From the NCBI RefSeq assembly GCF_046119375.1, contig NW_027368008.1, forward strand, positions 1-52,993: a stretch of DNA of 52,993 nt, read 5' to 3'. How positions within the stretch are numbered: position 1 is the first letter of the stretch; each line of letters begins with the position of its first letter. The DNA comes from Phyllobates terribilis (Eukaryota). The notes below the pieces were generated by a model that ran no database searches, was not told where the DNA came from, and saw only the letters and a list, made by a program, of their open reading frames with translations. The translations under genes were made by a program, and so were the position numbers. Positions 1 through 52,993 of this stretch are shown in pieces.

Positions 1-420
1 TTAAATCTGTTTCTAATTTCGACACAACAGAAAGTAAAAAGCTTATAAGTTCACTAAACCCTCTAAATTAATGAAGCTCTATACTTTTTACTAAATAGGA
101 GGAACTATAATGATATCCAATGATAAGGTAGTTATATATGCAACACAAATCTAATTAGTTGTCACACGATAAAAGTACGGTTAAATCTATTTTTAATTTT
201 GATAAAACAGAAAGTTGAAAACTTATAAATTTACTAACCCCTCTAAAGAAGCTCTATATTACAATTACGTGGAACTACTATAATTAATGCATCACAAACT
301 TAGTAAGTTTCGACAATTATATATATATTACAAGCTTAGTTAGTTACGACAGGACAAAAATACATCTAAATCTGTATACTAAACTCTCTCAACAAGCTCT
401 AGTTTTGACAAATTTAGGAG
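1..420. repeat. Degenerate ~180-bp direct repeat (two clear copies, a partial third)
   Basis: ttaaatctgtttctaatttcgacacaacagaaagt...ctctaaa at 1-67 recurs as ttaaatctatttttaattttgataaaacagaaagt...ctctaaa at 181-247. The gaagctcta/ggaacta motifs recur near 390-430. Confidence 0.5.
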
Positions 421-1194
421 GGACTATTATATACATGTTCTTAACCAAATGTAACACCTTTCCCTCATATTCTCAAATCACGTTTATGTACAATTCATTA
501 TCACTTTCTTGAAGTTATTCCTCATGAGGAATAACGTGGATGGCTTTGTTTTTTAAACGAATCCAACCCGGGTCACAAAAAAAACCCTTGCAACGAAATT
601 TCCTCGTTTTCCAAAGCTTAATGCAAAAAAAAACCAACGCTCCAACACACTCATTTGACCGCTTCCTCCCAACTCCCGCTGGATCAGAACTCTCGCTTGA
701 ACCCGCCCTTCTTCACGCTCCAAATCCTCTTCTCTTTCTGCGGGCGTATGGGTTTTTAAATCAGAAGGGTACAAAGCAGTAGCCATTGATGCTCTCTGAA
801 CTCCTTTATTCGCTACTTTACGCTGCTCATCCGTCAGAAAGGTGGTTTCTTCATCTGGGTTTTCCCTCAAACCTAGTGAAAAGGTCAGTGCTGTTCTGGG
901 TCCGTGACGATTTCGGTTGATTCTCATCTTCACCGCCTGAATTTTGTTGATTCACCAACTTGTATACCATCTGATTAAATTTGGGGTTTTTTTGAGCTGT
1001 TGATATGGGTAGTATATTTAGGGTATTTTTGAGGGTTGCTATTGGTATTTGGTAGCCTGTTTTAGTTTTCCCCAATTCAATTTTTCCTTTTCAGTAGTGT
1101 TAAGATGCAAACTCTTAAACAGAAATTATTAGCTTCACAAGCAGGAATTGTTGATTCTGAATTCTGAAAGTTGTTCTTTAAGTTTTGGGTAGGA

Positions 1195-3942
1195 ATGGAA
1201 TCACATGAAAATGGAGAGAGGAACTCAAAGGGGGCAACTAGATCATGGGGTACCACCATTTCCGGTCAATCGGTTTCGACAAGTGGCAGTGTGGGGTCCC
1301 CATCAAGCCGGAGTGAAGCCGGAGCGATGACAGCTGGCGATAATACAGTCAATAGGTTAAGTCATCTTGAGATTCATGGTGAAGATAGTGCTTCTCAAGG
1401 ACCTGTTGTGTGAGTCTTCCTTACACTATATAACCACTCTCAAGGACCTTGTGAGTCCTTAGTAGACTTCTGAATATTAATCCATCACTTATTTTGGATT
1501 AGTGGCACGAAGAAGAAAAGAGTTCAGCGTGCAACTGGAGGTGATAAAAGTGGCAGAGGGCTACGCCAGTTTAGTATGAAAGGTAACTAATCACTTGATC
1601 TTAACTTTTCTGATTCTTAATCATTTGATCCTTGTTTTTCATGTACATGGCTTATGGCTACTTATCTAGTATTACATTCTTTTTCCTTTTTTTTTTCGTC
1701 CATTTGTCTAGTGTGTGAGAAAGTGGAAAGCAAAGGAACAACCACATACAATGAGGTCAGTTAGCTTTGTGTGACAAACATTTCATTTGGTTAATGTATT
1801 TTTTTGCTTTCTTGAGGACTGATCTTGAAAGAATATAGCTCATTTTCAACTTATACTGCAGTTCATTTTCAAATAGTATAGTTCGTTATAATTGCGTGGG
1901 AAAAGCTTCTTTTCTTACTAACTTATACTGCAGTATACGATATGATGCTTAATGGATTCATGGTTGGATGGAGAAGCTCTTAGCATGCTATATTATGTGT
2001 TATATTTTTAAGTGTATTCAAAGTTCAAACGTTTGAGTTGATGCATGGTATAAAGTTTTGATCTTTTTACATTCTGATTTACAGTATTCAGTTTCTTGCA
2101 TTTTGTGGTTTCACGGGAGTCTTACTATTTCCTTCTCGTTATAAACTTCATTCAGGGAAATTAATGGTGATAGTATTTTTTTTTTCAGGTTGCAGATGAA
2201 CTAGTGGCTGAATTTGCAGATCCTAGCAATAGTCCTACATCACCAGATCAAGTAATACATCCTTAACATGACCAAGTGGAGATGTATCTTTTATAAAAAA
2301 TTGAAGTAAATTCTCATCTGTACTTGATTTCTTGTTATAGCTACAATATGAGGAGAAGAATATAAGACGTAGGGTTTATGATGCATTAAACGTTCTGATG
2401 GCAATGGACATTATATCTAAAGACAAAAAGGAGATTCACTGGAAGGGTCTGCCTCGTACTAGTATCAGTGATATTGAAGAGTTGAAGGTACTTATTCTTA
2501 CACCATCATAGTTTTCTTCTACTACCTCCGTTCATCAAAGATTGTCATTTTAAACATTTGCACAAGAACCGAGGAATCCAATAATTACCCTATATTATTA
2601 TTACTTTTTTCTAGAATTTATAGCTCACCTCATTTTTAACCAATCAACAATCATAATTTGCATAGAAAGAGTGAAAAATTTTCAGTTTTCAATAACAAAT
2701 TTCGTAACTCACTGCCTAGTGCCTAATTCTTTAGTAAACGGAGAGAGTATCACCTTAGTATCTGCGATTACTCACTATTGAAAGAATGATATTTTCAGGC
2801 AGAGCGTCTTAGATTAAGGAGTAGAATAGAGAAAAGAGCTACATACCTACAAGAGTTGGAGGAACAGGTAATTTTTTCCTAACTTTTATTTGTTTATTTA
2901 TATTTGTTGTTATGAACGACACTTATTAATATAATCTCGTGTTGTGGTTGAAGCTTGTTGGATATCAACAACTTGTTCAGCGAAATCAACAATTATGTTC
3001 CTCTGGAAATGCTCCAACTGGTGGCGTGGCCTTGCCTTTTATTCTAGTTCAGGTAATGCTAAATTCACATAAATTGGCTTAAAAATACTAAAAAATATTA
3101 AAAGTTCAGTGAAGTTTAATCTTTATGTTGTCGGGGCATGTTACGCACAGCCCACTAAAAATACTAAGAAAACACATAATTTTGTATATTTTATTAGTTA
3201 GTCCTTATTTTAGGCAAATACAGTATTATCTCACTGCATTTCCTGTTTAGTGAGGTTTTAGAATCAACTCATTGTGTAATTTGATGAAGTTTTCGTATTA
3301 ACTCATTGTATTTTGATCAATTTTTATATTAACTCAGTGAATTTTGATGCGGTTTTCTGTGCTCTAAATTGTTCCACTCAACTATTTATATTAGGCATGT
3401 TCCATATTTCGAATAAAACACTTAAACTGTAAATAAATTATCTTTTTAGAGTTTATTAGTATTTTGATTGTGTTGTGGATAGTAGTTATGTTATCTTATG
3501 GTAGCCTCTAAAAAATTGGCGACACTCTAATTTTGTTCTGAAATTTAATGACAGACGAGGCCAAATGCTACGGTTGAGGTGGAGATTTCAGAAGATATGC
3601 AGCTTGTGCATTTTGATTTCAACAGGTGACTGAAAAATCTCATTCTTCTCTACTTACAACTTCAATAATACTGAAAAATCTTAACAAAAACTTAATTTTA
3701 ACATCATTGCTCGCTATTGCAGCACTCCATTTGAGTTGCACGATGACAACTATGTTCTGAAGCAGCTATGGTCCAAGGAAGGACAGCATGGTGCTGACGT
3801 GGCACAAAACGGCCACCCATCTGGTACAGGTGGCGCTGATCAATCTAGACCTTTAGTACCTCATCAATGGCAGTCAAAGCCAATGATCAGGCCAACCACA
3901 TCTTCTCCTCCCGGAATCCTTAAAACTCGACCAAAAGCATGA
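1195..3942 (+). CDS. DPB: E2F dimerisation partner (DP) transcription factor, DPB-like, 335 aa
   Basis: Nine exons with GT-AG borders join in frame: 1195-1409, 1503-1582, 1712-1755, 2189-2251, 2341-2487, 2799-2867, 2954-3052, 3555-3625, 3723-3942 (1008 nt). Translation has [73 protein letters not shown] and STPFELHDD, all DP-family motifs. The N-terminus resembles Arabidopsis DPB more than DPA. Confidence 0.93.
2522..2747. mobile_element. Stowaway (Tc1/mariner) MITE in DP intron 5
   Basis: Imperfect TIRs ctacctccgttcatcaaag / ctttagtaaacggagagag, flanked by TA on both sides. Confidence 0.75.
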
Positions 3943-4561
3943 ATTTTGTCTATGGGTTTATGTTGGGTGTACATTATGTGAAGTATCTCTGAGAGAGCAC
4001 CATTGTTGCTCTGAGATACCTTAGTCTTGTGCAAGAAATAGTCATCTGAGAGACCACATTTAGTTTGTCATAGATTTATTAACTCTGTCTTAGTTATCTG
4101 TAGTTTATGAGGATACCTTACTGACAAGGAAGTCCTCTATGCAAATATTCCTACCGAATTTATTTGGTTTGGGGTGGTACATAATTTATCTATCAACCCA
4201 TTGAACTACAGTTTAAGACCTAATTGTAGATTTTCTTATGTCAATTCATTTGAGAAGCCTTTTTGCTTGTTGATACCTGCCACAAATCCAACCTCATAGA
4301 AGTGTTTTAGATTTATTTAAATAACAAGATCCTCCCAAATACATCGGAATTTTGCTCATGGCGACTTTACAACCCGGTTGTGTAATTTCGTTTGTGGGAT
4401 TTTAGTTTGTTGACTCAAAACTTTCAGTATTATGGTAGTATAAGATGGGTCCGATTCTTATGGAAATTGACCTTTAAAAGAGAAATTAGAATGGTTGAAA
4501 ACTATTTATTACTCCTCAAGTCAACGTTTCAGGTTATATCTTATTTCGTCTTCCACCCTAT

Positions 4562-5155
4562 TGTTGGGGCGGAATCATTGGGCCTAGTTGTGATACTCAT
4601 GGTTAGGGTTAAGGAAAAGCCCATGAGCCGAAAGCCCGTAGAAAAGGGAAGGAAAATGGTAAATTAAAAGGGATAGAGTGACGTGATTGACTTAAAATGG
4701 AAAGGTAGGGGACCATTTATTTCCCTATAAATAGTGGTTGGTAAGAAAATACATTGTTCACATTCTTTTTGCAGTACTGAAACTCTGCCAAAATATACAG
4801 AGAAGTGTCAGTCGAATTATTCCTCTTTGGAAATAATTTAAAAGGTTCGCGAGACGTTTCTCCTCATGAGGACTCGAGCTTTTTATTACCCTATTTACTC
4901 TCACTTAAACACTACATTACCCTCATTTGAGCCTCGACTGACTTGAGCATCGGAAAGCCAAATCCAGGGAGATCCCATCTGGGCTTGGTTGTGTAGGTAT
5001 ATCGAGTGAGGTGGTGTGACAAGCAATCGACCGAACCATCCTCAACTCTTGGAGCCCTTAACTCGACAACTTCCTACCCGAGCCAAGAAGAGAAGAAGCT
5101 TGGTTTCCAACCTCTCGCGAGACGTGTTGTATCGCGAAGAATCTGGGCATCAACA
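4562..5155 (+). repeat. 5' LTR of the Tat/Retand-like element (~594 bp)
   Basis: Begins TGTTGGGGC and ends GGCATCAACA. TATA box ctataaata at 4725-4733. Followed by a degenerate PBS-like ctagcgtcgaccgtcg. No second copy is available to confirm the borders. Confidence 0.7.
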
Positions 5156-5227
5156 CTAGCGTCGACCGTCGTTTCTTTTTCACACAGTTAGGCCACCCAA
5201 GAGTTTGAACGATGGAAAGTATAAAAA

Positions 5228-6720
5228 ATGCATCAAACTCGGGCAACTGCCGAGTCCAAGAATGACACCGCCAAGAGTCGAGCCTCCATGACTAGCATCG
5301 AAATCGCCGAGTACAATGAGTTCCTTGTTTGAAGGGAGAGGAAAGAACAACAAGACAAAGACAAAAACGAAAAGCTTCGTCGAGCAAAAGAAGAGAGGCA
5401 ATGCCAGGAAGATGAAGAGAGGAGGTGCTTGTTGGAGGATGAGGTGAGAATCCTACATCAAAGGGAGCTCGAGCACGCCAGGAACCAGCCTCGTCCATCC
5501 TCTCGGCTCCATGGTCGCGATCATGGCGCAAGACAATTGCGCTACTCCGAGCCACCTCGGCTGCAGTACGGACAATACGAGCGCATCTACGAACTCCAAC
5601 AACCTCCTCTAAAGCTGCACGAGCCTGCTTATGAGCCGCAACTCCTACTCTCGAGGTTCTACGAGCCAATCTATGAGCCACAACTCCCTTCACCAAAATT
5701 CCATGAGCCTTCCTACAATCCCTTTTACAATCAGATCCCCGAGTACCCCACTCACGATCAGTTCATTGGACCCCGTCCGAACGGTCAATTCTCTGCCCAA
5801 TTCGGTCATTCCCAGGGCACCAAGTTAGTGCAGGGTCGAACCCACAAGGAGGAACCTTTTTCGCCGATCATATCATCAATACACCCGCACGCGAGGATTT
5901 CAAATATCCAACGTCAAAGGACTATACAAGCGTCGAGGACTCTCGAGACCACATCAACCGGTACCGTTATACAATGTTGGCTTGCAACGCGGACGATGCA
6001 ACTATGTGTAAAGGTTTCCCGAACACGTTGTCAGGAATCTCCCTGTCATGGATGCTCTAGCTGCCCAAGCGAACAATCCAGAGCTTCGACGACCTCGAGG
6101 AGCGTTTCGTAACCCACTTCAGTGCCTCTAAAAAGCGAAAGGTGACGATGTTGCAAACCCAGGGGCTGAAGCAAAGAGTAGACAAATCCCTCGAGTCGTA
6201 TGTCAAGAGATTCGCAACAATAGCAATTGAGGCACACGACTTCACTGAGCAAGGGGCTAGGAAAGCATTTTTCGGGGGATTGTGGGACGACTCAGAGTTC
6301 AAGGATAGATTGGGACGAAACCAGGTGTATCTCGACTATGAGAAGATGATGTAGAAGGCGTACGACCAGATCGAGTCTGACAAGATCACAAGAAAAAACC
6401 AAGGCCAGGAAGGCTCGCGAAAACAGAGCCAAGCATCGGGTGTTAATCACAAGGGGAACCAGTCATGGGGACCCAAGAAGCAACCCGAGCAAACATCGCA
6501 AGACCCAGCCCTTCAGTTACAAGGAGGCCTAGGTCAGATGCAATTTCAGGCGCAGAACATGATGGGAACCGTGCAGGGAAACAGAAGGCGAGGTAGACCA
6601 CCCGCGACCCCAGCTCGAGGAATGTGGTGCACGAAACGTTGTAAAAACACCCATAATATCGCCAAGTGTCAAAGCATACATCGCGAGGCTGAATGAGAAG
6701 ATCGGAGGTTTATGGAAGCT
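5228..6720 (+). pseudogene. gag of the Tat element (stops and frameshifts)
   Basis: ATG 5228 (MHQTRA...) is in frame with ORF 5429-6112 across one stop. An adjacent frame gives the retrotransposon-gag-type LCKGFPNTLSGISLSW...FDDLEERFVTHF, continuing into ORF 6142-6354. Confidence 0.8.
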
Positions 6721-9700
6721 AGGCGAGCACAAGGCCAAATTGCCAACGATCCGGTTGCACCGTCCCCACAACCTCCTGTTTTCCCTCGAGTTGACGGTTT
6801 TGTTGGGACGATCACTGGGCGTCACCAGCCGAGAATGCCCAGTAGGCGGGAGCAGAGAAGGGCCTCCAATGCCCCATTGCCTCCCGGGAGGCCAATGATG
6901 TTGATAGCCGAGGTTGCTCGCAAGCCATACCAGCTACAATTCGATGACAACGATGTGGTCGAGTGGGAAAACAAGCAAGCCGACCTACTCGTCATCCATA
7001 TCCATATGGGAACGAAGATTGTCAAAAGAGTAATGATACATACTGGTAGTGCGGGGGACATAATCTATTTGGAATCCTATCAAAATCTCGGCCTCGAAGG
7101 CCAACAAAGTTCAATCTCATAGACTTTACGGGGGATTCTTTGAAGGAAAACTCGGGGTCGTCACAATTGACATGATCCTGGGTCATGAAGGTGGCCTGCG
7201 AAGGAGTTGCGCGATCGACTTTTCAGTCACCCCCCTCGCATCGTCTTACAACGTAATCCTAGGAAGATACTCATTAATGCGATCCGAAGCACTGGTGTCA
7301 ATCAACAATTTGTGCCCCAAGTTCCCAACCCAGAATGGAACAGGCACAGCTCGAGGCAATCAGGAATAGTGTGAAACATGCTACATTCAAGTTGAGCGTA
7401 ATGATAAGAAGGCGGTGCACGCAAACCAACTCTAGTTATCATGTTCACTCCGCACTGAAGGCGAGGCAGATCTGGACCCTCGAGAAGCTTCGCGATCATC
7501 TTCGGGGGAAGACACTCCTCCTACCTTCGTGGATGTCATGAAGCATGCTATCTCACCATTTGGCGAGGAAGAAAAGAGGTTGTACATCGACCAAGGGCTA
7601 CTTACAAAAGTCACCAAAGAAGTCAAGGCCTTGTTGGGGACCTCAAAGACGTCTTCTCTTAGACACTAAAAGATCTCAAGGGTATTCCCCCCGAGGTAAT
7701 GACTCACTCTCTTGATATTGATCCGCATGTAAAGCCTCGACGATAAAAGAAGAGAAAGCAAGCAGGCCCTAAAAATGAACGCTGCAACGGTAGAGCTCGC
7801 GAAGCTACTCAAAGCAGGATTTGTAGGACCAGTACAATACCCTACCCGGATCGTGAATGTTGTTATGGTGCCAAAGAAAGATACAGGCAAGTGGCACATG
7901 TGCGTCGATTTCACCGATCTAAACAAGGTGTGCCCCAAAGACAGTTATATGCTCCCAATCATAGATCAACTCGTCGACTCCAAAGCAGGTCACGAGGCCT
8001 TGAGATTTCTCGATGCATATTTGAGGTACAATCAGGTCGCGATGAACCCGGTAGACGCAGACCACGCGACTTTTATAACAGACAAAGGCACTTTCTGCTA
8101 CAGGGTCATGTCGTTCGGTCTTAAAAATGCAGGGGCCACCTTTCAGAGGCTTGCGGACATGGTCTTTCAAGGAAAGATTGTCAAGACAGTTAAGGCCTAT
8201 GTAGATGACATTGTGGTGAAGAGTAGAAGCCAGAAAGATCATCCGAGAGACCTGCACGAGGTGTTCGACACTTTACAAAAAATACGGCATGAGCTTGAAC
8301 CCCAAAAAATGTGTATTCAGGGTCATAGAAGGCAAGTTCCTAGGCTTCCAAATCAGTTTGCAAGGTATACAGGTAAACCCATCCAAAGTCTAGGCCGTCC
8401 TAGACATGAAGGCTCCTCGGACAACAAACAAAGTACAAAGGTTCATGGGGTCAGTAAACTACTTGGGAAGGTTATGTGCCAAGCTTGTCGAGAGGAACTT
8501 ACCATTCTTTGAGATCCTCAAAAAGCCAAAGCAATTTCAATGGACTCCAGAATGTGAAACGGCCTTCGCCAGCCTAAAAGAGCATTTGGAAAATTTGTTG
8601 ACCTTATCGTCACGTGTTCCAGGCAAAGCATTACAGTTATACCTTGCATCTAACTCGCGAACTGTAAGTGTTGTGCTTACTCGCGAGCAACAGAAACCCA
8701 TATACTTTGTCAGTAAGGCACTATTGCCGACCGAAGCCAATATTCATCGGTCTAGAAGACCATATTCACTTTAGTCATGGCAGCACGAAGACTAATGTTG
8801 CACTTTCATGCGCATACTATTCAGGTGTTGACCAAACTACCTCTGCGCGGGATTCTACACTGACCTACTTTATCCGGAAGAATGACTAAGTGGGCTGTTG
8901 AGCTTTCAGAAATTGATACTGAGTATCGCCCTCCGACCATTAAAGCTCAGGCGATGGCTGACTTCATTGTTGAAACAAGTTTTCGCGAGCTCGACAACTC
9001 ACCGTTCTATGCAAACCAACCGTGGAAGTTATACATGGAAAACGCAGTGAATGCTGAGGGTTGTGGCTCGGGAGTCGCGTTGTTCTCACCAGAAGAATAT
9101 ATATGTATGAACACGTGATAACTCTCGACTTCAACGCCACCAACAATGAAGTTGACTACGAGGCTCTGATCATTGGGCTCGAGTTTGCCCTCAAGGAGCA
9201 GGTAGAAGAAATCGAGTGCATTTGTGACTCAGAAGTGGTAGTCCAGCAGGTGCAAGGCATATATGAGACTCTAATAGGAAATCAACCAAAGTATCAAGCT
9301 TGGGTGGCAAGATTGAAAAATACGTTCAAGCATTTCCTCATAACTGCTATTCCCAGAAGTGAAAACGAGCAAGCAGATGGGCTCGCAAGACTAGCTTCGC
9401 AAGCTCAGTTGATCGATGTAAAGTCAGAAAGGAAATCTATGCTGATTTGGTATTGTTCTACTAGCATGAAGGCCATATCGAGCAGTTCGAGATGATGTCA
9501 ATCGACACTCCCGCAGACGACTGGCGAACCCACATCCTAAAGTATTTGTCACAGGAAAACCTACCAGAGGATACTCGTGAGCGAAAGAAGCTACAGGTGT
9601 AGGCAGCACGATTCTTCACATGCCAAGGAGAACTATACAAAAAAGGCATCATGACTCGCGAGCTGCGTTGCTTGTCTCAAGAAAAAGGACAAAGAATGCT

Positions 9701-10664
9701 CGTTGAGTTTCATGCTGGGTTGTGTGGCACGCATGTGGGATGGAGGTCGTTAGTATTTAAGGCCCTCAGACATGGCCATTTCTGGCTCTCGATGCGCGAA
9801 GATGTTGTGAACATCGCGAAGTCTTGTAAAGCATGCCAACCACATGCGCCAGCTTGCCATCAACCGGGGGTAGAGATGCAAATTATGGCAGGTCCGTGCC
9901 CATTCGCAATGTGGGGCCTAGATCTATTGGGGCCTTTCTCGTCAAAGGCGCCCGACCAATTAGAGTTCATCATCGTCGTAATTGACTATTTAACTAAGTG
10001 GATCGAGGCAGTTCCCCTGGCTAGAACAAATGTCCAAGCATTACAGAAGTTCCTTTGGCAGAATATAATTTGCAGATTTAGCCTCCCACAAGACATCGTC
10101 ACTGATAGAGGTCCCCAGTTTAATAAACCAAAGCTCGTCGACTAGTGTAGTGACTTGTGCATCAGACTGAAATTTGCATAAGTGGCGCATCCACATTGCA
10201 ATGGCCAAGTGGAAGCTGCTAATAAGAGTATTGTAACAGACCTCAAGAAGATACTAGACGGGGCGCGAGGTCGGTGGGATGAACAATTACCCCTCGTGCT
10301 TTGGGAAAATCGCACAACCGTTAAGAGAGCAACTGTGGAAACACTGTTTTCCTTAGCATATGGCGTCGAATCAGTCGTACTTGTAGAGCATATATTCCCA
10401 ACTGATAGAATCATACAATACAACGAAGAAGAAATTAGAGAAAAGATAGCTCAAGAGTTACAACTCAGAGAAGAGGCATGCGAGATGGTAGCTATCCGAG
10501 CAGCAAATCACAAGGTAGAAGGAGGAAAACTGGACCCAAACTGGGAAGTTCCCTATATCATTGAAGCCGAGGTAGCCCCATGAGCATACAAGCTAAAGGA
10601 CTGTGCTAGGAATCGCATCGCGAACTCTTGGAACGTGACACGGCTCCACAAGTACTATTCATAG
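6712..10664 (+). pseudogene. pol of the Tat element: protease, RT, RNase H, archaeal-type RNase H, integrase (fragmented)
   Basis: Protease RVMIHTGSAGDI (catalytic D replaced by H). RT WHMCVDFTDLNKVCPKD and AYVDDIVVKS. RNase H QKPIYFVSKAL. aRH ATNNEVDYEALIIGL. Integrase H-H-C-C zinc finger, PFAMWGLDLLGP, IVTDRGPQF, HPHCNGQVEAANK and GKLDPNWEVPY. Multiple stops and frameshifts. Confidence 0.92.
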
Positions 10665-10825
10665 TAGGAAAAGCCTCACCCCAGGTACATATTCCAAATC
10701 ATCCTTATCATTATCAATTCATGCATAGTGTACAAAACAAATAACCTTTCACTAACAAAATTCATAACAAACCACTCGTAACTTATAGGCGAGGCAGCAC
10801 GCAAGGGTTATCTGATCCTGATGCG

Positions 10826-12025
10826 TGACGAGCGTCGTTTAGCCGCGTCAAAATATTTATAAACCTCACTAACACCTCTACAAGTAGAGTGGCAAGCAAG
10901 GATCGATCCCACAGGGAGTCAGGTATTCAATTTTTGTATAATTAATAAGATCAACTTAATAATGATAGAAAAGGGGAAAAGTGGATTGAAGCTAAACCAC
11001 TAATCTAATCTAGGAAAGCAATAGAGAAAATACCGTATTCAGCGGGAATCCACACAACGGAATGGTTGGTTTGATCATTGACTTCTTAATTGTTATTCGG
11101 GTTCAATCTACTAATTTATATATTATGATTGTCCTAATCTTTGGTCCTAATTAGTTAATAATCCAACTCGGCATATTAACCCTCTCTAGATATAACTCTG
11201 AAACTATCAAAAGCTAATCCCTAGGCAGCATGAAGTTCAAGAATAAATAGGAACATGCAACGCCACTTGGCTACTAACACATCATCATTCTCCACACAAT
11301 AACAAGTCCAACTAGTCTAGGTAATTGATTTGCTACCCTATGGAAAGACTCTCCAACTCATACAGGTCAGACTTAGCAGTATGAATTAGATCTAAATAAC
11401 CTAGGTGATCAATATAAAGAGATAAATCATAGTCAATATCAATATGCACAAGATAATGAAACAAATCAAACAATATATATTTATTAGAACGAAGGAAGAA
11501 GTCTACAAACCAACCATTCGCAGGCTTCAACCTGGAGAACAACGCAAATTCTCTCTGAACTCTCTAAATTAAACTAGAACTAAGCATGGGAAGGAGACAA
11601 AGCTCTCATCCCTATTTATAAAATATAGAAACCTTAGAAACAATCACTAAAAGTCCCAGCCCGAAACTCCATCAGAAAATAGGTAAAAGGCCCAAACAAA
11701 GCCCGCATCAGATCTGAACTCGCGGCAAAAACCCTATGCAGGCACGGTCGCGTCAATGTGGGCGCGGTCGCGCCCACCTCCTTACAACATGGCGTGGTCG
11801 CGCCCTAGCCCAAGTGCTCCACCGCGGTTGCGTCTCCTTGTGCGTGTGAACTTTCTTTGTCCTTTGGCCATCTTCTCTTCAGTCTTCTCCCGAATGCTCG
11901 TAATCCTCGTGTTTAACCACTTTGCTTTGTGAGGTCCGGTCTACGGTAATATGCTCCAAATCATGGTCCATTCCATAAACGATGCTAACAACCACTTATT
12001 ACGCCATGCTAGACGCCACTCATCA
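10826..12025 (-). mobile_element. Athila-like solo LTR 1 (1200 bp)
   Basis: TG...CA ends with short TIR (tgacgagcgtcg / gacgccactcatca). 5-bp TSD atgcg/acgcg with one C>T difference. Contains gatcgatcccacagggag, typical near Athila LTR 3' ends, and GCGCGGTCGCGC-type repeats at about 11740-11835. Confidence 0.8.
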
Positions 12026-12189
12026 ACGCGCGAAGAAAGCAGTCAAAGTGAGAGATTTATCCTCACTCGACCGAATGAGATACGACTATCATACTTACAT
12101 AAGTGTATAGACCCCTCAAAATGAACAAAAAACTAACCTATAGCTATGTATTTCGCAGTACAAGCTAAAGCTTGAAGTGAAAAAGGGAC

Positions 12190-12705
12190 CAAAGACATCA
12201 GACTGAATCATCGAGAGTCATGTGCCTCGAGCCAGTCGTGAGTAGAGAACAAAGACATCGGACTGAACCATCGAGAGCCATGTGCCTCGAGCCAGTCGCG
12301 AATAGAGAACAAAGACATCGGACTGAACCATTGAGAGCCATGTGCCTCGAGCCAGTCGCGAGTAGAAAATAAAGCATCGGGCTGAATCATCGGGTGCCAT
12401 ACGCCTCGAGCCAGCCGCGATCAGATAAAGCACCGGGCTAAATCATTGAGTGCCACGTGCCTCAAGCCATCCACGAGCAAATGAAGCATCGGGCTAAATC
12501 ATTGAGTGCCACACGCCTCGAGCCAGTCAAGAGCAAATGTATCACGAGCTGAATCATCTAGTGTTGTACACCTTGAGCAAGCCACGAAAATATGAAACGC
12601 AATAGACTGAATCATCGAGGGCTATTCGCCTCGAGCAAGTCACGAACTAGTAGAGACATCGGACTAAACCATCGAGAGATACATGCCACGAGTTAGTCAC
12701 GAGTA
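12190..12705 (+). repeat. Tandem array of ~9 monomers of 55-60 bp in the Tat 3' region
   Basis: Three near-identical 60-mers (aaagacatcggactgaaccatcgagagccatgtgcctcgagccagtcgcgagtagagaac) at 12190-12369, followed by about six more diverged monomers. Confidence 0.92.
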
Positions 12706-15094
12706 TAAAAGAAAAAGTCCTCTCGCACAGAGGCGCCACAAAGCAGTTACAAGAGAAAAGGTAACAACCCTATAAGCTCTAAACATTCATTTCTCTCCTT
12801 AAAGTTACCAAAATAAACCAAGATGTGATATAGGTCGGAAGAGCAAAAGTCGCCACAGAATAAGGATAGAGTATTCCCTAGAAGCTGGGATCTAGACTAA
12901 GTTAAGGTACGTCGAAACGTAAAGCATGAAATACAACAGTATCATAACAGAAAAACCATAACATTGCATCGCGATGTAACAGGGAGACCCTTGTTACCAT
13001 ATATGAGAAACGTCACCTCAAGGAGCTCCAAGGCTAGAAAGGTAGAGCTTCGGTAAGTATAAACTTACACACAAAAAGCTAAGTATGCCATAAAAATACT
13101 AAGGTTCAGGGAAAACTATGCAGGTTTTTTTCAGGGACGGCTAAGACACAACAAGAAACGAGGAGACAACAGACCAAGGATCAAAGACAAGGATCGCGAG
13201 GATATAAGAATTCTTACGTATCATTCGAACTCCATGTTTTCCAGACTTCTTTTATTTTCCATGTTATGTAAATAGAATGTTCAAAGACTATAAGCCCTAC
13301 CTTTATATAAGTTTTATGGTATTAAATAGTATCCTCTCACTAAGACATGACACTCGCGACCCCCTTATTTCTACCTTTCATGCATGTGGTAATTTCCACA
13401 TAGCAGAAAAGGTAAGGGGTAGTAAAGGAGGATTGTGAGGGAAGCAAAACATAAAGCAAAGAAAGCATTTAAACAAAGCATTAAAACGAGCAAAAACAAT
13501 GTTATATTACAAGTCCCTTGGGACTACACCCAAAATATTGTCAAGTTCAGACAAGTCAAGCAAGAAATGATTCTAAGAGGTAGATTGAGGTGGGGAGGAT
13601 TGGCAGGGGGAGCATCATCTTTATCAGCACCTTTGATAGCATCTTTAGCAGCAGCGTGAGCCCTTCTCAGTTCTGAAAAGATAGTGGGGCCTCTTATCAC
13701 GTCACGCTCGCGACCAGGTGTGATCGGACTTTCCATGGGAGTGTCCTCGTTGTCCAAAGTGTAAGCACCAAGAGGAGGAGGGCTATAGCTCGACGTTATA
13801 AGAGGGTAGTCGAACAGTCTCTTCCCATCAAACTTGAAATTGGGAAAGCCCAGCTCAGCCTCCTAAAGCTTGGCCGCCTCATTGAATACTCAAATCTGGT
13901 ACTTAGAAAGAAAGTTCATGCGAGAAGCCTCGCGATGACCACTTGTGTATTCGTTGACCGCCTCCTCTTGATATATTTGAATGGCAATGACGTGATTCTC
14001 CGTTAAAGATTCGAGCTCGGTGACATGTCTCTCCTTTAAATCTTGGAGTTCAGTAGCCGGCACCTTGCAAGAACTATTTTTGGCCACCAGCTCCTTGACC
14101 CTTTTCTTCAGCTCCTCATCCTTCTCGGAAATCGTACGCTCTTGGAAAGATTTGCTAAGCTCTCTATGGCTCGAGTCTAGCTCATCGTAGTTCTTTAATA
14201 GGTCAGTCTTAGCACTCTTCAGACCTGTCTCGAACTTCTCCCCAGCCTCCATACAAAGTTGCACCGCCTAGAGACAGAAAAAAACAAATAAGAACGATGA
14301 AGAAGGGAGAAATGAGCAAACACAGTTCAAACTTACCTCCGTGAGAGGATGGATACCTCTGGTCGTATCATCTTTTATCATTCTCTCAAGTTACGGAGAG
14401 GGATTGGGCATGAGCAGTGTCCGGTTCATCGTACGTCTCACCAGATTCGGGGTAAGAAGAAAGCCCCCAGTACTCTGGCTCAAGACCCCCATAATGCTCA
14501 CAGAGAACTCGAATGACGCCTGAGTCAAAGAAGTAAGCACCATCTTCTCAACTTCTTTCCCTTTTTGCTTTTTCTTCGAAGGGTGAGGGGAGCTGCGAGA
14601 AGAGTTAGCCCTCTTACGGTGTAGTTGCTCTGACAAGGGAACAGAGTCCTCTTCAACGATTTTTGTGGTGGGAAGCATATGAGGGGGGTCCACCGGGTCA
14701 GGACCCATAGAGATGGACAAAGTGATGACGATATTAGCTGGCGCATGGTCTAGCCGAGGCTGGTGGTCCTCGTCATCTTCTATGATTAGGAAGTCAAAGC
14801 AATTTTCTGTTTCACAAGAAAACATAGATAAGAGTTAAGCAATCCGCAACACAAATAACGTGCATATCAAAGTTAAGTCTTCAAAGAGTCCTACTAGGAG
14901 GGGGAAGATGACTAAGACCACAACTTGCGAGAAACTCCATGGTTACGATGTCGTTATAATTATTCGAGCCAAGTTTAACGAAAGAACAAAAATCCTCCTT
15001 GGTCTTCTTGAGGTGCTCATCCGAGTATAAGGAAACCCACTCGCGAATCTCTATCACATGGACCTGGTGATTCACGTCATGCTCTTTGGCAGGC

Positions 15095-16365
15095 TGATTG
15101 GCGGCATTTCATACATCATAAGGAGTGGATATTAGCATCAACCATAGGCAAAAGAGGCCACAAATGGAGCATATGGCCGTAATCCAGACATCGCGGAGCA
15201 AAGTGTCTAATACAAGGATTATGTGCACAAGGAAGAAGGCGCAGAAAGCGGAGAGCAAGCACGGGCCGAGAAGAGAAGAGAAAAGAGGCAAACTGCCTGG
15301 GCGCGACCGCGCCAGAGCTCACGCGACCAAGACAAGGCAGCTGCCCAGTGGTGGGACCGCGCCACACAAGACGCGACCGCGCTTGACGTTCTGCAGATAG
15401 CGCGATCGTGCCGTTAGACGCGTGCCCGCGCCTTCACTAATTCCAACGTCCCGCGAAGTCCGACTTTGTGGGCTTAAATGGGCTTTTCTACCTAGGTTTT
15501 GTACAGTTTCGGGCTAGGCTTTCCACATACTTTAATTTAGGGTTTTGCTTTCTTATAAATAGAGGAGCTTTGCCTCCTCCCAATCATCACATTTCTCAAA
15601 GAATAATAGAATAGTTTTGTTAGGATGAAGAGGGAGTAATCTCCTTTGCTTTGTTCTCCGGGCTAAGGCCTGCGGAGGTAATGGGTATGTAGATTTCCTC
15701 CTTTGGTTCTAATAATATGTTAATGTGTTGTTTTAATCTCTTGGTTGTTTAGTTATTGATTGCAATATGTTTATATGGCTTAGATACCTAGGTTTACATG
15801 TTTCCTTCATATAGCCAAGGCTTGGTTTATCCTAGTTGGAGAACCTTGTCTACTTAGTGGCATAAATCTCTACTTGGACTAGTTGGACTTGTAGGATAGG
15901 GAGATTAATGAGGTGTAGGCGCCAAGGTCAATACACTTTCCTATTTATTCATGAACTTAATGTTGCCTAGGATTTAGTCTTGATAGTTTCATGGATTGAT
16001 TGGTAGGTAAGACGCTATTAGGACTAGTTGACCTATTTAGCGACTCTAGTACATGGATTAGGACAAACATAGCATATAATAAAGGAGATTGAACCCAAGT
16101 TGTAATAGAAAATCAATGATCAAACCCATAACTTCGTAGGTAGATGCTTAGGAGAACAAAGCGCTTGCTTTTATTAGTTTTCCAAATCAATCAATCATAT
16201 TTCCCCCCTTTTCCCTTTATTTATTATAAAGTTAATTGTTTTGCAAAGACAAGATCGGACCCAGAGACTCCTTGTGGGATCGACTCTTACTTGTTGCCAC
16301 TCTACACCTGTAGAGAAATAAGCTACGGATTACTTTGACCGGATTGCCTATGACATCGTCCGTCA
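15095..16365 (+). mobile_element. Athila-like solo LTR 2 (1271 bp)
   Basis: Begins TGATTGGCGG and ends CATCGTCCGTCA. TSD caggc/taggc with one C>T difference. Contains ctataaata (~15555) and ctccttgtgggatcgac near the 3' end, plus GCGCGACCGCGC repeats at about 15298-15420. Confidence 0.8.
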
Positions 16366-16828
16366 TAGGCTTCACCAAAATCCATCAGTGAAGGCACCCC
16401 ACCTCGTTGCTCGACATTTTATATTGAGGGTTATACTTGCAGGAGCAAGTAATTAGACCCCAGTTGTAAGAGAAGGGCTTGTACAAAGCGCAGAAGAGGT
16501 GAGCAGAAGGAGTATAGCCGATCTCCTGGCACCGAAGCTGAAAAGCCGCCACGTACCTCTAAAAGTTTGGGTGAAGTTGTGTAGGGCTTAGTTGCTCCTC
16601 CTCGAGAATGTCTCTCATAAACTGAGGGATCGGGAGCCTGAAGTCTGTCCATAGAGCGTGCCGACTAAGGGGGGAAATACTCACCATAATCGTCGAGGTA
16701 TTCCCCACTCGTGATCTGCAAAGTGAGAACAGTCCCCCGAGGGAAGGGAAACTCCTTGGCGTAATCCGCTAAGTGAAGGGTCTTGACCGTAGATTGTGAG
16801 GGCTTGATATTCTTGCCCGGAAGAGTAC

Positions 16829-18450
16829 TGACGGAGGCGATTGTCGTGATCGCCAAGATCAAAGTAAAGTCCCAACTCATATTTCACTAGTACAGTGGTA
16901 AGTAGGGGTCGAATCCCAAGAGAGTCAGTGATAGTCTATTTCTATGATGCAACTAGAACATAACCAGAGGGGTTTTTTGTTGCTGTATGTAACTAACGTA
17001 TTTAAATCAATGAAAGTAGTAAGAGATTGTTGTAACAATGATTGGGAGAATGATCTCACTTCCTTTGTATCCACACAATGTTCATGATAGATTGTTGATC
17101 ATCGAATTCTACTAACATATGTTCATATCGTATAATTTAGTTGTCCTACTCTTTGTTCGTAAATAGCAACTAGTCCAAATAGTCCTAGAAACCCTTATTG
17201 TAATCAATAACCAAGGAAATCCCAAGGTTCAAAAGCACAATAGCATAAAGATCAAAGATAAGTAGGCTCATGCAATACCATTGGCAAATAGCCGATACTC
17301 GACATGAGTTCATAATCTCTACACAATAAGCACTCGCAAATAGTCTATGCAAATCATGCTCGCTACCTAAAGGTCAAGGCTTTTCAAATAGAATTGTCAA
17401 GTCCTAGCAATATGAATGATAATAACTAAACCTAGCGTGCACTCTAGATGAAATCAAGATCAAACAATAATAATATAAAGCACAAGAGATTATGAAACAA
17501 TCCTCAAATTAAACCAAAACATATGAGTTTGAATTCTCACAACAAATCTAAGAACAAAGGTTTCAACTTGGAAGTGAACTACAATGGATTTAGTTACTCA
17601 TGGCCATAGAAGCCATGAATAACAATGGATGAAGGTAGAAAACGAACCAATGTATGATGAACGATGAAGAACTCTCCCAAGCAAGCCTCCCAAAACATAA
17701 ACTAGAATTTCTCCTCCTAAGTTATCTACTTATATAGTCTTCAACTCAAAAGGAATAAAATAACTGAAACAAATACTAAAAGATATGGAAATCCTATAAA
17801 ATAATAATAAAAATCTCGCAAAGAACATCATCCCGGGACCGTCATCTCGACCGAGATCTCACATTCTCGATCGAGATTCTTCCCTGTATAGATTCTGATC
17901 ACTCCTATCTCGACCGAGATCACACATTCTCGATCGAGATCTTCACTTCTCGGTCGAGATACATCCTTCTCAATCGAGATCTTCACTGCAGAAACTTCTG
18001 ATAATACTTTCTCGACCGAGATTGGTAATTCTCGATCGAGATCTTCACTTCTCGGTCGAGATTCCTGGCTTTCGATCGAGATTTGCATCTCTGAATGTCT
18101 TCTAAGTTTCTGTTGCTCTTTCTCGGTCGAGATCCCTCTTCCTCGGTCGAGATTCTTCACTGCTAAGGTGATATGCAACTCCACAAGCTTCGAGGCAGCT
18201 CGGCTTCGCCTCTTAGCTTCTCCAACGGTGTAGGCGTGGCTAATCTTCATCTAGCTCCATCCCGAATGTACTAAAGACGAGCACAAGCGGGATCTCCAAT
18301 ACAGAAGCCATAAAAACGCTTACGAGCATTCCGCGAATCTACAAATGAACTCCTAACCTAGATTCCGGAATTACCACTCGTCAAGCACCTAAATACCACT
18401 AAACCTAAACTAATAGTCGCTGGTTAACACCATATAATAAGCTCCTATCA
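16829..18450 (-). mobile_element. Athila-like solo LTR 3 (1622 bp)
   Basis: In element orientation it starts TGATAGGAGC and ends CCTCCGTCA. Perfect TSD AGTAC at 16824-16828 and 18451-18455. Contains ggggtcgaatccc near its 3' end. Confidence 0.88.
17845..18152. repeat. Array of 12 quasi-palindromic TCTCGA(T/C)CGAGA 12-mers inside solo LTR 3
   Basis: Copies at 17845, 17865, 17908, 17928, 17948, 17968, 18010, 18030, 18050, 18070, 18121 and 18141. Confidence 0.9.
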
Positions 18451-18584
18451 AGTACACTTTACAGGGGATACTCGACCATCCAAGATCAGGACGGGAGAAG
18501 CGTGAGTTACTACCACGACAGGAAGTTCGCAAGGTACGTAATGAACGAAAGGCAGGGGTGGTGGAAAGGTGTCATAGAAGATCT

Positions 18585-19722
18585 CTTGCGACCTAGGGAC
18601 GATTGTCTGGGAACTCGGACCCGCCTCGTCTCTAGTACACCCACGAACCTCATCCCTCTCGTCGGCCAAAGCACGAAAGAGGCTCGACGTGGACGACGAG
18701 TCTATAGAAACCTTTGAGCTTCGTACAGAGGATGTACTACTCACTACAAAGAGAAGAGAAAGAGTCAGTTTTCCCGGTATAAGCAACCTCGCAAAGATAA
18801 GGAAAGGGTTCGTTGTCAACCCTCATCGACAGGAAAAATGAACAAGGGAAGAGAATCTTCGCGAGGTACCAGAAAACTATGACTTGAGAAAAGAAAAGAA
18901 AATAAATGATAAAAAGGTAAAAATCATGTGTATTGAGTCGCGCAAGCTCAATACACATGATTTTTATCTCTTCCCTTCTTCTCTCTCTCTCTCTCCCCTC
19001 TTCCCTTATCTTCTCTTTCTCTTCATTCTGGCAAAGACATATTAGGGTTCTATTGTATCCCAATATCGAGTGTTGAGGGGGAGCGACTTAGGAGTAGCCA
19101 GTTTTGCAGACAAAGACTTCGACTAAAGAAGGACGAAGGCGATTGAAGGAGGAGGAAAGTGATTGGAGAAGAAGGAGGAAGGCGATTGGAGACGATGGAG
19201 GAAGGATATTGAAGACGAAAGTTCTCGAGTCGAACCAGGTGATCGAAGACGATGGCTTTGAAGGCGATTGAAGAACAAGGAAGGCTAACAAAGGTATCGA
19301 TACGGGGGGTTTGTTATAATTAGGTTTAGATTTGGGGTTTTTGAAATTAGGGTTTTAAATTGGGATTTCACGGTCTCGATTTGGGAATTTGAATTGGGGG
19401 TTTCAAATTAGGGTTCAGAATTATGGATTTTAGGGTTGTGAATTGCCAAATTTTAATCACAGGTTTTAGATTAGGGATTTTAGTTAGGGATTTAAAATTA
19501 GGGTTTCGAATTGTGGATTTCAGGTTGTGAATTGCCGATTTCAATTGCGAGTTTGAATTTGGGGTTTTAATTGGGGATTTCAAATTAGGGTTCCGAATTA
19601 TGGATTTCAGGTTGTGAATTTGTCGATTTGAATTGCATGTTTGAAATTAGAGTTTTTCGATTTGGGGTTTTTAATTTGTGGTTTTGATTTGGGGAATTAA
19701 AATGGGGATTTCAATTAGGGTT
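18585..19722. repeat. Copy A of a ~1.1-kb direct duplication (Tat antisense-gene 5' part plus TTAGGGTTT-rich segment)
   Basis: Aligns closely with 21848-22945 from cttg(c/t)gacctagggac to atttcaattagggtt. ORFs 18448-18819 and 21807-22082 are near-identical at their N-termini. Confidence 0.92.
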
Positions 19723-19849
19723 CTGATGGCGGTTTTCCAATTTCAACTTTCTAATATATCTAGGATTTTCAGTTAAGGGTTAGGTATTAGGTCATAAAAA
19801 CTAAAGGCAGGCAACATAGAAGTATAAAAACTACTAAGATACAAGTTTA

Positions 19850-21204
19850 AAAAAATGAAGACCAAAATTAAAACATATGTTTGCAAGGGATCACAGAACA
19901 TATCATAAGAAGTGCCCTCATCCTAGCCCTTCATGCTTGATGATAGGTTATGTCTACACTGTGCTCCCTCTTTATAATAGATATAAGGATCCTCCCTATA
20001 ATGCTCAAGATATCTTTTATCCAACCATTTGGATGTCATCTTTGTATTCTTATTTATGCCCAAAGATAAATTACTTAAGTTGAAAAGTACCATCTACTCC
20101 CATTTTTCTTGCTAAAGCTTCAAAACTGCACAATTCTTCTTGCGCACACTTTTTCTTGTTGTGCTTCAACACACATCAACACTTATGTAAACAATATACA
20201 TATATCATGGTGCCATCATTATGTAGATAGTAACAATCAAATCCATTTTAAAGTGTAAATTATCTCAAAGACTTTATAAATATGTCATTGGAAGCAAATC
20301 TCATACCAGACTTCAGTTCAATTTTACTCTTAAAATCAACTAAAGGGTTGAATTCAGGATACCTGTATCTTTTCTCATCATCCGACCCATTGTCGCTTCT
20401 ATAATCATTAGTATATACTTTTATATCAAACAAGTCATCACCATCTCTTTCAACGTCATCATGACCCAAATACATCTGGATCCACATTCTGATCAAAGTC
20501 TATATCATCATCTAACTCTTCACCAATACATCTTCAGTGAAAACCTTATCTTTACAGCTTTTAGAACCTAGAAATTCCCCATCTAAAAAATTGTTATCTT
20601 CAAGGACGGAATTTAAGGGAGGAGAAGTAGATTTGGCAGAGTTGATAGGAATGGATATGGGGATAGGGATAACAAGTTCTTTCCCTTTTATGGTTAGAGT
20701 AGAATTGGGGATTGGTTGCATCTGGAACTAGAGTGACGAGTAACCTTCAGTTTTGGGTTAAGGGAAATCGGGTTGGGAGTGAGCAATAGGCCAACTGTGT
20801 TGGACAAAATATTAGCATTGGCTACCTAAAACTCATTGGCTCCTTACACTGTCCCCTTTTGAAAGCCCGAGTAAGACATGTGGAGCTTGTGAATTCAGTA
20901 CATCACCTTGAACAACATACACTTGTAGTGTATTATCTTTTTCACAAGATTTATATAATTGTCTTATATCATTATCACCCATAATTTATTATATTCTCCT
21001 ATGTAAAGGAAGACCTACTCTACAGAACCATAACTCCCTCACATCATTAATCCCAACTCCCTCTTTTATATAATCTTCAAGCTCCATCTTAGACATCAAG
21101 TCTGGATCAACATTCTTTTTGACATAAACTAGTATTTTCCTATAGAAAATGTTCCCCTCCATACTAAGATAGAAACTTCCCCCATGTAGAGAATTTATAT
21201 TCAC
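19850..21204 (-). mobile_element. Mutator-like (MULE/MuDR) transposase remnant
   Basis: N-terminal INSLHGGSF...NVDPDLMSKMEL. MuDR domain YPEFNPLVDFKSKIELKSGMRFAS..IFIKSLR. MTSKWLDKRYLEHYREDP near 19990-20045. Frameshifted; no TIRs recognised. Confidence 0.8.
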
Positions 21205-21292
21205 ACTTATCTGTCAAATCATACATATACAATAAATTTTGTCAATATGGCACGCATGAATGTAACAACATGGAATACAACGAGAAAGCTAA

Positions 21293-21650
21293 TACCATCT
21301 ACAATAGTGATATTCCAAGTATCATAGGCCATTTTTAAAAAGAAAAATAAAATAATGTGTAGAGTTTTTTAGTATTTCAAAATCTTCATTAGACTTGAGT
21401 ATCATGTTTGTGATACTCAATCTTACACATTTTATGATATAATGGGTCCACTTTCTATCATTTTTTATTTAAAAAATGTTAAAGAAATAGAATAGATGTA
21501 CTTAATACATATAATAATATAAACAGATAAAAAATAAAAGATTATGATACTCTATGTGAGTATGATCGTGATATAATATGATATGGAGGAGAAAAAATAT
21601 AAAAAAAACTAGTATGATATTCTAGGTGAGTATCACCATTGAAAATGCTC
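21293..21650. mobile_element. Tourist (PIF/Harbinger)-like MITE
   Basis: Ends taccatctacaatagtgata / tatcaccattgaaaatgctc with TAA on both flanks. Same family as 35680-36030. Confidence 0.72.
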
Positions 21651-21847
21651 TAAGGGCATGAAAACAACAAAAAATCAGCTTTTCACATGCTTTATAATAA
21701 GCAATTTTGTCGTTTAAAATAGCTTCACATGTTTCATGGAAGATTCCTTACACTCCAAAGTAGTGACAAAATCATTCTTACATATGCGTTTTGATTCCAC
21801 TATAATTCATACGTGTTCAATTATCAACCAAGCCTTCACTGATTTTC

Positions 21848-22945
21848 CTTGTGACCTAGGGACGATTGCTTGGGAACTCGGACCCGCCTCGTCTCCAGTA
21901 CACCTACGAACCTCATCCCTCTCGTCATCCAAAGCATGAAAGAGGCTCGACGTGGACGAGGAGTCTATAGAAACCTCTGAGCTTCGTACAGAGGATGTAC
22001 TACTCACTGCAAAGAGAAGAGAAAGAGTCAGTTTTCCAGGTATAAGCATCCTCGCAAAGATAAGGAAAGGGTTCGTTGTCAACCATCGTTGACAGGAAAA
22101 ATGAACAAGGGGAGAGAATCTTCGCGAGGTACCCAGAAAACTATGACTTGAGAAAAGAAAAGAAAAGAAATGATAAAAAGGTAAAAATCATATGTATTGA
22201 GTCGCGCAAGCCCCCCCCCCCCCCCTTTCCCTTATCTTCTCTTTCTCTTCATTCTGGCAAAGACAGATTAGGGTTCTATTGTATCCCAATATCGAGTGTT
22301 GAGGGGGAGCGACTTAGGAGTAGTCAGTTTTGCAGACAAAGACTTCGAAGAAAGAAGGACGAAGGCGATTGAAGAAGGAGGAAAGTGATTGGAGAAGAAG
22401 GAGGAAGGCGATTGGAGACAATGGAGGAAGGATATTGAAAACGAAAGTTCTCGAGTCGAACCAGGTGATCAAAGACGATGACTTTGGAGGCGATTGAAGA
22501 ACAAGGAAGGCTAACAAAGGTATCGATACGGGGGTTGTTATAATTAGGGTTTAGATTTGGGGTTTTGAAATTAGGGTTTTAAATTGGGGATTTCACGGTC
22601 TCAATTTGGGAATTTGAATTGGGGGTTTCAAATTAGGGTTCAGAATTATGGATTTTAGGGTTGTGAATTGCAAAATTTTAATTGCAGGTTTCAGATTAGG
22701 GAATTTAGTTAGGGATTTAAAATTAGGGTTTCGAATTGTGGATTTCAGGTTGTGAATTGCCGATTTCAATTGCGAGTTTGAATTCGGGGTTTTAATTGAG
22801 GTTTCAATTTAGGGATTTCAAATTAGGGTTCCGAATTATGGATTTCAGGTTGTGAATTTGTCGATTTGAATTGCATGTTTGAAATTAGAGTTTTTAATTT
22901 GTGGTTTTGATTTGGGGAATTAAAATGGGGATTTCAATTAGGGTT
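21848..22945. repeat. Copy B of the ~1.1-kb direct duplication
   Basis: Direct copy of 18585-19722, with a C15 run at 22211-22225 where copy A has a hairpin arm. Confidence 0.92.
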
Positions 22946-23138
22946 TCGAATTGTGGACTTCAGGTTGTGAATTGCCGATCTAAAGTCCACCACCCGCTCA
23001 TATAAACGAGTGGACCGGACTAGCCGGACAAGATGCGTAAATTATCATATTCATACACATCCATTTTTCTGGACAGACTGGGCAGACACAGAAGCCGGTC
23101 CAGTTTTGCTCAGATCTATGAGCATGATATATCGGGTA

Positions 23139-26106
23139 TCCCTACTACTATAAAAGTGGGAAGGCGCTTATCTACAGTAGACTTATATTATTATTTTATT
23201 CCTTCTGTTCCGTTTTTATCTTCCCACTTCCCTTTTCCGGTGTCTCATTTTATATTATTATTTTATTCCCTTCGTCCCTTTTTTATCTAAATGAAAAGTG
23301 GGAAATAAAATAATAATATGTAAACTACTGTTACGGGAAGTGGGCGCTTATCTACAGTAAACATATATACTATTTTATCCCCTCCGTCTGTTTTATCCCT
23401 ACTACTATAAAAGTGGGAAGGCGCTTATCTACAGTAGGCTTATATTATTATTTTGTTCCTTTCATTCCGTTTTTATCTTCCCGCTTCCATTTTCCGGTGT
23501 CTCATTTTTATATTATTATTTTATTCCGTTCGTCCCTTTTTTTATCTAAATGAAAAGTGGAGAATAAAATAATAATATGTAAACTACTGTTACGGGAAGT
23601 GGGCGCTTATCTACAATAAACATATATACTATCTTATCCTCTCCGTCTGTTTTCTATCTTCCCGCTTTCCTTTTCCGAAGTCTCATTTTTATATTATTTT
23701 ACTCCCTCCATCCTTTTTTTATTTAAATGAAAAGTGGAGAATAAAATAATAATATGAAAATTACTGTTACGGAAAGTAGGCAGATAAAAATGGTATACCG
23801 AAAATCCCTACTACTATAAAAGTGGGAAGGCGCTTATCTACAGTAGACTTATATTATTATTTTATTCTATCCTTTCCGTTTTTATCTTCCCGCTTTCCTT
23901 TTCCGATGTCTCATTTTTATATTATTATTTTATTTCTTTCGTCCCTTTTTTTATCTAAATGAAAAGTGGGAACAAAATAATAATATGTAAACTACTGTTA
24001 CGGGAAGTCGGCGCTTATCTACAATAAACATATATACTATTTTATCCCCTCCGTCTGTTTTTTATCTTCCCGCTTTCCTTTTCCAATGTCTTATTTTTAT
24101 ATTATTATTTTACCCCCTCCGTCCCTTTTTTATTTAAATAAAAAGTGAGAAATAAAATAATAATATAAAAACTACTGTTAAGGAAAGTAGGCAGATAAAA
24201 TAGTATACCGGAAAAGGAAATGGGAAAGATAAAAAAAGCGACGGAGGGAGTAAAATAATAATATAAAAATGTGATACCGAAAAGGAAAACGGGATGATAA
24301 AAAAGGGACGGAGAGAATAAAATAATAATATAAAGACTGTTGTTCATAAGGTGTTCCCGCTCCTTTTTTATCTTTCGTTCCATCCGTCCCATAATATAGT
24401 TCTCATTGTTATTTTGACGCTATTGATGCCCGAAGTTCATTTTCTCTATTCCTGTTAATGTGCAAGGAAAAACAAAGTCATGGAGATTTTGTTTGATTCG
24501 TCTCGATGAGTACTTTAATAATATAATTTTTTTTATAATTTACACTAACATACAATGATAGATATCAATGACACAAACTGTATATCGTCAAATGTATAGA
24601 AACAAATAGGAACTATATTATGGGACAAATGGAGTATTAGGAGAGGAGAATTTGTACTGGATAGAGTGAAAGTGCATTGAAAGTTGAAAAAAAAATGGTT
24701 GAAAAGTAGTTTCTATAAATGAAAAATGAGAAGATAAAAATGGAATACCGGAAAAGTAAAGTGGTAAGATAAAAAAAAAGGACGGAGGGAGTAAAATAAT
24801 AATACAAAGGTAGTAAAGCGGAAAGATCAAAATAGGACGGAGGAAGTCAAATAATAATATAAAAATTGGACACCGGAAAAGGAATGTGAAAAGATAAAAA
24901 AGGAATGGTAAAAATAAAATAATAATATAATAATCTTCATTCAATATACAATTATTACTCTTTCTCTCTATCTCTTTCCTCTACAATTATTACTCTTCAC
25001 TTTTTCATTAAAATCCGTGTATTCGGTCAAACAGAAAAACAACATAAGGATGGAGAGAGTACTTCAATCAATTGGCCCAGCAAATAAAAATCAATTAAGA
25101 TACATGGTTTCAGGTTGTAATCTAAACTATTTATTAGACAAACACAACTTACATTATAAACTACATAAAGATTACATTTCTCTCTACAATTACAAATAAT
25201 TGAGTAACTGTGAATTCCGGTTTATTGAAAATAGGTTAATGCAGGGAAACAACAAGCTACAAAATATTACGTGCTACCTTACACCATAAAAAACTTACTT
25301 TAAAAATATCAACAACATATTAACCCTCAGAACTATTGAAAAAGTAATTAATTTATCAATTCTTGGAACCAAATTGTTCGTTCACGCCACTTTTAAAACC
25401 TTAAATGACATAAGAATATGAATGAAAAAAAAATCCTAAAGTACTCTAATACAGGGAAGAAGAAAAGAAAAAAAGTTGAAAGAGTTTTCTATGAAGATAG
25501 TATACTCAGTTATTCACAATCTTAAAGTATTCCAGGTCATTTACTTTGTCAGCTACCTATGAAGATTGACGAAGCGTCTCTCTTTTAAAACTAATAGTGT
25601 CGTGAGCTTGATACAAGCTAACCTCTCAAAACTTTGGTAAAAAAAATTAATGTTTTTTTATATGCAATAAATCTTGTGTATAAGATCTATATAATAGACC
25701 AAACATGAGATAACTTCGTTTTTGTTTTGCAGGTCCCTACTCATGTCTAAAATCTTTTATCCATTTATGGAGTACAGAATTATCCACAAAGAGACGTAAA
25801 GGTTGAAGAAAATAAGAGCCTAGAGATGATGCTTTCATATTCTCGATTTGTTATACATGTACTGTCCTAGAAACTGTGCTCAACCGAGAGAGCTTATAAC
25901 CCTATAGATTCTACCATCACGAGTTAGGGAGCTATATATCAAAATATATGCCCAAGTGTACACTAAAAACTTAATAAAGTGGTGTTACTAATATCTTATA
26001 GTGACATGTATTCTACAACAAAGAAAATAACTAAATTGTATCTTAACATTCGACTAATAAAGTAAACAACACAAGTCCGCGTGCGAAGCACACGAATCAC
26101 CCCTAA
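23139..26106 (+). mobile_element. Non-autonomous Helitron with a tandemly repeated 5' end
   Basis: 5' A^TCCCTACTACTATAAAAG at 23139, repeated at 23396 and 23805. 3' GC-rich hairpin cgtgcgaagcacacg (26080-26094) followed by CTAA^T (CTRR consensus) at 26103-26107. Confidence 0.72.
24378..24634. mobile_element. Stowaway MITE nested in the Helitron
   Basis: TIRs ttccatccgtcccataatatag / ctatattatgggacaaatggag followed by TA. The left terminus is degraded. Confidence 0.7.
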
Positions 26107-26176
26107 TGTATATAAATGCGGCTTAAGAGTGATATCTTTGACACTCAAATTTTTAAGAGATCAAAATACGCTCCAA

Positions 26177-26603
26177 GACATGGTTTGATACACTTCCACT
26201 AGAATGAGGAAGTTATTTTGAAGTCATGTTTGATTAGGGGAAATTTTTTTAAAAAAAATCATTCCTTGAAATGACTCATTTCAAGTTTAAAAAAATCATT
26301 CATTCCACTAAAAAGTTGGTATATGTCATTCCAAAACTTCTTCCCCCTCACCTCTTCACCCTATCCCTCCTCAAGTTGTACTCTACATCTCTACCTTAAA
26401 CTATATACCTTATCCCTCAAGTTTATACTCTATGTACCTTATTCCTCCTCAAGTTTATACTCTGCATCTCTACCTTAAACTATATGGACCTACAACAGAC
26501 GGAACACTCTAGTACATGAATGGTTTATTTTGATTTTAAAAAAACAGACCAAATGAGCACTAATATTATTTTGTCGTTGCTGATGCTATACCAAACACAT
26601 ATA
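26177..26603. mobile_element. Possible Tourist-like MITE remnant
   Basis: Weak terminal inverted similarity catggtttgatacac / gctataccaaacacat. Confidence 0.35.
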
Positions 26604-26806
26604 TGAATTTTAGATAGCTCTCATTCCATACATACCAAGAACATGAAAACCAAATTACACAAACTTAAATATATATTTATATAAGCTTAAAGCAGAGGTA
26701 TCCATAAAGCCAGAAAAACACAGAAAACAGTCTGCAAACCAACCATAGTTAAGCTAGCCCCGGGAGCACAGCATCACCAAGACCGCCTTAAACACCAACC
26801 ATAACT

Positions 26807-26832
26807 TATATATATATATATATATATATATA
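26807..26832. repeat. (TA)13 microsatellite just downstream of the NBR1 stop codon
   Basis: Uninterrupted TA run, directly visible. Confidence 0.95.
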
Positions 26833-26852
26833 GAAGTAGCATCATCAGTGAC

Positions 26853-29800
26853 TTACACATTCTCGCGAGTAATGAGATCCATGACAGCATGCTTCAGACT
26901 CCCATTGTTCTTCTTCAGAGCCTCCCTGTTCGTCTCTCCATCCTCAAACCCCATTCCGCGCATTTCTTCCAGAAGCAAATCCCACTCAGAGACGTTACAA
27001 AGCTCGTCCAGCGACTTCTCGAAGTCATACTCGTTCTTCTTCAGAACCTTCTTGTTGACCTCCACCTGCTTGAACCCCATCTGTTCAAGCTCGTTGAGGA
27101 GAGCGTCTTCGACTTCGGACTTGGTGGTGGTGTTGTCCTCTTCGATTCTGGGGTAGGTGACGGAGCTTGAGGAAGGTATAGGTTGAGTGGGACCCGCATT
27201 GGAAACGGGGTGGGTGTTGTTAAAGAGAAGGTTGTTATTGAGTAAGTTGAGATTGTATGCTTGCTGGTGGTTCAGCATGAACTGTTGCACTTGCTTGGCC
27301 ATCAAGGGGTCTATTTGGTCAAGTGGGTCGATAGGATCTTCTAGAGGCTCGACGACAGCGTGTGGGGTGTTGTTCTCTGCAGTGCCTTCTGGAGGTAAGT
27401 TTAGGTTTAGGGTGTTTGGGAGTGTTGAAGATGATTCCGGAAACGATGCATCCACCTGTTTTAGCAGAGAAATGAACGAGACTAAGAAAATGGATAATTA
27501 ATGACGAAATAATAGTTATATGCCATGTTATCAAAATCACGAGCTGATCGTTGGCCAACAGACTCGTGAAACTCGTTTTCTGCATTTTTGGAGACTATGC
27601 CTTGTGATTGAAATTTCATATTTATACATTTAAAAACTAAACAGAATTGAATGAGTTACTATAATAGTATATGGTATATAAAACATAGGTTTTATTAACA
27701 TAATTAAGCTAGGAAGATTTTACAACTTTCACAAAAAAATATCAAATCAATTTCTTTAGGCGTTTATATATTATATTTACATATGTTGTATTCATATTAT
27801 ATACTCCCGATACAAATACTTGTCACACAAACAAAGATAAAGGAAAAAGTTAGTAAAATGACAGGTACTTGTATCCAACAAAATTGCTCTAAATTAACAT
27901 GTATTTATATCCAGAGGAAGTATTAATTTATTATTAGTTTAATACTTTAGTAGACTCTTCCATCCAAGTGAAGAGTATACTCTCGAGTTCCATAACCTTG
28001 TTTATATGTTAGTATATGGTATTTTTTTTACATACAAATTTGAGATTAAGAAACTAGGAACAAATTAGAAGTGTAAATATGTAATTAAGAAGAGGTTAAC
28101 CTGAATTAGAACCCAAACACGCTGCCCAAACTTCTGACCAGAGGATGAGGCCATTTTCCAGTAGGAGATGTACCGTCCAGGTAATTCGGGTGCAATGAAA
28201 TCAACTGCAACATCAACTTCATTTTCTGGATAGAACCCAGATACAGGAATCTGTTTTTTTTTTTTTTTAATTTGGTTAAAGAAAACAATGTCAGAAAGCC
28301 AAAAAAAAAAGAAGCATACTTACTAAATAAACTTGCTGAATTAAGTACCTCGATTCCAACAGAGCTAGTTGGGCTGAACTTATCTCCACCAATCCAGACA
28401 AGCTGAGTACCGTGAATCCATGGGAGATTGCCATTGTTACGCATTCTCCAGATCTTGGTGAAACGGGTATTGGGAGCCATAATTGTACCATCCATAACAT
28501 TGACATCTAATATGAACCGGCTGTCAAGCTTTGGTTTCAATTGCTTCATATGCTTACCGAAAAATCTCAGTGGAGGTGGAGGGTGACCCCAAGGCTTCGG
28601 CTGCGGCAACTAAAATGATTAAGGAAGGTAAGTACTTCTATCTTAACTCAGTAATTTATGTTAGAAGTTAATAATAATGTCCTGAATTTATGCTATTTTG
28701 GTAGAACCCTTAATCTCCGAATCTCCCACCCGGAAATTTGTTAGAGAATCTCCAATTTTCATATATATTCATTTAATTAAGTCCCCTTTTCATCAAGACC
28801 AACATTAGCTTAAATAGGAAACCTATCAGCTGTAGTATGAACATCAGTTAGTGGAGTGGGTACACTAATTTCAGGAATTAAAACTGATAATTATAATTAG
28901 CAGAAAGTATTAAGTAGTTAATAGTAGTAGATTATATTTTGGTTCTAAGAATAAATCATATTTCAATTCAGTGTTAAAGCACATACTGAGACTGTACTCA
29001 TTATTACTGAATTGAGAACATAGAAAAATGGAGGTTCTCATTAATTTCCTACTTTTTGTGACAATTAGTTGTTTCCTTAAGGTTAGATATAAGGGTCCAT
29101 TCGGCAACACCTAGATGGAGTTTTTTTCCAACTACGAATTGGGATATGAAAATTTTCAGAGAAATTAGATGAAATTTGTGAAAGGTAAATTAAAATTTCT
29201 CTGACATAGGAGTAGATAGAATTTTGCTCACAAAAGGTGGTAGACAATGACCTAGATGGACAAGCTGAAATTTACCCAATTTCAGCTACTTCTATTTGAT
29301 TTTAAACATTGCAAAACGGACCCTTAAGTGGGTTTTATCACACCTTATATATGTCCAAGAGAAGAGTAGAGTAAGGGTAAAAGTGTACGAAAGTACTCAC
29401 ATATGGGCTACTCTTGAGGGACCATGGGTAACGATAGGGAGCTGGAAAATCAATCCTTATATAATCAGAATCTTTACCCATTCCAATTTGCTGAAAGCAG
29501 ATTTTGCATAAATCATAGTCCAATTTCCTGCAAGGAATATTAACTACCATTATTTACTCCGAGTAGCAAATTGATATAAAAGAGAATGGAGGGAGGGAGT
29601 ATTATTATTACAGTTTGGATTTGAAGCGAGGCCCAGTGATAGGATGAACACCACATCCATCACACTGAACACCTCTGTGGAAAATGTTATCCTTAGAGAA
29701 CATAGTGGGTGCGTGTTGCATAGAAAGACCACCAAATGGGCATTCACTGGTTGTACTTCTTTTTCCTTCCTCCTTTGTAACTCCAAAAGGTTTCATTTCA

Positions 29801-31823
29801 GCTTCTGAAGTAGCAGCAAAACCAGCAGTTTCTTCTTTGTTAATAGCTTTTCTCTTTGCCGCCTCAAGCCTACGTGCATAAATCTTCTGCAAATCTTCTG
29901 AAGATGCAGTTTCTTTACCAGAAGAAGTTGCAGATGCAAGCTGTTTCCTCTGAGCTTCTAAAGCAACATGCATAGCTAGCATGTCCATTGAGTTAGGGCA
30001 ACCACTAGGCTTCCTCTCAACCTCCCCAAATTGTGGATGAGGGCCCTCCTGTTAGGACACTAGAAAGTCTCAGAATATTCATACTGGCAAGAAGAAGAAA
30101 AAAAAAGAGTACAGAAAAATGGAGATTCTCCTCTAAGTATGACTTTTCAGGAATGGATATAGAAATGGCTCATAATCATACGGCCATACCTGTTGTTTGG
30201 TATATCAGTATATGGATATCAAGTTGATATAATCATTTTTATTAGGATATCACTGCCTCTTATTTATTTTAAATATTGCTTTTTAACCAAACTCCTTTCT
30301 TCTTGTTGATGAATACCATGGTTGTTCTCAAAAATATCAACCAATCTATATCATACCAAATGCAAATATAAGATATCAATCTCATACCTATAGAAACTTC
30401 AGTCAGAAATCCAGAAGAAGACATGAACGAAATGAAATCTATCACCTAGTCTTATAAATGTAAGTGCTACCTATATCACTTTGTGCACATGAATAAAATG
30501 ATCCCTATCATAAAAACAAACTAAGGATGTCAGTTTTTCATATGCTAAGATTTAGGTATCTTGAAGACCAATAGTCATAGCTATTAAATCAAAAGGAGTA
30601 CAACTCAACAATCTTAGCAAATTGATACGCAAGTTTCTTGATATGGATAAATAAGACTTTTCAGAGAAACTAAGAGAAAGATAAGAGGAACTCAATAATC
30701 TTTACCTTTTTGTTCTTCTCTGAAGCTGAAGCAACATTTACTTTCTCATTCTTGTGTGCATTTAAGAAGGAATCGGCAGCAGAGGTAATACCCTCAACAA
30801 ACTCACCAAGTATGGGAGCACTAGAAGCAGTCCTAGAAGCCACTTGAGCAGCGAGATCCGAGAGATACACACGAAGCGGCTCAGGCATTGTTTTAAGAAG
30901 ATCAGCTATACCAGGATAGATATTATCCTGTGCAGGAAGTGGAGTAGATGTACCACTAGACTTGACAGAAGCTGCAGATGAAGTGTTGATCTTGACACTT
31001 ATTCGCACTGGATTGAGGCCTTGATTTAAGACATCATGCAGATCTTCATCATCAACCAGTGCAACGATATCATCATCTTCATCTTCATATGTCATCTCCA
31101 ATTCAGATTCAGGAGTCAAACTGAAGAGAGAGCGGATTTTGGCTCTCAGACCCTCAAAATCAAGCTCCAATTGCTGGTTTTCGTTCACAGCAGCATTGAA
31201 ACGCCTAAGCTTGTTTTCATATTTCACCTGAAACACACAGACAAAAGTAATTAGAACAAGCACAAAGAAAGCTAGATGGTAAAGGTTTAACCATATTAGA
31301 CCAACGCTCATAGCTCAATAGGTAAGGACTGTTAACCAAGCAAAAATTGTTACAATTCTTAATTCTGACTTCAACAATTACTGTATCAAGTTATTTTAAG
31401 CTGAGTAATTCAATTATCCTATTTTATATCACACTCACACTTGATTGATACTGTTTAAATTATTTGAAACAATTTCGGCCAGAGCCAGCAACTTTTTTCA
31501 CTTCAGCAAGTTATCAGTACCACCAAACCGGAAATAGTTCGTAAAATCAAGAAAATCGCAATGATCAACACAATAAAAGAGAGAATCCGCAAAGAGAAAC
31601 CTTTTTCCACCGACTTAAACCATAAACAGAAAAATCCAGAGCGAGAACCCCTTGAACGGATAAAAACAGAAAGAAAATCAAACGCGCTGAACAAATAATC
31701 AAAAGCACGCACAGCAACAACAACATGCAAGCCACAAACTCAAAGGCAATCAAACACAAAACTACCAGAAATCAGTAAAATGGAGATGGAAAATCGAACC
31801 TTGACAACCACAGAGGACGCCAT
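26853..31823 (-). CDS. NBR1: NBR1/Joka2 selective autophagy receptor, 707 aa
   Basis: Exons (minus) 31823-31800, 31227-30706, 30048-29612, 29527-29401, 28609-28349, 28250-28101 and 27455-26853 join in frame (2124 nt). PB1 domain (VVVKVKYENKLRRF...YEDEDDDIVALVDD), ZZ finger (CDGCGVHPITGPRFKSK...YDLCKIC), FW domain (FTKIWRMRNNG...FGQRVWVLIQV), two UBA domains and an AIM-like WDLL. Confidence 0.95.
29093..29323. mobile_element. Tourist-like MITE in NBR1 intron 4
   Basis: TIRs gggtccattcggcaa / ttgcaaaacggaccc with TAA/TTA flanks. Confidence 0.65.
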
Positions 31824-32499
31824 TAGGAAGCAGGACGGAGAACTAAGCGTTACAGTGAGCCGCTTAGGTAGAATTAGAAAAACCCAAACCCTAACAAAGC
31901 AGAACGAAAGCTACGAATTTTTTGCGCGATCGGAAAAAGATATGAACAGAATTGAAGAGGTATCGGAGAAATTTTTGGCAGGAGAGTACGTGCCCGTGAT
32001 CCGCAAGACCCTAACCGACTGTGGAGTGCGGGGAGAGAAGAAAATGGGTGGGAGAGAAAAGTTTTTTGGGGGCTTAGCATTTATAGCGTTAAGTTAAGAG
32101 CTTTTCGTATCTTGTTGCCAAAGAAAAACACCAGGTTAAGGAAACACTCAAAAAGTCACGAATTAATTAATTTTTTGTGTCAAAAAAGTCTTGATGCATG
32201 ACTAATTCATTAAAGTCTATATCATGATATTTATTTTCTTTTTTCCAGTAAATATTTAGAAGCTGAGAGAAAAGTTCGAGTAATTAGAGAGATCATCAGA
32301 ACTCCACGATTTCTTTAGAATTTTTATGTGCATAGTTAAAGACTAAGGTGTTTTGAGATTTAGGCTCCCTCCCGCAACAGTAGATAAATTTTTCTTTTTA
32401 TTTAGATGAAATCTAGTAGATGAATTTAAATTAGCTGAAAAGGTAGATAAAATGAATAGTACATGAAATATTAAGTGATGAAAATTATTGAGGTAAAAA

Positions 32500-32785
32500 A
32501 GATGTTCGGTAAATGGGATAGATGAATTATATGAGGATGGATGAATTATTAGGGTAAAAAGGGTTTCATCTAGATGAAATTTTTCATTCATCCTCACCTC
32601 CCTAGATGAAGATTTTTGCATTCATCTAGATAAAAATATGAGGAGTAGATGAATATGCAAAGAGATGATTTTTTTAGCTAAAATAGGTGTTTGGCAAAGA
32701 GATGGATGAAATTAGATGAAAAGTGTTACTTTTCATCTAATTTCAGCCCATTCATCTAAATGAATGGTCATTACCGAACGGAACC
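32500..32785. mobile_element. MITE related to the one in NBR1 intron 4
   Basis: gttcggtaa...ttaccgaacggaacc-TTA ends and repeated ctagatg motifs shared with 29093-29323. The left end is uncertain. Confidence 0.5.
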
Positions 32786-32970
32786 TTAATGAAAGAGGGA
32801 AGAAAAATTAATTCAGGCAGGAGATGGGTGTGGGAATGGAGATAGAAGTTGCGGGATACGATGAAAAACTCGCGGGGAATTTTCCTAAAAATAATATTTT
32901 AGGATTTCTAATTATGTCTTGAGTTCAAATTTTTTTATGTCTTACACCATAATTTAATGTCTAACTCCTC

Positions 32971-33116
32971 ATCCCAAACCTCGTCGAGTATAGGGGGAGA
33001 TTTCTTAAAGAGACTTGGTAATCTGATTGGAAAATTCTTGCGGGTTGATCACATGAAGGTTAAAGCGGACCGTGGCCAGTTCGTGCGACTTGCGGTCAAA
33101 CTTGACTTGGAATGAG
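32971..33116 (+). pseudogene. LINE (L1) ORF1 fragment
   Basis: IPNLVEY / FLKRLGNLIGKFLRVDHMKVKADRGQFVRLAVKLDL with one frameshift, matching the plant L1 ORF1 pattern IG..IG..+VD...RG.FAR+.V.+DL. Confidence 0.65.
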
Positions 33117-33119
33117 TCT

Positions 33120-33870
33120 GAAAGGAGATTGTTATTGTTGGAACTAACTAGAATTGAACCCAAACAACCTTGTTTGTTCTTATGAAGATCTAGGTAATCA
33201 TAGATACCTAGGTTAGGTTGGACTTAACGAAGCACGAAATTGGATATTATCCCTGTCTAGTTCTAGTTCTAGTTTCTAAGTATCTAAAGAGTCTTATCTT
33301 GATTAGCTTTGTGCGACAACGGTTGTTAGTTGGGGTTTAGATACATCTACTACTGCCTAAAAGTAATTAGTAGAGATATTTGATTGTTTACCGTCAAATG
33401 GGTCCATACTATTTTCTGATAAGCACATCGTATAATCTACCAAGAAGTTTAACATTCAAAGTTGAGAATTGATCTTGAGTGAAACACATGTCTAAACACA
33501 TGAGTGTGAGTGACTAGTTCTCTTATCCTTGTGAGGTCTAGAGTTGAGAAACTAATATACTCTTGTCATTGATTGAGAAAAATGCTAGAAAAGAATTTTT
33601 CTTTTGTTTGCCCTTTCATGATTATCATTCATATGTCACTTGGATAGAGACAACTATTGTATATTTTGTGGACTCACTAGTGGTGTGCTTGCTTGAGGAC
33701 AAGCAAGGTTTAAGCTTGCGGGATTTGATAACGTCTATTTTGTACATATTTTAGGAGTCTAGTTGCATCTTAGTTTAGATCATCTGCATGCATATTTATA
33801 TATTTTATTAGTTTCAAATTATCTTGTATTTGAAGTCTACTCTCATATTTTTATGTATTTCAGGTTGTAG
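33120..33870 (+). mobile_element. Athila-like 3' fragment: 3' UTR, PPT and start of LTR
   Basis: tgcttgaggacaagcaaggtttaagcttgcgggatt followed by TGATAACG at 33726, the characteristic Athila pre-PPT/PPT/LTR junction. Both outer ends are approximate. Confidence 0.65.
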
Positions 33871-34438
33871 ACCATGTTTACGGGTGGGTTTGGTTCCACT
33901 AGATGTCTCCAATGAGTTGCGGGCTCTGATGCATAGGGTTCCCCGTATTATAAGAGTGTACTTTTTATGATACGGGGAACCCAGATCCAGGCCCGTCTCA
34001 GAGCCTCTAGCTCATCGATGAATCTGGTCGAACCGGAGCCCACACGTAAACATGGCCTGCAACCCGTACACCACAACCCGACCCAATAGGCCCATGCCTA
34101 GTGATCAAACTAGGCCCATCTCCCACTGGACCAAACTCAACCTAGATGGGTTATTGCAAGGGGGAATAAAAGCTCTGACATTTTGATGCATAATCCAATC
34201 TGGTCAAACAGGAAGGCTATCGGCGAGCTTAAAATGGAAAGGCACCGATTACTGCTCGACAACAATGCGAAGCGCACTGTGATGATGAGTGCATGCACCT
34301 CATCCCTCGCCAACACCAAGACGCCCGCCTTGATGAAGCGCACAAGCTCCTCTCTCTACCTCGGTATCGGGCTGACCATGAAGCCTACGGCAAGTGCCAG
34401 CAGCTCACACCATTCCTTAAAAAAAGTTAAAAAATATA

Positions 34439-34800
34439 TTAAACGCAACATTCTTGACCTGTTGGCTCAACCCGACTCGAAATCCGACATGACCCGAACA
34501 ACATCCTCCACCGGATTAGTACAAGAATCATATTCAAGAGGTACTGGAACATTATTCTGTAAAGTTTTGTTTTAGTAGCAAAGTCATTGTGACTAAGGTT
34601 CCATGAAATTTGTTTGACGCTGGAATATTTGTTCATTTTCCAAATCCAAGCAAAAACATCAACCGTGAATTTTACATTTTTTGTGATCAAATTATAAGCA
34701 GATGTCATGGAAAATCAACCATTGCTTGTGGGAGTGCAAGAATTTTCATGGTAGTAGCTGGGGTTTACAAGTGAATTGATAACAATAGGATCCAATTTTG
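34439..34800 (-). pseudogene. LINE ORF2 fragment (zf-RVT region)
   Basis: NG*FSMTSAYNL...VFAWIWKMNKYSSVKQISWNLSHN resembles the G.FSVKSAY...W..IWK....K+K.F.W...HN pattern. Confidence 0.55.
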
Positions 34801-35679
34801 GTTCCTGATACGGTTTCTCAGCTTGAGATATGGGTCAAGGACTATGCGCGGTAGTGCTTGGACTTTAATTTTAATATTCGAGAGCCGAGAGTCCTCCCAA
34901 AAAATTATAGGCTGGCCATTTCCCACCAACCATTGGAAGCCATTTTTGAACTCTATATTAATTTACCATTATCAAGATTTAATTTGTTTGTTAGTTTCGA
35001 GTTTTAAAAAGACCCTTGTTTTTAAAATATTTAAGTTCGATAGTTTTAATAGAGATGTTATCAGGAAGATTTTTCTCATATGAGCTTTATTTGTAGGATT
35101 TTGTCCATGTTGAACGATTTTTGAATATCCAATCTCTCATTTCACTTATTCTTTCGGATTTTATTCCAATCAATGAGTGGTGGAGTGATAAGGACCTTTG
35201 TTCCAAAAGAAATTTCTATTAACTTAGTCAATCTCGGCATGAATAATGCAAGGACATCAATATTGGTTTGTTTTAAAGAGCTTTTACAAAAATGGGTTTT
35301 TTATAGATAACCGACAGGATGTCAACCTGCACGCACAACCTGGACGACAAGTTTTCTATGTGCGAAAAACATGCACATTCAATCTAGGCGTGCACATTAG
35401 TTTACATTTAGCCACTTTTTCCGAATCCCTTTAATATTTTCCTATATATAAGTTTCATTATAGATGACAAAAGAAGATGAAATTTAGGTGTTTGAACTAT
35501 GAACTCAGCTCTCTTAGAACTCGTAGATATGAAATTAATACTTGGACTATACAGAAGTGTACAAATGAAACTGACATCGTTTTCCCATTCAAGCCAGCAA
35601 CTTTTATAAAAAGAATCACTAGCTACACAAAAACAGAATACAAATCTTGAAAAGAGTTACAACACTACATGTGAGATTA

Positions 35680-36030
35680 GAACATCCTCAGTAGTGATAT
35701 TCATTTTGAATATCATAGTTAATTTTAAAATATTATTTTAATATTATGATACTCTTATATCACAATGGTGATATTTGTCTCAAATATCATAATGAACTTT
35801 TTTTAACTTCTCAGTTCTGTCTATTCTTATTTAGAGTTTAAAGTTTCTTATTTAATTATTATACATAGATTAAATATAGGACCAATGTGTAAGACTTTGT
35901 GTAATAATGAGTATCATACATATGATACTCAAATATAATGATTATATTGATAAAATAAAATTAAAAAACTCTTATACTTATCTTTAAATAAAATGCTAAG
36001 ATTCTTGGAGTATCACCATTGTGGATGCTC
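35680..36030. mobile_element. Tourist-like MITE
   Basis: TIRs gaacatcctcagtagtgata / tatcaccattgtggatgctc with TTA TSD at 35677-35679 and 36031-36033. The empty-site sequence is visible in the paralogous copy near 44105 (gagattatgacaa). Confidence 0.85.
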
Positions 36031-36482
36031 TTATGACAATGAGCATCAATACATGCAAGATTATGAGAATGAACGTCAACTTTCATAAAAAGAATCACTA
36101 GGCCATTTTCTAATTCTTCTATTAATTTATCATTGTCAAGATTTGTTTTGTTTGTTAGTTCTGAGTTTTCAAAAGACCGTTGTTTTTATAATACTTAAGT
36201 TGCATAGTTTTAACCCAGATGTTATCATATTCAACAACAACAAAATTCAACAACAAAATTCATAGGAATTTTATTTGTAGGATTTTGCCCATGTTATTTT
36301 TGGATATCTACTCTCCCATTTTTCTTATTCTTATAGATTTTATTTCAATCTCTGTTACAAAAGAAATTTCTACTAACTAGTCAATCTCGGCATAAATAAT
36401 GCAAGGACATCAAAATTGGTTTGTTTCAAGGAGCTTTTACAAAATGAGTTCTTTATAGATAACCCAACCCACAAAGGTTATA

Positions 36483-36737
36483 CTCCCTCTGTCCCTTATT
36501 CTGCTTCATGATTCTTTTTTTTTATATTTGTCGATGCATGTTTTCTATCGCACATATCTTTAAATATATTAACCTAAAAATCTTATTTTGATATTCTTAA
36601 AGCATTTATTGAGACGAATCAAACAAGACCACTCACAACTATGTTCTTAATTATATATTGGAAGATATTAGCAAGATTTCCATAAGCGATGAATAGTGTC
36701 AAAAAAAAGGAAGAAGAGCTTAAGGGGACGGAGGGAG
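36483..36737. mobile_element. Stowaway MITE
   Basis: TA-ctccctctgtccctta ... taaggggacggagggag-TA. Confidence 0.9.
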
Positions 36738-36764
36738 TATATAGGTTCTTCAAATTCTTGTAAT

Positions 36765-37152
36765 TGTTATAAAACGAGTAAGACAAAGTGTCTTAATCTA
36801 AGACTTTAGATTATTAAGACAATGTGTCTTAATATTACTTAAAGGACCACTAAAATAAATTTAAATTGGAAAAGAGAAAGGGAGAGATCAAAAACTTTAG
36901 ATGAGTATTCTTGCTCTTATTTTGGTGTATCCTTTACACTAGAAAATGCCTCTATTTATAGGCAAACATGGGGAGAGAAAACTTAAATTAATCCCCATAA
37001 GATTAGGAGGTAAATAAGGTGAATAATTCACCATTAGAATATCTACCACAAATCTCATATCTACTACAATCATTCAATTGTTCATCAATCATCTAGATAA
37101 AGTTGTGGTTGATATAATTTCTTCATTGGTAGAATTTTCAATATTCACAACA
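36765..37152 (-). repeat. 3' LTR of the Bianca element (388 bp)
   Basis: TGTTAT...CACAACA, adjacent to the PPT; aligns with 43038-43939. Confidence 0.88.
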
Positions 37153-37396
37153 CTCCCCATTGAATATTCACCTTTGAACTGTTGCGGGATATGGATGGGT
37201 GTTGCCTCATTAAAACCTTGTCAGGAAAAACTCGGTGGGATAAAAAAAACCCGATCGAAGGAAAAAGAGTACAATTGTGAATCCCGTTATATGCCTTGAT
37301 GTTGCCTCATTAAAAATCTCGTCAAGCAAAAAACATGTGGGAAAAAACTTGATCGAAGGGAAAAAGAGTGCAGCGCGCATGAAGCTCCCCATGAGA

Positions 37397-40300
37397 TCAA
37401 TGAGTGTCTATGAGTCTGCACATTCCAATCCTTGATCCTAATTCTGCAAACTTCTTGGGAGTTAATGACTTTGTAAACATATCATCCAAATTATCATTCC
37501 ACCGGATCTGTTGAACATTGATTTCTCCAACTTCGTCCAATTCATGGGTAAAGAAGAATTTGGGTAAAATGTATTTTGTACGATCTCCTTTGATATACCA
37601 TTTCTTCATCTGAGCAACGCATGCTGAGTTGTCTTCATAGATCATCGTTGGTCCGTTGATGATAGGCCTCATTCCACATTCCTTCTGGATGAATGTGATC
37701 ATTGCTCCTTCTCTTCATGCCTCGTATAGTGCAATCAACTCGCTTGATTTGATGATGTTGCAGTCACCGTTTGCTTATTTGATCTCCATGATATGGATGT
37801 GCCTCCATATGTGAACACATAACCATTTTGTGACTTGGCTTTACGTGGGTCAGATAAGTATCCTACATCTACATATCCGACCAACGTGGCATCTCTTTGA
37901 GCACGGTAGAACAGTCCCAGATCATGTGTTCCCTGAAGATAGTGAAATATGTGTTTGATCCCATTCCAATGCTTCCTTGTAGGAGTGGAACTAAACCTGG
38001 ACAAAAAATTCACTGTGAAAGTAATATCTGGTCTTGTATTGTTAGTTAAATACATTAAAGCACCAATTGAACTAAGATGTGGTACTTCAGGACTGAGGAC
38101 TTCTTCGTCCTCTTCTCGAGGGCGAAACTGGTCCTTATCAACACTAAGGGATCGAACATCCATGGGTGAAATCAAAGGATGTGCCTTATCCATATTAAAT
38201 CTTCTCATGATTTTTTCAGTATAATTAGATTGATGGACAAAAATTCCTCCATCTAGATGTTCAAATGTAAACCAATACAGAGCTTAGTTTGTCCAAGATC
38301 TTTCATCTCGAATTCTTTCATCAAATATTTTGCAGTTTCTTTGAGTTCATGAGGAGTTCCCACGATGTTTAAATCGTCAACATAGAAAGCGATGATTGCG
38401 AACCCATTTTTGGATCTTTTGACAAAAACACACGTGAATGTGGCATCATTCTTATACCCTTCTTTCATGAGGTATTCACTAAGGCGGTTGTACTATAACC
38501 TTCCAGATTATTTTAATCCGTACAATGACCTCCTTAGCTTTATATCGAATAACCCTCGAGGCTTAGAGTTGTTAGACTCGGATAGTCTTATTCCATCTGG
38601 AACTCTCATATAGATGTCTGTATCAAGTGACCCATATAAGTATGCGGTTACGACATCCATAAGACGCATATGTAATTTCTCAAATACAGTCATGCCGATG
38701 AGGAACCTTAATATGGTTGCATCAACCACTGGAGAGTATGTTTCGTCATAATCAACTCCGGAAATTTGGGAGAAATCTTGGGCTACAAGCCTTGCCTTAT
38801 ATCTGACGATTTCATCCTTCTCAATTCGCTTTCTTATGAAAACCCATTTGTATCCTACTGGTTTTACACCATTTGGTGTATGGACTACAGATCCAAAAAC
38901 TTCTCGCCTTTCTAGGGATCTTAATTCTGCCTGGATGGCTTCTTTCCATTTTGACCAATCTTTTCTTTGACAACATTCGCCAACTGATTTTGGCTAAGCG
39001 TCCTCATCCCCCAACACAACATCTATAGCTATTGAGTAGGCAAATATGTTATCAATAATGACATCTTTTCTATTCCATTGTATACTTGTGTAAGTATAAT
39101 TAATGGAAATTTCATAATTATCGATATTTTGATCGTTGTTCAAAATGTTATTTTCTTGTGAGACATTTTCATTTTCAATTTCGCTGCCTTCATTATCTTT
39201 CTTAGTAGTCATTGTGGATCTCCTATCATACCCAAAGAGTCCTTTGATTTTCTTGGTTTCAAATTCTTTGAACCTAGAAGTCTTCCACGCTTTCGACGCA
39301 TCGTGGACTCATTTTTTATGGACGCTTCAGGCTGTCCAATGGGTATTTCAATCCTTGCTGGAGCATTTTCTGCTGTCACTTTCTTGGTATCTATGAATGC
39401 ATCGGGTAGCTGATTTGCAACATTTTGCAGATGAATAATATTTTGTACCTCTTGCTCACACATTTTTGTTCTTGGATCAAGGTGAGACAATGCTATTGCA
39501 TTCCACGTGATCTCTTTTGTATTTGGATCAATCATTTTCTTTTCTCCCCCTAAGTTTGGCAAAGTTCTTTCATCAAAATGACAATCAACTAATCTTGATG
39601 TGAATAAATCACACGTTATAGGTTCAAGATATTTTATAATCGATGGTGATTCAAAACCAACATATATTCTCAATCTTCCTTGTCGTCCCATCTTGGTGCG
39701 TTGTGGTGGAGCAATGAGGACATATACAACACATACAAATACTTTGAGATGTGAGATGTCTGGTTCCTTTCCAAATACTAATTGTAATGGAGATTGCTCA
39801 TGGTTCGCACTTGGTCTTAATCGGATAAATGTTGCAGCATGTAATATAGCACGTCCCCATGCTGATGAGGGAAGTTTAGACCTCATAAATAATGGTCTAG
39901 CAATTAATTGTAATCTCTTTATTAAGGATTTTGCAAGACCATTCTGTGTGTGAACATGAGCCACGGGATCTTCCACATCAATCCCAATTGACATGCAAAA
40001 ATCATTGAAGATTTGGGAAGTGAATTCTCCGGTATTATCAAATAGGATTTTCTTGATTGTGTAATCCAGAAAATGTGCTCTCAATCGGATTATTTGAGCA
40101 AGGAGTTTAGCAAATGCATTATTTCGAGTGGACAATAGGCTAACATGAGACCAACGTGTAGATGCATCAATTAGCACCATAAAATATCAAAATGGCCCGC
40201 AAGGTGGAGCTATTGGTCCAAATATGTCCCCTTGGATTCTTTCAAAAAATGCAGGCATCTCATTTGCTATTTTACTTGTGGAGGGTCTTATAATAGACTT

Positions 40301-40902
40301 TCCAAGTGAGCATGCAGTGCAGTTGAGTTCATTTGGTGATAGAAGCCTGATATTGTTCAGTGGATGTCCAAATGAATTCTTTGTGATTTTGTGCATCATT
40401 ATCATCCCTAGGTGACCCAAGCGTTCATTCCATAATGTAAACGAAACTTTATCATTTGACTTTTGTCTTATTACTGCATTGACCACAAGTGGATGAATAT
40501 ACGTATAGTATAACCCGAATGTTTGGCTTGACATTCTTTCAAGGATCCTTTTGAGGCTAGATTCATGGCTTATGATGCATAAATATTCTTTTCCATTTTC
40601 ATTTGTGGTTTCCACATTAAACCCATTTTGATGCACGTCTTTAAAACTCAGTAAATTTTTGTGAGATTTACTTGAGTACAATGCATCATTTATTACTAAT
40701 GTTGTTCCGCATGGAAGTAGAACGATTGCTCTTCCGAAGCCTTCGATGAGCTTAGACACTCCCGAGGTTGTAGTGACATTGCCTTCATAGGCTCTTAGGT
40801 GTGTAAAATAATCTTTGTTTCTTAGATTGGTGTGAGTTGTTGCACTATCTAGAAGACATTTCTCCTTCCCATCAAGTTTCATTTTAGGTGGTTCCATGTT
40901 CA
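37397..40902 (-). pseudogene. Copia pol: protease, integrase, RT, RNase H (stops and frameshifts)
   Basis: ORFs 40187-40960, 39209-40180, 38508-38729, 38253-38468, 37735-38208 and 37397-37702 carry consecutive copia pol motifs. Confidence 0.9.
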
Positions 40903-41114
40903 CTATATAAAAAAAAAGTGATACGTAAAATGTTAAAAAAACTTCATATATATTACACAAGGATAGTCATATTATACAAGTACTTAAAGAAAAATATTAC
41001 ACATATAGTTATATTATACATGATTTTATGCGATAACAAAGAAAAAAGGAAAGCATATTATACAATATTATACATTGTGAGACGTGGCATTGACGTTCAA
41101 GACTAGTTCAATCC

Positions 41115-42202
41115 TTAAAAGAGGTATTCATTATCATCGTCAAGGTTCAGAGACAAATTGGTACCTCCTTCTTGGTTAAAGAATATAGGGGTATCCATAT
41201 TTGGCATGTTAATATTTTCAATATTCTCATTCTCAGTGTAATTTGTCTCAGGTGCCTTATCTTTTCCCTTCTCAGTTTGGTACAACCTCACTAAGTGTGG
41301 GGTTGTACGACATAGTCTTGACCAATGATCATTCATGCCACATCTATAACAAGTGGATCTCTGGGAGGGTCCTGCTTGACCCGTCTCGACCTTTGGCTTT
41401 CCATCCCCCTTTGTGCCTTCGTAGCATGGTTGTTGCCATGACCTTTGTTGTATCCTTGGTCACGACCTCTGCCATAGCTGCCACGACCTCCTCGGCCACG
41501 AAAACCTCCAAGGAAACCTCCACGGCCTCCGCGTCGGCGGCCATAATTACGTTGTGCCTTCTATTGGTTGGCGTTTCCTTCAGGCAATCCATTGTCTACA
41601 ATTTTTGCTTCAGAAAGCGTTGTGGAGCCAGTGGGCCTCATATTATGATTTCTCATTAATATTTCACTGTTCTTTTCAGCAACCAATAATACTTTCAGCA
41701 AGTCTGAGTATTTTGTGAATTTCCTCTCCCTATATTGTTGTTGTAACACAACACCTGGGGCATGCATGGTGGAGAACGTCCTCTCCAACATTTGTGACTC
41801 AGTTACTTCTTGACCACATAACTTAAGTTGGGATGTGATCCTGAATAGAGCATTATTATAATCTGATATGGACTTATAGTCCTGGAACCTTAAGTTGCTC
41901 CAATCGTATTGTGCTTCTGGGAGGGGGACCTCCTTTGTATGGCCATAACGTTCATTTAGATTTTCCCACAATACTTTGGAATCATCAACAAATAAATACT
42001 CAGTTTTAAGGCTTTCATGTATATGGTGGCGGAGGAATACAATAGCCTTTGCTTTCTCTTGTGGTGTTGTATTGGCATTTTCATTAATTGTTTGTTCAAG
42101 GCCATTTGCCTTAAGGAGAATGAGGGAATCTACCTTCCACTCGAGATATTTATGACCCGATAAGTCGAGAATCTCAAATTCTCTCTTTGTAATACTTGTC
42201 AT
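41115..42202 (-). pseudogene. Copia gag with RGG-rich tract and zinc knuckle (frameshifted)
   Basis: ORF 41561-42202, then GRRRGGRGGF...GRGGRG and TCYRCGMNDHWSRLC, ending at stop 41115. Confidence 0.88.
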
Positions 42203-42447
42203 TTAAAAAGTTCTACAAATAAAGTTGTAAATATGAGTTAATTAGATATTCATTATTATGCATATATGGATTATATATCATGTGTGAAGCGATATACATG
42301 AATATCTAAAAAGGTGAGTGATCATGTCAATATAGGTGTATCATATCATTTAATGAAAATGATTGTCATAGAGTCAAAAGTATAAATTTAAACAGGGGTC
42401 ATACAGTATAAGGATAATGTAAGGAAAAATTATGTAAGTATACTTAT

Positions 42448-42456
42448 GGCGGGAAA
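42448..42456 (-). promoter_or_regulatory. Canonical E2F-binding motif TTTCCCGCC in the Bianca leader
   Basis: The plus strand reads ggcgggaaa, an exact match to TTTSSCGC. Function is untested. Confidence 0.35.
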
Positions 42457-43037
42457 CTTTAATACCGGTTATTTTCTCTTTTTATCCTTTATAATTACGC
42501 CCCCCTTCTCCCTCTTTTTCACGCGTTCTTATCTTCTTCCTCCACACCTCCATTATCAATCTCTTCTTCCATTTTTCCTTTAACCATTTCCATGGATTCC
42601 GACAAGATTAATCGTCATTTAAGAGCTAGTAATGATCGGTTTTTAACCGAGCTTTTCATTTACCTTGTTCTTATCATGATTACTGTTTTAATTATCATCC
42701 TTTCGATTTGGAAAGCTCCATTTTGAAATCAAGAAAAGTACTTGAAGAGATCTTGAAATGAGAAGTCAGACGAGGTAAGTAAATCTAATATCTTGTTTGT
42801 ATTTTGTTTAGATCTAATAATATGTTTCTATTTTTGGTAAAAATCGTTCTAGATCGAAGAAGAAAATCGAATTTCTGATGTAGAAGATCCCGAGTTTTGG
42901 GCAACTACAGAGCATACTTCTCAAATCGATTTTGTAATAACTCTTGTATAATTATGAGTATGTAATAAAGGAAGTAGAATTTTATACCTTGATGGTTTTT
43001 GGTAAGCGGTGGTTAGAGATTCTTCGTGCTAATAACG

Positions 43038-43939
43038 TGTTATGAAACGAGTAAGACAAAATGTCTTAATCTAAGACTTTAGATTATTAAGACAAGGTGT
43101 CTTAATATTACTTAAAGGACAACCAAAATAACTTTTAACTGTGAAAGAGAAAGGGAAAGATCAAGAACTTTAGATGAGTATTCTTGCTCTTATTTTGGTG
43201 TATCATTTACACTAGAAAATGCTTCTATTTATAGGCAAACATGGGGAGATAAAATTTGAATTAATCCTCATACGATTAGGAGGTAAATAAGGTGAATAAT
43301 TCATCATTAGAATATCTACCACAAATAGGGTTGTTCAAAGTATGGTTTTAACCGAATCCGAACCGAACCGAATAAACCGAAACCGAACCTATGGTAATTC
43401 GGTTCGGTTTTCGGTTTGTATATTTTTGAAGTTCGGTTTTCGGTCCGGTTCGGGTTCGGTTAAAACCGAAAACCGAACCTATAATTTCTAAATGCCTAAA
43501 AATCCCTAAATTAGCTAAAATTCTAAATGTAAAACCTAAATCTAAAATCCCTCCCTCACCTCTCAGACTCGCCAAGCTTTTGAGCAGTTTTTTTTTCCCC
43601 ATTTATTCGGTTTAATATGCACACAAGTTATGTTTAATTTAGAATTTTTAAGAAGATTAAAGCTATATTTAAATTTATTATTCAGTTCATTTGGTTTATC
43701 CGGTTTTTAATAATTACAAAAACAAAACCATAAAACTTTATTCGGTTTATTCGATTAAACCGAAAACCGAACCGAAACCGAACCGAACTAGTTTAGTTCG
43801 TTTCGGTTTTCGGTTGGCATTTTTTCCTAGTTCGGCTTTCGGTTCGGTTCGGTTCAGTTTGGTTCAGTTCGATTTTAACCGAATGAACAACCCTAACCAC
43901 AAATCTCATATCTGCTACAATCATTCAATTATTCATCAA
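43038..43939 (-). repeat. 5' LTR of the Bianca element, interrupted by a hAT MITE and lacking its outer ~64 bp
   Basis: About 20 substitutions in the first ~290 aligned bp versus the 3' LTR by manual count (~7%). Homology stops at ttcatcaa (43939). Confidence 0.85.
43326..43895. mobile_element. hAT-family MITE (570 bp)
   Basis: TIRs TAGGGTTGTTCA / TGAACAACCCTA. Perfect 8-bp TSD ACCACAAA at 43318-43325 and 43896-43903. Subterminal AACCGA/TCGGTT repeats. Absent from the 3' LTR. Confidence 0.93.
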
Positions 43940-44232
43940 CTAAGCTCTCTTCGAACCCATTGATATGAAATTGAAACTTGGACTATTCACAAGTGCACAA
44001 ATCAAACTGACATCGTTTTCCCTTACAAGTTTCATAAAAAGAATCACTAACCACACAAAAAAAGAACACAAATCTTAAAAAAGAGTTACAACACTACATG
44101 TGAGAGATTATGACAACGACCACCAATACAAGTAGCTAAAAAAAAAACGTCACAACACATGCAAATTTATTCGTGTTCGCTTACGCCACCACTTCAGCTT
44201 ACAAGTACATCAAACTGCACCACCAATGAATT

Positions 44233-47200
44233 CTACAGCTGCTGATTGAGCCATGGATCTCTATACCCATTCACCGAAGCACCCAAATAAGCCGAAACAG
44301 AAGAAACCTTCTCCTTCAACCACGACGTACTCCGCGCAACCCCACTCAAACTCCACCTACTCTCACTCTCCTCCTTCACACTCTGCACGCTTTTCGCTTC
44401 CTCTTCAACCAACAGCTCCACCCACCTCTGCGCCATGAAATCCTTGATAGCTTCGACTCCCTGGCTCAGAATCTCGGGCGGGGGTAGCTCGATAGGGTTC
44501 TGTTCCAAGTTGAGCTTGGTTAGGTTCTCCAGTCTACCGAAAGAGTCAGGGAGCTGGTGGATTTGGTTGTTGCTTATGTCAAGTTCTTTTAGGTTGATTA
44601 GCTCGCCGAGTGTTTCGGGGAGTTCTTGTAGATCGCTGAAGTTGCCACTGAGATTTAGGGATTCGAGGTTTGTTAGGCTTCCGATCGTGGTTGGGAGGCC
44701 TCGGAGTTCGTTGAAATGGATGTCGAGTTGTTGGAGGGATTTCATGCCTCCGATTGATGTGGGTAGGCCCGGGAGTTTGTTGTATTGGACGGAGAGTCTT
44801 TTGAGGAGAATCATTTCGGTGCCGATGTTTGTTGGTAAGTACGCGAGGTTGTTGAAACTCGCATCTAGTTCCTCCAAGGACCTAGAAAGATACGAGGGCG
44901 TTTTTGTTATTTTGGTAGAAGTTTCGCCTTACAGTTTGAAATGCGAACAGACTTTAACTGTGAACCTAAACTGTTGTACTAGGATTGTTGCAGCAGTTTC
45001 AACTACACTGATCGTTCCGTTGATGTAGCATTTTTTACAACTTTTTTTAGCTTAAAAATCAAGAAGTTAAAACCTAGAGTACTTTTAACTGTGAACTGCG
45101 AACAAACTTTAACTGTGAACTTTACTATCTAGAAAGATACGAGGGCATTTTGTTATTTTGGTATAAGTTTCGCCTTACTGTGTGAAATGCGAACAGACTT
45201 TAACTGTAAACTTTACTATCTTATATGTGAACCTAGAGTACTTTTTGTGTGAACCTAAACTGTTGTACTAGGATTGTTGCAGCAGTTTTCAACTACACTG
45301 ATCGTAAAAGTTGTGTTCAAGAAGTTAAAACCACTTTTTCAAAATAATCATTTAAAACTAATAATTTCTTTCCAATGGTAATCTCTAAAAATTCTTCCTT
45401 TTAAAAAAAGAAGAAAAAAGAGATAAAAGAATTGTATTTTGAGGGGATGTGTAAGAGAAATTTGTGTGGAACGTGTTCAGTTCTCGAAGAAGAACCTCGC
45501 ACAAGAACTAAAACAACTTCTACTACACATCCCATAAGAATTCTTGAAGATTTAGAAATTCTTGACCAATTAATCAAAAAGAAAAGTCATAAGAATTCTT
45601 TAATCAATTCTTGGGCTGGGCGAATTTATCTTTTTCTCACTTAGTCGAGTAAAAAGCATAAAGGGGACCACAGAAAAATCCTAATGAAAATTCTGGGTTG
45701 TGATTAAATTGTTAAGATAATTCTTAGCTTATCTGGAAGAGAGAAAATAAAAATAAAAAGATACAAGAAATCAAGTCAAGAAATCACCATTGTGAGTGCT
45801 CTTAATGCTTTCTAATGTAAAGTTTACCTGCAGTAACAAATGCTATCAGGCAGGGCGTTTAGTTTGTTCCCAGAGACATTGAGAATCTTCAAGTTGGTTA
45901 ATAATCCAATGGAATCTGGCAATGATTCCAAGAGATTGGAAGAAATATTTAGCTCCTCGAGGCTTTCTAAGCCAGCAACAGAATCTGGTATTGCCTGATC
46001 GGTCAACAGACATCACAAGTTAAAGAAACTTGGAAGATTGACTCATAGAATTGCACAGAAATACAAGAGTTAAGGACTATGGATATCAATTATGACAATT
46101 AGACATCAAGATAATCATATCACATAATTTTGAGACTCTCGCCAACTCAACTCAGTTCAAAGGAATCTTGTTCCTGAAACAAAACCCCTAGAACATGAAT
46201 TTATACATTGATTTTAGAGAAGAACAGTTAATCAAATCACATTAAAAAGATATAGTATATTCTGGAAATCAATAGACTGATAAACTTTCATAGTATAATG
46301 ACCATGCAAAAATATAAATTATATAATAGATGTTTGTTAATGAAGTGTTCAATGCACCGGAAAAAAGAAGGTTATAACAGAAATCATTATTATAATCTCA
46401 AAAACAAAGAAGAAAAACAAGAGATGCATGCTGAATTATTCATTATCCACAGTTGCAGGCTTTAAAAAATACCAAATGCAAGATTAGTGCCTGACTGGTT
46501 TTAAAGGAAAGCACTAATATGGCTTCATTGAATAATAATAATCAAGTCAGAACTAATTGACTAAAATAGAAGCAGATGAAGCCATGCCAAAAATTGAAGT
46601 CAACCCACAAAAAATAAACTTTAACATATGTAATTTAAGAAATGCAGATAAACATCTTGAAGACCTCACCTAACAGTTTAAAGTGTATAATATTCTTCCC
46701 CAGACAAAAAAAAGGCAGAAGAAAAGAAGAAACTAAATCAGATAATGATAACAGCAAACAGAAGGTGATTCAAAATGTAACAGAAACCATATTTCTTTAG
46801 TCTCAGAAACAAAGAAGAAAAACAATGCATGCTGAATTATTCACAGTTGCAGGCTTTAAACAATACCAAATGCAAGATTAGTGCCTGATTGGTGTTATAG
46901 GAGAGCACTAATATGGCTTCATTAAATAATAATAATCAAGTCATAACTAATTGACTAAAATAGAAGTAGATGAAGACACGTCAAAAATTGAAGTCAAGCC
47001 ACAAAAAACATAAACTCAGATAAACATCTTGAAGACTTCACCTAATAGTTATACATGTATCATATTCTTCCCCAGACAAAAAAAAAAGGCAGAAGAAAAG
47101 AAAAACCTAGATCAAATAATGATAACAGCATCACAGTCTGAATAATAGTAGAATTACTAGAAAAGAGAGGTGCAGTGTGTGATGCAATAGGTTTTATAAA

Positions 47201-48393
47201 TATTGGCAAGCAACAAAAGGATTTGAGCTGATATCTAAACTAACTACAGCTTCCAAACAGAAGGTTTTCAGATCACTGTATTTATGTCAATGAGCTCACT
47301 TAAGAATCAAGATGAACTTGAGCACCAATAGATGCATGGAAACATATCTTCCTGAACAACATGATAGATGATTGCACAATTTAGAAAAGAGGCTCATCCA
47401 TGAGAGAGCAGATCAAAATGATTGCAATATAAAAATTCACTTTCTGAATCCTCGAAGCACTTTCATGATTCAATCTATCCTAAATCTTGCCTTAGCAAAC
47501 CAGGCTAGAACAGCAATAATTCGAATCAAGAACATCCCAATCTATTGCCAGAAATAGAAACAGATCATAATCATAAACTACAAAAGCCAAAATAGAAAGT
47601 CAAAGAATCGAACCTGTAGCTGATTATTCGATAGATTGAGCACAACAAGACCCCGAATCTTCCCAAACGCTTCAGGCAAGAACCTCAACCTCTTGCCTGA
47701 CAAATCCACACGGTTTACATCCCCACCGGATGCATTCTTCCGCAGAATACCAACAACATCATCATTCACCTCCTCGCTCGGCCCCTCATCCACGCCGTCT
47801 TCATCCTCCACCACTCCCTTTCCCGCCCTATCCACAGCTCTAGACGCCGCAACTTCATAAATCTTCATCAACCTCTTCTCCGCATCCTTCAACAGCTTCG
47901 CATACTCCAAGTGCATATCCTCCAACTGTATAATCGATCTATACAACGCCTTCTCCTTCTCCGCTGCTTCCCTCCTCTCCTCCTTCTTATCCGCAAGATG
48001 CGACTCCCAATCGTCTAAACTCACTTCCGACGGCCTCTGTCGCAGAGCCATCTCCTCGAGCTGAAGAGCAAGCTTCGAGTCGATCTCCGCCATCTTCTCC
48101 TTCGCCTTATCAACAGTCTCATGATCGGGACGATCGCCGAGCGCCTCGAGTACAGACCGAGTCTGCGAGATCTCCGTCACCACCTTGGACATCTCAGCTA
48201 TCACCTTCGGGTCCTTCAAATACGGCATCTGCTCCACCAGCGGGTCGACAAAGGGAGCTTCATCAGATTCCGAAGGTGGCGGTGGTTGCTCGATGTCGAA
48301 TCCGGATTCCGGTGAGTCGGATTTGGATCTGAGTGAGGTTAGACGCGATAGCACGAAGTTCACAACCGGGTATGATTTCGGACTCGGATCCAT
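44233..48393 (-). CDS. PIRL: Plant intracellular Ras-group-related LRR protein (PIRL1/PIRL9-like), 531 aa
   Basis: Exons 48393-47614, 45994-45828 and 44881-44233 join in frame (1596 nt). [19 protein letters not shown]-terminus, coiled-coil region, LRRs ([21 protein letters not shown]; [25 protein letters not shown]) and C-terminal DPWLNQQL. The exact orthologue number is uncertain. Confidence 0.93.
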
Positions 48394-49456
48394 CTTCACA
48401 GATCGAGCAGAAATGGAATGGATGAGTGACTGAGAGATTGTAACTGAGAGGGAAAATAACTAGGGTTTGACAGGGGATTGTGATAAATGAAGAGAGAATT
48501 GAGAAACTTCTGCTACGGAAAGACAACGCCAACTGTTGTATAAATATAAATATTTTATTCTACTTCGATCTATATACTAAGATAAGGATTATATTTAAAA
48601 AGGGGGGAAATATAATAAATGTCGATCTGAAACGTAATGTATAATAACGTGATACTCTTGTCTCGTATGTGAAGGTAGTTTTCTATTGTTTGTGTATTTG
48701 TTCTGTAAAGCTTGCTGCATAAAATATATTTCTTGATTTGTATTGGTTGATTTCTGCATTGGAATTTATTGTGTAATTTCTTATTGATTTATTTTCTTGA
48801 AGTAACGTTTTTTGTTGGAAACAATTTCAGATAACCTTCCGAGTATGTGTTTCTCACGCAATACACCTTATTTCAACATGTTTTTATGCATATACATGTC
48901 CATCAAAGATCATCAATGGTGTGCTATTATTAACATAAATGTTATAACGTGTTAAATTATACAATATATTTGAGTTAATGCAATGAATAGAGATAAGTGT
49001 CCAATAACACATAAAAAGTAATTCACGAGATTCACATAACGTAACTCCTTTATAAATATTCTGATCTAAATATAAAATGGTTCAACATTATATTATAAAT
49101 ATTTTAATTTTTTAACATCCATACCTAGACACCTACGATAATTTAAAAAATTCAAATTCAGTAAAGATAGGGATTAGAATTACAATGCTTGTGTGTATTT
49201 GTGTTTTTAATTAATATTGGCATAAGCTTGACTTTGACATCCCAAATTACTAGATAAGTACTCTGCAAATAACATTGATAGTACAATTTAAATATACCAT
49301 TTCATTACTAAATACTTTTATTAAACCTTAAGTTCTTTGGAACATATAAGCTTTCATAGTTTGTTATAAAAAAGTCTTAATAGCTAAAATCTATTATTTA
49401 GGGCCAAAATTGACCTTAAAAGAAAGATTTACAATATTTTAACACTCATATTATAT

Positions 49457-52400
49457 ATTTTTTTTGAAACCCAATCATAGCTTGTTATATTAATCAAACT
49501 CCGCTAGTGTAACGATACTAGGAGGAAAGCCATTACAAAAACGAATTCGACATCTTTAGGGGCATCAAATGCGCAACAAAATGTGTTATGGTATTACCAT
49601 CCCTTATAAAGATGATTGCAAGAACAATAAGCAAATTGGGATATATGAGACCGAATTTCATCAAGGACGGTGCCATTATAGGAGCAAGTAGCCTGATCGG
49701 AATGATGGCATTGATCAAAAAGCAAGTTTTCCAACTCAGCCAGGACACTATCAAACCCCAGGGATAAGGCAAAACGCAAACCAAAAGCATAGGCCAAAGC
49801 CTCGGTACGGAGGACGTTCTGTGTGCAGAAGATATGTGAAACACCTAAAGTCGCAGTTGACCTTCCGCGTCACGAATTACAGAGCCAAGCTCGACTGGAT
49901 TATTCCCCAACAACGCAACATCCGTATTAATCTTGAAAAACCCGAGAGGAGGTTTACACCAGTGCCGAACAAAGATAGGAGGAAAAGCAGATACACTTGC
50001 AGCTGAATTAATGTTGAAAGACTTATATCATGCACCAGTTTGCAAAGACCAACCAACAAGGAACCCCCCTTGCCATCACCGTGCACAAAACAATTATTGA
50101 TTTCGCACATTCTAAGTCGTCCACATCCGATTAATAACGACTCAATAGTTGGAGTACCCATTGTCTACAGAACATCATCCACCAGTTCATGTAAATTATG
50201 GTGTTGATCAGATATTATCTTGTCACGCATGTTAGATCAATCCCATACACCTGAGAAAGAAGGGCAGTGGAACAACGCATGCTGGATAGTCCGACGGAAG
50301 AGTTTCGTCTTGATTGCCAAGGAGTTTGATAAAATGTGCCACATGAAGGTTATGAGTTTTGGTGGAACATGAAGCTTCTAGATTGCACGCCATCTCGCCT
50401 GCTTCGAGCTTTGTATCGGCTCCACCTCGCTTCCCGCCATAGCTCCAATCCAATATCCTGTTTTGACCATATAAATTCTCTCTTTCGAGAAATTCCATCC
50501 CTGCAAATTCAAATACCCATAACGAGAAAGTGGAATACCATGAATAAGAGGAACATCAACATGGTCCAAATAAAGTGAAATTAGATCTCACTTTCGCGCG
50601 CGATCTTCATGATTGATGAATTCAGAGACAAACATCTTGTTATCCGTTGCACTTGAATAGGACTCATGTAGCCACCAGCATCCTGAATCCACACTGAGTA
50701 AACCAGAATAGACATGTCCGATCCCACTTTCTAAATAACCCTTCGATTAACAATTCTCTTATATGCTTGACCAAGTATAGCGTGGGTGATTACCAATCGG
50801 AGCCTTCAAAAAATCCGAGAAACAATAGTAGTGCGCCTTCAAAACCCTTGCAGCGAGCGACAAAGGATTGTGGAGCAACCTCCATCCTTTCTTAGCAAGG
50901 AGGTTGTCGTTAAAAATATGCAGATTCCAGAAACCCATTCCACCTCTATCCTTAGGCTCAAAAAAAGACTCCCAAGATTTCCAATGAACCTTACATTCCT
51001 CGAACACCTTACCAAAAACGAGCCAACATAGCATCAATCTCATCAATCAAGTTTATCGGTACATGGAAGATGTTCATCACATAAATGGGAATTAATTGCA
51101 AAACCGACCTAATCATTGTTTCTCTACCAACCTGGGAGAGGAACTTCTCCTTCCAACAATGACATTTCTTCCATATTTTCTCTCGAGGGCCGCAAACATC
51201 GCTTTCTTAGAGTGCCCGACTATGGTAGGAAGGTAGAGGTATTTCGAATACCGGTTGATTTCACTGACCTTCAGAAACTAAAAATCTCCCTTCACTTATA
51301 GCTTGGAACATGATTGCTAAATCAAATCTCAGACCTAGTCATAATAATTTTCTGTCACGATGCTCTCTCACACAAACAGAATAAATCAGTTAAAAACGAG
51401 TATTCCGTGAGACTAGCCTTAACAAATAGCAAACTGTCATTAGTAAAGAGGATGTACGAGATAGGAGGAACGACCCGACTTACTCAGATACCATGGATCA
51501 AGTTCGAGACCACTGCATTCTAAAGCATAGAGGGAAGCCTTCAGCACAAAAGGATGAAAAGACATGGCGATAGGGGACAGCCTTGCCGCAAACCACAAGA
51601 TGGAACAACCATGCCACATATTCCACCATTAAACTTGAAGGAGAAAGAAACCGACTCAAGACAGTTCATAACCTGGCAAACCCAGGTATTTGAAAACTCA
51701 AGTTTTTGAAGCAGACTTTTGAGAAAGATGCACTCTACTCTTTCATACGCTTTCATCATATCCAGGTTAAGACCAAACCATCTGCCACGCCCGAACCCTT
51801 GTTCTTCATATGATGGAAAGCCTAAAAAGAAATGCGTACATTATTAATAATGAGTCGAGAAGGTATAAAAGCACCCCGTGCTTCGCTTACAATAACTCCC
51901 AATAGAGGTTTTAGGCAGTTTGCCAAAGTTTTAGAAGCTAGCTTGTACAAAACCGTACATAGGCTAATAGGTTTGTAATTCCCAATAGTAGTCGGATCCT
52001 TAATCTTTGGAATGAGAGTCACAACAGTATGGTTAATGTCATAAAGATCCACCTCCCCCCCCCCCCCCCCCCCCCCCCCCCCACCATCTTTGAATGTAGC
52101 AAACAACATCAGAACCCACAATATCCCAGAACCGCTTGAAGAACAGTGCATGCATGCCATCGATCCCATGCACCTTAGTCGGGTGCATTTGAAAGAGCAA
52201 TGTCTATCTACTCAAGCTTGGGGACCCTATCAAGATCAGGAAACAAAAGGGGAGACACACGTTGCGGGACATTCACAATGCAACATCCAGATCACAAGGT
52301 GTTTCCTTAGAAAAAAAGCTTTTCATAGAAAGACATGATTTCACTCTCAATGTCCTCCTCTTCGGTGCACCAAACCCTATCAAAATCAAATAAACCTTAA

Positions 52401-52993
52401 ATTTGGTTAGAAGACTGCCTTTGGGAAGCTTTATGGTGGAAATATGGTGTATTCTTGTCACCACTAAATGTACCAAAATTCCTCCCTCCTCACCTTTAAG
52501 CCTCTCAAGTTGTTCATACAAAGTCGGCATTGTGCCAGAGCAGTAGCATCCGGGGGAAGATGCCGCCAGGAATTAATTTTAGCTTCAAGAGTCGAGTTTT
52601 TCTTCTTCCAACCACGAAACTCAACCGCCATCCAAGAAGATAGATTCGTCGCGCACATATCAATTTTTTCCGGCGGGAGAGTCGCAAAGTTCCTGCCAAG
52701 AAGATAAAACAATATCACGACAATTTGAATTTGAAAGACAGAGAGACTCGAACCTAAAAAGTTTCATTTTCCTGTCAAACGACGAGGAGTGCGCATCAAG
52801 TTGAAGCACAAAAGTGCATGATCTGAATGCAGCCTTGGAAAGTTGGAGATTGTCACATTTGGGAATTTTGGCCAGAAAGCATGCGAACAAAGCCCACAAT
52901 CAAACCGTTGTCGAAGCACACATCTCACAATACATCCCCGATTTCATGTAGAAGTTGCTCCAACACATCCCATATCACACAAATCAAGCTCCT
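49457..52993 (-). mobile_element. L1-clade LINE, ORF2 (end of endonuclease, RT, zf-RVT, RNase H-like) with 3' poly(A); degenerate; extends beyond the window
   Basis: [79 protein letters not shown] and EALAYAFGLRFALSLGF. T-run at about 49457-49466 is the poly(A) tail. Confidence 0.9.

Follow-up and report, generated by a model that had tools for sequence, protein, structure and literature searches.

An antisense TRP28 gene, probably four-exon and under purifying selection, in a family of Retand retrotransposons represented by a dead copy

Antisense ORFs that combine TRP28 with a coiled coil are already known in Retand retrotransposons. According to one survey, 97% of the Retand clusters with recent activity contain TRP28 antisense ORFs, whose function it acknowledges as a question; it gives the Retand ranges as LTRs of 315–1194 bp, a long region between pol and the 3' LTR, and a 5-bp TSD (PMC11963269). 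An additional RNase H between RNase H and integrase is described as a defining trait of Ogre and Retand (PMC6317226). For Grande gene23, a review reports nuclear localisation and an own promoter, and it asks that 'antisense and spliced transcripts' be examined (PMC7264820). A correct gene model is a precondition for testing the function of the TRP28 ORFs. With ORF finders, the 7–19-nt start exon goes unnoticed and the protein falls into two or three pieces. The window analysed here is a stretch of 52,993 nt from a Phyllobates terribilis assembly (GCF_046119375.1, contig NW_027368008.1), and this contig probably represents plant DNA that strayed into an animal assembly. We give a probability of roughly 0.7 to the reading that the family carries a four-exon, three-intron antisense gene under purifying selection, likely with its own promoter and likely encoding a nuclear protein that helps the element multiply, and that the copy in the window is dead.

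The window element is a dead, 3'-truncated Retand (Tat VI) Ty3/Gypsy LTR retrotransposon (Table 1). Its additional RNase H sits between RNase H and integrase, as in Ogre and Retand; Pfam matches to gag-pol lie within 7733–8272 (PF00078), 8394–8771 (PF17919) and 9058–9492 (PF13456), and those to the integrase within 9603–10142 (PF17921/PF00665). As in Retand, an antisense TRP28 ORF is present between pol and the 3' LTR, and PF04195 was detected in 24/24 alignment members. The LTR lengths also fit Retand (594 bp in the window, 470–600 bp in relatives), and 5-bp TSDs were found in 4 relatives, the window copy itself being without a 3' LTR. A Pfam search for the Ogre-type plant mobile domain PF10536 found it in none of the 24 alignment members, and in a younger copy a single frame of at least 934 codons spans gag and RT, unlike the gag-protease/RT intron split of Ogre. 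Comparison with relatives showed that exon 1, the promoter, the PPT and the 3' LTR are all absent from the window copy, and self-comparison of the window revealed no second copy of the 594-bp 5' LTR. The local duplicate downstream of the element covers the start of exon 2, the intron 1 remnant and the foreign flank.

Table 1. Features of the host element and of the antisense gene, with its likely exons and introns, in the window
Feature	Coordinates	Strand	Remarks
5' LTR of the host Retand-type element	4562..5155	+	594 bp, TG..CA; 72–84% identity to relatives' LTRs
Degenerate primer-binding site	5157..5172	+	position matches PBS-like TGGCGCCGACCGTGGGG of younger copies
Decayed gag-pol: RT, RNase H, additional RNase H, integrase in order	5213..10663	+	Pfam matches; outer limits from sequence
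Nested solo LTR 1	10826..12025		TSD ATGCG/ACGCG; inverted, 69% like solo LTR 2
Tandem array of 55–60-bp units between pol and antisense gene	12181..12715		array also in relatives
Exon 4: likely coiled coil and conserved C-terminal region, to family stop	13573..14267	-	pN/pS 0.24 in younger copies
Intron 3 (second in the first-pass annotation), 69 nt, phase 0	14268..14336	-	GTAAGT..TAG
Exon 3: acidic and proline-rich linker, basic cluster	14337..14806	-	one stop; pN/pS 0.22 in younger copies
Intron 2 (first in the first-pass annotation), 88 nt, phase 1	14807..14894	-	GTAGGA..CAG; branch-like YTRAY
Exon 2, last piece	14895..15094	-	amino-acid identity 50–72% to most copies
Nested solo LTR 2, 1271 bp	15095..16365		TSD GCCTA/GCCTG
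Exon 2, middle piece, Transposase_28	16366..16828	-	two stops, frameshift 16674–16669; pN/pS 0.17 in younger copies
Nested solo LTR 3, 1622 bp	16829..18450		TSD GTACT/GTACT
Exon 2, first piece (Ser/acidic N-terminal region)	18451..18743	-	acceptor directly upstream; pN/pS 0.26 in younger copies
Intron 1 remnant, overlooked by the first-pass annotation	18744..18945	-	branch point 18768–18764, AG 18745–18744, inverted repeat 18866–18787
Fold-back palindrome at the element's broken end	18912..18972		homology to relatives stops at 18945, within the palindrome
Local duplicate, 90% identical to 18585–19722	21848..22945		self-comparison

The first-pass annotation had assembled minus-strand fragments into an antisense TRP28 and coiled-coil gene of a Retand-type element. 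This gene is real: the HMM search it had proposed places Transposase_28 (PF04195) at about 16660–16478 with an E value of 4.1e-8, which passes the curated cut-off, and the exons show codon constraint. Its proposal that solo LTRs 3 and 2 interrupt the gene also holds, as both are flanked by 5-bp TSDs and other copies continue uninterrupted across both sites; the sequence of solo LTR 3 recurs as both LTRs of another element in copy L032. The frameshift it suspected in a C-run near 16670 was located there, where other copies keep one frame, and its two introns have GT..AG ends at exactly the positions proposed, with conserved borders. The 3' end was set too far downstream at 13524; the family stop is the TAG at 13575–13573, and the frame reaches 13524 only via a second frameshift near 13593. 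Exon 4 additionally has two internal stops and a 60-nt in-frame deletion. Several stops had been attributed to CGA/CAG-type transitions, which applies to two of the five, one other being a different transition and two being neither. The estimate of ~740 codons was too high, with about 700 left in the window. This copy of the gene cannot work: it has lost its promoter and start exon, and nine breaks interrupt the reading frame (two solo LTRs, two frameshifts, five stops). The window copy is a dead fossil.

Conservation of introns 2 and 3 was assessed in 32 copies, namely the window copy and 31 selected for similarity or long open frames; the contributing matches were 10 contigs from 50 matches of one search and 20 of 152 matches of another. 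The copies are separate insertions, with LTR pairs 90–98% identical in 8 of 12 tested and exact TSDs in 4. Intron 2 (80–94 nt, not a multiple of 3 in 16/32) has GT in 28/32 and AG in 28/32, and intron 3 (65–80 nt) has GT in 31/32 and AG in 30/32, counts that are not independent because the copies are related and were selected for similarity or open frames. The commonest interior dinucleotide reaches a median of 13/32 in intron 2 and 12/32 in intron 3, with maxima of 26 and 27, so that the border dinucleotides outrank every interior pair in both introns. The introns show the traits of U2 introns: GT..AG ends, a branch point, a U-rich, low-GC body (35% GC in the window introns vs 48–52% in exons), in-phase joins and a neutral interior. 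Both introns are kept in all 32 copies, in line with the earlier suggestion that antisense introns survive reverse transcription. It is very improbable that the pieces are instead separate short ORFs, with TRP28 in one, the coiled coil in another and GT/AG matches arising by chance. An ORF-finder catalogue does list 104 antisense ORFs in 63 clusters (PMC11963269); here, all three junctions are in phase, the borders are conserved beyond the interior, and the alignments show exons 3 and 4 to be constrained yet without start signals of their own.

A different possibility concerns intron 2 in the younger subfamily, where partial or complete retention would give one long frame with a hydrophobic insert and optional splicing. 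In most of 12 younger copies, this intron is 87 nt long, in frame and stop-free (0 stops in 355 codons); its donor is weak (GTAGG), and among the 8 copies whose border is damaged, 6 have a 3n length, features that make retention conceivable. However, pN/pS of intron 2 in the retained frame is 0.80, no lower than in the other introns, half of the 32 lengths would break the frame, and the branch point and AG are conserved, and we consider retention distinctly unlikely.

The two introns of the first-pass model stand, but a third intron and an upstream micro-exon had been overlooked. The 5' end had been placed at 18819; the stretch 18819–18744 is the 3' end of intron 1, and the real start is an upstream ATG micro-exon lost from the window copy. 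In the frame proposed earlier, the equivalent stretch contains a stop in 19/28 other copies, and stops number 23 in 673 codons vs 10 in 2637 just downstream. Among rows with homologous sequence, the acceptor AG is present in 23/28 and the branch CTAAY in 27/28. In relatives, a TATA box near the 3' LTR precedes the ATG micro-exon by about 180 nt. In all 12 younger copies, the ATG is followed by AG/GT(C/T)AG (phase 1 in 11), with the TATA box in 11/12, and 7/16 further copies have an ATG in phase 1 with a donor, the micro-exon being 7, 10 or 16 nt long. All exons are open in one reference younger copy, where joining them in phases 1, 1 and 0 yields 712 stop-free codons. Within the intron 1 inverted repeat, 92% of cells pair vs 44–58% when slid. 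A conserved RNA structure was considered at this repeat and set aside, since both sides change in only 3/16 pairs and shuffles match this (412/500).

Selection was measured as pN/pS and dN/dS by pairwise counting, using the 12 younger copies for pN/pS. The exon frames gave 0.17–0.26, compared with 0.17 for integrase, whereas shifted frames gave 1.2–2.2 and the opposite strand in the same register 1.1–1.6; the introns gave 0.59–0.93 whatever the frame. Between the window and older copies, the median dN/dS was 0.16–0.38. The first-pass annotation had named lost GT/AG borders or a dN/dS near 1 as evidence against its gene; the borders are conserved and dN/dS lies far below 1. Ten of 12 distinct gaps in exon 4 of the younger copies are not multiples of 3, which is consistent with decay or assembly error. 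Judged from these substitution patterns, the antisense accessory gene is under purifying selection across the family. The review cited above raises antisense RNA function as a possibility (PMC7264820), but a functional antisense RNA in place of a protein is barely credible given that the constraint is specific to codons and strand, and as the sole function it is largely refuted.

We infer from the alignments that the antisense message is spliced at three sites. The conserved borders of the three likely introns, together with strong selection at the protein level, make it likely that an accessory protein is made from the spliced message and helps the element spread.

The protein is predicted to have ~710 residues, comprising a ~235-residue folded domain around TRP28, a basic linker and a coiled coil. 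The AlphaFold2 model has a mean pLDDT of 71.8 and a pTM of 0.72; a first model (pLDDT 55) was too poor and was set aside. Weak, sub-threshold Pfam matches point to a likely coiled coil in exon 4, and the basic cluster of exon 3 is a possible nuclear signal. Only five short plant-like ORFs matched in protein database searches, and no full-length homologue appeared among the longer proteins of these databases, which is weak evidence. Contig scans found no relatives in metagenome and viral contigs, and matches in the ESM Atlas were Transposase_28 or unnamed plant clusters only. Foldseek gave no match at E <= 0.001 against PDB and viral structures, libraries without predicted plant structures; VIA-align gave no fold match (best Z 3.8, rmsd 3.1, 52 aligned; and 3.4, rmsd 5.3, 74 aligned), and the best E value in a PDB sequence search was 0.98. 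Nothing in the fold searches demonstrates a new fold or a different one. Three plant homologues, known as proteins only and 28–33% identical, end 2–4 codons past a Ser/Gly at or near the position of the intron 2 phase-1 donor. A captured host gene was also considered and rejected because the gene travels with LTR-bounded copies.

VANC proteins act as anti-silencing factors for VANDAL DNA transposons through a short motif repeated in their own element. By analogy, the same gene structure might encode an anti-silencing factor whose sequence specificity is for a short motif that recurs along its own element (VANC proteins are mentioned in PMC11728184). The host element contains 24 TCGCGA sites vs 9.9 expected, whereas the nested solo LTRs and the copia element contain none; of the palindromic hexamers, TCGCGA is the top-ranked one in 3/10 element stretches (window, L035/36 and L056/85) and also lies within the conserved intron 1 inverted repeat, and PMC11963269 predicts that TRP28 binds DNA. 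However, most younger copies show little or no enrichment (2–5 sites vs 2–2.7 expected), and no likeness to PMD or to any family other than PF04195 was found in the family and ESM Atlas searches. We consider this VANC-like role unlikely. The first-pass annotation had suggested a silencing suppressor or chromatin accessory protein, a role that stays speculative here. A broader proposal, that the Retand TRP28 gene is generally an ancient multi-exon gene whose exons were catalogued as separate ORFs with the micro-exon start missed, and whose product is an element-specific DNA-binding anti-silencing factor of unsolved fold, seems unlikely; the place where the three plant homologues end is a hint towards it.

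Under the preferred reading of a four-exon gene that aids multiplication, the antisense gene is likely transcribed from its own promoter near the 3' LTR, and its four exons, separated by three introns, are likely spliced into one message. As the introns are GT-AG on the antisense strand only, established splicing biology implies that the sense genomic RNA used for reverse transcription would remain unspliced there, and every new copy would inherit them. The protein likely acts in the nucleus to promote the element's multiplication; it may oligomerise and may bind, in trans, nucleic acid or chromatin of the element.

The Retand antisense TRP28 ORFs described by Vicient 2025 (PMC11963269) share with the present gene the antisense orientation, the place between pol and the 3' LTR, TRP28, the pol-adjacent tandem array and short LTRs, and their conserved G, P, L, P, N and F motif positions are visible in our alignment. 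Vicient 2025 relied on ORF Finder, and its main text does not contain the word 'intron', whereas the gene here has four likely exons with an ATG micro-exon; the predicted folded unit of ~235 residues is much longer than the Pfam TRP28 model with its 69 positions. We found no report of introns in any TRP28 ORF in the literature searched; Steinbauerova 2011, Gomez-Orte 2013, Kejnovsky 2006, Zhao 2011 and supplements 5 and 6 of PMC11963269 may describe them. The Tat lineage VI eORF of Ustyantsev 2015 (PMC4408406), a 'Tr28 domain fused with CC', likewise has TRP28 followed by a coiled coil in one protein, and Tat VI elements have an additional RNase H between RNase H and integrase, as here. The passages found in that paper mention a single intron, that of Ogre gag/pol, and none in the eORF, whereas the eORF here is likely intron-bearing. 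Maize Grande gene23, an antisense gene with its own upstream promoter and a nuclear protein (review PMC7264820), is comparable to the present gene. Boty brtn of Botrytis likewise lies antisense in the interval from pol to the 3' LTR, but it is fungal and, as far as tested, unrelated in sequence. Ogre and env-like splicing provide spliceosomal introns inside plant Ty3/Gypsy elements, as here (PMC6317226, PMC7264820). Those introns lie on the sense strand and persist via partial splicing, whereas the antisense introns here would need none; they are a natural-element case of the retrotransposition-reporter rule that an intron opposite to the genomic RNA strand is passed on unchanged, by which LTR elements could carry ordinary host-like spliced genes.

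The element beginning at position 4562 is a dead, 3'-truncated Retand (Tat VI) Gypsy copy, and its decayed gag-pol carries RT, RNase H, additional RNase H and integrase in this order, a mark of Ogre and Retand (PMC6317226). No second LTR of this element was found within the window. The hexamer TCGCGA occurs 26 times in the window; 24 of these sites fall in the host element, between 4847 and 18859, while the nested solo LTRs and the copia element have no site. Relatives of its minus-strand TRP28 gene were collected from the same assembly, where a DNA search gave 50 matches and a protein search gave 152; 10 contigs (11 copies) were fetched from the former and 20 from the latter, picked mostly by long open frames. 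Among these copies, the one in the window falls with the older ones, and its nearest relative in the DNA search is 74% identical over 1.6 kb. One fetched locus (L047:2000-7200) contains the antisense gene twice in tandem, both decayed.

Features of the window
Feature	Position	Strand	Details
Gypsy element LTR	from 4562		594 bp
Degenerate PBS			after the 594-bp LTR of the Gypsy element
Nested solo LTR	10826-12025		after pol
Tandem array	12181-12715		after pol, before the antisense region
Solo-LTR insertion	16365-15095		TG..CA ends, 5-bp duplication
Solo-LTR insertion	18450-16829		TG..CA ends, 5-bp duplication
AT-rich repeats	23124-24934		direct and inverted, 100-270 bp, clustered
NBR1-like gene	26853-31314		domains PB1, Ig-like, UBA
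Full-length Ty1/copia element	36765-43326	minus	289-bp LTRs, 93% identity
LRR protein gene	44233-48459

In the fetched copies the gene pieces are contiguous without the two insertions, and many keep one frame through the C-run where the window frame shifts, so the first-pass annotation had joined the middle of the gene correctly. The PF04195 match (E 4.1e-8) lies in the stretch after the insertion 18450-16829. The gene had been ended at 13524; the family stop is at 13575-13573.

Both introns proposed earlier, 14894-14807 (intron 2) and 14336-14268 (intron 3), are present as segments in 32/32 copies with their borders kept: GT and AG each in 28/32 for intron 2, and GT in 31/32 and AG in 30/32 for intron 3. 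Inside the introns, the most frequent dinucleotide reaches a median count of 13 (intron 2) and 12 (intron 3) among the 32 copies. Lengths range over 80-94 nt and 65-80 nt, with differences that are often not multiples of three, and 31/32 copies have a branch-like YTRAY motif upstream of the intron 2 acceptor. When the 66 pairwise comparisons among 12 younger copies, which are not independent pairs, were pooled, pN/pS was 0.26, 0.17, 0.22 and 0.24 in the four coding parts, 1.2-2.2 in shifted frames and 0.59-0.93 in whole introns whatever the frame; the integrase of these copies gave 0.17. Intron 2 of most younger copies is in frame and stop-free, yet codon constraint is absent (pN/pS 0.80). The median dN/dS of the window against older copies was 0.16-0.38, biased downward by some saturated pairs and the filtering of poorly aligned codons.

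The proposed start at 18819 did not hold: its frame has no ATG, stops occur over 18819-18745 in 19/28 other copies, and a branch point, pyrimidine tract and AG lie upstream of 18743, where a remnant of intron 1 (18945-18744) ends. In the intron 1 alignment (31 rows, three without homologous sequence, leaving 28), the acceptor AG is present in 23/28 and CTAAY in 27/28, the window itself having CTGAC. An ATG micro-exon ending AG/GT(C/T)AG lies ~600-700 nt upstream in 12/12 younger copies, with a TATA box ~180 nt above it in 11/12; among further copies, 7/16 have an ATG in phase 1 with the micro-exon donor. Exons of 19 + 972 + 464 + 681 nt (phases 1, 1, 0) give 712 codons and no stops in one reference copy. 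The gene very probably has a four-exon structure. An inverted repeat with an inner helix (18866-18787) adjoins the intron 1 branch point upstream and is conserved across 20 copies that represent both subfamilies. Pairing holds in 92% of its cells, covariation is slight, and the repeat may be either a structured RNA or a palindrome bound by protein.

LTR-pair identity in 12 elements tested was 90-98% in eight and 83% in one, the pair was not found in three, and four had exact TSDs; older LTR pairs were at 85-89% in 3/9. The copies are separate retrotransposition events, every one carrying introns. It is established that splice signals carried on the opposite strand to the genomic RNA escape splicing before reverse transcription, and the introns in all separate insertions fit this rule.

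In the window the element ends abruptly at 18945, within a fold-back palindrome; its 3' LTR is missing, and so are ~800 bp, with exon 1, the promoter and the PPT among them. The palindrome abuts a foreign repeat whose units are rich in TTAGGG and which is also found on three other contigs, and the junction and its flank are duplicated 3.2 kb off at 90% identity (18912-19722 and 21848-22980). The AT-rich cluster is possibly made of nested small transposons. Flowering-plant DNA in the window includes the NBR1-like gene, presumably for an autophagy receptor, and the LRR gene, which we take to encode a plant intracellular LRR protein, both named from domain architecture. All 150 TRP28 matches listed sit on small contigs (C3192-C8133), as do the best 150 of 163,520 RT candidates (C3188-C8955), and the fetched contigs measure 35-83 kb within a 10.6-Gb assembly. 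That assembly is of an animal, and the window's contig is probably stray DNA from a plant.

The fold predicted from a 24-sequence alignment (pLDDT 71.8, pTM 0.72) spans 235 residues, which makes the domain far longer than its Pfam model. The exon 3 product has a basic cluster, and the exon 4 product gave weak matches only, to assorted coiled-coil families. Five distant homologues were found; the protein sequences of three stop a few codons past the intron 2 donor position, a hint at protein level that this intron may be widely shared. Sequence comparison establishes the structural signals of the gene, the selection on it, its inheritance and the death of the window copy. The internal TATA promoter would drive transcription, the transcript would be spliced, and the protein would enter the nucleus, oligomerise and, most tentatively, act in trans on the nucleic acid or chromatin of the element. 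A sequence-specific anti-silencing role is unlikely; the one observation in its favour is that older copies have an excess of TCGCGA, which younger copies show weakly. We give a probability of about 0.7 to the whole reading of a four-exon, selected, spliced antisense gene whose nuclear protein helps the element multiply.

Antisense TRP28 ORFs are characteristic of Retand elements (PMC11963269), and for Tat VI a 'Tr28 fused with CC' has been described (PMC4408406). The available portions of PMC12786077, PMC9784723, PMC11728184, PMC13392006, PMC5580714, PMC9289625 and PMC8365987 contain nothing on introns, and the literature searched, some primary papers being outside its reach, yielded no description of a TRP28 ORF with introns. 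The antisense gene is real and well supported, an accessory gene of a known kind with an exon-intron structure not found in print. Grande gene23 is reported to have its own promoter and a nuclear location in a review that also calls for looking for spliced antisense transcripts (PMC7264820).

What the first reader, a model, noticed from the sequence alone, without database searches (positions are those of the whole stretch)
40903..41164. Putative intron that would fuse gag and pol in frame in the Bianca element
gag stops at 41115 and an AT-rich spacer separates it from the protease. On the minus strand a donor GGAG|GTACCA (GT at 41164) and a T-rich acceptor cactttttttttatatAG|TGAAC (AG ending 40903) delimit 262 nt. 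Both are phase 1 relative to ORFs 41115-41336 and 40187-40960, so splicing gives ...FNQEG-V-NMEPPKMKLDGKEKCLLDSATTH, skipping the gag stop. Unspliced RNA would yield Gag and serve as genome, while spliced RNA would yield Gag-Pol. This is the opposite logic to the Arabidopsis EVD/Ale case, where splicing yields Gag only, and recalls the spliced gag-pol intron of Ogre gypsy elements. I cannot tell whether it has been described for Bianca.
Basis: partly seen in the sequence, partly recalled or inferred. Interest (0 to 1): 0.7.

Follow-up and report, generated by a model that had tools for sequence, protein, structure and literature searches.

The report
Bianca retrotransposon: Pol from its own spliced mRNA

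Summary
On the minus strand GT sits at 41164, AG ends at 40903, the interval is 262 nt, and both ends are phase 1. The element is a degenerate Bianca-type Ty1/copia copy: LTRs are 93% identical and the ORFs are broken.

The in-frame Gag-Pol intron is not supported:
- The donor lies in a 28-nt stretch that the two nearest relatives lack.
- In 36 related elements the best donor-like site at the gag 3' end is in phase with the pol acceptor in only 8, where chance predicts 12.
- The relative frame of gag and pol is random (14/12/12).
- 36 of 38 elements keep a pol-frame ATG just after the acceptor.
- Dozens of Pol proteins of about 1140-1217 aa start at that Met.

What is conserved is one donor 15-55 nt after the primer-binding site and two acceptors, one just before the gag ATG and one just before the pol ATG.

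Related DNA copies carry exact splice footprints. L086/L088 and L019 join the leader exon directly to the pol acceptor. L048 lacks exactly the 892-nt leader intron of L047.

Best reading: separate spliced gag and pol mRNAs, so Pol is expressed in a foamy-virus-like way. No RNA data were available.

Another first-stage note on other DNA in this scan (s1-204927) proposed the same reading, unchecked there.

The parts
43038..43323 (-). 5' LTR (TGTGG...ATAACA), with a TATA-like cctataaatag
   Evidence: Self-BLAST shows 93% identity to the 3' LTR. Ends were read.
43025..43037 (-). Primer-binding site CGTTATTAGCACG, the Bianca type (half tRNA-Ile according to PMC6317226)
   Evidence: The same 13-mer, with at most 2 mismatches, follows the 5' LTR in about 30 related loci.
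42986..42987 (-). Candidate leader splice donor CAAG|GTATAAAA, 37 nt after the PBS
   Evidence: The position matches donors shown to be used in relatives: L047 ATTCG|GTAAAA and L077 GAAAG|GTGAGA.
42213..42987 (-). Candidate leader intron: 775 nt, 70% AT, 19 ATG triplets
   Evidence: The homologous 892-nt intron of L047 is exactly missing in L048.
42213..42214 (-). Candidate acceptor tttatttgtAG|, 10 nt before the gag ATG
   Evidence: A (t/g)atAG or tgtAG lies within about 12 nt upstream of the gag ATG in nearly all of the 20 related gag starts listed.
41115..42202 (-). gag remnants: ATG at 42202, in-frame TAG at 41563-41561, a frame change, zinc knuckle CYRCGMNDHWSRLC, and the natural stop TAA at 41117-41115
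   Evidence: PF14223 Retrotran_gag_2. The gag stop position is conserved: stand-alone Gag proteins of about 330-360 aa occur in many plants.
41163..41164 (-). It is not conserved and is most likely a chance site.
40905..41114 (-). U-rich gag-pol spacer, the 3' part of the pol-mRNA intron
   Evidence: T 46%, A 30%. Across relatives the spacer averages T 47% and A 29%, with T above A in 37 of 38.
40903..40904 (-). pol acceptor ctttttttttatatAG|tgaac, 5 nt before the pol ATG.
   Evidence: Homologous acceptors are used in the spliced copies L086, L088 and L019.
40895..40897 (-). pol start codon (gaacATGG), 15 codons before LLDSATTH
   Evidence: 36 of 38 loci have a pol-frame ATG here. Dozens of Pol proteins of about 1140-1217 aa begin at the equivalent Met.
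37397..40897 (-). pol remnants (protease, GAG-pre-integrase, integrase, SH3-like, RVT_2 pieces, RNase H region) broken by stops and frameshifts
36765..37050 (-). 3' LTR

Best explanation
The window holds a dead copy of a Bianca-lineage Ty1/copia retrotransposon. The family design uses one 5' splice site in the leader, a few tens of bases after the primer-binding site, and two alternative 3' splice sites.

- The first acceptor sits just upstream of the gag ATG. Using it removes a long AT-rich leader intron full of upstream ATGs and gives a gag mRNA.
- The second acceptor sits at the end of the U-rich gag-pol spacer, 0-22 nt upstream of a conserved pol ATG. Using it removes the leader, gag and spacer together and gives a subgenomic pol mRNA.
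- From that mRNA, Pol (protease-integrase-RT-RNase H) is translated on its own, without a Gag fusion.
- Unspliced RNA is the packaged genome.

The AG at 40903 is that second acceptor. Its partner in this copy is GT at 42987, not GT at 41164.

Shown here: the signals are conserved, and both splices are used in vivo, as recorded in DNA copies descended from spliced RNA. Inferred: Pol is translated from its own ATG on that mRNA, and no Gag-Pol fusion protein is made.
For: 1. Splice footprints in DNA copies.
- L086 and L088 come from two samples and are 97% alike. They read LTR-PBS-...GGAAAG|ATTTCTACGGGAT..ATGGAGGAG(pol).
- Their full-length relatives L077, L071 and L065 have GAGAAAG|GTGAGATGG 34 nt after the PBS and ATATATCAAG|ATTTCTACGGGAC 21 nt before the pol ATG.
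- L019 lies in a 53.7-kb contig and has LTRs on both sides. It reads PBS+18 nt ...CACTGAAAAG|AATGAGTAGC. Its unspliced relative L054, 96% identical, has TTTTTTATAG|AATGAGTAGC.
- L048 lacks exactly the interval ATTCG|GTAAAA...GCTTTAG|AAATACAAATG(gag) of L047, with 99% identity in gag.

2. Donor after the PBS.
- Sites resembling AG|GTAAG occur 15-55 nt after the PBS in Lycium, Trifolium, Nicotiana, Carex and many metagenomic plant contigs.
- 39% of the PBS sites listed score at least 7 bits, against 8% of control windows (Mann-Whitney p = 8e-6).

3. Acceptors before both ATGs.
- The first ATG after the best-scoring spacer acceptor is the pol-frame ATG in 25 of 38 loci (binomial p = 4e-5).

4. 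Pol has its own start.
- 36 of 38 loci have a pol-frame ATG.
- Most of the full-length Pol proteins returned, about 1140-1217 aa and from many plant families, start 3-33 residues before CL(V/A)DS(A/G)TTH and carry no gag domain.
- Gag proteins of about 330-360 aa end at a conserved stop.

5. The gag and pol frames are unrelated (14/12/12), and the spacer is U-rich like a plant intron.

6. The window copy carries all three signals at the homologous places.
Against: - No RNA evidence was available, so splicing is inferred from DNA copies and motifs.
- For L019 the donor side could not be checked in a full-length relative.
- L086 and L088 extend upstream past a TATA-like motif, so they are probably DNA copies of a gag-less subfamily, not transcripts.
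- Some elements show no strong donor within 90 nt of the PBS: L009 (Curcuma), L010 (Spinacia), and the Arabidopsis-like L053 and L090.
- The metagenomic loci are not phylogenetically independent, so the p-values are rough.
- How Pol would reach the particle without a Gag fusion is unknown.
- The window copy is degenerate, so nothing here speaks to its present activity.
Confidence: 0.72

Rival explanations
1. A 262-nt intron (GT 41164 to AG 40903) is removed from part of the transcripts and fuses gag to pol in frame. This would give Gag-Pol as in Ogre elements, while unspliced RNA gives Gag.
For: In this copy the sites exist, are in compatible phase, and the join has no stop. The acceptor is conserved. 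PMC6317226 sets the Bianca spacer beside the Ogre intron. One ab initio gene model (P0405, Tanacetum) joins gag ...THLD to the same acceptor.
Against: - The donor lies in a 28-nt segment absent from the nearest relatives.
- The best donor-like site at the gag 3' end is in phase in 8 of 36 elements, only 9 of 36 have any in-phase site of at least 5 bits, and L004 has none.
- gag stop codons do not overlap a GT.
- A conserved pol ATG sits directly after the acceptor, and stops often lie directly before it.
- None of the 47 tabulated loci has gag and pol fused.
- Predicted fused proteins have different junctions in each species.
Confidence: 0.06
2. Pol is translated without a dedicated spliced mRNA. 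The route would be internal ribosome entry or reinitiation on the U-rich spacer of a gag-pol RNA, or a pol-only transcript from an internal promoter in the spacer, as reported for the Candida Ty1/copia element Tca2.
For: The pol ATG is conserved and the upstream tract is U-rich. Tca2 is a precedent for Gag-independent pol expression in Ty1/copia (PMC2194720).
Against: The AG before the pol ATG is used as a 3' splice site joined to the leader donor in two unrelated families. The same AG-plus-ATG layout precedes gag, where a leader intron is removed. That layout fits acceptor choice better than an IRES. The two routes are not mutually exclusive.
Confidence: 0.12
3. Nothing functional is present. 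The GT/AG pair and the leader signals are chance matches in AT-rich decayed DNA, and the gag-less and leader-less relatives are ordinary deletions.
For: The window copy is old and broken. GT and AG are frequent. My site matrices are crude.
Against: Three independent deletions end exactly at GT...AG at homologous landmarks in different families. The signals recur in monocots and dicots, with statistical enrichment.
Confidence: 0.05

Closest known systems
Bianca lineage of plant Ty1/copia elements (REXdb; Neumann et al. 2019, PMC6317226)
   Same: Half-tRNA-Ile type PBS. gag and pol are two ORFs separated by a non-coding region, published mean 172 bp; here 148 nt between the ORFs in the window and a median of about 190-214 nt from the gag stop to the pol ATG. 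LTRs are short.
   Different: The paper only says the layout suggests a unique expression strategy and points to the Ogre intron. It describes no splice sites, no pol start codon and no spliced copies. My library searches found no later paper that does.
Ogre (Ty3/gypsy) intron between the gag-pro and RT-RH-INT ORFs
   Same: Two ORFs separated by a few hundred non-coding bases, and splicing is needed to express the downstream enzymes.
   Different: In Ogre the intron is internal and its removal restores one fused reading frame. Here the donor is in the leader, the frames of the two ORFs are unrelated, and the downstream ORF has its own ATG.
Foamy viruses (Spumaretrovirinae): Pol from a spliced pol mRNA, no Gag-Pol fusion
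   Same: The major 5' splice site lies in the leader just after the PBS. A dedicated 3' splice site lies upstream of the pol AUG. Pol starts with the protease and is inferred to be made independently of Gag.
   Different: Foamy viruses are unrelated in lineage (vertebrate retroviruses; domain order PR-RT-RH-IN). Their pol acceptor lies inside the gag coding region. Here it lies at the end of a non-coding U-rich spacer, and gag itself is also preceded by an acceptor.
EVD/Ale-type Ty1/copia expression (shGAG subgenomic RNA; Oberlin et al. 2017, PMC5580714), and Drosophila copia and BARE
   Same: Ty1/copia elements use alternative splicing to set the Gag:Pol ratio.
   Different: Those elements have one gag-pol ORF, and splicing removes pol sequence to give a Gag-only mRNA. 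Here unspliced and leader-spliced RNA already stop after Gag, and splicing is what exposes Pol.
Candida albicans Tca2 (Ty1/copia), pol-only mRNA from an internal promoter (PMC2194720)
   Same: A Ty1/copia element in which Pol is made de novo and not by readthrough or frameshift from Gag.
   Different: In Tca2 the mechanism is a promoter at the gag-pol junction, and a single UGA separates the ORFs.

Membership tests
Bianca lineage, Ty1/copia | [quoted passage not shown] | tested here: met
   Pfam on ORF pieces gives Retrotran_gag_2, Pol_BBD, gag_pre-integrs, rve, SH3_retrovirus and RVT_2 in that order on the minus strand. The RNase H piece gave no Pfam hit.
Bianca lineage, Ty1/copia | PBS complementary to half tRNA-Ile (PMC6317226) | tested here: inconclusive
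   CGTTATTAGCACG directly follows the 5' LTR. It matches the PBS shared by all Bianca-like loci, CGTTATCAGCACG. I did not align it to a tRNA-Ile sequence from a tool. The assignment rests on the paper.
Bianca lineage, Ty1/copia | gag and pol as two ORFs separated by a non-coding spacer | tested here: met
   The gag stop is at 41117-41115 and the pol frame opens 148 nt later. The same layout is seen in 38 non-redundant relatives.
Bianca lineage, Ty1/copia | RT/INT phylogenetic placement inside the Bianca clade | not tested
   No tree with REXdb references was built. The nearest proteins include Pol of Coffea arabica (P0407), and the Coffea family Divo is classed as Bianca (PMC11782641).
Ogre-type internal intron that restores a fused polyprotein | Donor and acceptor conserved, and in compatible phase, at the ORF1/ORF2 boundary | tested here: not met
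   In phase in 8 of 36. The donor is absent in the nearest relatives. The gag and pol frames are random.
Ogre-type internal intron that restores a fused polyprotein | Partially spliced transcripts carrying the fused ORF | not testable with these tools
   No RNA data were available. None of the 47 tabulated loci has gag and pol fused.
Foamy-virus-like Pol expression (a functional analogy, not a membership claim) | 5' splice site in the leader next to the PBS, used for the pol mRNA | tested here: met
   Junctions in L086 and L088 against L077, L071 and L065, and the junction in L019. Donor enrichment after the PBS.
Foamy-virus-like Pol expression (a functional analogy, not a membership claim) | 3' splice site immediately upstream of a pol AUG | tested here: met
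   In the window, AG at 40903 and ATG at 40897.
Foamy-virus-like Pol expression (a functional analogy, not a membership claim) | Pol protein made without a Gag fusion | not testable with these tools
   Inferred from the conserved ATG and the unrelated frames. This needs protein data.
EVD/Ale-type shGAG strategy | A single gag-pol ORF, with an intron inside pol plus premature termination | tested here: not met
   gag ends at a conserved stop and pol is a separate ORF.

The most novel reading that the evidence does not exclude
Across monocots and dicots, the whole Bianca lineage of plant Ty1/copia elements expresses Pol without a Gag fusion. Pol would come from a subgenomic mRNA made by splicing a post-PBS leader donor to an acceptor just before a dedicated pol AUG. 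This would be a foamy-virus-like strategy not described for LTR retrotransposons of plants. In this reading gag is read from a leader-spliced mRNA, and the unspliced RNA, whose leader intron is loaded with upstream AUGs, is reserved as genome. Spliced RNAs are now and then packaged and copied, which founds gag-less and leader-less sublineages.
Probability: 0.6. Interest if true: 0.75.

Novelty: new variant of a known kind. Interest (0 to 1): 0.62.

Why it matters
How retroelements set the Gag:Pol ratio is a classic question. The known answers are frameshifting, readthrough, Gag-only subgenomic RNAs (copia, BARE, EVD) and the Ogre intron. For Bianca elements, which are widespread in angiosperms, the 2019 survey could only note a "unique strategy".

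The comparative evidence here gives a concrete, testable mechanism with exact junctions: one donor, two acceptors, and Pol with its own AUG. If it holds:
- It adds a Gag-independent Pol route to plant LTR retrotransposons, convergent with foamy viruses.
- It raises the question of how Pol is packaged.
- It explains stand-alone "Gag" and "Pol" gene models in many plant annotations.
- It explains gag-less Bianca derivatives.
- It gives annotators rules for these elements.

For the window itself, the copy is dead and of no functional consequence.

Tried and rejected
- **Fused gag-pol proteins.** I searched by word search with the protease piece, with a Lycium gag and with an intact Carex pol, and ran one full HMMER search of representatives. 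The few fused models have a different junction in each species, or read through the spacer (P0064, P0451). I treated them as prediction artefacts or mutated copies.
- **A donor at the conserved Gag motif THL(D/E)V(A/E)DFF (GAT|GTT).** The site is weak, and the Val is often Ile, Ala or Ser, so I rejected it.
- **A donor overlapping the gag stop codon.** None was found.
- **Short Logan contigs as possible transcripts (L091, L092).** Both are unspliced fragments with the U-rich spacer in front of the pol ATG, so they say nothing about splicing.
- **Close relatives of the window copy.** None were found at the DNA level among 94 loci apart from L093 and L094, at about 70% identity.
- **Other copies in the window.** Self-BLAST of the element region (35000-44500) against the whole window found no second copy.
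- **Rfam.** Nothing was found in the window.
- **The scan's own index.** It lists frog notes as "same genome", but the window is plant DNA. I used that index only as a lead.
- **Joined products.** Exons and ORF pieces were searched apart, by reference. The only joins were short in-script translations to check phase.

Full report
**What is in the window**

On the minus strand, 43323-36765 is an LTR retrotransposon. Its two 286-nt LTRs are 93% identical. Pfam on the ORF pieces gives Retrotran_gag_2, Pol_BBD (protease), gag_pre-integrs, rve, SH3_retrovirus and RVT_2 in copia order.

Directly after the 5' LTR comes CGTTATTAGCACG. This is the primer-binding site type that Neumann et al. 2019 (PMC6317226) give for the Bianca lineage.

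The copy is dead. gag has an in-frame TAG at 41563-41561 and a frame change, and pol is in at least six pieces. The surrounding DNA is plant. It holds an NBR1-like gene with a PB1 domain, the NBR1 Ig-like domain and two matched UBA stretches, plus an LRR gene and a gypsy element.

**The observation**

- GAG|GTACCA has its GT at 41164.
- The tract ...tttttttttatatAG ends at 40903.
- The interval is 262 nt, and both ends are phase 1.
- The gag stop TAA is at 41117-41115.
- The in-silico join runs on into the protease.

**What was already known**

PMC6317226 states that Bianca and Ogre elements have two ORFs separated by 172 and 274 bp on average. It says this suggests a unique expression strategy and recalls that the Ogre region is an intron. 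A cranberry preprint mentions an "internal UTR" between gag and pol of a Bianca element. Five library searches found no paper that defines splice sites or tests splicing in Bianca.

**Relatives**

Protein searches with the separate pieces gave two clear size classes:
- Stand-alone Gag proteins of about 330-360 aa occur in Solanaceae, Trifolium, Chenopodium, Spinacia, Carex, Juncus, Curcuma and others. They end at a conserved place after a motif THL(D/E)V(A/E)DFF and a short tail.
- Stand-alone Pol proteins of about 1140-1217 aa occur in many families. They have no gag domain, and most start at a Met 3-33 residues before CL(V/A)DS(A/G)TTH.

The few fused models differ in their junctions or read through the spacer.

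I fetched DNA for 14 loci through exact-protein look-ups (L001-L010 and L091-L094) and 80 loci from plant DNA in metagenomes.

**Test of the in-frame intron**

Across 38 non-redundant elements:
- The relative frame of gag and pol is 0, 1 or 2 in 14, 12 and 12 cases.
- 36 of 38 have a pol-frame ATG between the last upstream stop and the protease motif.
- The median distance from the gag stop to that ATG is about 190-214 nt.
- The spacer is 47% T and 29% A, with T above A in 37 of 38. This resembles the U-rich 3' part of plant introns.

For each element I took the acceptor next to the pol ATG and asked whether the best donor-like GT in the last 200 nt of gag is in the phase needed for a fusion. 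It is in 8 of 36, where chance gives 12. Only 9 of 36 have any in-phase site of at least 5 bits, and L004 has none.

The nearest relatives of the window copy, L093 and L094, align through the gag tail, spacer and protease. None of the 47 tabulated loci with a gag zinc knuckle and the protease motif has gag and pol fused.

**What is conserved instead**

Three signals recur:
1. A donor-like site 15-55 nt after the PBS. Examples: Nicotiana TTGAG|GTATGT, Carex CTGAG|GTAAAT, Trifolium AAAT|GTAAGT, Lycium TTCAG|GTGAAG, and the window CAAG|GTATAA at 42987. 39% of PBS sites score at least 7 bits, against 8% of control windows (Mann-Whitney p = 8e-6).
2. A T-rich tract ending in (g/t)atAG or tgtAG within about 12 nt upstream of the gag ATG. 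In the window this is tttatttgtAG at 42214-42213, with the ATG at 42202.
3. A T-rich tract plus AG 0-22 nt before the pol ATG. In the window the AG is at 40903 and the ATG at 40897. The first ATG after the best-scoring spacer acceptor is the pol ATG in 25 of 38 loci (p = 4e-5).

The leader introns defined this way are long (675-1452 nt) and carry 11-19 ATG triplets. Unspliced RNA should therefore be a poor gag mRNA.

**Footprints of use**

Some relatives are DNA copies of spliced RNA.
- *Leader donor to pol acceptor, first family.* L086 and L088 are 97% alike and come from two samples. They run from the LTR and PBS through ...GGAAAG and continue directly with ATTTCTACGGGAT...ATG of pol. Full-length L077, L071 and L065 have GAAAG|GTGAGA 34 nt after the PBS and TCAAG|ATTTCTACGGGAC 21 nt before the pol ATG. 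About 2.8 kb of leader, gag and spacer is missing, with ends at GT and AG.
- *Leader donor to pol acceptor, second family.* L019 sits in a 53.7-kb contig with LTRs on both sides. It has PBS+18 nt ...GAAAAG followed by AATGAGTAGC. Its 96%-identical unspliced relative L054 has TTTTTTATAG|AATGAGTAGC.
- *Leader donor to gag acceptor.* L048 lacks exactly the 892-nt interval ATTCG|GTAAAA ... GCTTTAG|AAATACAAATG of L047.

These are three independent families and two kinds of splice. In each case where both ends could be checked, the ends fall on the motifs found above.

**Model and its limits**

The model is one donor and two acceptors, which gives three RNAs:
- unspliced genome;
- leader-spliced RNA that yields Gag and stops;
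- leader-to-pol spliced RNA on which the pol AUG is the first AUG after the junction.

Use of both splices is shown indirectly, through the DNA copies. Translation of Pol alone is inferred. Some families lack a clear donor near the PBS. The loci are not independent samples. No RNA data could be consulted. An IRES or internal-promoter route, as in Tca2 (PMC2194720), may coexist.

**Comparison and verdict**

The logic resembles foamy-virus Pol expression and differs from the Ogre intron and from EVD/copia/BARE Gag-only RNAs.

An unverified note elsewhere in this scan (s1-204927) proposed the same one-donor/two-acceptor idea. I took it as a lead and tested it here.

The only joins were short in-script translations for the phase checks.

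Noticed in passing
L001, L006, L007, L010, L014, L021 (GTAAGT); L008, L009, L024 (GTGAGT); homologous to about 41870 in the window's gag: At gag codons about 112-113 (motif DFK(T/S)VSEY), Val-Ser is written GT(A/G)AGT in 9 of 12 families that encode VS there. That is a near-perfect splice-donor core, held at synonymous sites from Carex to Nicotiana. The window copy has ATA TCA (Ile-Ser) and no GT. It may be an extra donor or a codon coincidence.
   Followed up: partly
window 42480-42760 (minus strand), inside the candidate leader intron: The leader of this copy is 835 nt long. It holds a purine-rich stretch (ggaggtgtggaggaagaagataagaacgcgtgaaaaagagggagaagggggg) unlike the AT-rich rest, and a second strong donor-like site aagGTAAAT at about 42663. 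It may be an insertion or captured sequence.
   Followed up: no
window 34939-35312 vs 36102-36464; 35499-35676 vs 43935-44105; 37045-37088 vs 43896-43939: Sequences flanking the Bianca copy on both sides resemble each other at 74-95% identity. The element seems to have inserted into another repeat. I found no clean 5-bp target-site duplication (CTATT vs ATTAC).
   Followed up: partly
window 26853-31311 (minus): ORF pieces with PB1, NBR1 Ig-like and two matched C-terminal UBA stretches, which look like exons of an NBR1-like selective-autophagy receptor gene. This helps show that the window is plant DNA.
   Followed up: no
window 44233-44877 (minus) and 7775-10145 (plus): An LRR-repeat ORF lies right next to the Bianca 5' LTR. 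Further away are RVT_1 and integrase (H2C2, rve) pieces of a Ty3/gypsy element.
   Followed up: no
L053, L090 (Arabidopsis-like Bianca family): In L053 the pol frame opens directly after the gag stop and in the same frame, so one stop codon separates them. P0451 is a copy read through the spacer. This family also lacks a strong donor within 90 nt of the PBS. It may use a different route.
   Followed up: no
L004, L005 (Trifolium repens): In L004 the two LTRs are identical. L005 carries the same gag. Both have an intact 343-aa gag, a 1.35-kb leader and an unusually long 510-nt spacer, but the pol frame breaks about 39 codons after its ATG and resumes as a 935-aa ORF. These are young copies and good material for RNA tests.
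   Followed up: no
The search of earlier findings index: Notes listed as "same genome, another piece" include frog LTR elements as well as plant Sirevirus and Bianca notes. The index seems to pool unrelated sequences under one genome.
   Followed up: no
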